From positions 46,831,597 through 46,895,596 of the forward strand of contig CM074512.1 in the NCBI GenBank assembly GCA_037379345.1: a DNA stretch of 64,000 nucleotides. Direction: 5' to 3'. The notes beneath the pieces were generated by a model that saw only the letters and a program-made list of their open reading frames with translations, was not told the DNA's origin and made no database searches. Position numbers and translations under genes: made by a program. Below, one piece after another: positions 1 to 64,000 of the stretch (within the stretch, counting starts at the first letter, position 1; every line of letters starts with the position of its first letter). The stretch is from Perna viridis. Taxonomy: Eukaryota.

Positions 1-662
1 AGGTATGTGATAGATTACAATTGATATTCTTTAAACTTTTTAATATTTTGATGGTTTTTCATTAAACAAAAACAGTCTCTGATCACACCAAAGTACTTAA
101 ACCCCCTCCACATTTCTTGCGCCTGTCCTAAATCAGGAATTTCTGGCCTCAGTATGAATTGTTTCATTTTTACCTTTCTTTTTTTTTATGTTACTTTAGT
201 ACATGTATATAGGGACAACTTTTTTGCTATACCTATGTATAATGATGTTTTGAGGCCAGCTGGAGCCTGCCCTTGTGTATGAGGATTTCTTTGTCATTTA
301 TTGAAGACAAATAGGTGGCCTTGGGCTGACATTTTCATCCTGATGGGGTTTTTGTCTCTTTTACATATACACCATACCTACATGTATTCTCATTATGTCC
401 TTTAGGTTAATGCTTTTATAGTACTTTTATCTATATTCACATAAAGATCATAAAGTACATTACATATATGACAATTAAAAAACATTCAATTGATATGAGT
501 ACCTGTTTGTGTAATACCCATTTTTCTCTCTGATAGAAAAAAGGAATCGGTTGAAACTAAGGCTGTTTCTTTCATTACTGTGACAGAATTTAATGCATTT
601 AATTGAATGGTTTATAAGGTATAATTTGTAATACTTGTATGTACACATGCATTTTTTTACAG

Positions 663-11703
<11,041 letters not shown>

Positions 11704-13597
11704 CGTAAAACAACCAATAGACTCTTGTTAATGAATATTAAACTGCAAGGTCCGGTGAAGAATCAATAGGGAAAGCAACAACCAAAAAGTACTTTTTTTA
11801 TACCAGAAGTTTAAACCTATTTTTTTTTTTGGGGGGGTGGGGGAGGGGGAGAGATTTTAGCCCATGTACAGTATACATGTATACTGGTCTTATTTTGCAG
11901 TAGTTCAGGGATTACTATTTTTGAAAGCAATTTTTTTGTTATTGTTTGTAGGAAAAAGTTTTTTTTTTTAATTTAAAGTAGGATTATAATTCTACCGAAT
12001 TTACCTCAGTTTCTTTACGCTATATCCATACTGCCTGTAAGTCTGGCATGATTCCTATATTCTGTACTATTACATATTATCTGTTGTTTGTATCATGTTC
12101 ATTCTTGTTGATCAAAGATCATCTCATTTTAATAATTGGAGTGATTGATGTGCATGATGAATTAGGAGTATTAACCATGAAAAATAGTATGTTGATACAT
12201 GCGTGTATAAATGATTAGTAACTTAGATTTTTTTCTTTTTAGTTTGATACGTTGATTCAAAGTCTTTCATGTTGGTTGCTTTAAGTCCAAATATTGGATT
12301 TACTTGGCAACTGGTATTAATTTTTCTATTGTGTGTGCATAAAACTGCTATGTATAATCATCATAAAACATGAGCAATTATCTATAGCTGTTAAAATGTC
12401 TTTTTCAACTTATATTTTTCTCTCCCAATGTTATGCTTTGGCTGACTAGAAGGAAGCTTGAAAATAGTCAATATAGAAAAAGATGTTTTCCACTGATTGA
12501 ACATTTTTTTAAAATATGCAATTTTAAAATACAGAAGCTGGCTTAGAATTTTTTGTATTTATACATGTACTAAATACTTATGCTGTACAGTCCAATGCAT
12601 TGTTTGTTTTCCATTAATTGGTACTGACAGCTTTGTGGTTTGTCTGAGATGTACAAATCTGTGGTTCAAGTTAAATGAACCATACAATGGAAAGCACCCT
12701 TTATCAAAAAAGAATCTCACACCTTGTATATAATGATGCTGCATTGTCGGCTGTGTTACATCTATTTTATGCAATGCCTATCAATGCAAATGTAAATAAA
12801 AATGGGAATGGCTTTATTTATAGAATGAATGAGTATCTGGATTTATTTCAGGAAATCTGCTTATTAAAGTTGTGCTTTGATAATGTTTTGGTTGTCATAA
12901 AAATAAGAGGTGTATACATGTAACACAGAAAAATAATAATGTATTTAGACACAAAATTTTTCTAAAAACAATTCAGAAAATTTTATTAGAAAGTGACCAA
13001 AAAATTTTTTTCTATTGAGATTTGTTACTTTATTTAGATACAGGTGTGTTTGAATGGCTGGATACAGGTTAACTCACCTGTTCATCTGTTTCAGTATGTG
13101 TATATATTGAGCAATGATTTTTATTAAAAATGAAACCATCTGTATTTGTAGTTGGTCTTTGATAAGTCAGGGTAAATGTTACTGATAGTTGAAATGCAAT
13201 ATAAAAATATCATATGAATCAAGCATGATCTGTTATGTTGTTATCACATGATACAATCATGTGTGAGCAAGCCACTACTACAAAGTAAAGATCTTGTGAC
13301 TATTATATGGTGCTTGTCACATGATTATCACATGAATTAAGCAATATATGATTTTCATGTGTTGCACTTTTTACAGTGTAAGGGGAGTGAACTAATTGTC
13401 AACTCACTTCTTAATAATTTGAATGTTTAGTTGAAATCCCATAGAAAATTACATATTTTAGTTGGTTTTCGTTATTTTAAAGGCTGATTAATTTTGAGAA
13501 CACACAAACAACATTTAATAAAAATAATTTTATTTACATGGTACATGAAAGCAATCTACCCATAGTTAGTTAAAATGAAATGTAAATATTTGTTGTG

Positions 13598-16500
13598 CTA
13601 AATATGTTGTCCTTTAGAGTTCCTCACATCAAATTTATATGCAATAACAACACCTATAAAAAAAAAAACAAGTCACTAATTTATAAATAGAAATTTGATT
13701 TACGTTAATGATGAAAAAATTCAGTAACTAATTAGGATTAAGTATGAAATTATTTTTACTGTGTAAAATATTTTCTAGAACAGAAGAAATTTTCATGAAT
13801 AAAAAATAACCTGTTTTGTTTTGCTTTAAACAAAAGAAAACCACTAATGCTTTATGAATAAAATTCAATTCTTACATAATTAGAGAAGAATATTCAAGAT
13901 TTTTAAATGTTCAATGGTTCCATGCCTACCTTTCTGGAGGACCTGATGTTAATACTGTTTTTTTATGGAAGTTCATATTGTTAGTTCTTCAGTTTTTTTA
14001 GGTTACAGTACTTCTTGTTTTCTTTTATCTTCAGTTTTTATATGTAATCTCTTTCATTTGGTTCACTTGATTGTGTATTTAGATCTGTTTTTTTTTTTTT
14101 TTTTTCGTGTTTTCACATTCAGTCCGTGTACTTGGATTTTGATATATTTTAATTGTCCCATTGTTGACCCTTCACTTTGTTTGTTTTACCAAAATTCCCA
14201 AGTGAAGGCAGTTTTTTTTACCTGACACAAAATCATGACAATGCCTTTTTTTGAACCATCAACAGTAACGCTTTTATAGGAATTTAAAACTTACTGGTCA
14301 GTGAGAAAGCAGCACATAGAAAGTACATTCCATACCATCCTATTACAGTTTTAAGATTCTCTGAAAGAACAGCTCCTATTGGTGATGTTATAACCTGAAA
14401 TTGAACAAGGGTTAAAAGTTCAATTATATTGCCACACTTTAATTCATAAACAATACAATTATTATAATTGAAAATAAAAACCTGTAAATAGTCCTAGAAA
14501 ATAAAATTTTTGAAATCTATGCACTGATGCACTGAAAATAAGCAATGTTTAAATATCTGTTATCTTTGAATGTTGCAAAAATCATGAAAAAACCTAGAAA
14601 ATTACCTTAACAGAGCAGTAATTTTACTACAACCACTTTTGCATGAAGGTCAAAGAATATATTTTGGGAAAAAAACAAATGCCTTTTTTGTGACTATAAT
14701 CATTAAATTAAGATAGTGGTAAAAGTTAACTATCTCAATTCTTTGGTATGGTATGTCAAAAGAAAACATTTACATGCATGTACTTTCAATAAAACAATTT
14801 GATGTTTTAGTTTTATGTACTATGTACTAAAATACTGTTTTACTTACTGAAGCAGTAAAGACCAACCCATATATGATAGGATACTGAGATTGTCCAAATG
14901 ATTTTGAGGTAGCAGTTGGTAGCAGTGAAAAATTCCCAGAAAAACACAGAAACAGCAGGCACACAAATACAAGAAAAAGACCTTTTCCTGCTAAATTTGT
15001 CAGTCCAAAAGATAATGTTAATGCTGCAAAAGACCCACAGGAACACATCATAGCCACCTGAAAAAAAGAAAAGTTGCATTCACATAACACTACCATTACC
15101 TACATATTTTGCGTGGGTTTATTAAAAAAAATATTAAGATGAGAATTTCCTCAAGTACTGTGTTTTTCCTCAAATCTTCAATTTCAAGTGATCTGATAGG
15201 TCAAAATTTGAGTTGAGGAAGGATTTGAGGAAAATCTCAATTTCTGATGTTTTTTTTTAAACCGGACCCAGTTTAAAAAATGGTGGACCCTAAACTCCAC
15301 TAAATCTGTTTCTGCTAATTTTTGTACTAGAACCACTTCATTATATTTAACCCTTCTATCTGATGTAAAATAAATTTCATCCGGTTGTTGGTCATTAGAT
15401 GGTATATGCACTTGGGAGTAAATCTTTATAAGATATATTTGCTTGACTTACTCTAAAGGTATAACGATCTGCTATATAACCCCACATTATTCTCCCACAA
15501 CCATTGAAAATTGCTGCTAATGATCCTACTATGGCTAAAAAGTGATCATCTTTTATAAATGTCTGTCCATATGCCTATAAAATATTATGGTAATTCATTA
15601 AATAGTACACAGTTTTAGTAGAGTTGAAAATTCAAAATTAACTGCAAGTACTTCAGAATAATTTAGGTTTCATTTAAAAGTTAAAGAACCTTTGTGAGCT
15701 GGCTTACATATCACACACGCCACAATTTGCACTCTTTAAACAAGTCCAGTCCCTATACCTAAATAGTGGTACCCTTTGACCGACTTCTGTGGAAATCAGT
15801 CCCATTCAAGCTTTCATTTATAGCTACTAACCATTTACCAAAGTTTTTAAGAATATCATAAAAAGAAACCACAAAAAACATGCTCTATCCAGGGGACAAC
15901 ATGCTATGATGGACGGGTCATAACATATACCCCCGCAACCCATGGCATGTATATATCTGTCTACAATGATGAACAAATCTGTATACCATGCATTTTATCA
16001 CTTTGTAAATTCTCAAACGTACATAATAACTAACAATCGTGATTAGAAGACGAAACTATTCATTGTAGTAGCTCATATTAACAAGTTTTTCACAGTCCAA
16101 ATTAATCGGCATGAGGTGATTGTAACGGAGCAGGACGAACATGTATTTATACCTTGTATAGTCCTGACACGAACTGAATGCCCTGACCATTAAATAGATA
16201 TATAAACCATAACTGGAAGAAACCTTTAGTCTTTATAGCTTCTCTCCAAGTGAGGTCAATCTCTTTTGGTGGTCTAAAATGTATTACAATGTCTGTTATT
16301 AAAATAACTACACTTTAAATACATGATCTTGTTAGATGAAATGCTGGAAAGAAAAGAACAGAAAAGAGCTTTTAATCTTTTTCAATCCTTTTTTTAACGG
16401 TCATGATATTTATTTAACAATCAAGATATCCTCACATGTGACGTCTCTTACATTTTCTTATGAAATATTTTATATTTGATATTAGACATTATTATATTTA

Positions 16501-19500
16501 TTCATCAGTCAACATATTCTAATATATGGATATAATTCTCATATTTTGATAAAGATTTTCCTTAAAAAAGTTATACATTATATCTGATATTTTATATCTT
16601 CTATTTCTGAATTGTTTTGTTTCAGTCCGCCGTTTTCTGTTCTATCTATTTTTTTCTCCATTTTCTAGTTTTGGCTGTTAAGTTACACTTCTACACGCCG
16701 TTCAAACATGTATATTATAGTGTGTCTTACCTTTCAACTTCTTGTTCGGGATCGTCGTCAAATTCTTGTGGTACCAGTTTGTACTAAGAAGAAAGAAATA
16801 TAGGGTTTCGATTACAAAGGTACATATAATCGCAATCTTCTCTTCCTAACTTAGAATTTTCCACAAATTGCACTTTTCGTTTTTTCAATGGATGTTAAAC
16901 TGGCAATTCATTCTTTGAAATGTATAGAACTGATACAATAATAACCATGATTGTACGGTAGTTGAATTGGAATCTGTAAAATTAACATGACCATCACCTG
17001 ATTTGGTGGATCCTTCAATAATAAACAACCAATGACTTGTATTACAGCGTAACAACCACCTAGTAATAGAAAGCTCTCTGGTACCTTGTGCAGTATGGAA
17101 TCCTGGGTGAAATATCTGATATCAGACATGATAATAATAATCAACAAAACTATAGTCAAATATTACAGATTAACAGATAGCAAAGATCAATATAATTTCA
17201 ATTGTTTAATTGCAATTCAACCACAAATATAAAAGTCTTCACAACAGGTACAAAATATCTCTATCCAACAAATTTCGGAGGCAAATACGGAGATGTTATG
17301 CTTATTCATTTCTAAAATTACCAGAATTTAGACAGCTGGAACGATGGCTTCTTGTATCGAAACAAAAGCATTCAAGCATTTTGCGACGTCCAAAACAGAA
17401 AAGAATCTTTGTATATAGTACATAGCTGCATGATTTAAAAAAGACGATAGTCGCCCAGTAGTTGTATTAGCCAGTATTATTTCTTATACGTTGAAAAATT
17501 AAGTATCTGTCCATATACAATTCAGACACTGCCCATAGTAAAGTGATTCATGGTGTAGAAAAACGCATCGATCAGAAGACGCTTTTTTGGTCCACATATG
17601 CAGGCGCTGATCCAAGGACGCGTACCGGGCATACGCCCCCCTAAATCGGTAAGAAAAAAAATACCACAAGTTTCACCCCATAATATTTTTTGCTTTCCTT
17701 TGCTTTGCACTGCATTTAATTCAATTAACCTCCCCCCTAAACTCAAATCCTGGATCAGCCCCTAATATGCTATATTTTTATGTGACAATAGTCCTTTCTG
17801 TATTTAGATCTGTACTGTTGAGAAAATTACACTTTAACTTCCCACTAAAATCAACCAAATCAAACCAAACCAAGAACTATAACTCTTGCAAAGTGCTAAT
17901 TTCATGTACAATCTATATAAATTTTATCTCAAAAGCGCAACCCCCAAATGAAAAACTAAGACTGGTTATGTGACCTATAATGGTTTCTGAACAAGAAAAA
18001 AAAACTCAATTCGGTGGGTTTTTGACATGCATGAATCACCTCCTGTCTGAATTTTAGAAAGACTGCTACTTAAAATAACAAGTACCTACTTATCGCCTCC
18101 TACTTTTAGATCTGCTCCTTTGTTATCTGGGTTGATGAAAGCGGTCTGAACTTGGTCAAAAATAAAAGCCCCACTTCCAAAGCCTGCTACAACGAGGCCA
18201 GAGACTAGTCCTTTATGATTTGGAAACCACTTAAAGTCAAGCATTTAAAACAATATCATATAACATGGAAAGCACTTTTATTGTATAACAAAATCGAATA
18301 TGAAACTTCCCTGACAAAATTTACTCACTGCATGATAGTACTAACTCATAGTCGAAGACTAACAGGTTTTCTAGAAAAGCAAGGCCGCTTACCCTACCGG
18401 TGCATTTAATCCATACTCTAAGTTTTGAGTAGAGTCCGTCTTGTTTATTCATTAATTAGTTTGCGTGTTTATTCTTTTTAGTTAATGTATGTTATTTATG
18501 GTGCTTTACCTGTTTTCAAGGCCTTGGCCTTGTCCCCAGATTATGGATATTATGTACCTAAATGCTTTCATTTTACAAACACGAGCAGATCTGTCTAACA
18601 GAGCTAGTTTTTGGACTTACCTTCACACTATACAAGCAAAAAAAACGGTGTAAAGTTCAATTATAACAACTATTCTGTGCATGATATATTGCTCTTTGAT
18701 AATCTTTATTCAAGTTCTTTCGGTTATGATACCCCTAGACGCCAATAACTGACAAACCTTTTGTCCACAATTAAGAGGTACAGCATACGCAATACCGACA
18801 CCGAACCCGAACATCATTCCATATGTGACGACTACAGCAGTAAACGATTTCTGTACAGTAAAGTAAGTCAGTGCAACTCCACCACTATACAACAAAAAGG
18901 CAAAACAATAACAAATAGTAAAGCGGTCCTTTGCTGTCAACTGTGTTAAGTTAAACTGAGTTAAAATAGAACATATGATTTTAACTAGACTCAGAACATC
19001 GCAATCTGAAGCATTTAACGAACCGATAAGTTTTATATTCTTACATATACCAGAACTCAGTTGATTTTATAAACAACAAACCTTGAAATCCATGCTCCTA
19101 CTAATGTAGTAAGCTGTGGTCCTATTTTGGGGTACATGAAACCTCCAACAAACATAGACGCCCCCTGTCCCATAGCAGCCAGTGAGAAAATCCATATACT
19201 CTGGGAATACGTCAAGTTGTCATCGACGTGATGCTGGCGCAGATATGAAGTTATATATGGTGTCATATTGCCTATTTAGATATAAGAAATTATGTTTTTA
19301 ATAAACAGGAGACGATTCATGCATGTAAAAAATCCAACGAATTTTTAACTTTTATTTCTAATTCAGAAACAGTTACTGACCATATAACAAGTCTTAGTTT
19401 GTTAGTTGGTTGTCGCACTTTCGAGATAAAAACTGTATAGATTATGTATGAAATTGATTTATCGTTCTTGATTTTGCTGAATTTGGTTGATTCTAGTAGG

Positions 19501-19869
19501 GTTTCCCAAAGGCAAATCGACATACAGTTACGTTAAAATAAAGCATATGCAGAGCGGAAAACTTCAAAAGCATCGTATGGTAGGGTTTTCTATACCACGG
19601 ATCACTTATCATAGGCAATGTCTGGATTTTATATGGACTGGTACTTAATAACATATTTTCATTAATAACATATATTGGCTTGATTTGCATAGAACTTCAA
19701 GTACAGGCTTTTATGCCGATAGGACCAAAGCGCACCTCCTAAAAATTCTATCATTGAATTTTGACATAAAAAACATAACATAACAACAAAAAATCAAAGA
19801 AACAAAAACACAAGCAAACAACAACGAAAAAAAAACAAGAAAAAAATCACCCACCAAAAAAACAAAAAA

Positions 19870-19907
<38 letters not shown>

Positions 19908-20189
19908 GAAACAAAACAAAACCAAAAACCAAAAACACCAGGACATATATATTACCAAATGGTAAATACACATCCATGAAAAAAATCGACTTTTCTGTCA
20001 TACATGTATAAGGAGTAGGTCAAACATGTACATAAATAATTTATACATCGAATAAGTAAAATACATACATGTACAACGAATCGGTATTGACACGTACATG
20101 TACTTACCAAAAGTATAGATGGTACCAAGAGAGACATGGACAAGAATTCCTCCTAATACAACTGAGTATCCCCTCCATCGCGATTCCAT
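13598..20189 (-). CDS. Major facilitator superfamily transporter, oxalate:formate antiporter (OFA/OxlT)-like
   Basis: Exons (minus): 20189-20108, 19271-19082, 18884-18758, 18229-18090, 17115-16998, 16783-16731, 16273-16153, 15574-15452, 15057-14848, 14394-14295, 13653-13598, all phase-compatible GT-AG. Motifs: LGTIYTFGNMTPYITSYL, YGMMFGFGVGIAYAVPL, WFPNHKGLVSGLVVAGFGSGAFIFDQVQTAFINP, FNGCGRIMWGYIADR, FSLLPTATSKSFG. Many hydrophobic segments. Confidence 0.88.
17601..17764. mobile_element. MITE with CAGG(G/C)GC.GATCCA-type terminal inverted repeats
   Basis: caggcgctgatccaagga ... tcctggatcagccccta, with ATATG on both flanks. A degenerate relative lies at about 37767-37905. Confidence 0.65.
17774..18070 (+). 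repeat. Dispersed repeat family A, copy in MFS intron 4
   Basis: Matches 9298-9557 directly, and 19300-19500 and 3790-3912 in reverse orientation. Confidence 0.8.
18355..18560 (+). mobile_element. Diverged 3' fragment of the Penelope-like family in MFS intron 3
   Basis: ttctagaaaagcaaggccgcttaccctaccggtgca...gagtccg...tgtccccagatta matches the family tail. Confidence 0.6.
19300..19500 (-). repeat. Dispersed repeat family A, inverted copy in MFS intron 1
   Basis: acaggagacgattcatgcatgtaaaaaatcc...tcagaaac...gtcttagttt...gagataaaa is the reverse complement of about 17850-18047. Confidence 0.75.
19795..19940. repeat. A-rich low-complexity / poly(A) tract
   Basis: (A)nC repeats plus a pure A run of more than 30 nt. 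Confidence 0.9.
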
Positions 20190-20829
20190 CGTATCAGGAC
20201 TTATTGTTACTACAGGTTATTACATAGTCTTGTTTTGATCAAACATGAATTCGTATCGGTCATATTACCAATGTACAAATCACGTGAACATCATATCTCA
20301 GTGACATATTTAAAGAATGTAAAATGTACATACAGATCAATAAATAAATAGCGTTGGCATATCAATGGCGAAGTAGATCTTCGGTCGACTTACTGTTTTA
20401 AAGCCAATTTTGAACAAAAGATGTGGCAAACCAGGCATTTTCAGGATAATTACTTTGACGCTCTTTCCCCTTGGAATAAATCATAGTTGTATGTGAATAA
20501 TCCTAATGCAGGGGTCATCGTCTTCATATTTGTGGTAACAAAATAGAGATGATAGGCATATATGCTATGTCAGTATAATGCAACAATGTATGTCTGTTGA
20601 CATCGTCTAGTCTTCAACATTCAGTACAGACAGACTCGTACTAGAGAATAATTATGTACCTTCAACCAGAACACACTTAAAAACAAATGAAGTGCAACCC
20701 CGTAAGCAATGGCACTAGTAGAAAATGTAGCTTTTATAGATGCAGGCATGACGAATATAAAACTATGAAATTAACCAAGATGTTAAAATTTTGCGAGCAG
20801 AAAAAAAAACAAAATCACGACCGTAATTA

Positions 20830-23570
20830 TTATTTGATGAAAAAATTACATTTTATATAATTTCCTATTCGTTTAGGCAAAGGAAGCAAGTCGAGTTTAT
20901 GGCATATGTTCGAACGCAAATGACAAAATATGGTTAAAATACAAATGTCTGTCAAATGTCTTGGAAGGTCTGCACATTTCCGCAAAGAATCTAAAACATG
21001 GGGTTTCATTAATGAGGCAATAGTACTGTTCTCTTTGTCACAGTAACACAACCATTTTGAAACATTGTAACCATGGTTACACAGAATATTGACTATGTCC
21101 ATTGATTCTTTATACGCAGCAAGTTCAAACGCGTCTATTTTGATATCTTGGTCCTGCAGGCGACAAAAGCATACTGTTTCCAGTCGACATTTCCATTCAA
21201 GTAGTGTCGAAATCGTTTTAAGATCTTCGTTTTTAACAGCAAGCATTAGTGGAAATATTTCGGAGAAAGGTACTGCAAAATATATTCTTTTTGTTTTCAC
21301 GTGACGGAAGTAATGCATTTAACACTATACAATTAAACAAACATAATCGCTAATGCATTCATGAGTTTTGAAGAGGTTAAAAAATATGACCTCTAGAGAT
21401 AAAACACGTCATTTATTTCAAAAGATGTAATGTTTAACAGTAACCAGTTGACCTATTTGAGAAAAAATATATAAATATTTAAAAGTACTCAGATATATTG
21501 CCCAGTCCACCGATTATACTAACAATTGTTTCAGTTATCGAATATATTTATTTTGTTCACAGACGTCTTGTCCATAATCATACTGACTACAAAAATTCAA
21601 TTAAGTACCACGACTTGTTCGAATTCTTCAGGCCTTGGAGATTTCATTTAAAACTAGGTCTACACCAAAGTACAACTAGATTTTTATAAGTACTTTAAAA
21701 AGACTGACGTTTACTTGCCTTTGATATCAACATCTGCTTCATTTTCAAGAAAATATCTTACAAATTGATGGCACTGAGATTTGACAGCCATCATGAGTGG
21801 GTTGCAGCTTTCTGTGTCTGAAATATTCATAGCCGCTCCTGCTTCGGTCATCAGAACAACCATAGCTGTGACGTCACTGGGCGGTTCTAATGCTTCCCAT
21901 TTCTGTAGGTGTTGGGTGAAGATATGAGTCAACGGGGTTCTACCTGTGCCATCTATGATGTTGAGGTCGACATTCTGTTCCAGTAAAAATTGAACAGCCG
22001 CAACCTTCTTGGTAATAACGGCTAGCTGTGAATATACAAGTAGTAATAAAACAAAATGAGTACTTATACTTGTTCAAATGCCTATTTATAAAACGGCTGG
22101 AAATTTTTTTAATGAAATCAGCGGATGCTTACCGCTCTACACATTTAATTGGAACTTGGGTTGCTCGTTCCATTTCTGTTTTCTGTGAATTTTGCAGTAG
22201 GCTATTCGTTGTCGTTGGTTGCTTCTATCACCGTTTTTTGTCTTTGCACCTTCACTTTTTCGATTTAAGCGCGAAAATCTTTGATTTCTTATCAAAATTT
22301 TGTAAGAATCAAGTACAGGTTCACATAAGCATCACGCAGTTGGTGATACGTCCAATTTTTTGTAAACCTCTTCAATAGTGTAAATGTATCAATTATACAT
22401 GTTCATGTTCCACCAGTGGTTTGATAACCGGAAACTGGGAAAGTGTGGAAGGTATGACTGGTTACACAGTAAACTGGAGTGAGGAAAGAATGGCGAAAAA
22501 ATTATTTTGTAATAGAATTCATCGAATCTGTTGTGGCTAATACTATTACTTTTCCAGCTTACAATACTGCTCTACTGATACTTTTAACATATATATGTTA
22601 CTGTCTGAAAGGTTATTCACAAATTTGAATTACCACATTCCTGTATATTTGCGTGAACCTATATTTAAGACTAGTGGTGCATTATGAATTTTGATTGAAT
22701 TTTAAACGAGGATTTGTTCATGGCGTAGTATTAAAGCTATAGTAAGCGGGATCGAATTCATATCCATGTGTATATACCTTTCGGACGGTCTTGACCAATA
22801 TCGACAATGCTTGGATGTCCATTGTAGTTTATTTTATACCCGAACTTGAACAAAACAATACTTGAGTTTTGTTCTTTTTCTTTCAATATTACATGTATTT
22901 TGTTGCCTCTACAAGTCTAATTCACCCGTTACTGCAAAAGGGGGAGGGTTGTCAGAGTTGAAACAAATCTAAAACCGATCTTTGAAATTAGATGGTTACA
23001 TTACATCTTACTTACGTGTAATGCATTTCGGTTGTCTCGATGACTTTTAACGTTTACATCAGTCCCGTGAGACACCAATATTTTCATTATCTGTATATAG
23101 TTCTCAATATTCTTCAACCACATTAGTGCCATTAGCGGTGTAAAACCCTGATGGTTTTGAATATTTGGGTTACCACCGTTTTGTAAAAGCATTTCGGTTA
23201 TCACCTCTGACCCGTATTCGACAGCAAAATGTAAAGCGGTTCGCCCACTGGAATCTTGAATGTCAATTGTTGAAGAATTTGCTTCGAGTAATAGTTTAAC
23301 AATATCCAGATTGTTTGCGCAAATTGCGTACATTAATGACGTCATGCGGAATTTATCGGCTGCATTTATCAAGGCGCCGTTCTCCAACAGTAGCCGTATA
23401 CACTCTGTGCGTCCTTTTGCACAAGCAAAGTGTAAAATTGTTTTGCTGTTGACATGAGAAAGGTCATCAAAGTATTGATTCACATCTGCACCTTGAACTA
23501 GTAGTTGTTGTAACAGAAGATAGTCATCGCTATCTACGGCGTGATACATTTCAGCAGATAAATCAGCCAT
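20830..23570 (-). CDS. Ankyrin repeat and SOCS box protein (ASB-like), paralogue 1
   Basis: Exons 23570-23016, 22025-21719 (GC donor), 21272-20830. Ankyrin repeats (TILHFACAKGRTECIRLLLENGALIN, GRTALHFAVEYG) and a C-terminal SOCS box (HLTDICILTI...LPLPKRIGNYI). Confidence 0.88.
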
Positions 23571-24682
23571 TTATTTTTTTTGTGCAATACAAGAAGAATA
23601 AGTAGTGTAACTGACCTGAGAAATGCTTGCTAGGGAGTATTTACCTACAAAAAGATATATATGAGGTGTATGCACCAAAACGTCAAAACACTGACAGCAC
23701 AACAGAGAGAACATGTCGCACAATACACAGAAACTAAGCGTTCGCGCACGCGCACAATCACACTAGCACACTCTCTTACACACACATATCCATGCAAACT
23801 AAAAACGAACATTACGAATCCCACAAAATTAGGTTGGCAGTTCTTGCTTTTTGTAAGACACTCACAGCCCTGCTCGTTAAAGGACATGTTCAGTGAAAAA
23901 ATCAATTTCAATAAAAGTTATCAGTTACCTTCAAATACCGGTACATGTATTTAGGAAAAAAAATCGAATGCGAATGACCTTGCTTCAATACTAAGTGTTC
24001 AGGTGAATTAACTTGAACACAACGATGTCATTTATTTGACCGATTCAGCCCATGTCTCTCTAAAAGAAATGCCGAAGAAAATTAATTTGTTTTGAATGCC
24101 ATGATTTCTAACAGTGTGACAATCCTGTTAACTTGTTTTACTTAAAATAAATACTATTCATCTACTAAACATGGTATGTACCACACAAACTTTGAAAAAG
24201 TGTTTTTTTTCTTTAAAGTATTCTATTTTTACCGTTTATGTTTCCAGTGTCATTTCGTAATTTTGTTTGTATGTTTGTCTCTTGCTTACTATTTGTCTGA
24301 TGTTATCCTCATGAACCAATAATTTTGATTGATCACTGTGCTTCAGTTCATTTCACTATGGTTTAAGACATGAACTTTACTAAAACAAAGAATCCTAAAG
24401 GATACTACTATTGATAATCTAAATATATAATTGTTACTTACATATAATTTGGAAGCATCTTCTATCCTCTATCTACATGTATATTTACTAAGAATGTTGT
24501 TAATTAGTGTAGAGGTAATCAAGGGAGAGACTTACACAAGTGGAAGCTATGACTAGTTCTTTTAGATGTGCTCGTTGAGGGGAGTAATAAATACATTTAT
24601 AAGATCATAAGAGTATAAGTGATTAGAAGTAGTTGTCGATCATTACCCACTATGATCAATAATCAGATCTCTTTCTGATTCT

Positions 24683-25200
24683 GCCCCGTGCAGGTCCGGG
24701 TGTTAAAAGAATAAGCCTGCAGCAGCGCTAAGCTTGTCGTAAAAGGCGACTAAATAGTACTCAGATCCCTAGCCGGGGGCTAGGGCGCTCTTCCCACAGA
24801 GCAACTGGGATGTGTGCCCCAGGTGGTGGAATGGGGTACCCCTATCGTGTTACATGCTGGGGTTGTCAGGCTGTAATACAGAAAACCTGACCGCAAACCA
24901 TAGTGGTGCACCGTGTTGGGAAAGATGCCACGTTCCTCGCACGTGAAAGAACCCTACTGTGGTATTCTCCCGGAGTAGGAACCATAGGGCTCCGCAACAG
25001 GAAGCTAAATTGCCCGACCCTACCAAACTCTCCCTATTTCCAGTGGCAATCAAAATTTGTTGACCCCATTGTCCTTGTGTCCCATCCCTTTTTCATTTCA
25101 TTATCATTTCATGTTCATTTTATCATCAATTTCATGTTCATCGTCTGAATATAGCTGAATATTGCTGCTCGGACGTTAAACCCCAACAAACAAAACCAAA
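24683..25200 (+). mobile_element. Non-autonomous retroposon (SINE-like) with 12-bp target-site duplication
   Basis: CTTTCTGATTCT at 24671-24682 and 25201-25212. GC-rich, hairpin-rich body ending ...gacgttaaaccccaacaaacaaaaccaaa (CAAA-type tail). No meaningful ORF. Confidence 0.85.
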
Positions 25201-25476
25201 CTTTCTGATTCTTCACAAATTTAACGTTCGTATTTGTTGTGTCTTTTCACCAACGATGACATCAACGGTTTGGGTATAAATGCAATTTGGAGTCGGAACG
25301 ATAACTTTATTATAGCGCCTCCATACTTCCCTTGTTCAACGTGTCATAGATATCCTTTCCTTTTTCGTCTATCCTGGACTCAACATTTTAAGAGCAACTC
25401 GGCGGGTGTTTAAAAACATGTAATTTTGTTTATAATATGACAAAAAATGGAATAATCAGTTGTTTGGAAAAAGTAA

Positions 25477-25650
25477 TACTGTGAAAATACTGGAAGACCA
25501 AACCACGAAATTTGGTTCCAAATGAAGAGGAGATTTCAATTGAAGTGTATAATGAAAACCTCAAAACCACGAATTCAAGAATCCACGAATTTGTGTTTCT
25601 TCCAAAATCGACGAAAATTGGCATCCAAGAATTAAATTACTTTCACAGTA
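25477..25650. mobile_element. TA-flanked MITE (TACTGT...ACAGTA; Tc1/mariner-type ends)
   Basis: tactgtgaaa ... tttcacagta termini. The internal ccacgaaatttggttccaaa is also present inverted at about 32220-32248. Confidence 0.6.
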
Positions 25651-25746
25651 CTATGTCAGATTAACAAATACTGTACATGTATATTAAAAGTATGAACGAA
25701 CTCTATAACAATGCTGCTTTATTCTGGCTGGAAAAAATAATGGTAA

Positions 25747-28700
25747 TCACAAAAAGCAAATTTTCAGATATGTCTGGATGCTTACTGGCAATGGTAAAGC
25801 GTCAACTTTCTCAGAAATATTTGAAGATATAGCTTTATAAATAGAAAGCGTACAACACTTTAACAACGAATTAGGAGAGTTAGCAGACAAACGCAACAAG
25901 TTCAACATATCAATATTATTTTTTAATGACGACGGTACATTGTCACCACACTCCGCTTCTCTGAGATATTGGTGTTTAGATGTATTGTAACCAGCAAACA
26001 CTAAAAGTTCGACTATATCCCATAATTCCTGGTTAACCGCCAGTTGAAATGGATCAAACTCGTAGTCATTGCGCCGAATGCGACATCTACCGACGACATC
26101 GAGACGACAATTCCAATTCAATAGAGCTCTAATTGTCTCAATATCTTTCTGTTTCACAGCGAGGAGTAATGGAGTTAATCCATTGTAATGAACTGAAATA
26201 AACAGATAGTATGTCATGTAATTAAGTTACAAGGAAGTGTGGCGAAACATCATTTGACTTTCAAGTTCGAATTGTACTTTGATTAATTAAGTCTACGGTG
26301 AATTGGCTATTAAATGGGAACTATTGAACGGTTATATTTTGTTATTAAAAAAATCTTAACGCCTCAAAACAACTCAAAACCCATAAAAATACTAATAATT
26401 GTATTACATAGCCTGCATCATTCAAACTGTTACATGTGTCAACTATGCTAGTTTTACTGGAAACAAGTAACGACTGACCTAAAATTAGAGTCGACTGGAA
26501 GTCAAAGATCCGGGACCCACACCCATGAATATCCAAGCACGCAACATACAACTTAGACGCACAACAGTAGAAACTAAGTATTTTCATTTCAAGGAAGTAC
26601 CTTCCGTTTTTTCTGCAGTTAAACAGAGATTTTATTACATTTCATTTCCTTTGAAATCTTAAAGTATATTCACGACATGGTTTTCCCATGATTGTTTGCT
26701 ATGTTATAGTATTAAGTTCAAGATCAAGCGTTATAGCGTTCATATAAATATAGTTGTATATTGTCCAATGTTTGATGGTAATTTTTTATTTAATTTGTCT
26801 ATTCTTGTCATCATAATTTGTGCAATTAAATGATATTGAAAAATTGTGAATCCCTCGATTATTTTTATTTTTTTTATTTGTGACTCATGTATGGGGAAAT
26901 GCATTGTTGTTGCAAGACTTTTATCGGATAAAACTCACTTGCAGTGTGACGGGTGCCACTGGTGGACCAGGAAATGCTTACACTTCCGGAGCATCTGGTA
27001 TCACTCCGCGGTTTTGTTGAGTTCATATGGCTAGTGCTTTAGTTTGTGTGTTTGTGTTAGGTCATGTTTTCCTTATCTTCAGTTTTTATATGTATATGTA
27101 ATATATTTCATTCGGATCGCCACATAGTATATTCAAAACGTCTTTAATTGTTTCCTGTTTTCACGTTCACGCTAAGAACTTAGATTTTGATATATCTGAA
27201 TTGTCAAATTATAGACTCCTCGGTATTTTTTGCTAAAATTTGCCCACTTTCTTTAAAATTGTTTTGCCTTCTGGTTTCAAACTGATTCTCATGTCGTGAT
27301 CGTAAAACTGTAGTTTAGATCCCTTCTGTGTTTTTTATGGTTTTAGATTTTGAGACTGTCTTTTATTATAACTGATATTTTGTCAAGACTTTTTAAAGAT
27401 AAATACAGCGAATAACATTCGAGACCTATTCCCAACGTTGGTGCAACGTCATGAGTTAGTTGGGGTAAATAGATTTATGAGTGGTCAGAAAGAAATTTAC
27501 CCAAAGTTTAACTAGAACTCGAATTTCAACTCAAACTCTGATTCGAACTCATATCTGAAACACAAAATTAATTGATGTTTCACCACACTCATTACATTGG
27601 GACTAGAACAAGCTTTAAAAAGTATAGCGTAGTTTTAAAATTGACATACAAAACATTGAATAATTAAACCAAACCATTGTACTTTAATTAAATGTGTACT
27701 TCCTGGAATTCATGACAGTATAAAATAACGAATAGTGTTTCAAAAATGTCAAGACAAATTAATATAGCTCCGAATCATATTGTCCCCGTAAAATATATTG
27801 ACACGACTTTCCAGGATCAGAGTAGATTGGTCTAGAATATAAGAGACGCAGTATAAATTTGCTTATTCTAAGATTTTTGAAGCTTAAGTTAAACTACAAG
27901 GAAAATAAACTCACATGTAATGTTCACATCAGCTCCATAATCGAGGAAAAATCGAACAAGAGGTGGACATCTTGCATATGTCGCCATAATCAATGGATTG
28001 GAAAACTCAGTTTTCGTTACATTTAGGTATGTGCCACTCTGTGTAAGAAGTATAACAATAGTCATAACATCATCAGCGACCTCGGAGTTATGTTTATTGG
28101 CGGGAATGTTGTAGCATATTAAACTTGTCAATGGTGTTCTTAAAGCTGTGTCTATAACATTGGGATCGGCATTCTGTTTAAGCAAAAGTTCCACAGCGTC
28201 GACTTTCTTTGTTATTGCAGCATGCTGAAAGAGTAAAATACGTGACTATGACGGAGACTTTTGAAGAATGAAAAATTCTCTTTTCGAAATCTAACAAAAC
28301 AATTTTGTATATAAAAGTACCAATTCTAATTTACATATCGGCTGTTCTCAAAAGAAATTATAATATTTCACAGTTAAGATCAAGATTGGATCAAGGATGT
28401 ATACAAACCCTTAAAACGGTGTGTCGCATAATACAGTTATACATTAAAACACATCTGAAGGTATACGCAAGCTGGCAAATTTTAGTGGACCCACTTCAGA
28501 CATATTTTTATCTCTACAAAGAAACGCGGGACGAAATGAGTTACATCATTTTGAGACTTACATGCAAAGCTGATCTTTTTTCTTGAAGATCCCGGAGATG
28601 AACATCGGCGCCGTTTTCCAGCAAGATATTCATGATCAAATAGTAATTTGAAACGCCCTTTGCTGACATCAACATCATTAGTGGTGTTACACCAAAATCG

Positions 28701-29116
28701 GTAGAAATGTTTGGATCTGCACCAAGGTCTAAAAGCAGACGAACGAACTTTTCAGACCCTTCCTCCACAGCGGCATGGAGAACAGATTTGCCGTATTTAT
28801 CTTGCGAATCTGCAATATCTGGTTCATTCTTTATCAAAATGCCCGCTACTTCATCACGATCTGCAGCTATGCAGTATCTTAAGGGCGTCATACCCCACGG
28901 ATCACGTGCATTTACTTTGGCGCCATTTTCAAGGAGTACTTTTACGCAGTCTGTTCTGCCTTTTTCACATGCCATATGCAAAATTGATTTCGTACTTATT
29001 CTTGCAATGTCTTCAAAAACTTGGTTCACATCTGCTCCATTTGATATCAATCTCCTCAGTTCCTCGCAATTATCGTCCACAATTGACTTGTATAATAGAG
29101 CGGATAGGTCTTCCAT
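25747..29116 (-). CDS. Ankyrin repeat and SOCS box protein (ASB-like), paralogue 2
   Basis: Exons 29116-28562, 28224-27915, 26192-25747. Ankyrin repeats (SILHMACEKGRTDCVKVLLENGAKVN, GKSVLHAAVEEG) and SOCS box (SLLKCCTLSI...LPLPVSIQTYL). Confidence 0.9.
26945..27090 (+). mobile_element. Related Penelope-like 3' motif in ASB-2 intron 2
   Basis: gacgggtgccactggtggaccaggaaatgcttacacttccggagcatctgg has the same architecture as cgggtg...gcttaccctaccggtgcacctgg. Confidence 0.5.
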
Positions 29117-30097
29117 TTCACACTGCTATGCGCTATGCACCTATAAAGTACGAACACATTGTATAAGTTATCAGACAGTTTAATTTTACTAGCAATTCGT
29201 GTTAATTAGATTCTGTTTTCTTTTCGTGAAAGGCAGAAGAAAGATTATTTCTTGAAATACAGAGATAAATCAGTGTCAGCCGGCGTCGCAGTTTTAATTA
29301 TCAGTATAAATCAACCCACACTGAGCCCCTAATCACAATACATAAGTAGCAAATACGTGCATTGCGCGATATATTTATGAATTTTGATGCATCAAGTCTT
29401 TCATACACACATTTTTTGAAAGTATAAAAACTTCTTTTCGATTAAAATAACTTCATTAACACTTACTTTTGATGAAATTATCAAGGAATTATCTTTTCCT
29501 CAATTAACACCTGTTTTTCGTTGCATTCCATCATGGCTGAGGTAAAGGTCGTTCGTGCATTAGGTAAACATCATAATGTTCATGTTAGTTATCGTTGTAA
29601 GGATATAAATACGCTTAATTCAGGTAACATCAAAGATGTAATTGTCTAAAAGCTTTTGTTTGTAATTCTTTGTTGCTAAACACTTTCAAATCTACCCGTG
29701 TAAAATTTCACTGTTCCTTATCTGAACATCCAATAGATTTAGAAAGGCACGAATGGTATCCCAAATCACCAAAAAGATGCTACTAGCATAGGTGATATAA
29801 GACCAATTCAGGTCTTTATGATCTTATGCGGATCTAAAAGGGTGGTTGGTGGGCATATGCTCGACGGGTTTAGTTGATTATATAGAAAACACTGGAAGTC
29901 ACTGGAGCACCCCATCCCCTCTTATGTCAGTCAGTACCATGTACTCTATTTAGAATTTATAAATTTGCCACTAATTGTGTTACTTTGCTTGCTTGTGCCT
30001 TTTGTTACTTCAAAAATAACAGAGAAACCAACAACATTAGTAATAAAGGCTATTCATTGTTTCAGGGTCTAATTCTTCCATGTGAGACTAGTCCAAA

Positions 30098-32941
30098 ATG
30101 ACAGGTGAGGAAATGTCGACAATGCTCTACCATTCAGTTGACTGTAACAATTCCCTAGAGCTGCAGCGACTTATTGACAACGGCGCTGACGTTAACCAGC
30201 GTTATGATAACTACTCACATCGGAAATCTATCCTCCATTTTGCTTGTGGTAAAGACCATATCCTGTGCGTAAAAACACTATTACGGAATGGTGCATCCAT
30301 AAATATTAAAGATAAATGGGGTATGACACCTTTGATGTACTGCTTATGTACTGAAAATAATGACATTGCTAAGCTACTAATATCACGAGATAAGACGACT
30401 CTCGAAGCACAAGACATGCACGGTAGGTCTTCTTTGCATATAGCAGTCGAGAATGGACACGAAGAAATCATCAGCCTCTTATTGGAGTCTGGATGTGATG
30501 TTAATATTCAAAACGTCAACGGTTTGACTCCACTTATGTATCTTGTGGCAAGTAAAAGGATTGACTGTTCTACAAAGTTGACTAAACTTTTGTTAGAAAG
30601 TGAAGCTGATGTCAACATGCCAAGTTTTCGAGACAGGAGGACAGCTTTGCATGTAGGTTGTATTAGTAAACTGCAAGATTGTATACCGTTTTTCCAAAAA
30701 AGATAGAACACCTAGATACAAATATATAGTTCTTGGTAGAGATTCCTCATACTTTGTAGGAAATAATTCCAAATCATCTTCCAAATATACAGAGGAAGAT
30801 GTTTACAAAATGCTGGAATTTTTAATCGACAACATATTTGTCCCGTGTGGTGGCCGCTATTCAACAAACGGTCGGCATTCCAATGGGAACAAATTGTGCT
30901 CCTTTACTTGCTGACCTATTCCTTCACTCTTACGAGGCTGACTTTATAGCTGATCTGATCCGAAAGAAAGAATGTCGTTTGGCTAGATCCTTTAATCTCA
31001 GTTTCCGCTATATAGATGACGTATTATCTTTAAACAATCCTAATTTCGGGGATTTGATACATTGCATCTACCCCAAAGAACTTGAGATAAAGAATACTAC
31101 AGACACTGTAAAGTCAGCCTCATTTCTTGACCTACACTTAGAAATCGATGGTAAAGGAAAACTATTGACCAAACTTTACGACAAACGTGATGACTTTTCA
31201 TCCAAAATTGTCAACTTTCCTTTCATCTGTGGCAACATCCCTTTTGCTTTTGTTACTTTGTATGTATGATTTTAGTTACTTTATGTTCTTTGTTGTGTAT
31301 GTCTGTTTTCCATATCTGGTCTTTGTCCCTGGATTGCATTCATTTGATTACCGCTATAACGTTGGTTCCTTTGATTACTCCTTCGAACCATTTTCTCCGT
31401 ACCCATTCCAAGACTTTCTAAAAAAGACAGTACAAATTGCTTTGTTCTTTTAAAACACTAAAAATTAGCAATTTTTTTCTAGATTGCTGTGATGACCAAA
31501 AAGATAGACGCCGTTGAAACTCTGCTACAGTATTCTGCTGATCCAAATCAAATAGACACAGTTGGAATGACGCCACTTACAAATCTTTTGGACCATCATC
31601 AACATGGTCAAATGTGTGATGACGTCATGACAATAGTTGTACTTCTTCTCCAAGCAGGGTCAGATATGAACTTGTCGAAGTCTGATCTGAGTAACCCATT
31701 ATTTATGGCAATCAAGAGGAAGTTACCAGAGTTTGTTAGATTGTTCCTTCAGCGAGGGGCAGATGTAAATGTAAAATGTACGTCAGGTACAAAGAAATGT
31801 TACGTAGATAGAAGTACACGTGAACATCAAGTGAAAGGAACGCACATTTTTACCTGTATTCACTCATTCCGTAATTATATATTTTATGAAAATGTATCTA
31901 ATTCCATAATTCGAAATTTAATGATGACGCCATCAGAATAAGCGATTTCACAATGACCAGGAAAAAAATCACACGTACTGCAACACTCTATTTATCATTG
32001 GTGATTATACTTCCCGAACGACATTCTGGTTCAACGCGGAATTGCTGATTTTTTTATTCTTAATTTCTTAATAGATATGCAAACAGTTATTCTGATTTAG
32101 TTCAAGTTAGTCAATGCATACAATGAAAGTACTTTTATTCGTGGAAACCAATTTTCGTTGTTTCAGTTCGTAGATGATTTGACAACTCTATATTATACAA
32201 AAGAAATGGAAATTTCCTTTTCGTTTGGAACCAAATTTCGTGGTTTGTCAAATAAAACTATTCTTAAATAATATCGCTAACAAAGTATTTTAATTTGTTT
32301 TTCTATTACTGCAAGTCTCTGTGTGTGTGGTTCTTTCGATTACAATGCAGTCGAATTCGAACATTGGACTTCAAAAAGTCGTGTGTTGATGCTCCATGCA
32401 ATATTGTTTTTTTTTCAACAAATGTTTTCTCTATATCAATCAATGTAAATTTCGATCAAGTTAAGAAGACTTTCAAATTATAAGCTTTTACTCATTTTCA
32501 GTTCCAGACTCAAAGATAACTCCCGTCATGATGGCTGTTTCACAGAGAGATACTGCCAGCGTAAATATACTTCTTAACTGGAATTGTGACTTAAATGTTA
32601 CCACGAGGTGCTATATATCATCTGAGTATATTGACACCGATCCCTTCCAATTGGCAATATTAAAGGAAGCTTGGGACATCGTGAAATTATTTGTATTACA
32701 TGGGTACAATGTCTCCAGACTGATTTATCTCAGAGACATGAATGTCAGTGCTCCAGAAACAGTTAAAGACAATGGTGAAGTTTGGGACTTTCTTCGTCAT
32801 AATGCTTCATCTACAAAATCATTATTTCAAATAAGCATTCTGGCTATTTCTAGGGCAATAAGGCATGACATTTACAACAACCTGGAGTACTTGCCAATAC
32901 CAAAGAGAATTAAAGCTTATATGAAAGATTATTATCTTTAG
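30098..32941 (+). CDS. Ankyrin repeat and SOCS box protein (ASB-like), paralogue 3
   Basis: Exons 30098-30652, 31483-31777, 32502-32941, with the same intron positions and phases as paralogues 1 and 2. SOCS box SLFQISILAI...LPIPKRIKAYM. Confidence 0.88.
30668..31384 (+). mobile_element. Degenerate Penelope-like retroelement (RT fragment plus 3' end, internally deleted) in ASB-3 intron 1
   Basis: RYKYIVLGRD..., MLEFLIDNIFV, (frameshift) QQTVGIPMGTNCAPLLADLFL, FRYIDD, KLYDKRDDF, then a jump to the family's 3' tail ending gattactcc. Confidence 0.85.
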
Positions 32942-35900
32942 AATAGTCCAGACTTGTTAGTAGTACAATATTGTGCAAGAGAAGTAATAATAGCTAGTAT
33001 ACCTAAAAAAGTAATCAAAGATTTAAGAAAACATAATTGGTCACAAAATTGTTACATGTATTACTCTACATAAAGTGGTTATCATGTTACTAAAACCAAG
33101 TTTTGTCATATTAAAACTCTCTACCCGCACACCCCCTCAACGTAAGTGTGACTTCGTCTAAAATTCATGCATCCATTTAATTTTATGTAGCCTAAATATA
33201 CATCATATTTTTAAAGCACTCTTTGATTATTCCCTGTACTGTTTGATTTCCTAGAACTGTTGTCCATTGTAAGAAATTTGTATGGCTTATATATAGTGTA
33301 AAATAGTGTTCAAATTTTGGCGGGAAATTTTCCCTTACTTTTTTTAGTCGAGCTTAACTAGAGCTGTAAATATCTGCTCATTCCAACTTGGGCTGACACT
33401 TTAATTTTTTTTTAAAACAACAATAAGGCATTCTTAAGAGGTTACAACCAAAATATTTGTGTGCATAGCTGAGATATACATGAATCATATATATATTTTT
33501 TTGCTTTAATTTGTATAATTCTTTGATGGAACTATACATGATATATAGTAATAATAGAATCATGTTTGTCAACAAAAACGAAAACAATCAACAGCCAAGT
33601 TAAAATTATCCGAAACAAATTATTTTTCTATCTGTAATTTTATGAAACAAAGGCAAAGAAATGGTTCATAGTTACATAGTAATTACGATAAAATTATTAA
33701 GATAATATAACTGTTAGGTTCAAATATTGATATGGCAAATTTATGGAAGCAATTTCCCAAAACCTGCGCTGTAATTATCATCTAAACAATTTTTGGCACA
33801 AAACTGAAGTCATCATTTAGGATTTAAAGAAACAGATATATAATATAAGGGACGCTTCACTCAAATTAAAAGTCTCAACACATGACGCAGGCAGTTTGCG
33901 TAAAATTTTTGGCTTGGATTTCTAGACAGATGAGTAAAAATCTACAGAACATGCAACATCACACTCGGTTTGATCGAACATATGATGTTTTGGAAAACCA
34001 GAATGTCTATACAAATGTGTATTAAGCTAAATTTTCTTTGATGCTAGATCATTAACGAGGCAGATCATTATAATATGCAGGTCTCAAAAAGTTTGTTAAA
34101 TTCATTACAGATTCCCTTCGTTATAATAAAGCGTTGTCTAGACTTCATTTGAGCTCATTAATAAATTATTAGATTTTCTCTAAAATACAAAAATGTAGCT
34201 CATGCGTGCGGTCACGATAATTTCTCGCGATTTTCCCGCTGAGAAGCGAAATTAAACGCTTAAATCACTACCCTTACTTATTAATCAACGGAAAATTGAA
34301 CTCCTTCAAGTGGTTGCAGCTCTATCTGCTGTACGGTCGTCTTGATATCTACTTTAATATAAATCTAATAGAAAAAGATAAATTCGATGGAATTATTTAA
34401 GAGCACATAGATAAGTGGTATAATCTTTCTGAAAAATCAGGGATAATTGGCTTTGAATTTTTTCATCAGAAGATTGTAATTTCGTTCGGATTTCTTTAAT
34501 CGATTTGATGTGCTTCTAGATACAAAATTGCCGAGTACTATAATTGAATGTTGGAAAAACAAAACCAATCATAGCAAGTTTAATTATGTATAGAAGATGT
34601 GGGACGGAGTTACATGTAAAGAAATCGAACTATACGGAATATTCCAAAATTGGTGAGTAATTCATTCACTTTTGAATATAAACTTTACTCCTGTATTTTT
34701 ACCACAGATACTAATATCAATTTATTTTTCTCGTAATAAAAGGGTATGTGATTGGGCAAAACAAACCGGGACACCTAGCTCTTATTTTTTGTTTCAACTA
34801 TGAATTACTACCTGTATTATGCATACTTGCATGTCAAGTCTTTCTGTGATATTTAAGTTAGAAACCAGTCATAATGAACACTAAAGGTATATCAAACATG
34901 CAGAAAAACTTTTGTTTTGAATAAGAAATAAAGAACTCCGCTCAGACAAATAATAAAGCTGTTCCATTTTTTTCGTTGTTTTTCGCTGTTCAAAGATCTA
35001 CAATCACGAACAAAAATATAGAAAAGTAACGAAAGGACCTGCCTTTCATAAAGAACATCGTACACGAAATACCAAAATCCATTAATGTGCTTTTGTGTAG
35101 TCGTACAATGTGTGAACGAACGGACGGGCAATTGTTCGTCAATTGATGGGAGTATGACACAGCTATCTTTTATGTCATCAAAATAAAAGCGAATCAAGGA
35201 TTCTCCTCTTTATGAAAATATAGTTTTGAAAATGTGTCCATTAAGTAGTGAAATTATCTTTCACAATTGTTATGGATCCTTGTATGAAATGTTTTCATAG
35301 TTGATCTCCCGTGCAATTCGTTTTGTGAACGAACGAAATGTACCCCGAAGATAGAAAGATAAACGGTCTTGTTGCATGACGTCATGACAAAAATGACGTC
35401 TGCTGTTAAACAAATGTATCATCAAATACAAACCGTAGGGAGCATAAGTAGTTAGATAAAACTGGCATATTTTGTATCAAAGCCTTGATAACGTTCGATT
35501 TCAAAGCCATATTCTAAATATTTTGAATACAAATTGTTACTATAAATAGAGTCCCCGTAAGTGGTAGACAGTTGAATTTGCTATGGACCTCTCTACAAGT
35601 TTATCAGCCCCACTGGATTATGTTGTCAAGAAGCAATCAACAGGGTGTCGAGCGCTAATCCCTCCTGTATATATTGCATACTTAATTTACCTGCCGTGGT
35701 TATGCAAGGAGGTGTCATGTTTTTGAACTAAAATAGTGAAAGATTTAATCGTTTCTGCTAAGCAACAAACAATAGAAATTTAGTACACATAAAATGATAA
35801 CATTATATTGACCATTTAGAAAATTCGGTGACAATGCACATATTAAGGTTTGAATTAAAGGGAAATCTTTGAACTGTAACTTTTTGACTAAAATGATATG

Positions 35901-37030
35901 GTATGGAGAAATGGACCAAATAATCTGAAGAGCTGTTTTATGAGCAATCTTGGGGAAGCATTCATCAGCTAACGAACTTTTAGAATCAACAGGTCATCTC
36001 TGCTCATATGGTCCCATGTCAGTCTTATAGAAACTATTAAATATAACTCCTCGAAAGTCCGTTCGTTTGTACAAAATGTACTTTCCAATGTTGAAATAGA
36101 AAATTTATTAATCAGATCGGTTCTGGTAATCATTGTTTGATATAAGTGAAATTTTCGTGATCAACGAAAACTTATTATTCATGGTAGGTTTATGCTCTAT
36201 TTAGGACCGGAAAGTTATAATTGGTCTGTCAGATAATGTTAATACACCCAACATAAAAGAAGATTGGTAAATAAATATACATTTGTTCCATTTTTGTTCT
36301 CCTAAACCATGAATTAGAAAGTGTGATAGTACTACAGTTAATTGCCGTTGTCTTCTATTTCGGACCAATGTCACGTGTGGAAAATAGCAGCTTTCAATCC
36401 CCTCGAATAGCACGTCAACAAGTATGAAACGATTAAATGAATATCAAAATGCCATCACCATGCAATGATATTCAGATGCCAAACTCCTTCACTTTATACC
36501 GGTTTGGCAAAATATTCAGATGCCAAAACTTAAAAGACAATGAAAGTTGTTTATACTGTCAAAGCTTAAAGAAAAACTAATCCAAATGTAGACTCCTTGT
36601 TGGTCGAAAGTTGCATAATTAGCTTAATCAATAGCCTGTCATTAAATACTTAAATGTAAAAGTTAGAACAATATTTATAATTTTGAAAGTTTTGACACAT
36701 TTCAAGTATACTATCCCTTACTAATGCATTACGAAAAAGAAGAATTTATTTCGATGTCAGAGAAATAAACAGTGTTAACCTTATCAGCAACTAAGTATTT
36801 CACACGGTAAAACACTTGTAAAATATAATAAATGGTTAATTCAACTCCCCACTAATAGATTAAACAAATTCTACCATTTAAACCATTTTTGTCAATTTAT
36901 CTTTTGACTTTTCTTGCACTGTTTGAAGATAGTTTCATACATGGTGAGAAAGAACCGAGAAAAATGTCTCGGGAACTGTCTCTGGTCGAATATTTATAGA
37001 TTTCCTTTGATTTTCTCTAGATGACTTAGC

Positions 37031-40000
37031 ATGATATATCGACAGATGGAAAATGGACTGTTTTTTCTTTGGACTATGTTTTATATCGGACTAATAACAG
37101 TAGAAGCTGTAAAGAAAGAGAACAGGTGCATGCGCCACTATTTTGTTGCTACAATAAAACATCCATCAAAAGATTGTGAAACGAAGGTAAGATAGTTCAG
37201 ACTATTTCATAATATAAAAAAAACTAATGAGATTTTTAAACAAGTTTTTCGTTATAATACACTCTCTTATCATTGTAATATCTAAAATTTAATTTATCCA
37301 CTTTTTCCAATAATCCTTGTACGCGAGTGATAACGTCATTGCAAGAAATCCATAAACTTATTATTAATGTAACACAGTATACCGGAAAAAAAGTTCCAGT
37401 ATGTGGCTCTTTTGTGCTTTGTATATAAATATATATATATACACGTTTTGTTGTACGCGTGTTGTAAAGAGTAATCAAGTTAGGAAACCAAGATTCTATC
37501 GGAAATCAAAAGAATGCAATCCTGGGACAAAAACCAGACAGAGAAAACAGGCAGGCACAACAAGGAACATAAAATAACCAAAATAATACATACAAAGAAA
37601 AAGTAATCGCTACTGCACTACAAACTGGGAGCAAGTACCGAGTGCACCGGGAGAGTAAGCTTCCTGGTGTCACAGTGTTGTCTAAGAATTTCCTTCGTTT
37701 GCACCTTTGATATTTTTTCACATAATATTATACAAATTAAATGTTTCGGTAAAAACATAGTCTAAACGGGTGGATCCAGACATGTTGAAAAGGGGGTTGA
37801 TGGGACATAAATTGCCATTTTTTTGGTCCATTTTACACATAAAAATGAAAAAATTTCAACAAAAGGGGAGAGGGGGTGCCAAACCCCTCAGAATCCCCCA
37901 CTGGAAAATACATGTAAGTATAAGCCATTATTAGTAAGGGACAAAACTCCTTGGTGGGGAGTTCCCAGTTGTTCCCAAATGTAAGTTAAAGAAGATTCAT
38001 TTTATGTACTTCTCTTTTTGTCTCTAGTTAAGTACAATGCAAATGGATCCCAATGTCATCTCATACTGTAATCACTTTATGCAGCATTTAAATGCTCTAC
38101 CTTACATTTTTTGGTGCATATGAACATACAAGTTGATTTCATACAGCGGATTAAGTCTTTAAGGATTCATGAATCTAAATACTTCAATAAACTTAGTTGA
38201 TATACTAAATTACTTGAACAAGATATATTTTAATCCTTCATGTTTTAAGGGAAAATGAGGGAAATGATATTTAGACACTTGTAGTTTTTAGAACTCGATC
38301 GTGATAATTGTTTCCATGTCCCATTTTATCATTTGCGTGGTAAATGTTCTTTCTTCACTATAAACACCCACTTCGTTACGACGTTTCCTTTTTAACAAAT
38401 AACCGTTATCATGATTCAATAACAAGAATACTATACTAGGCTTTATGTTCTTCTCGGATGACATGAATAATGAAACAGCAAAATGCTAACACTATTGGTT
38501 ACTTTAATCGGAGCTTGTTAAAAGGCTATCTTTAGTACTCTCAAAGCATAAATGCCACCAGTTGCAGGAAATCAAGTCTCCAGTCGTAACATAGATTGCA
38601 ATTCTATCGAATAAATAGAACTTAAAAAGACGATAATAATCAAGCACAAAATATCGTTTAGCATCTGATGTTTTCATAGTTTACGATAAAGCTTTAATGA
38701 TGGGGTAACACAATTGGGTGTTGTCGCGACAATTGTGATCTAATTAAGACTTTTATACTGTATTTAACTTTTGATCTAAATTCGCAACACATTAAGCTGT
38801 TGGATTTTGGCATGTTGTTATATTTGAAACAAAATACAAATGATTCTTTAATCCAAACTCTCTCAGACAACACGCGTTGTGAATTATTAGAAAACTGAAA
38901 AACTGCTGTGATAATAACTATCGTAAAGTATTCATTCATACCCAGACTGATTCACTTATACCCAATTATCGTTCATATCTAGTAAATCATTTATTTAACA
39001 GTATTATCTACAGTGGGCAATGTGCTTTTTTCCTATTCAAAACGAGGTTAATCTACTTGACGTCATCACCTTACCGGTGCGTTGTCCCACAAAATCGAGT
39101 GCACCCCTATTAATGCCATTCATCCAAACTTTTGCTTCCAATTGACCGTTTTATAAGCTGTTAAAAGCGTCTGTTTGGCTTGATGGTAGGCAATAAAGCA
39201 CTTGCTTGAATAAAATCAATGAGTATTCGAATACTTGATATATCAACAACGCAAAGGCGTTTTGCAAAATATTGAGTGCATGTTTACCTTATGTTGTTGT
39301 AAAAGTTGCGATCGCTGTTCATCCAGAACTGACTTTGTTTCAATGTATAGTCTATAGCAAGGATTTTTATAGTCTTCTATGAAAATCTTTGTTTAAAGAC
39401 CAATATGTGAAAGTGTACCTTTTATATGTGATTAGTTAAACCTTGGCCTCCTAAGTGGAAAGAAACTAAAACAGTTTTACTTGTAGTAAATTTAGGTCAA
39501 GGTTACTTTACTTTAATTTGGTTGTTTGAAAATTGGAGCATGTGCATCTTTAGGAGCCAGACTTTCAACTTTATCTAATGTTTTACCGGAAAATTAGAAA
39601 AGTAAAAGAAAATACATACATTTTGGATTAAGTCTGAAGACATTATTTTCGCATTCTTAAAATATTCAAAAAGTTAAGACAATTGGTTTTGTTGTAATTA
39701 CATGTTCCCACTTATGAAATCATAACACACTGCGTGGATGATGAGCTCCACTTTCTTACATAAACTTTTTCATTTTTAGTCTATTGAGAATTTTTAACCG
39801 ACTTGTGATAAAACAACAACAAAACAAGCTGGAGGCCAATGAGGAGCAACAAACAGCAAAAGCATTATTTGCAGTCCAGGGTACTTTTTTTAAGAAAGGT
39901 GGAATCCAGAGTCTGAGTCTTGACTATAGAAAAACACTGCTCATTACAGCTTAAATGAACGCGCTAGTTCTCTCTTAAATTATTTTTTTAAGATCTTGCT

Positions 40001-40260
40001 TTAGCAGTAACATTTTGTATTTTCAGAATATATTGTTGGCACGATGTGAAGGACACTGTAGAAAGTCAAGGACAGACCCTCATATATCATTTTCTCCTGT
40101 GTTATACACTCCATTTAGATATACTTGTATGTGCTGTAGACAGGCATTATCAATTATGAAAGCAGTACGTTTGGATTGCAAGGATGGGGGAAATTTTTAT
40201 GCAACGTATAGATATATCCTACGATGTAGGTGTCGCCATTGTTCTAACAAGTGGAGATGA
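37031..40260 (+). CDS. NDP: Norrin-like secreted cystine-knot protein
   Basis: Exon 37031 (or in-frame ATG 37046)-37186: MIYRQMENGLFFLWTMFYIGLITVEAVKKENRCMRHYFVATIKHPSKDCETK (signal-peptide-like start). Exon 40027-40260: NILLARCEGHCRKSRTDPHISFSPVLYTPFRYTCMCCRQALSIMKAVRLDCKDGGNFYATYRYILRCRCRHCSNKWR. Shares the human Norrin motifs CMRH, LLARCEGHC, PFR..C.CCR and ATYRYIL.C.C..C. AATAAA at about 40615. Confidence 0.92.
37466..37674 (-). mobile_element. Diverged 3' fragment of a Penelope-like element in the Norrin intron
   Basis: The reverse complement has gcttactctcccggtgcac...ctcccagtttg...tgtcccaggattgcattctttt...ttgattactct. GTGTTGT occurs on both sides (37459-37465 and 37675-37681), a possible TSD. 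Confidence 0.65.
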
Positions 40261-42867
40261 TCATTCATCAAGGATACACAAGAAAGAAGGCCAAAAAGGG
40301 AAACAAAATTTTTCGTGGATTACAAACTTTCTTTGTTTCACCTGTTTTATGTTCAGAGAATTTCATTCTAACTTTTTAACATGATTTTACCACTAGATTC
40401 TACGAATTTTTTTCTCCTAACCCATATCAATATGGGATGTTACTGTTGGATTTATTTTCAGAGAATGTTTCAACTTTAATCATGAATCAGGCAATCAATT
40501 CATTACATTTATTGACTTACATGTTTAGTATTAATGTAATACATGACTGTGATATATACATGACTCTTACATGTACATGTATAGACAGAATCAGTTATGT
40601 TTTTAAAGTCTATAAATAAATGTTTTACTGTATATAAACTTTCAACCAGTTTAAAAGCACGTTTGTCAACAAAACGCCTAGTTCTTGCTATAATCTTTAG
40701 TTTTTGAAAAACTTCGAACCTAACAATGATCCATCATTGTAAAGTGGTATTATATGTACATTTTTTGCAATGAATTCTGGAATTTTGAAAATAGAATGGG
40801 GATCAGAAAAAAAGGACTGGTGGTAAAATTACAGGCAATTATTTGCTCATTTTTTACCCCAATTTTGTATAAATTTAAATTTTTCCGACAACTGGGGGAG
40901 AGGGCCCCAAACAAAAACTAGAACTGTATACTTTGGAAAAGAGAAGAATCTTCTACTTGGAGTCAATACTGGAAAGTTGTAAGTAAAGGGGACATCATTT
41001 CTTTGTTTGCAGAGTTTTGATTTTGTGGATTTCACTCAAAGTTCTGGTTGTAATTAACCTCTACACACACAAGTTGGATACTAGCTTTATTTTATGGAAA
41101 GTTTAAGTTCATTCTCTATAAAAAAATCAGGCAGTGGGTGAAATACTGTATATAATAACCCACCACTTTGACAACCATTCAGAGGCTCAATTTTTTAACA
41201 TTCAAATGCAAACTTTTTATAAATGTACAGTGATGCAGAGACCAAATAGTGGTCATTTAAAATAGAGGTGTCCTTCAAATGAATGAAAGTTTTTGTAGTA
41301 AAATTTGTACCTTTTTGACATGCATGTCTCACTTTTTTCCATTTTGTCTGATTCTTACTAAGATGTACTTACTTAAGATATCCTTTTTCAATTAGAATTT
41401 AATGAAATCACTAGAAAAACAACTAATTGAGGAAGTGTATGTTTTTCATATTTTTTAATATCTGAAAGATCTTAAAAGAATTCTCATAAGCTTTATACAG
41501 CTATCAATATTGTTTCAGCTGATTAAAGACATGGGGTAAATGTGTATTGGATAGACAGATATGAAAGCATGTCATTTTTATTTGTACATGTAAAAATCAT
41601 AATGATCATAACATCAAATTCAAAAGTTCATTCTTATACAAGTCCATTCTTGGCTATGACAAAAGATAGCTTCATGTTTAGAAAGTTATTATCTATCACA
41701 ATTTGTTGACATGGATCCATGTGTTAGGAAGGTGATATTAACCAGTTCTACAACAAAATATATGATAAAACAAATTAACTCAGCTTTATAGTATCCTGGC
41801 AAAAAAAAATGGACCACCTTATTACCTTCCAAAAGACATACAATGTAATATATGCCATTTAGCATATTATATTATTATCTGTTTCGACAATTTTATTAAA
41901 TAAAGCAACCAGAAAATTGTGGTTCAAGGGCAGTAATTATAATAAGTGAATAATTTATAACAGAGACCTAATTGTATGATGTGTGGTACAAATTGAAACA
42001 AAGCAGACTTATGGCAGCTCATTTACAAGTATCTGCTTGTATAATTTTGCAATAATGTATAGTGTATGTAATTACTTCATAGGTTTCACATTGGTGATTT
42101 TTTATAAATTCTAAATTGTGTTTTAAAAATATATTCAATATTGAGTACCTAACAAAACCTTGTGGAAACAAGCAAACAGTATATCTTTGTATATAACTTT
42201 AAGGTTCAAGGGGTGATTCCACTGAATTCTATGGTCTAAAATAAAAATTATTAGTCCAGAAAGAAAAAATTTAAATCTCAACGAAACTGTTAACCAACCT
42301 TCAAAACAATTGTTACAAATGCTTCTAAGATGTTTGAAGTAAATTCTACAAGGTGATATGAAATGACATATATAATTTTGACACCCACTTAATTAATGAA
42401 GTCCCATAACACTGACATCAAATCTTGAATTTTCTGCAAAAAGTCACAGATCATTAGACCATCATAAAAAATAACTGTGTAGAGTTTGAAGTAGATTAAA
42501 CCAGGCATCCTTAAGAGAAGGTGTGACATGTTTGTGAGGGATGGACAGATAGATAGAAAGGTATTTTTATACCATAATATGAATCACGGTCTGTCTTTGA
42601 AAGGGGTATATTTAATAAAATTATTTATAAAAGAAACTAAACTTTGGATTTTTTTCTTCTGTTCAAACAAAAATGTCTCTTCAAACATTTGGATGCACTC
42701 AAAACAATAAAAATTCTATATATATATTCAAAACATAAAACTGTCTTCAATAAACTGAGTTGAACAGCTCAAGTTCAGTATAATATACAGAATGTACAAT
42801 GAAAATTTGAGAATTTTTTTTGTTTTTTGTTTATCAGAAGAATCTTACCTAAGTATCGACTAATATC

Positions 42868-45800
42868 TCAGAATATCAACCCTCTCATTCTATGCCCTGT
42901 TCCTTGTCTGTTGTGCATCATATTAAACTTAGTCACAAACTGTAATAAATGAATACACATTACCAGTACAGTGTACTTACTGGTACTTAATGATTTGGTT
43001 GATTTTAGTGGAAGATGAATGTATGATTTTCTCAAGAGTACAGATGTGGATATGGGAAGGACAATTGCAAAAATATAGGATATGTAAATTGAAAAATTAT
43101 CATTTGTTCAGTGGTTTTTTTTTGTATGGGCAGTGTCTGAATTTTATATAGACTGGTACTTTAATATATGTTATAAATTTATATAAAATTTAACATTAAA
43201 CAAAAAGCAGTCCACCACCAGAAAAGTTTCAATGATTTTTATCATAACAAGTAGTTATCAATGAGAAATATTCCTCAAGGTCAGATGAAATTTTCTGTGC
43301 TTCATTCATTCTAATTGCATGACAAATAATTTCTGAGAAAAGATTCATCTGGTACCACATTAGTAGATGACAAAATAATTTATCAAATTACAAATTTAAA
43401 AGATTTTGACAAAATAAACAGCTGAATTTTAGAGAAAACAATACTGTAAGAGTAAGTACAATTGATCTATGCATGATAAAGCCATTGTAGTTGCATGGCA
43501 ATTCTCCTATAGTAATAACATTAACAGAGGGTACTTCATCCCCACTATCCTCCCCCTAGACTTTTGTCTACCTATCCTTTTCATTTTACCCCTGGTTATT
43601 ACTCCCAACCATAATCCGTGCTTCCCCTATTTTTCACTCCAAGTTCCCCTCCCCTTCAACCAACATTCCCTATTCCCTCCACCACTGTTCCCCACCCCTT
43701 CAACCACCTATTTCCATCTCCTTAACCCCAATATCTCCATATCCACCCTCCAATCTCTTATTTTTAACATGTACTACTTATTCCTACATCTATATAATGG
43801 AAACTATAACCAGTAAGTCATTAGTTGTCTACATTACAGTATACAAAGCCTGATTGTCAAAATCAATATTACTGTACTTATTCTTGAAAATGAAAATAAT
43901 GATTTTGAAATAGAAGGTACTAAATTCTCAAAAAGACAACTAAACCAATGTACAATTGAATTAATGTACATAATATGGCTTGTGTTAGCTACTTCTACAA
44001 TCTTGTTGCAAACGTTATTGTCTCCTTAAGTTTATACACTAAGCTAACCTGATTCATAGTATTACATCCCTTTGTCAATGTTCCCAAGTAAGCCATTAAA
44101 CATACATCATTACATTGCTGAAAATAGACAAAGGAAATAGTAAATTAAAAAATAGACAAAGGAAATAGTAAATTAAAAAAAAATTACAAAACAATTTAAC
44201 GCACTAAACATAAATTAAGGTCTGTAAAACCAACTTGATTTTGCCTATATTTATTCTCGTGTACTGATAAATTAGTTTTCTCTTCTGTTTATTTTTGTGA
44301 CTAAAACATTCCATGATGAAGAGACTTATACGTGGCAATAAATTTTCATGATTTATTCTTACTCATGATTTTGGCAAAATATAAATTACTGAATTAAAGC
44401 TCGTTTAGAGTACTTTCATGTGTGCATGTTTTAAATCAATATTCCCTTAATAAAAATGTTCAGTCTACTTTTACATACACTGCTTCTGCAGCCTATAAAC
44501 ATACATTGTAATATACATTTTTTTCTTACTCAAATATGCAAAAAGAGGATATTAAATTCAAAATTTAAAACCTGTATTTCCCCATGACAACATCTTTTCT
44601 TTTGTACCTTAGTCCCACTTATAATACTTGTTTGTATTATTGACCACAAGTTAATATGCAGTTGTACAATGAACCATTATAATAATCTTTATAACACAAA
44701 ACAACCCATAAGTGACGTGAACATTATAATATTTAAATATTGCTTTTACAGTAAAAATCAAATTATCTCCCTTTACTGATAAACTGCACTGTATTAAGGC
44801 AGTAAACTATAGTTGTATTGAAACTGAATTCAAATTGGGTTGAATAGTTTTGACATTTGGTTTGTAAAGTGAGATAAATACTTGTAAAAGGCCTAAATCT
44901 AGTTCTGAAGTTACCCAAAAATGAACTGACTAACTCAAAAGAAACTATGATAAAAACATGTATTAGGATTGTACAAGTAGGTTTTGCCTTAAATCATTAC
45001 TGCCATAGAACTGTCAATGAAAACTATTAAAACCAACACAAATTGGAGCAGACAAAGTGTGTCATATTGACAAGTTATTAAATAACTGATAGATGTGACA
45101 ATTTTATAACCCACAAAAAGTGTCAAGTTATACAAGATTCTGGAAAACTCAGGTGCACCTATAAATCACACTTACATTATAAAAATCTTCTTTAAAATGA
45201 GGTGTATTTAATACAGGTAATCTGTAACACAAACTGTAGGCCTCTCTCAGTATATCATGATTCTTTGGGATTTCACCTAAAAATAACATGATACACGTGT
45301 TATCTTATTTATCATTTATATTCATCTCATTAATGTACATTAACCGATAAATGCATTGTTCATGCATGTATTTATAGATTTATACATTCTAATCTAATTT
45401 ATTTTGACAAGTCATACATATTCTAAAAGAAGCTAAATAGTTCATTTCTGACCCTTTTTGAATCTGCTTATGAACAAAACAATTGAGTTTATTACCATCA
45501 GGTGTTTAGATACCCTATTTCAGAACAAGAACATCTGATCAATCAGTAAAGCCATGCTTTTTTACTATATTGAAACCTGGGATAATTTTCTTCCGCATTT
45601 TAGCAGATTTCCACTATTTCAAATCTGGATTTTACCATAAGGATTCTTGTTTTTACAGTGTATTTACATCGGATTTTGCCAATTTCCACTTTGTTTGTTG
45701 ACCTCATAAAATCATCCCTGTGAAACTCTCTACAGAGTTTGTTTAGCATGTCAAACAACAGAAATGATATCCAAAAGTAAAGCACATTATTCTGACACAT

Positions 45801-48800
45801 TACTCTGACATATAACTCTAACACATTACTCTGAAATCACTCTGACTTTGCTCAGACACATTACCTGATTTAAAGCACTTGGTGGTGAAGCATCAAAACC
45901 TAATCTTCAGGGTTTTTAATTGACACCATCAAAATGAGGAATCTTATCAGCTTGATATGAACAGGCAGACAAACAGACCAAAAACATTCTTATAATAAAT
46001 TTAGAGTAGGATATATATACACTGATGGTTTACATATCCATCTATCTTCATGATGGTATCAACGATATGGAAGCTTGTTACCTATTAAGATGGATTTTAC
46101 TTATTCATCATTAAATTCATCATGCTAAAATTTTCCAGCTAGAAATCTGTGTCATGTCAATATTACTTATGGTCGAATTAAAAAGATAGCCATACCAGCT
46201 TCTACTGCCTTTATATACTGTAATATTATTTTGACTCTGCTGTGTAACATCTTTATAGAACTGTGTTGTGCTATTAAATGTTCTGCAACTGGAAGATAAT
46301 ATAAAATAATCTCATCTTTATAGAAGAGAATCTAATTTTGAATTAATTTACAGTTCATTTTAAATTCTACAAAAATTGCTAGTAACTGCCTATATAAAAA
46401 ATGTACCAAATGTGGCAAATTTGACTAATTTATGTTTTTATGTCAATTTTGATCAAAAACTGGCAATTCACCTTATACTTAACATCGCCTTATAAGTTGA
46501 AAAACATGGATACTGTTTCTCCATTGCACAAAATTCAAAATTATACTCTAGTCTTACATGGCAAAGTTATAAGAAAGGCACATGATAATTTCTTAATTGA
46601 TAGAGATACTGCCAATGAACAACCCTTAACATTAATGATATAATTATTACCTGTAGAACTTTCTGAAGATTCTGATGTTGACATTCTCGCTACATGGTCT
46701 ACACCAATCCTTTCTGCCTCCTCTGTTGCTAATGTATAGCTTAGTTCGACAAATAACATGGTAGCCTACAAAACAATTACAATTTTGTCAAAGATTATAA
46801 TTTCTTTCCATAAAACATCAGATATGGTATACGAATAAAACACTTATTTTGTTGACATCATCATAAACTTATTATGGTGTGTTCATCTCAACATGAGCAT
46901 ATTTATTCCATCATAGTTTTTCTCTTTCACTTTCGTTCAATATTTAGGTGTTTTTAGGCAAACAAAGGGTCTATTGGTGTAGTTGGTCCTAAGCTCACAG
47001 TGTTATGCTGATGCACTTGTGACTCAATAGGTTTTAGTCTTATGTGTGTTTTTCATCTGGTTTTAGTTAATTGTTTTGTTAATTCTGTATCTCTTTTGTC
47101 CTTTTAATTTATTATAAGTTTCCAATGCCACTTTAAGCATAGTGACGAGTGATTTCACTGACAAAATTAGCACAAGTTTTCATAATTCACTTATTACTGT
47201 AATTACAGTAGTACCTGAAGTCCTTTTCACAAAAAATCGTAAGTGTAAAATTAGTCGTAAGTTATGATGTCATAATAGAGTTCAGTATTGTGATGTCACA
47301 ACTTACAACTAATTTTACTCTTGCGATTTTTTGTGAAAAGGGCCACTGGTCTTGTATGAGAAATGGAAGCAGAAATAAGTGTTTCGGGTAAATTGACAAC
47401 AACATTTGCAATCAATCATGACATTTTTAAAATAAGCATTGAATATCATACAAATTCATTTCAGCACAAAATGTGGTTATACATGTACCAGTATATAACT
47501 TCTTATATTGTAACAAATAGATTATCAGTATTTTTCAATGAAGTAAAATGACAGTATTTACAGCATGAGCTTTAGGGAGACACTCCATGAGTTATAGTGT
47601 GAGACACTCTATCTCTAATTTCTAAAAACAGTAAATTTTACAATTTAAGTTCAAATTCTCCCAACCTTTGTGTGATATTATAAAGCAAAACAACATGTAT
47701 ACATGATCTTAGAATGGAATTCATCTGAACAATGTACTCACATGTGAGATTATTTTTAAGGATTATTAAAAACTGTGTAAAATTTTTGACAGGATTATGC
47801 AAAATAACCACCTTTTGGATAGTTAACACTTCATGAACCACAAAGGGGTTTAAAGACAAGCATAAACTGACCCAAAGTTGGTTATGTGAGTATAACTTGG
47901 ACAAAAATCAAAAACAATCCCTATAATTCAATTGCTAATTGATTAAAGTCAAAATTAAGATTCGTCCCTCCATAAAAGCCTTATTTAGTTTGCATTATTT
48001 GAACAACAGACTGAGGACTGATCGACTTTAATGGCGTCAAAGTACATTAGTTCATGGAAAATAAACTATCATGTCCAGATGAAAAATAAACAATCAAATT
48101 AAATTATAAGTATTTACACAATGAATCAAGTGATTGATAAATTCAATGGAAGCCTGCTCAAAGGTGCATTAATACTTGTTGAAGACCTTCTGGTGACATC
48201 TGCAGGTATTTACTGTTTTGGATTTAAGTTATACACTAATGCATTTTTTTGTGTTCCCCTTTTTTTTTAAATACCTCATTATTAACTAAGTCAATCACAG
48301 ATTCATAAATAGAGATTGGCATCAGCTGGAAAATAAAATCACATGTTATCGTGTATGACAAAATAAGTATTACAATCAAAATAAACAATGTTTCTTTACC
48401 AAATAGGAGATATTATGTTAGTGCATGTATCGCATCATTTCTGACATTTAATTGTTACCTAAAAAATTGTTTTCCCTTCCAGTTCTAAAAGTGATTATTT
48501 GCTGAAATTTTAAACAAAGCAGTTTAGAGCAAAATTGCCACAATTACTAATCACAGCCTACTGGTAAGTGAGTAATTCAATAATATGAACAAAAGATACC
48601 GTGAATGAAAAAAAATATTCAAAATTAATTCATGAATGCATGCACTTTACCATAAATTACCGTAAGTACTTACATCTGTCTTCCTAGCAAGAGGGTTCAT
48701 TTTAACAAACAATGGACTTTCATTTATTTGTACTATCTACAATAAAAAAAACAGCACAATACAGTTGGTTTAAGTTAAAAAAACAGGACAGGTCAGAACT

Positions 48801-51577
48801 AATGAAAATAAGTTCCTACTATACAGGTGTATGTGTCACTTAGGACATTATATTACATGGTTATCAAGACTGTGAAATTCATCACAAGAAAGACTTTATT
48901 TTGACAAAGCTTTTAACAAATATTGGTACATGAAGTTGAGAAAGATCAATTTCAAATCATCAAAAATTAAACTGTAAACTTTATCAATACAGTCACACAT
49001 ACATGTATTCAGTATTCACAATATTTTACTCACATAAAATCTATTACTGTTTAGGACTTAAACCAATTAAAAATAATTTCTCATATTTTAGGGTAACAAG
49101 CAAATGAAACACCTTCCTTACCATTTATTGTGTCCATGAAACAATGTCGAAACACCCTAACAGGGGTAAAAATTAGGAAATACATGCTGGTAGCCCATAC
49201 CACGTTTTCTATATGTTCAACTAAATTTCACCCAAAAGGTTGGGTAGCCAAGCTGAAAATCTAGTAGCCATGGACTACTGGGTGACTGCAAATTTTTATC
49301 CCTGCCTTATCACTTCTTGGGAACAATAAAGAAGTAAAAAGAAATGTCTCCCTTCGCCATAGCCTTTCATGAAAAATAACCTGAGAATCAAAGCCTTTAT
49401 ATTCAACTTCCTTAGCTATATATACATGTTTATAAACAATAAAGGTAATAGTTAAGAGAGATATATAGATCCAACTAACCTGTTTGTGGACATTTATATC
49501 TGAGGTTGTAGGTTGTTCACCAGTTGTGTACCAGCCCAAGAAATCCATGTCACTAAACACCTGTTTAACTTTAAAATACAGAATTGAAAATTTAAAAATA
49601 GCTAATACTGAAGTTGGATCACACAAATTAACATGACCTACATAATTTTTACTTCTTGTCTAAGTCAAGACCTCAAGTTGAGGAAAGATATAAAGCATCT
49701 AATGTAAGAAAAAAAAGATACTAAAGAGAAGTGTAGCAATTGATTGGAGTACCTGTATATTAAGTGTTTTGACAAAAAGGATGTAAAGGTAACCATGGTA
49801 ACTTTTTTGTATATTTATATATTACATATTTTAATGTATTTAAAGACAAGAATGGAGTTCAATATGATTAAAACCTAATTAAAAACATCTATATAAAATT
49901 TCTTTCAAATACAGCACAAAATGTATAAAATATTAAATACTGTTATTTAACATCTAATGAAATTTACTAAATTACACATATAGATATATATATATACATA
50001 CACTGCTCCTCTTTCGTGTTATAATACTCCATATTTATAATGATTTCATCTTCAATTCTGTCAAACAACAATTCAAATGAATTCATCACCTCAATATTTC
50101 TTCCTTTCTGTTTTCCAATTACTGCACCGAGCACTAAATTAGAAATTCCATGAAAAAATTTAAGGAAAAATCAGTAAAATCAAGAAAACAAATGGTTTAA
50201 TACAGGTGCTTGCGTAATAAGAATGTTAAATGTACACATGTGGTGACTCATGCTCATGTGCATATAGATTGAAAAGTCCATTTTTCTTCATCCCGCTATT
50301 GGTACTATATTGGATAATTTTCTCACTGTATTTCTTTTTATCTTTATAACATTGACTGTGGACACTAACATGTGTACAATATACATATACAATTAATACA
50401 ATTAACACTGACAAATAGCTATGGTAAACCTGCAAGGTCACACTTAAATCCTAAATGGTAAAGAAATAAAAAAAAATGGTATATTATACTATTAAACATT
50501 ATAATAATGAAAATTCTGATCTGATATATCATGGGTCTAGATAAACAGCTGCAAGATACATGTAGCACAAAGTGGTTTCCAGCACATGAACAAACTCAAA
50601 CACCCTCAATTTCAGGACATCACCATGAAACATCAGGCTTAAGAGCAGCTCTATGTCAAAGACTATACATGTATTCTTGGGGTATGAACTTATGTTTCTT
50701 CAGAAGTACTTATTTTCAGGATGTTTCTGTCTCATATTATCATTTGTTTAATTTCATTGAGTGTAAAAATTGTTACATGACTAGATTATTTATTTTCATA
50801 ATATACTTAATGGGTTGTATTATCAACTGGGTCTACCATACTTATTGTTAGCTGCGAAATCATAGCTCATGATCTTTTTTTTTTTTTGATTTTGCAATCT
50901 AGGAAAATACAAAAAAAATAGTTAGAGCTACGTTTCGCAGCTGACTTATCGTCAGAAAAATCATCAATATCCAGTTTGCATAAAATATCAAGAGCTTAAA
51001 AAATAGTTTAATGATAGTTCCATTTTGAAAAACCATAATTCCTTACAAATCCTGGACATTTTGGCCCATAGTCATTTCAGACCATGACAATTAGGAGAAA
51101 GTATTTATAATTACGACAATTAAAACCATATATCAAGAATTTTTTCATATTGGAGGGTAAGAATAATATATCAGGGTAGCAAAAAATTATGAAGGGTGTT
51201 TTGAATTTATATTATATATTTTTTCAGGAGTCTTTCAGGGTTTCATCTGTAGTGAAATATGGAAGCCAAACATTTTGTTCTACATGTAAGTATTGGAACA
51301 CAGTCACTTGTTTATATCAATAATAGGGCTTTAATGTCCACAAGTACGTGTTGATAGATAAGCCCGATTATTTCAATGATAGGATAATTAGATTTAAAAG
51401 AAAAAATAATATTAATAAACCTTGAGTTGGTCTTCCTTCCTGAGCTCGAACTCTGGTCCAATGCTCTGAAATATTCATGATGACAAGTGGATGTAACGAT
51501 ACTGACACACTTCCAGATGCGTTTGTAGAGGCCATTACTCCGCCAGAAGGGCTGTCAATTTCCATTTTCGATGCCAT
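42868..51577 (-). CDS. COPS6: COP9 signalosome subunit 6 (MPN domain)
   Basis: Exons (minus): 51577-51421, 50133-50002, 49568-49480, 48736-48674, 48325-48275, 46765-46651, 46288-46196, 45276-45176, 44117-44049, 42939-42868. Motifs: [106 protein letters not shown]. Confidence 0.95.
47222..47341. repeat. Near-perfect 120-bp hairpin (MITE-like) in COPS6 intron 5
   Basis: ccttttcacaaaaaatcgtaagtgtaaaattagtcgtaagttatgatgtcataata / tattgtgatgtcacaacttacaactaattttactcttgcgattttttgtgaaaagg. Confidence 0.85.
50847..50945. mobile_element. Short TIR element in COPS6 intron 1
   Basis: gttagctgcgaaatcatagctc ... gagctacgtttcgcagctgac inverted termini. Confidence 0.65.
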
Positions 51578-51599
51578 TCTATTCCTGTGAATATTATCA

Positions 51600-52030
51600 A
51601 CAATTTTTTTACAGGAAATAATATAAAGGGAATTAACTCATACAAGATATATCTTAATACCTAAAAACTCATTTGTCCAACGATCAAATGTAAGAAAAAA
51701 TTAAATAAAAAATGTCCCTTTCTTTACTACATGAACCATTAAATTGGTATTATTTTTTATGCTTGAGCAATTTGATCGTACTTTTGCTCTGCGTTTGTCT
51801 GAAGATATTGTAATATTTCCTGAATTGGAACACTCTTGTACCGACTTTGTTTCATATAAATCGAAGTCATTCCTGCGCTTGTTTTGAAGACCAATTTACT
51901 TCCTGGTTGGAACTGTTATGAATAGATGAGTAAATATTATGCTAAACCCTTGAAATATTCGAAGTTTTGGACATTGCATACAAATACTTTAAATAATTGC
52001 CTTATCACAAGGCCTTTGCAGGTATATCGA
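51600..52030. promoter_or_regulatory. Probable bidirectional promoter between COPS6 and DIPK2
   Basis: Divergent genes, each with an acceptor just upstream of its ATG (about 51585 minus, 53743 plus), which implies non-coding first exons. Donor candidates at about 51781 (minus) and 52022 (plus). ETS-type ACTTCCTGGT at about 51898. Confidence 0.5.
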
Positions 52031-53826
52031 AGTACAAGCATTAAGAATATACACCACATTTCTAGACTAAAGTAAAGAGGTGAAAGATATACATTGCAGC
52101 TTTATCCTGTTTTTAACCTACAGACTTATCATTTTGCCAAGTTTGTTTAGAATTTTTTCATCAGTAATTTAATAGGGAGAAGGCAAAGGACATTAAACTT
52201 CAGTATTTTCAGTGGTTAAAGGCCAAATTAAAAGCACTTCAGGGGTCAAATTGCATAGATTTGAACAAGTTGTACAGTGCAGCTCACAGCATAGTCTGAT
52301 AAATACTTGGCATGCTACATATGAATCCTTCAAAATAGATTCTGTAATTTTGCAGTATACAACTCATTAATTGGTTAATAAATTCTAGTGTCTCAGGTAA
52401 GATTTACCTGTTCACATGAACAGGTGATAGTAGGAAAAGTAATGTACATGTGCCTGTAAGTAAAATTTTGACTTTTAATTACTGCTTAGTGTGTGTAAAA
52501 GTATTCTAATATGCCAATATAAGAAAAATGGTATTATTTTTCGAAAATACAAATCGGTCAAAAATTCAATTTTATGACAAAATCTGTTGAATTACATGTA
52601 TATTGATCAAATTTTTTTTTAGAGTAAATATTAGTATGAATACTATTTATTTTTGGATTATTTTTGTCAGTTAAAATCAAATGCTCATGGACATATTAAG
52701 TTTAAATTTAAGAAAGTGTAAAGTTTTTTTTATATGAGTGTAATTACACATAAAGTGTAATTTATCTTCCAATACAATTAAGTGTGCATTTTTGACAGAT
52801 TCTTTTACTGTCAGTGAAATCATTTGCTTGTCTTTGTCATTTATTTTTCTCTTATGGCAACCAGTTTCTGTCTTGAGTGAATGTGTGGTTACTTATTCGA
52901 AATTTTGTTAAGGTAATTCACTTTTCTTGATTCTTAATATTTTTCCACAGTCCTGGTTATAAAATTTTTTAATATCAGAAATGATATTCTAAACCTTGCA
53001 TACAATGTACACATCAGTCATCACATGTGCAACTGGTCATTGAATTTGCTTTAGTATTACCTCTTTGTATCAAGAACTTTAATACCTTTGTAACTTTATC
53101 TTTACCAACTTCTAGATAAGTCAATGACTTCTGTCACCTCTTATTAAGTATTTATAATGTGACTTATTGTACCCTTACATGTAACAGTCCATTAAAAACT
53201 CTTTTAGTAGATATCTGTATCCACATTCATGTAACATCTAACTTCAATAAATGTCACAACATTATGATTTGAACTTACAATACTGGTTTAGACAATAGAC
53301 AAGATAGGAATCTTGTGTAATTTTACACAGATCATATGTTGATATGTTGGAAGGAAAAGAGAATTAGCATGAGTACCAATAGTGCAATTTACAGAGGATG
53401 TGCATGAATTGATTGAATGGAGGAATTTTTCATTGCTTCATCATCACTGCAACAAGTATTTATATGTTTATAAAGTCATACTGGTGTTTTTTTTTAATAT
53501 AACTGTTCTTAATGAAACATCAACTATAGGACACCTACATGTAGCTTAAATTTCTTCTATACCTGCAACCCTCAGCCTCCTCTTTCTTGTTTGGATATTG
53601 TCGCACCTTCATTTGTACATGCACCTGGTTGATTCAGGATTCATTTTCCTGTAAAAAATGTCATTTTTTATTGAAGTTTTTAGTATAAAGTACAGTAGTT
53701 ATAGTACATTGAAATTCAATAATGATATTATTTTCTTTTTCAGAAACCCCCAATGTCACTGCTTTTGCAACAGATTAAGATTGGTTAAGACTGCTTTGTA
53801 TCTATGTACATGTTCCTGAGCAGTAC

Positions 53827-56800
53827 ATGTTAAAGTGTCACAATATTGACAAAATGTTACCCCATAGCATAAGAAACAGGAAAAGCAACTCAGCACAAAC
53901 ATTGTCAAATGTCAAGATGGTGATGTCAGATACTGCAATAAAAATCAGGAGACTTCCATTAAAAGTTAAATGTTTTATGGCAATGACTGCTTTCACATCA
54001 TTCTATATCTATGGAAGGTTACTTTGGTCATTGACTACAAATCATCTAAAAGAGGAACTATATTTACAAACAGACAAATGTCCGGCCTGCTTTGGACATA
54101 GCATGTGTACAGCTCTCAAAAGTGAGCGTATAAAGTTTACGGGTTGGTCTAGAGTCCGACTGTTAGATATGGTGAATATTAAAAATGTTCACACAGGGCT
54201 GGATGTTGACAGTGAGGATCAGGTTATTATAAAGAAGTTGGCACATAATAAAGAATTTGAAACTGTCGATGAGAAGATTTGTAAAGATGCCAATCGTCCA
54301 AAAGGATGTGATGTAGCCAGAGTTTTACAGATCACAAATACAGGAGATGAAATCAGAAGACTTGGTCTAATGCCTAAACATTTAGAAAAAGTAAATCACA
54401 TGTTTTCTTGTCCAACATACAGCATGTTAGACAGAGTGTTGAAGTATTACAAGGAGAAGCTGAAGCCAGATTCTCCTCAATATTTTACCAGAGATAAACT
54501 ACAGGTTTTTGCTACTGCTTTGATAAATCCAGAACCTCTGATGCTGCAGGTAAGGTTTACTGATTAAAAAATGATTATGTGTTCTTAGAAAGTTTGTTCC
54601 CTAAGGACAGTTTTTGGTGATTAGGGGTATAGGGGTCCTATTTTCCTTAAATACATATTAATGCTGACATGATCCACATTCAAATTTGCTTTAAATGTTC
54701 TAGAGTGACTCTTTACTAGGATTAGCTTGCTTTGTTCAAAATCTGTATGGAACACTTGGAGGTTACCAACAGCAAAATCTTCTTTAAAGTTGATAGTAAT
54801 TACATGTATCCCTTTATTGAAGAATTGAAAAGATAGTTTTATAATTATAGTTGTGCATGTATCATACAAATTTGGAAAAATGCAGACTGTAATTGTTGAC
54901 CAATCTTATACATGTATTAGCAAAATCACCTCAGAAAAATAGCTTTACATAGTCTCTGTACTTATCTAGTATTTATCTGCATATTGTAAGTATTTGATTT
55001 TACAAAGTACTTGTTACATATAATTTTATATACATTTTTTGTATAACAGTCTAACTTGTAATCTGCAGCTAAAATGGTAAAACTTGAGTTGAAAGGTATC
55101 CTGAAAACAGATAGCTGAAATGATTGAAAGAAGTGAGAATCAGTGAAAAAGAAAAGGTTTTGTCATGACACAACTATTATAAACATTACACACAAATCCC
55201 ATTTCAAATAAAACATAAATGCATTTCTATTTCAGACATTCCCTGCCTCTGAAGGGTGGCCTTTTCCTACGTACTATGGTGCATGTGGTCGACATATAGT
55301 AGTCAGTTATGAAGGAGAACCCCTTCAAAAATATTTTAAAGAAACTTTTCAGAAAAGGGTATGAAATAAGAATACAATAGGACAAGAATTTTTTTTTATG
55401 AGGAAGTAGTTAGTTATTGTCTACCTTCGTGTTATATTCATGTGCATGCAAATTGACAGTTTAAGTGTAGCGATTTATAAAAAAGTAAGGAAGTGGGATT
55501 CACAGCAGAAAAAAAACAAGAAATTAGATAGAGTTTTGGATTGAGATCAACTCAAAAATAAATAAATGTTGATGGTGTTTTGAATAGATATTGATCTGTT
55601 CATAAAAAAATAAAGATTATATTGAACACATTATGATGGGGAGATAACTCTTAAAACTGAAAATATTTAACTATGAATATCTCTCTTGTCCAATTTAATT
55701 TTTTTCAAGAAAACTGACTGCATATAATGTATTTTTTAGAGTGTAGGATATTTTTTTTTTCATTGAATCACTGTTGTCTTGGTACCTACTTGGTTTTAGA
55801 AATAGCTGTTCTTTACATTGTATATAAACCAATTTGATATTTTTTTTACACATATATCAATCAAATTTGCTACAAATTTAAGGTTATCAACCCTTCAACC
55901 TCAAACCCAGCAACAATAACACAAACTATACTGTATTTATCAAAATTGTAATTTGTCAAGTACAATATAATTTAAATTAAATGGCATTTGAAATTTACCA
56001 TTACAATGGTTCAGATTTATGTTTATTATTTTGATATTCTGATATCTATTTATAGGCTGATATAGCTTACCAGATAATGAAAATAGCTGACAGATTGAAT
56101 AATCAGGGAGGGCAGTATGCTCTGTACTGGACTGATCTGAACTTTGAGAATTTGGTGGTAGATATTGTAGGAAAAGTAACTCTGGTTGACCTTGAAGATA
56201 TTATTGTTGTTGATAGGGAAGCTATTGCTAGAAGTAGGTATTTTAAATTCAAATCATGAAAAACTATTGTGTGAGAAGTATTCAAAACTCTTTAGTTAAA
56301 AAAACATAGAGGATACAATAAACAATATACTGAAACCAATACAAAACTGAAAAACTAAAAATAAATGAGCAACTTAGACTTCCATAAAATTTGCTGTGAG
56401 TGCACCTAAGAACTCATTATTTTTTAAAGATTTTTACCAACATATAAAAGCACTAGATCAATTTGAGAAAGAGGAACATACTTGTACAGGCTTATAAGAT
56501 TTATGATACCACAAACTAATTGTAAGGAATACTGAAAATTGTTGTGGTATGTTGGCCATTTAAGATAAAATCAAAACAAATATGTGCCAGTCGAACTAAC
56601 AAAACTGACACTTTCCAAGAACTGTGCTGTAGATAGGAGGAAATAAACATGGATTAAGAAAGCTGATCGGAAATTATAATACATGTATATACCTTATTGA
56701 AAGTGATATAATTCAAATCTTTTAAAAATATTAGTACAATGTATGTTTTTTTTGCATTTGTAGCAAAGCCAAGAAAGAATTGGGATGAACTTTATGAAAG

Positions 56801-57143
56801 TCAGTTTGATCATTGTGATGGTAAAAACTGTTTGTCATTTTCCCCTGATGATCTATGTTCTCATGTGAACTCAGATCATAATTACTACGCAGCATGTAGA
56901 AACATTCTATCAGAGTATGCCAATGAACCTGCCATGGGTCTAATGGGTGGTTTACTCCATAATATGCCTAATTATGCCAAAGACGATTGGGATCTTGAAA
57001 ATTTACTTCATGAATGTGTGCATGGACCATCGCCAGAAAGTAGAATTAAAGTTAAGAGTAAACTGATTGATGCATTAGATAACCTTCGAAATGTAATGGA
57101 TAAGAATGATTTAGCCAAGGGGAAAAGATTGCATGACAAATGA
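53827..57143 (+). CDS. DIPK2A: Divergent protein kinase domain 2 family protein (DIA1/C3orf58-like)
   Basis: Exons 53827-54549, 55236-55358, 56056-56233, 56764-57143. Motifs: KCPACFG, NPEPLMLQTFPASEGWPFPTYYGACGR, ALYWTDLNFEN, VDLEDIIVVD, CLSFSPDDLC...DHNYYAAC, GGLLH. The start codon is uncertain (several in-frame ATGs). Probably co-orthologous to vertebrate DIPK2A and DIPK2B. Confidence 0.88.
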
Positions 57144-58796
57144 GTAAAATATGTAATGAGTTACAGTGTTCTTTGTAAGATTTACAGGTAGCATACTTTC
57201 CAATATAGCATCTTGCATCTAAATTTTTATAGCATCACATTTGTATTGGACCATATGGGAAGTTTGTCTCAGATAGCATCCTGATAAAAAATATATAGCA
57301 TCAGGGCAATGTTATGCTACATTGTAAATGGCCCAGGGGAGATCTCTTAGTTGAAAATATGCTATGTGTACAAAAACGTTTGAAGCAACTAGTCCAAAAG
57401 CTAGTTTACAAAAACTGATTTGGTAGTCCAAAACAAAATAATATTTGAGGGGTATATAATTTTATTCATTCTACCAAACAAGTCTTGTGAACATTCAATG
57501 ATTATGTGTTTACAAGAATAAATTGTTGGTAACAATTTGTCCATCAGAGCTAAAAGACTTCATCAGAATGAAAAAAATGCATAAAATGACATTTATTAGG
57601 AAACATTAGCTTTATCTGAAATCAATACATGGAAATTATTGTTTCTTCTTTGATGTTTTGTAGTATGATAAATTGGTAACATTTAAAAGGTTAATAAAAA
57701 AATTACACAAATTCAAACATATCCTTATCAATATTATCACAAAATATGTAAAATGAATAAAAGAACTGTTATTATAAGAAAGAAAAATGCACCTTAATAT
57801 TACTAATAAATGCCCATTTGTGTATATAGTATGCCAATAATTTTATTGTTAGATATTTTTATACATTTTATTTTGAAGCTGTTGTCACCACATTCTTTTT
57901 CTTGGTTGTGTTTTGTTGTTGGTTTTAGTGCTGTTCTATTTATATATCTTATATATCTGACTATCTTCAATTTGAAATAATATCAGTTGTGAAGATTAAT
58001 TAAACCTGTGTATGAATTATAAACAAGTAAAAAGTAGCCGCATTTTAAAGATAAAAATGGAACTGAATACAAATGACAAATAAAGCATGATTGAAAGAAG
58101 AAAAAATAGTTATGTCAGCAGTAATTCAAAAGTTTTAATTATTGTTTTGGGGGTATTTGTGGTCATTCATTCATTTCCATTTCTGGAGGAATTGTAGTTA
58201 ATCAGAGGGGATGCCTACATTAACACACAAAATACCCTATTTGGTATTCACTGTATTTGCTTTTAATTTACATACATTTTACACTCTTGATCCATATGTT
58301 TTACTGCAAACAGGGAAATTTTAGTGCCCTCTTTTTTTGGGGTTTCTGCTATAATCTCCTTTCCCACAGTTTTAAATTCACAATCGTTCATCAAATTGTG
58401 CTGTAATGGTCTTTGAAGAAAATATTCGAGACAGTATAGTTTTCGCATTATGGATCTTGTCATGAAAATAGTGAAAATAAAAGTGCTGTAAAAAATTTCA
58501 CTGTTTATAGTATAAAGAATACTTCTGTTGTTGTGTGTGGTGGATGATTTTACTTTTTCTTTTCTTTCCTCATTAAAATGATATACATTTTTTTATATAT
58601 GTACATGTGCATAATATATTCTTATACTCATTTGCATGTATGAATTTTCATAATGATTATACTGTGTAAGTAGTTTTTCTATTATCATTCATGATTGATG
58701 TGGATTTATATGACTAATTATTGAAGTTGTTGATAAAACATATCATTTTTCTGCCACTGCCTTTAGTTGTTGGGCATCAAATCTGTATTCACTTTT

Positions 58797-58995
58797 TCTA
58801 CACATATATGTGTGCAGAAGGGCATGTGTTTATCCCATTAATATTTGTCAGCTGAAACTTTGGTACCCTTCATAGGAATCATTTAAAATGCAATATAGAG
58901 TTGAGCATGATATGTTATTACCTTGTTGTACCATGTGAGTGACTACGGTACCATTTACACACATATCAACTTTCAGAGTGACAGCTATTATACTC
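58797..58995 (+). repeat. Dispersed repeat family B (second copy at about 62959-63151)
   Basis: tctacacatatatgtg...gcatgtgtt...aatatttgtcagct...ttgttgtaccat...tcagagtga is shared with 62959-63151. Confidence 0.7.
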
Positions 58996-58997
58996 TT

Positions 58998-59310
58998 CAT
59001 GAAAACTGATTTATTCAACGGGTCATGGTTTGCCTTTCCTCGTTTGTCTACCCCGGACTTGACTTTTTATGAGCAACTCGGCGGGTGTTTCTAGAAAAGC
59101 AGAGGACGCTTACCCTACCAGTGCACCTGGTCCATGCTCCCAGTTTTTAATGGAGTCCAATTTACTCATTTACTTCTGTTACTTTGTATGTATGATTTTA
59201 GTTACTTTATGTTCTTTGTTGTGTGTGTCTTTTTTCAATATCTGGTCTTTGTCCCTGGATTATATTCTTTTGATTACCGCTATAACCTTGGTTCCCTTGA
59301 TTACTCTTTC
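58998..59310 (+). mobile_element. 3'-terminal fragment of the same Penelope-like family
   Basis: Co-linear with 60930-61233 (atgaaaactgatttattcaac...gagcaactcggcgggtgtttctagaaaagcagaggacgcttaccctacc...ccttgattactct). Confidence 0.85.
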
Positions 59311-59839
59311 ATGTTATAATGGAAGATTCCTGTGCCATGACCTCATTTTGAATAGTTTTACTGTCTTCTATAGTGTCTTTGGGTTTTAAAAATCTTAAAA
59401 ATTCATTTTCAAAATGGACCTGGTTTAACTTTATTGCTCCTTTTCATAGTATATACCAACTCTTGGAAATATTTGCAGAATTTTATCTCAACAAACAAAA
59501 ATATTCCTATTAGGTTTACTGTATTAATTTCTATTTTATATATTTTCATTATTCTTTATGCTTAAGTATCGGAAGAGCTATTTGAATATTAAAGTACATG
59601 TCTATGTCATGTGACAAACTCATGTGAATATCTAAAGATATCAATCGCAAGACATGCTGTCATCCATAAATATTCAGACAACTTGACCACATGAATTTGT
59701 GTTTCTATTTAACAAATATTATATAACTATTCCCACATTTAAACACAAAATTAAAATGCAAATATTGAGAATTGAGACTGCATTAAGCCTAATGGGAATT
59801 TCTTAGGTCAGATGAGGTAAAATTATAATAATTTGTTTT

Positions 59840-60149
59840 GAAAGAGTAATCAAGGGAAGCAAGGTTATAGCGGTAATCGAAAGAATGTAATCCACGGACA
59901 AAGAACAGAGTCTGACATGGAAAACAGACACACACAACAAATAACATATAGTAAATCATACATACAAAGTAACAAAAGCAAATGAGCAACTCGGACTCCA
60001 CTAAAAACTGGGGGCATGGACCAGGTGCACCGGTAGGGCAAGCGTCCTCTACTTTTCTAGAAACACCCGCCGAGTTGCTTATAAAAAGTCCAAATCCGGG
60101 GAAGAGGAAACTATGACCCGTTGAATAAATCAGTTTTCATGGTGCAGAT
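59840..60149 (-). mobile_element. 3'-terminal fragment of the same Penelope-like family, inverted
   Basis: The reverse complement matches 58998-59310 along its whole length. Confidence 0.85.
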
Positions 60150-60351
60150 ATGGTTTGTGATAAACATAAATATTACATGAAATTTATGCCACTACCGTAT
60201 GTAAACTGAAACATATGATAATCATGCCTGATTCTTATGATAATCATATGTTGCAAACCATGATTCTCATGTCTTTGGCTACTTTTGGCTTTGTTGTCCT
60301 TTTGAGTTTGTTTTATAAATCTTCGAAAATATATTCATAACTCATTTGTTT

Positions 60352-61233
60352 CGGTCGGCATTCCAATGGGAACAAATAGTGCTCCTTTACTCGCTGACCT
60401 ATTCCTTCACTCTTATGAGGCTGACTTTATAGCTGATCCGAAAGAAGGAATATCATTTAGCTAGATCCTTTAATCTCAGTTTCCGCTTTATAGATGACGT
60501 ATTATCTTTAAACAATCGTAATTTCGTGGATTTGATACATCGCATCAACCCCAAAGAACTTGAGATAAAGGATACTACAGACACTGTCAAATCAGTCTCA
60601 TATCTTGACGTACACTTAGAAATCGATGGTAAAGGAAAACTATTGACCAAACTTTACGACAAACGTGATGACTTTCAATTCCAAATTATCAACTTTCCTT
60701 TCATCTGTGGCAGCATCCCTTCAGCACCTGCGTATGGAGTGTTCATATCACAACTCATACGTAATGCCAGAGCTTGCCGAGACTCCGCAGACTTTTTGTA
60801 TCGCGCTAGAACTCTAACAAATAGGCTTCTGGAACAGGGTTATGTTGCTACAAGGTTGAAGTCATCACTACAGAAGTTTTATGGTCGTCATCATGAACTC
60901 GTGGATCGTTATGGTGTATCCATCTGCACATAAAAACTGATTTATCCAACGTGTCATAGTTTTCCTTTCCTCTTTCGTTTACCCCGTACTTGACCTTTTA
61001 TGAGCAAGTCGGCGGATGTTTCTAGAAAAGCAGAGGACGCTAACGCTACCGGTGCACCTGGTCAATTCTCCCAGTTTTTTGTGGAGTCCGAGTTGCCCAT
61101 TTACTTTTGTTACTTTGTATGTATTATTTTGGTTATTTCATGTTCTTTTTTTCTGTGTCTGTTTTCCATGTCTGGTCTTTGTCCATGGATTACATTCTTT
61201 CGAATAGAATCTTGATTCCCTTGATTACTCTCT
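60352..61233 (+). mobile_element. 5'-truncated Penelope-like retroelement (RT C-terminal half plus 3' region)
   Basis: VGIPMGTN, FRFIDD, YLDVHLEIDG, KLYDKRDDF, PAYGVFISQLIR, LQKFYGRH. High nucleotide similarity to 30869-31241. No C-terminal GIY-YIG endonuclease follows the RT. Confidence 0.87.
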
Positions 61234-63681
61234 CTAAAGATGAATTCAGCTCATTTTTAGTACTAGTTTTATTGAAAATAATTACGGTCCTTTAAAGACA
61301 TGTTGCGGTCAATGCTTTCAAGTTTCGTGACTGTTTGTAAATTATTGTTATCAATTTAGAGGACACGAAGTTTAATCATAGAAAATTAACGGCATTATAA
61401 TAGTTCTAAATTTATAACTCATGTTGTTTTGACTCAGTCAATCACACAACATGATTGAGCTAAAAACAACAATTAAATGACTATATCATATTTAATGCCT
61501 TGAGTTGCATTTAGAACCAACAAACTCCATGATTGTAGATGTAATTTGACTATCAGCATTGAATACAAAGACATGAACTTATATCAGGATTGGATACAAA
61601 GACATGAGCATATGCATATCCATGGTAGCATGTAATGTTTGACTTCTTCTTTCCGACGATGATTATTTTTCTGTTTAAATATCCCCAACATCTACCGTCC
61701 GTACATATTGAAATGAGATCTAATCCAAATCATAACATAAGTATTCCTTATAACAGTTAAGTTACATTATACAAAGTTCGGATTGTATTTAAGGTTGAAT
61801 TAGAAAAATGAGATAAATATTGCATATTGTTTTTAAAAGTTCTTAACTGCCTCCTATGACATCTTTGATACTATTGAACTTTTCAAGACAACGTCGGTTA
61901 TAATTCCAAATAAGTCCAAAATAGACTGCCCTAAGCAAAACGTTACTTTTACGTTCAATAAAAAGCCAACGGTACAAACGTAGAAGAACTATATCATTTG
62001 TTATTTGTGATCTTGCATTTTCATGGCGTTTATCCACTCCCTCTACCTTACATATCAATTACATTGAGCATATTGAACAAGAATGTAATTTCAATTTCAA
62101 GTACCTTAAAGTAACCCAGAATATGACTCATTTTTCAATTGTTTGAATAACATTAATCTTTAATTGTATAAATTCGATAAATGAGAGAGAAAATGACATA
62201 ATTCTGATTGTATTAGTATTTATTAGCAGACAAGTATTATCCTTTTTCCGTTAATGTCACATAATCTCTTTACCTGAATGAGCAACATTTTTATATGGCA
62301 GCAATATAACTTATATGTTTTATGTATTTAAACTGTGTTAGGAAAGTACTTTACAAAGGTTATTTTCAGAAACAGTGGTACTGTGTTGTTACAAGGTACT
62401 GAAGATGACGGTCCTCGATATTTGGTCTGATCCACTATTGTTCAACTTTTGAATATATATTTGCTTACATATTAACTAATTTCTTATTACTTATACATGA
62501 TTAGTATTATTTTTGTATTTTTGAACGAATTTCTTTCCCAAATATTTGGATTGACATAGAATTATTCTTTATTTCACTGACTGAGGCTCCGGTTAAGAGA
62601 TAACAACAATTACATCATCCAATTTTCATCAGTTGTCGCATTAGAACTTTATATGTCCGGTTTGCCATTATGATGCATGCAACTCACACCGTCCCCTTTA
62701 TGGTTTTTATACGAGTGCAGAGTTTTTTTTTATTATTTAGACAATTATGTCTTGCTTTTACCCAGTTTATTTTAGATGATTTGTCCTTGGTGTAAATAGA
62801 ACTTTGGTAAACTTGACACTTTTCTTTACTGAACTAATTTCAAAGTCCAAAATGGGTTCAGTTTAGACGGGTTTCACTGCAAATTTCTGTGTTACATAAC
62901 TAAAATCTACCACTGCCCATGCCTTTGCTTATTGAGCATAAAATCTGCTTGCAATTTGTCTACACATATATGTGCGCATATGTGCATGTGTTAGTCCCGT
63001 AAATATTTGTCAGCTTTAAAACCCTTTATGGGAATTATTCGAAATTCAGTATGGAGTTCAGCATTATATGCTGTTGTATTGTTGTACCATAAGAATGGCT
63101 ACCATCGTACTTATCCATCAACTTCCTGTTTATCAGAGTGATAACTTATACTTTATACGTTTCAATGCTTGTGATATGACCTTGTTATTTTTTATCTAGT
63201 TTTCAGTCTTCTTATGAAGGGAATAATGGAATTAGTACATAAATCATTATTGTACAGTTTTATTGCTATATGTACTACATATGGATGTTATAAAGATGCA
63301 AAGAATGATTTTAAAATGGCTTTGTATTCCTGTCCTTCATAATGTTTCGCAACACTATTTTCTCCTTGAACAAGTCCATCAATCATACATGACAAAGCTG
63401 AAAGTAAAATTGACAAAGGTTTCATAATAATAATAAATATACATTCTTCTGATGACACAAGTCAATGTTGTTCAAATCAACATTACTCAAAAGGTAAACA
63501 ATTTTATTTAACTATGGAATGTAGACCTCAACCATTTTATTGTCTAATAGTTGATATTAGTAACCGATTGATTTCACGATCACATCAATATTTACACAAT
63601 CTAATTAAAATCAAATGATTTTTTCAGAATCCTGGCACTTTTCCTTTGAATGCTTTCACAAACGTGTAAGCTGAAATATGA

Positions 63682-63942
63682 TTGGCTGATAAGGAAGGTG
63701 ATCCGAACAGAAAGTATAATCATGCGTTACTAGATAGATTCATATCAAGATGTGTACCAGATCTGGGTCTGAAAGTGAAAGACATAAGTGGAATGGATTT
63801 GTTTTACATTGATCATGTGCCAAAGCATATTCTACCGAGGTGCTTACCCGCTGACCTACGCATAATTAGTAAGGAAAATCGAATCTTTGAATATTTAATT
63901 AAAAAAGAAACCTTTCCCAAAATATCCTTGATTTGCCTCAAA
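63682..63942 (+). CDS. Possible exon of an unidentified gene continuing beyond the window
   Basis: Acceptor ttttcag at 63627 and a donor-like aaa|gtacgc at 63943, with a protein-like open frame between them. The frame is closed by TGA at 63679 and starts with TTG; the first in-frame ATG is internal. No recognisable domain. Confidence 0.3.
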
Positions 63943-64000
63943 GTACGCCTATTTCTCCTCTACGTAACTCAATAGTCAGACTTGTCAGATTATATTTATC

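Follow-up and report, generated by a model that had tools for sequence, protein, structure and literature searches.

The SINE copy in the window

The window, a 64,000-nt stretch of the Perna viridis genome, holds on its forward strand a 518-nt SINE copy of the LP type (24683–25200), bracketed by a 12-bp target-site duplication (TSD), CTTTCTGATTCT, whose 5' copy (24671–24682) and 3' copy (25201–25212) were found by repeat comparison to be 100% identical. An earlier note on this DNA had reported an insert of this length with a perfect 12-bp TSD, which is borne out. Its description of the insertion as young is partly right: the perfect TSD agrees with it, but the copy departs from the majority of 82 family copies by 15 substitutions and one deletion (~97% identical, against a family median of 96%).

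No tRNA was detected in the window (ARAGORN), and the Pol III B-box (GTTCRA) is absent from the window copy and from the family majority, so the absence of both a tRNA head and a B-box, as first described, holds; the SINE has no ORF of more than 85 codons. Three hairpins that had also been described are all found in the sequence. That at 24736–24750 belongs to the conserved head discussed below. The second, at 24767–24785, has 8 bp (z −0.86) and is family-specific, being absent from the other head families inspected, and the third, at 24865–24891 in the body of the element, has a z of −2.24 in the window copy, is without cross-family support, and includes two positions at which the window copy differs from the family majority. 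Further downstream, the supposed molluscan SINE core at 24939–24954 is a 16-nt motif that by eye resembles part of the Nin domain, as represented by Lsa_Nin_1 in supplement S9 of PMC4758252; the resemblance to Nin-SINE sequence stands, but nothing beyond those 16 nt was matched to the Nin-DC/Deu central domain. A T5 tract at 25089–25093, with T4 at 25118–25121, is a possible Pol III terminator, and is a weak argument against Pol III because the LP-SINE paper (PMC4758252) notes read-through of T tracts when C comes next. The tail (25148–25200), delimited from family copies, comprises an AATATA hexamer, a conserved LINE-type end and a (CAAA)n repeat. At 25306–25398, ~100 nt past the insertion, a depth peak marks a piece of another high-copy repeat.

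A SINE family with a sharp 5' end

The SINE is a non-tRNA family with at least 7,595 head-bearing copies in the 723-Mb host genome, this being the number of exact head 21-mers; exact tail 21-mers number 10,724, and a pseudoknot pattern gave 6,816 matches, as against none in reversed controls. A similarity search of the same genome returned 4,889 candidates, and among the 40 that were scored the full-length copies, the window's own excepted, are 95–96% identical. No other head-bearing family was met in this genome among the matches inspected (30 of 139 by one pattern, 11 of 11 by another), all of which are the window's SINE.

A TSD of at least 9 nt flanks 63 of 82 distinct full copies, a set chosen for heads intact from position 3 onwards; in 39 of the 63 it is 12–13 bp long, and the tails are (CAAA)n or (CAAT)n. 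TSDs of 12–13 bp together with a (CAAA)n tail point to target-primed reverse transcription of the LINE type. Relative to G24683, the TSD abuts in 39 cases, overlaps by 1–2 nt in ten, stops 1 nt short in eight and stops 3–11 nt short in six, so that 57 of the 63 lie within 2 nt of this base, and the 5' ends of genomic copies coincide near 24683 as had been anticipated. The TSDs adjoin 0–2 nt upstream of stem S1 of the predicted pseudoknot, without an extra leader, placing the shared 5' end (G1, 24683) 6 nt upstream of its 1-nt loop. When copies were instead picked by their tails (n=30), 19 extended to position 1–4, three of them at one shared insertion site, and 11 were truncated or deleted. 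Loose ends with unrelated flanks also pile up at 24683 in all four sequencing runs, where the contigs report the presence of the family and not transcript starts or expression.

LINE-derived SINE parts and partners are known from other systems (PMC5786205, PMC11481361), the present fold not being described in the accessible portions of those papers. No partner LINE turned up for the tail of this SINE. A single LINE family was inspected (12 of 113 matches) and ends in a different tail, and one variant-tail pattern gave no matches. Linked variants at SINE positions 274–446 divide the 82 copies into two subfamilies of ~50 and ~30, the first 250 nt being uniform. The SINE also occurs in head-to-tail arrays, with one repeated spacer between units (L602:1–900) or at 504-nt spacing (host genome G000, C1:9835985–9837517).

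Predicted fold of the head

The head is predicted to be a two-domain motif of ~80 nt, in which an H-type pseudoknot is followed by a hairpin with an internal loop. Stem S1 (24685–24688/24697–24700) encloses a single U (U24689) and the 5' strand of stem S2 (24690–24696), which pairs over 7 bp with the 3' strand at 24714–24720. The original proposal of the S1 stem with a loop pairing to 24715–24721 can be found in the sequence, but S2 is better drawn in the register given here, with U24689 as a 1-nt loop. A 1-nt loop spanning a stem of 6–7 bp is standard pseudoknot geometry. Among the families the layout comprises an S1 of 3–5 bp, one U and a 7-bp S2 that is bulged in some, with no inter-stem loop; the long loop measures 7–67 nt among 20 representatives and ends in AGAAUA (24708–24713 in the window), a strand that is invariant in an 11-sequence alignment (A3) and is predicted to lie in the S1 minor groove. 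S1 pairing is 100% over the three pairs counted, one of which switches from G-C to C-G.

Domain 2 (24724–24761) is formed by a further stem overlooked in the earlier note, P3 (24724–24730/24755–24761), an internal loop, and P4 (24736–24740/24746–24750) with its AARAG loop and a following UAA. P3 has at least 4 bp in 14 of 20 representatives, as opposed to 116 of 380 swapped controls, and is weak in three of six viral loci. The 5-bp P4 hairpin is invariant across sequences, its pairing is predicted, and it served as the search anchor for collecting heads; no stem variants occurred among the matches listed with relaxed viral patterns, where nine of 219 anchors passed, comprising one known copy and eight chance-like ones. 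Two of the differences between the window copy and the majority break head pairs, a private G>A at 24714 disrupting the S2 end pair and a G>A at 24759 weakening P3.

By folding energy the 80-nt head does not stand out from shuffles (z 0.11 for the window copy, −1.44 for an intact copy; pseudoknots are outside the energy model), so the case for structure is made by covariation. Alignment A3 contains four non-viral and seven viral sequences with 8-nt loops, in which all seven S2 pairs are changed on both sides and 98.7–99.4% of cells are paired, a percentage inflated by the choice of rows after they had passed the descriptor. The covariation score of 0.599 compares with 0.177 ± 0.032 in shuffles, none of 500 reaching it, and slid-partner controls score 0.06–0.11 with pairing down to 31–57%; the covariation on which the pseudoknot proposal depended is thus present. 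The viral rows were first found by the hairpin pattern alone, and in the seven viral copies 98% of S2 cells pair, which is equalled in 5 of 20,000 permutations, approximately the identity-permutation rate. Tandem copies within one viral contig (L222) differ at three S2 pairs, all three of which are still paired.

A 17-nt pattern gave at least 122 metagenome stretches and nine viral ones. The descriptor was passed by 62 of 85 own-genome anchors, 44 of 123 from metagenomes and 7 of 10 from viruses, with a false rate of 0.4–0.7% in shuffles, or ~2% when AGAATA and the 3' strand were retained; an earlier, looser descriptor was ~5% false, and the tightened version was used. Decayed copies, bulged loops and families without the pseudoknot make up the 79 metagenome heads that fail. 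Among 15 GTDB matches, ten are without the motif and five have all or most of it.

Relation to published elements

Matetovici et al. 2016 (PMC4758252) reported that LP-SINEs resemble, over their first ~70 bp, the 5' ends of three LINEs, two of them Nimb and one RTE, and proposed this head as a promoter, citing Pr77 as a parallel. Like the LP-SINE or 'Nimb-17 homology' head of the pectinoid MESC SINEs in that paper, the head of the window SINE is non-tRNA and ~70–80 nt long, and by eye against the scallop 'Nimb-17 homology' rows it is homologous to the ~70-bp Nimb-17/I-3/RTE-9 5' domain; the scallop head (Fig. S2) shares with it the C-run, TGCAGGT, GGG, AGAA, CCTGC and TCGTAARAGGCGACTAA blocks. 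As in the published LP-SINEs, there is no tRNA or 5S head and there are no Pol III boxes, TSDs are variable (63 of 82 copies with at least 9 nt), a 3' tandem-repeat tail is preceded by the AATATA hexamer (section 10 of the same paper), and a partial Nin-like motif is present. At 518 bp, the window SINE is twice as long as the LP-SINEs listed there (255–256 bp). Sequence likeness therefore places the window SINE within this already described kind, with an apparently LINE-type head, and the same head stands upstream of ORF1 and an endonuclease ORF2 in L334. The idea of a chimeric retroposon with a non-tRNA, LINE-type head is supported, SINE type and head being already in print; the parts of the 2016 paper available propose a promoter and do not describe the fold, its covariation or viral copies, and the word 'pseudoknot' does not appear in the paper.

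Several other heads show how the module is combined. In four loci (L131, L122, L150 and L078) a tRNA-like stretch, recognised by eye and lacking an exact B-box, follows the head. Scallop MESC SINEs have the same arrangement, in which the head was added ahead of an older one. Retroposon-type heads in GTDB prokaryotic bins (L332, L334, L322, L326) are probably eukaryotic contamination; they include the 5' end of a LINE (L334) and a short element that ends in a long trinucleotide tail (L332). One metagenome repeat (L097:401–502) has two tandem heads which, if they represent a family, argue against efficient cleavage before each head.

The motif in viruses

The motif lies on the sense strand in six small viral contigs, five of them distinct, as L247 and L316 have the same motif. 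It begins 6, 10, 10, 23, 76 and 102 nt past the stop codon of the last ORF and lies 86–183 nt from the contig end; in L222 it is tandem, the second copy running off the end of the contig. Pfam identifies an RdRP in three of the contigs (L313, L315 and L317). The other three resemble RNA viruses by their capsid alone, with Peptidase_A21 in L247 and L316 and an S-domain coat in L222. One further copy (L312:7952–8028) is intergenic, between two same-strand genes, in a 212-kb DNA virus whose record includes genes for NAD-dependent ligase, Bro-N and MSV199.

A model built from 14 non-viral heads gave true viral copies 39–69 bits, compared with 15–24 bits for hairpin-only matches, the E-values being rough; L314/L318 and L320, which have the hairpin only, fell in the lower range and were discarded as chance. 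A full motif (45 bits) also occurs at L324:97–183, close to the end of a Planctomycetaceae MAG contig of 599 kb and upstream of an aminotransferase-V ORF, and is either a bacterial copy or a chimeric contig end.

A candidate nuclease block at the 5' end

The head motif very probably acts as RNA: a DNA-only role cannot explain its conservation, because in small viruses that carry RNA-virus genes it sits just past the final stop codon. The preferred reading of what it does is more tentative, namely that the predicted fold sets and protects the 5' end of the element RNA, most likely by stalling a 5'-3' exoribonuclease in the manner of an xrRNA. It starts from what is observed: thousands of TSD-flanked copies with a single 5' end, compensatory S2 changes across repeat families and viruses, and a motif directly past the last stop codon of small viruses. 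Copies would be transcribed by read-through or from a start of their own, Xrn1/Xrn2 would trim the transcript to ~6 nt before the 1-nt loop and so produce unit-length RNA, and a LINE reverse transcriptase would prime on the (CAAA)n tail and copy this RNA to its trimmed end. In viruses the same block would give a short 3' subgenomic RNA, as with known xrRNAs. As a kind, xrRNAs block Xrn1 unaided by proteins, with a ring of ~15 nt encircling the 5' end.

Both in the window family and in four other repeat groups the common sequence has its start 6 nt upstream of the loop U; the hairpin in those groups lies 48–107 nt further on (a fifth group, of three, is ambiguous). Because this offset is fixed while the distance to the hairpin varies, the 5' end appears tied to the pseudoknot, as a nuclease footprint or a cut; the 6-nt offset may also come from shared descent among groups A–D. 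The elements start with a purine, which one depending on the family, and in this they resemble both Pol II starts and HDV ribozymes; a cap-derived first G was set aside, as one family starts with A. Against a nuclease block, flush TSDs are also expected from HDV-type cleavage or a fixed start site, and the Xrn1 stop would fall at or inside S1.

Known xrRNAs are pseudoknot-dependent, lie in 3' UTRs and can occur in tandem (PMC8374639, PMC12397905, PMC10321173), and some can stop Xrn1 inside a predicted stem (PMC8374639, PMC12397905). Xrn1 is not stalled by simple frameshift pseudoknots (PMC10321173). A block would therefore require domain 2 to brace the fold, and one speculation is that the loop of this domain docks on the invariant C-G pairs of S1. 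Like xrRNA classes 1–3 and coremin, as described in the available parts of these papers, the motif is compact, is built on a conserved pseudoknot near the putatively protected 5' end, stands at the start of 3' UTRs and is sometimes tandem. Unlike them, it is without a three-way junction, a P1-P2-L2B layout or the coremin sequence (a coremin 20-mer is absent), it has an extra conserved hairpin domain, and it is found at retroposon 5' ends; the secondary structures of class 1, 2, 3 and coremin xrRNAs are not seen in it, with no Rfam match and a layout that differs from the published descriptions. The head could therefore be, though we hold this no more firmly than the nuclease block itself, an undescribed class of nuclease-blocking RNA that is exchanged between animal retroposons and unrelated RNA viruses and makes LINE and SINE 5' ends with neither a promoter nor a cut.

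A sequence-conserved RNA motif near the 3' end of unrelated virus families, with an unsettled function, has a precedent in s2m (PMC3197151, in the part available); the present motif has another sequence and fold, with no Rfam match, and serves retroposons as a 5' module as well. The literature covered was found to describe neither the fold nor its occurrence in viruses, most subscription papers lying outside that coverage, so that the SINE is of a known kind, with an RNA motif common to viruses that is apparently undescribed. The formation of a precise 5' end is unsettled for many LINE clades, and in 2016 the conserved head common to LP-SINEs and to some Nimb and RTE LINEs was taken no further than a candidate promoter; a covarying fold that is also present in viral 3' UTRs makes this a bench question that 80 nt of RNA could answer. 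The existence of xrRNAs in eukaryotic genomes has been posed as an open question (PMC8374639, section 7), and a nuclease block, if true, would supply a cellular xrRNA and a third route to non-LTR 5' ends besides internal promoters and ribozymes. If the head instead cleaves, it would be a new ribozyme class, and on either outcome it would constitute an RNA family new to Rfam 15 and a functional module common to transposons and viruses.

Alternative explanations

The head combines a variable stem with a loop and an internal loop that do not vary, an arrangement typical of protein-binding sites; in viruses the motif always occupies a UTR, and in L334 it precedes ORF1. It might accordingly bind a host factor involved in translation, tailing or stability, serving viruses as a 3' enhancer and LINEs as a cap-independent or ribosome-proximity module, which the SINE would have retained as a means of reaching the LINE reverse transcriptase. 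We think this unlikely, as such binding alone does not explain the fixed 6-nt distance from the element end to the pseudoknot loop, viral 5' ends showed no sequence that consistently complements this loop, and the SINE lacks an ORF above the 85-codon size given earlier. The published LP-SINE proposal, which makes the head an internal Pol II promoter and gives the RNA fold a secondary place in 5' end formation, is in keeping with a purine at +1, the missing B-box, internal T-tracts and AATATA before the tail (PMC4758252), and Pr77 unites promoter and RNA function in 77 nt (PMC3383444). It gives no account, however, of compensatory pairing or of conservation in viruses with RdRP genes, and the spacing from start to conserved hairpin varies by ~60 nt; as the source of the 5' end we regard a promoter as quite improbable, although one may coexist with an RNA-level role by analogy with Pr77. 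Least credible is the view that host retroposon RNA gave rise to the viral copies, as passengers or assembly chimeras, which would make them uninformative on function. The apparent eukaryotic contamination of prokaryotic bins with the motif (L332, L334) lends it some colour, but S2 is particular to each virus and fully paired in all of them, the stretches inspected show neither a SINE nor a LINE body beside the viral motif, position and strand are alike in all six small contigs, and the tandem copies have diverged and yet kept their pairs.

The alternative with the strongest claim, doubtful as we hold it to be, is that the head belongs to a class of self-cleaving ribozymes not yet described and, by cutting immediately upstream of G1, releases the element from read-through transcripts, like the HDV-like ribozymes in R2, RTE and L1Tc. 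The flush 5' junctions would suit it, as would the invariant, non-covarying residues of domain 2, which moreover echo L3 and J4/2 of an HDV-like fold at a LINE 5' end in the same genome (L593:860–880 against window 24726–24746), with 16 of 21 ungapped identities, a level reached in 4 of 300 shuffles in a post hoc comparison, and GACUAA before the closing strand in both. A search for the HDV nested double pseudoknot (P1, P2, P3, L3, P1.1, J4/2) gave no solutions in 14 head stretches, while both controls (L593, L597) passed and the descriptor found a solution in 2 of 40 shuffles. Rfam 15, applied to the window region and ten other loci (E up to 10 or 5), gave weak matches only, far below gathering scores, in what is a weak test given that it missed the HDV-like control too. 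For hammerhead, twister, twister-sister, pistol and hatchet there was no Rfam match and the core motifs are absent, so the earlier note's failure to fit the head to canonical HDV, hammerhead, twister or pistol is upheld. One loose pistol pattern match in the heads is without pistol topology. The pistol ribozyme has a 5' hairpin whose loop pairs downstream, and an A-rich linker, and in both respects the head is like its consensus; the head is unlike it in having neither a P2 between linker and pseudoknot strand nor the conserved GCG after it. Ribozymes are established in non-LTR elements, and the HDV-like examples Pr77 and L1TcRz resemble the head in being a short module at the exact 5' end, common to differing LINEs and their non-autonomous partners (PMC3383444, PMC5786205, in the parts available). 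Their nested double pseudoknot is lacking in the head, which has a single H-type pseudoknot and then a separate hairpin domain. The viruses weigh on both sides: active ribozymes are known in the UTRs of linear toti- and tombus-like viruses, exceptionally 3', but are reported mostly in 5' UTRs (PMC13725137, as far as available), and a cut at the position of the element 5' end, whose nucleotide is not conserved among the viral copies, would take off the final 86–183 nt of the viral contigs. Because the motif stands in viral 3' UTRs without a conserved nucleotide at the would-be cut site, a nuclease block is at least as likely as a ribozyme.

The HDV-like fold used as a control is itself an observation about this genome. 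An intact 6.06-kb LINE family, with an ORF1 of ~490 aa, an ORF2 of 1247 aa and copies 97–99% alike, begins with a complete HDV-like fold unseen by Rfam (L593:847–1010 and L597:901–1060; C5:41397846 and C8:23537700 of the host genome). Domain 2 of the SINE head may have descended from an HDV-like core of this kind, the likeness in L3 and J4/2 being short, post hoc and weak.

Follow-up and report, generated by a model that had tools for sequence, protein, structure and literature searches.

A transcribed Norrin (NDP) orthologue in the bivalve Perna viridis and its putative FZD4 and LRP5/6 partners

Introduction

Norrin (NDP) has been studied almost wholly for its vascular and barrier functions in vertebrates. 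A two-exon gene within a 64,000-nucleotide stretch of Perna viridis DNA (contig CM074512.1; hereafter the window) raises the question of whether a bivalve possesses a Norrin orthologue, as opposed to another cystine-knot protein with similar cysteine spacing, and which receptors such a protein might serve. A preliminary description of the locus had allowed that norrin-like entries might be present in automated annotations; indeed, RefSeq contains examples from oyster, priapulid, amphioxus, brittle star and sea urchins. As automatic norrin-like annotations span several phyla, the mere existence of the gene is not new: the window gene is a new Norrin-family member, while the existence of invertebrate norrin-like genes was already known. 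Within the open literature searched, we found neither a study of an invertebrate Norrin nor a paper discussing the invertebrate norrin-like automatic models. The nearest mentions concern echinoderms, with a BLAST tally (PMC9590158), and liver fluke, for which Norrin has been reported absent (PMC6114109).

Results

Gene structure and transcription

The gene lies on the forward strand and consists of two coding exons, whose translations sum to a product of approximately 129 residues. Coding exon 1 (37031..37186, 52 residues from the ATG) is defined by its translation, a colinear Norrin match, a hydrophobic core and a GT donor at 37187. It encodes a signal-peptide-like N-terminus followed by RCMRHYFVATIKHPSKDCETK, the counterpart of Norrin residues 38-58, which form the beta1-beta2 hairpin and include C39 and C55. 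The signal-peptide-like character originally noted agrees with a 15-residue hydrophobic core at residues 10-24 (mean Kyte-Doolittle up to 2.06), after which the sequence reads VEA-VKK. Coding exon 2 (40027..40260, 77 residues plus stop) is defined by its translation, a Norrin match at E 5.9e-22 and a Pfam Cys_knot match of 29.8 bits. It spans Norrin residues 59-133, a segment that includes six knot cysteines (C65, 69, 96, 110, 126 and 128) together with C93, 95 and 131, which serve the dimer. Coordinates and frames of both exons are those given in the preliminary description.

The exons are separated by a phase-0 GT..AG intron of 2840 nt (37187..40026); exon 1 ends in ...CETK and is followed by GTAAGA, and exon 2 is preceded by ...TTTTCAG. 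A spliced 37186/40027 transcript had been set as a test of the gene, and this was found in both cDNA and RNA reads: in a 658-nt cDNA contig (run X1), 36995-37186 is followed directly by 40027-40492 with zero mismatches, and raw RNA-seq reads of the same species (run X21) contain the identical GT..AG joint (cut +2), skipping 2840 nt. No exon-like RNA depth was seen within the intron, a repeat excepted. This dispersed transcribed repeat is located at approximately 37382-37775. The 5' UTR covers at minimum 36995..37030, the X1 contig starting at 36995 and running mismatch-free into the ATG; the transcript start possibly lies further upstream. The 3' UTR (40261..40646) is covered by X1 contigs 40025-40492 and 40488-40646 and contains an AATAAA at 40615-40620, with RNA reads in gene orientation dwindling by approximately 40730.

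The phase-0 intron following ...CETK had been described as vertebrate-like, and vertebrate norrin fragments do break at the same point. An intron before Norrin residue 59 is common to vertebrates, as mammalian and fish norrin isoforms and fragments break immediately ahead of MVLLARCEG, and mollusc read-through norrin fragments break after ...K at the same intron position. The gene is single-copy (all other genome matches occur at E >= 0.25) and adjoins a JAB/MPN gene here, in Mytilus and in oyster. No shared synteny was seen at this locus with MAOA and MAOB, the neighbours of human NDP. RNA depth is low (1-3 in samples of approximately 2 Gb), as might be expected of a decaying or silent gene copy devoid of function. 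However, such a copy would not readily account for an intact frame, canonical splice sites in actual use, a polyA signal and 11/11 cysteines, nor for single-copy status with synteny conserved in three bivalves and a family whose members in different phyla share 36-60% identity with the Mytilus orthologue. We therefore consider decay highly improbable.

Sequence relationship to Norrin

Exons 1 and 2 were queried separately, while steps that required a full-length protein (search, fold and tree) used the Mytilus orthologue (P0001) as a proxy. Against 177,635 PDB sequences, exon 2 matched human Norrin with E 5.9e-22 and 55% identity, with mucin-2 the second family at E 0.007. Exon 1 matched the Norrin residues directly N-terminal of those matched by exon 2, in colinear fashion. 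The combination places the likeness to Norrin far above chance. Exon 2 is likewise 55% identical to the mammalian norrin exon 3 product. Alignment with human Norrin pairs 11/11 cysteines (C39, 55, 65, 69, 93, 95, 96, 110, 126, 128 and 131), in keeping with the Norrin-like spacing claimed for them, and the motifs RCMRH, LLARCEGHC and ATYRYIL, also claimed to be identical to human, have the same letters in both proteins. In Norrin, eight cysteines form four intramolecular bonds and C93, C95 and C131 form the dimer bridges (PMC4497409); all three of these intermolecular bridge cysteines are present in the mussel protein. Molluscs and vertebrates have a C-x-C-C arrangement, as opposed to C-x-S-C in echinoderms, hemichordate and priapulid and R-x-S-C in amphioxus. 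Among the invertebrates seen, molluscs alone thus keep both C93 and C95.

Exon 2 retrieved two candidates only from a word-indexed protein search, and the breadth of the family was taken from an exhaustive search instead, in which a HMMER profile from two mollusc orthologues was run against 1.84 billion representative proteins. This yielded 47 matches, with a gap in E-value between 1e-15 and 5e-8. Wherever the source named the gene, the name was norrin or norrin-like (oyster, priapulid, amphioxus, echinoderms, fish, mammals and hagfish); none of the 47 was named as bursicon, GPA2/GPB5 or DAN. Pfam recognised the generic Cys_knot family only, with no DAN match, and the PDB and exhaustive profile searches were equally devoid of DAN-family matches.

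Separation from bursicon and other cystine knots

The nearest other family in pairwise comparison is bursicon (33% identity, E 7e-7). The genome contains at least 4 bursicon-like genes, all at loci other than that of the Norrin gene, and exon 2 is 33% identical to the bursicon-like protein from its own genome compared with 55% for mammalian Norrin. In a tree computed without GPA2/GPB5 and gremlin, and rebuilt following removal of two very long CTCK/DAN-like rows (branch lengths of approximately 10) that had fallen inside groups, a split supported at 95/99 parts the bursicon-like proteins from those on the Norrin side, and the window protein is placed among the mollusc norrin-likes. A monophyletic Norrin is recovered by 50% of the bootstrap trees, and the AU test does not reject it (p 0.447). 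The position of one long-branch CTCK row is unstable.

A bursicon or partner-of-bursicon identity was rejected on the basis of these identities (33% versus 55%), the separate clade and the lack of a DAN match. GPA2 and partner of bursicon were also considered, as they are the clusters nearest to the Mytilus orthologue in the language-model search of the ESM Atlas, where no Norrin cluster was listed; this assignment is contradicted by the alignment searches and the tree. A mucin/VWF-type CTCK is at odds with a transcript that encodes just ~129 residues from a signal-peptide-like start, and the mucin-2 match is weak. More generally, a bursicon, GPA2/GPB5, DAN or mucin-type CTCK that resembles Norrin in cysteine spacing only would be compatible with the Atlas ranking and the generic Pfam assignment. 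It would leave unexplained the long identical non-cysteine motifs, the overall identity to Norrin, the 0/47 profile matches with other-family names, the supported branch that parts the window protein from bursicon-like proteins, and a cDNA encoding a small stand-alone protein as opposed to a mucin tail. We thus attach hardly any weight to it. The tree, profile search and pairwise identity concur in not grouping the protein with bursicon or DAN, and the orthology initially claimed is upheld: the window gene is almost certainly a single-copy, transcribed Norrin (NDP) orthologue of a mytilid-like bivalve. Norrin has been put forward in print as the vertebrate orthologue of bursicon, which does not fit the presence of both in one genome.

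FZD4 and LRP5/6 in the Perna genome

The genome check for FZD4 and LRP5/6 called for at the outset located orthologues of both. The FZD4 orthologue scores 700.6 bits to human FZD4 as opposed to 475 for the next Frizzled, and its cysteine-rich domain (CRD) 231 bits to the FZD4 CRD compared with 151 to FZD10. It terminates in ETIV and keeps the residues found at human M105, K109, M157 and M159; among four mussel Frizzleds, Lys109 and Met157 are specific to FZD4. A further Frizzled (L008), initially considered as FZD4 on the basis of its ...ESVV tail, turned out to be the FZD1/2/7 orthologue, and L006 is FZD9/10-like.

The LRP5/6-type gene contains YWTD exons, three LDLa modules, a transmembrane segment and PPPSP motifs. 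Because the total PDB score is inflated by the multi-propeller LRP2 and LRP4 chains, assignment was based on gene architecture and on single-propeller chains, for which the LRP exon scored 223.8 bits with LRP6 P1 versus 193.7 with LRP4. In the case of TSPAN12, an invertebrate orthologue has been reported to be lacking (PMC2965184).

Receptor-contact residues and a model of the complex

The Fz4-contact hairpins rank among the best-conserved parts of the family. In the mussel protein, 6/9 Fz4-site residues are identical (R38, R41, V45, L61, A63 and K104), the changes being H43Y, D46A and K102I; loss of a salt bridge to Fz4 K109 is expected to follow from D46A. At the GAG site 2/4 residues are kept (R109D and R115N are changed), as are 3/5 at the putative Lrp5/6 site (K54D and G112D are changed).

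A model with the FZD4 CRD, suggested along with the initial claim, was obtained for the Mytilus galloprovincialis protein (79% identical to the window protein) and the receptor from the Perna genome, and passed its controls: the complex scored 0.81 compared with 0.03 for the best of 3 controls, although the score may stem from the predictor's memory of the human Norrin-FZD4 CRD structure already solved. The mark reached by the model is attained by 51/78 solved complexes and 2/108 mismatched pairs. The runs share at least 88% of contacts, with partner pLDDT of at least 82. The modelled interface comprises human Norrin positions 40-47, 58-61, 104, 106-107, 122 and 124, which corresponds to the known Norrin-FZD4 interface; a model of this kind cannot tell which Frizzled is preferred.

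These data bear on two other functions that a Norrin-family protein could have. In invertebrates its receptor might be a type B leucine-rich-repeat GPCR of the LGR4/bursicon-receptor class in place of a Frizzled, with the protein acting in the manner of a hormone. The literature contains a proposal that Norrin is an LGR4 ligand and the counterpart of bursicon (Deng et al. 2013, cited through PMC3937510 and PMC9910494), and bursicon is the family closest to it in pairwise terms, as described above. However, conservation is high in the Fz4-contact hairpins, the mussel FZD4 CRD retains the Norrin-contact residues, and the complex model passes its controls. In addition, the LGR ligand role appears to be already taken by the bursicon-like genes present in the same genome. 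An LGR ligand is thus unlikely. Alternatively, the protein could serve invertebrates chiefly by binding or antagonising BMP/TGF-beta-type ligands outside the cell, akin to the DAN-family cystine knots. One review places NDP with the BMP antagonists (PMC4079206), and the only partial retention of the heparin and LRP patches would agree with this; conservation of the Fz4-binding hairpins and the uniform lack of DAN matches (Pfam, PDB and exhaustive profile search) argue against it, making this option more doubtful still.

Discussion

Our preferred interpretation is that the product is most likely a secreted dimeric ligand of FZD4 and LRP5/6. Following signal peptide cleavage, the protein would be secreted as a head-to-tail dimer, presumably held by C93-C95', C95-C93' and C131-C131' disulphides. 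The beta1-beta2 and beta5-beta6 hairpins would bind the cysteine-rich domain of the mussel FZD4 orthologue, and the LRP5/6 (Arrow) orthologue would then be recruited, leading to beta-catenin signalling. Both Frizzled binding and beta-catenin activation are inferred. Signalling would probably proceed without TSPAN12, and the heparan-sulphate site is predicted to be weaker than the vertebrate one. On this interpretation, the protein would be a Wnt-independent FZD4 ligand of bilaterian age, later used by vertebrates for retinal and brain vessels. Orthology and ligand mechanism taken as a single statement are probable, though appreciably less secure than orthology on its own.

A transcribed bivalve Norrin orthologue accompanied by FZD4 and LRP5/6 indicates that the Norrin family is older than vertebrate blood vessels. 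A single genome combines a Norrin orthologue that is expressed, bursicon genes distinct from it, an FZD4 with Norrin-contact residues and an LRP5/6-type gene, and the FZD4 specificity of Norrin may consequently long predate vertebrates. This renders an ancestral, non-vascular role of the pathway directly testable in mussel. More tentatively, with confidence that falls a little short of even, Norrin-FZD4-LRP5/6 can be viewed as an ancestral bilaterian, Wnt-independent system that is older than both endothelium and TSPAN12, retained by molluscs, priapulids, ambulacrarians and chordates but lost on the lines leading to flies and nematodes. These losses would explain why the system came to be regarded as vertebrate. 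In that case Norrin and bursicon would be paralogues, the former not being the vertebrate orthologue of the latter, and the original role of Norrin could be sought in bivalves as a simple system.

Comparison with known systems

The bivalve norrin-likes, including a hypothetical CTCK protein of Mytilus galloprovincialis, have the same two-exon layout and the same JAB/MPN neighbour; the window protein is 79% identical to that of Mytilus and ~50-60% to oyster. The RefSeq norrin-like entries (Crassostrea virginica XP_022344437, Priapulus caudatus XP_014672473, Branchiostoma, Amphiura and Diadema) belong to the same family and are automatic models. Bursicon and partner of bursicon share an 11-cysteine knot and similar size, in contrast to which they form a separate clade (95/99) and do not possess the Fz4-binding hairpin motifs. 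Vertebrate Norrin (NDP; PDB 5BPU, 5BQC and 4MY2) differs from the mussel protein at the Fz4, GAG and putative Lrp5/6 site positions listed above, in having an N-terminal extension ahead of the first Cys, and in its host, as the mussel is without endothelium-lined vessels. In other respects the two are alike: both are proteins of ~130 residues with a signal peptide and a single cystine-knot domain, they have in common the 11 cysteines, the three motifs, a phase-0 intron ahead of residue 59 and most of the Fz4-contact residues, and their mature parts are 54-55% identical.

Results

The norrin-like gene is encoded on the plus strand in two coding exons. Exon 1 (37031-37186) opens with an ATG and runs for 52 codons to ...KDCETK, immediately followed by GTAAGA, while exon 2 (40027-40260), preceded by ...TTTTCAG, contributes 77 codons and a stop. 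The predicted N-terminus is as expected for a signal peptide, with a hydrophobic core at residues 10-24 (mean hydropathy 2.06) followed by VEA/VKK. Raw reads from three RNA-seq runs carrying the same species label, and contigs from another run, were mapped to 36200-42100. A 658-nt RNA contig joins 36995-37184 to 40025-40492 with 0 mismatches, and the identical joint occurs in 2 reads of run X21; shifting the cut 2 nt to the right places it at 37186/40027, with GT..AG ends and 2840 nt skipped. The spliced transcript, whose absence would have refuted the preliminary description, is thus present. RNA depth over the gene is low (1-3) and extends, in gene orientation, to approximately 40646-40730, with an AATAAA in the sequence at 40615. 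The 723-Mb assembly has one copy of the gene (next exon 2 match E 0.25), and in a second species a 1547-nt Logan contig holds a 128-aa ORF free of interruptions. We consider it highly improbable that the gene is dead. The intron also contains a dispersed transcribed repeat at 37382-37775 (core 37556-37597). Word depth there exceeds 1000 in run X1, RNA reads of either orientation are numerous, and loose ends occur to each side, at 37556 and at 37597.

Exons 1 and 2 were searched separately, and P0001, the orthologue from Mytilus galloprovincialis (128 aa, 79% identical over exon 2), was used for full-length steps. Among 177,635 PDB sequences, exon 2 alone matched human Norrin chains with E 5.9e-22, followed by mucin-2 (E 0.007) and the C. 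elegans alpha2/beta5 knot (E 0.47); no DAN-family structure was returned in this search, even at E 10. The exon 1 match covers Norrin residues 37-58 and stops one residue short of the stretch matched by exon 2, hence the two exons are colinear with Norrin. Exon 2 shares 55% pairwise identity with a mammalian norrin exon-3 product, and 50 of 92 mapped positions of the window protein are identical to Norrin. All 11 Norrin cysteines align, among them C93, C95 and C131, whose three disulphides link the two chains of the Norrin dimer (PMC4497409). Pfam yields matches to the generic Cys_knot family only. Mammalian and fish norrin isoforms or fragments start or break exactly ahead of MVLLARCEG, and mollusc fragments either have ...K continuing into V (read-through of the GT donor) or begin with ...FQ, followed by [HN][IV]LLARC. 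These breakpoints therefore indicate a phase-0 intron before residue 59 common to molluscs and vertebrates, bearing out the earlier claim that the intron matches the human exon 2/3 junction.

A HMMER search of 1.84 billion representative proteins with a profile built on two mollusc orthologues (cut-off E <= 0.001) yielded 47 proteins, with an E gap between 1e-15 and 5e-8; matches on the weak side of the gap are fragments or repetitive proteins. Names and annotation were looked up for 30 of the 47. All source-named genes among these are norrin or norrin-like, from Crassostrea virginica, Priapulus caudatus, three Branchiostoma, Amphiura and two Diadema as well as many fish, mammals, a snake, a caecilian and a hagfish. 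The remainder are 'hypothetical' or 'unnamed', and include lamprey products and a Saccoglossus model with the domain at its end. The names bursicon, GPA2/GPB5, DAN, gremlin and mucin are absent among the 30.

The same genome contains at least four bursicon-like genes, with L026, L027 and L031 clustered at C1:3.35-3.46 Mb and L029 at C12:5.65 Mb. L027, a single-exon ORF of 157 aa, is complete and has Mytilus relatives named bursicon, and an identical protein is found on an unlabelled Logan run contig; exon 2 shares only 33% identity with it. In a maximum-likelihood tree of 27 rows, from which GPA2/GPB5 and gremlin were left out and in which one long-branch CTCK row floats, the bursicon-like proteins split from the Norrin side with branch support 95/99, and the window protein groups with Mytilus within the mollusc norrin-likes. 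Constraining all Norrin rows to a single group lowers the log-likelihood by 0.7 units (AU p 0.447). We conclude that the gene is very probably a Norrin orthologue, and that assignment of its product to the wrong family, for which the generic Pfam match would leave room, is extremely unlikely. Norrin has been proposed as the vertebrate orthologue of bursicon (summarised in PMC3937510), a proposal that does not fit as this genome has both. Separately, a language-model search lead towards GPA2/partner of bursicon kinship was not borne out by the profile search or the tree.

Strongly transcribed minus-strand sequence begins at 40731 (40731-41912), and a JAB/MPN-matching exon lies at 49261-49626 on the minus strand; we read the two as a convergent, well-expressed neighbour of the norrin-like gene. 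The Mytilus (L057) and oyster (L058) orthologues are likewise split genes adjoining a JAB/MitMem_reg gene, and microsynteny is therefore conserved. At 41262-41334, 71 nt with non-canonical TA..CT ends are skipped in 10, 11 and 17 RNA reads of three runs, which may reflect either a deletion in one allele or unusual splicing in the 3' part of the neighbour. Elsewhere in the window, a tandem family of ankyrin-repeat exons occupies both strands at 20830-32941, with a SOCS-box-like exon after each of them (ASB-like genes), a FAM69/PIP49 kinase-like gene occupies 53827-57143 (+; PIP49_C match at 56739-57143), and two retroelement ORF fragments, similar to each other and reverse-transcriptase-like, lie at 30838-31269 and 60526-60933 (+).

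Four intronless Frizzled ORFs in the same genome were assigned by best solved relative. L010 (C6:33.138 Mb) is assigned to FZD4, with human FZD4 at 700.6 bits and the next Frizzled at 475; its CRD scores 231 bits to the FZD4 CRD vs 151 to FZD10, and the protein ends in ETIV. L008 (C13:7.498 Mb; best Frizzled-7) and L007 (C13:27.600 Mb; best Frizzled-5) represent FZD1/2/7 and FZD5/8, while L006 (C6:6.626 Mb) is best matched overall by FZD4 but by FZD10 for its CRD, and is FZD9/10-like. Mussel FZD4 keeps Met, Lys, Met and Met where human has M105, K109, M157 and M159, Lys109 and Met157 being found solely in FZD4 among the four. At C8:10.005-10.031 Mb lies a multi-exon gene rich in YWTD exons, whose last exon encodes three LDLa modules, a membrane-spanning segment and PPPSP-type motifs. 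Among single-propeller chains, its propeller exon is nearest the LRP6 first propeller (223.8 bits, vs LRP4 193.7), and by sequence the architecture is that of LRP5/6 (Arrow). In a phylogenomic study of 2010, no orthologue of TSPAN12 was found among invertebrates (PMC2965184).

Further CRD frames were observed. At C6:33147848-33149596 (L015:427-2175:+), 8 kb from FZD4, a single open frame of 583 aa opens with a signal-peptide-like segment, continues with three FZD4-type CRDs in tandem and closes with a hydrophobic tail. Identity to the FZD4 CRD is 54, 47 and 39%, and FZD4 is the nearest match of each; by eye, the third, most FZD4-like CRD lacks the Norrin-contact Met and Lys residues. CRD matches also occur at C6:33.165 and 33.177 Mb, and C2:51.5 Mb carries a frame with two CRDs. 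A second FZD1/2/7-type CRD frame (L009; C13:7533143-7533460), 75% identical to L008 and 35 kb from that gene, has only 232 aa open and so represents an intron-bearing paralogue or else a remnant.

The modelled complex consisted of two P0001 chains (residues 29-128) and the CRD of this genome's own FZD4 (residues 25-165). It scored 0.81 vs 0.03 for the best of 3 controls, with at least 88% contact agreement between runs and partner pLDDT of at least 82. Of 78 solved complexes, 51 reach the tool's mark, as do 2 of 108 mismatched pairs, counts that hold only roughly here. Contacts correspond to human Norrin 40-47, 58-61, 104, 106-107, 122 and 124 and human FZD4 55-58, 105-114 and 152-162, coinciding with the interface of the solved human complex. 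Because a like complex is already solved, the ligand is from a sister species and close cousins of a true partner also pass, the model shows likeness as opposed to binding.

Using site residues mapped by Chang et al. 2015 (PMC4497409), the predicted Fz4 site keeps R38, R41, V45, L61, A63 and K104 (changed: H43Y, D46A, K102I), the GAG site keeps K58 and R107 (R109D, R115N), and the putative Lrp5/6 patch keeps R90, R97 and R121 (K54D, G112D). Across 13 members from six phyla, invariant non-Cys residues lie mostly in hairpins around HP, the P-F motif, K-A and A-x-Y-x-Y-I.

Discussion

Most likely, the norrin-like product would be secreted as a dimer locked by disulphides, which would bind the CRD of FZD4 and bring in LRP5/6. 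On balance we favour the prediction that mussel Norrin binds FZD4, with the kept Fz4-site residues and receptor Met and Lys consistent with this; the whole beta-catenin chain via FZD4 and LRP5/6 is predicted with slightly less assurance. A role as LGR ligand appears unlikely, and a BMP-binding role more unlikely still.

In the open literature searched, no paper studying invertebrate Norrin was found. The family is already present in automatic annotation of invertebrates; the window therefore adds an RNA-supported member to a known family, and no new kind of system, while sharpening a testable evolutionary question. Positions 93-96 read C-x-C-C in molluscs as in vertebrate Norrin, but C-x-S-C in echinoderms, hemichordate and priapulid, and R-x-S-C in amphioxus.
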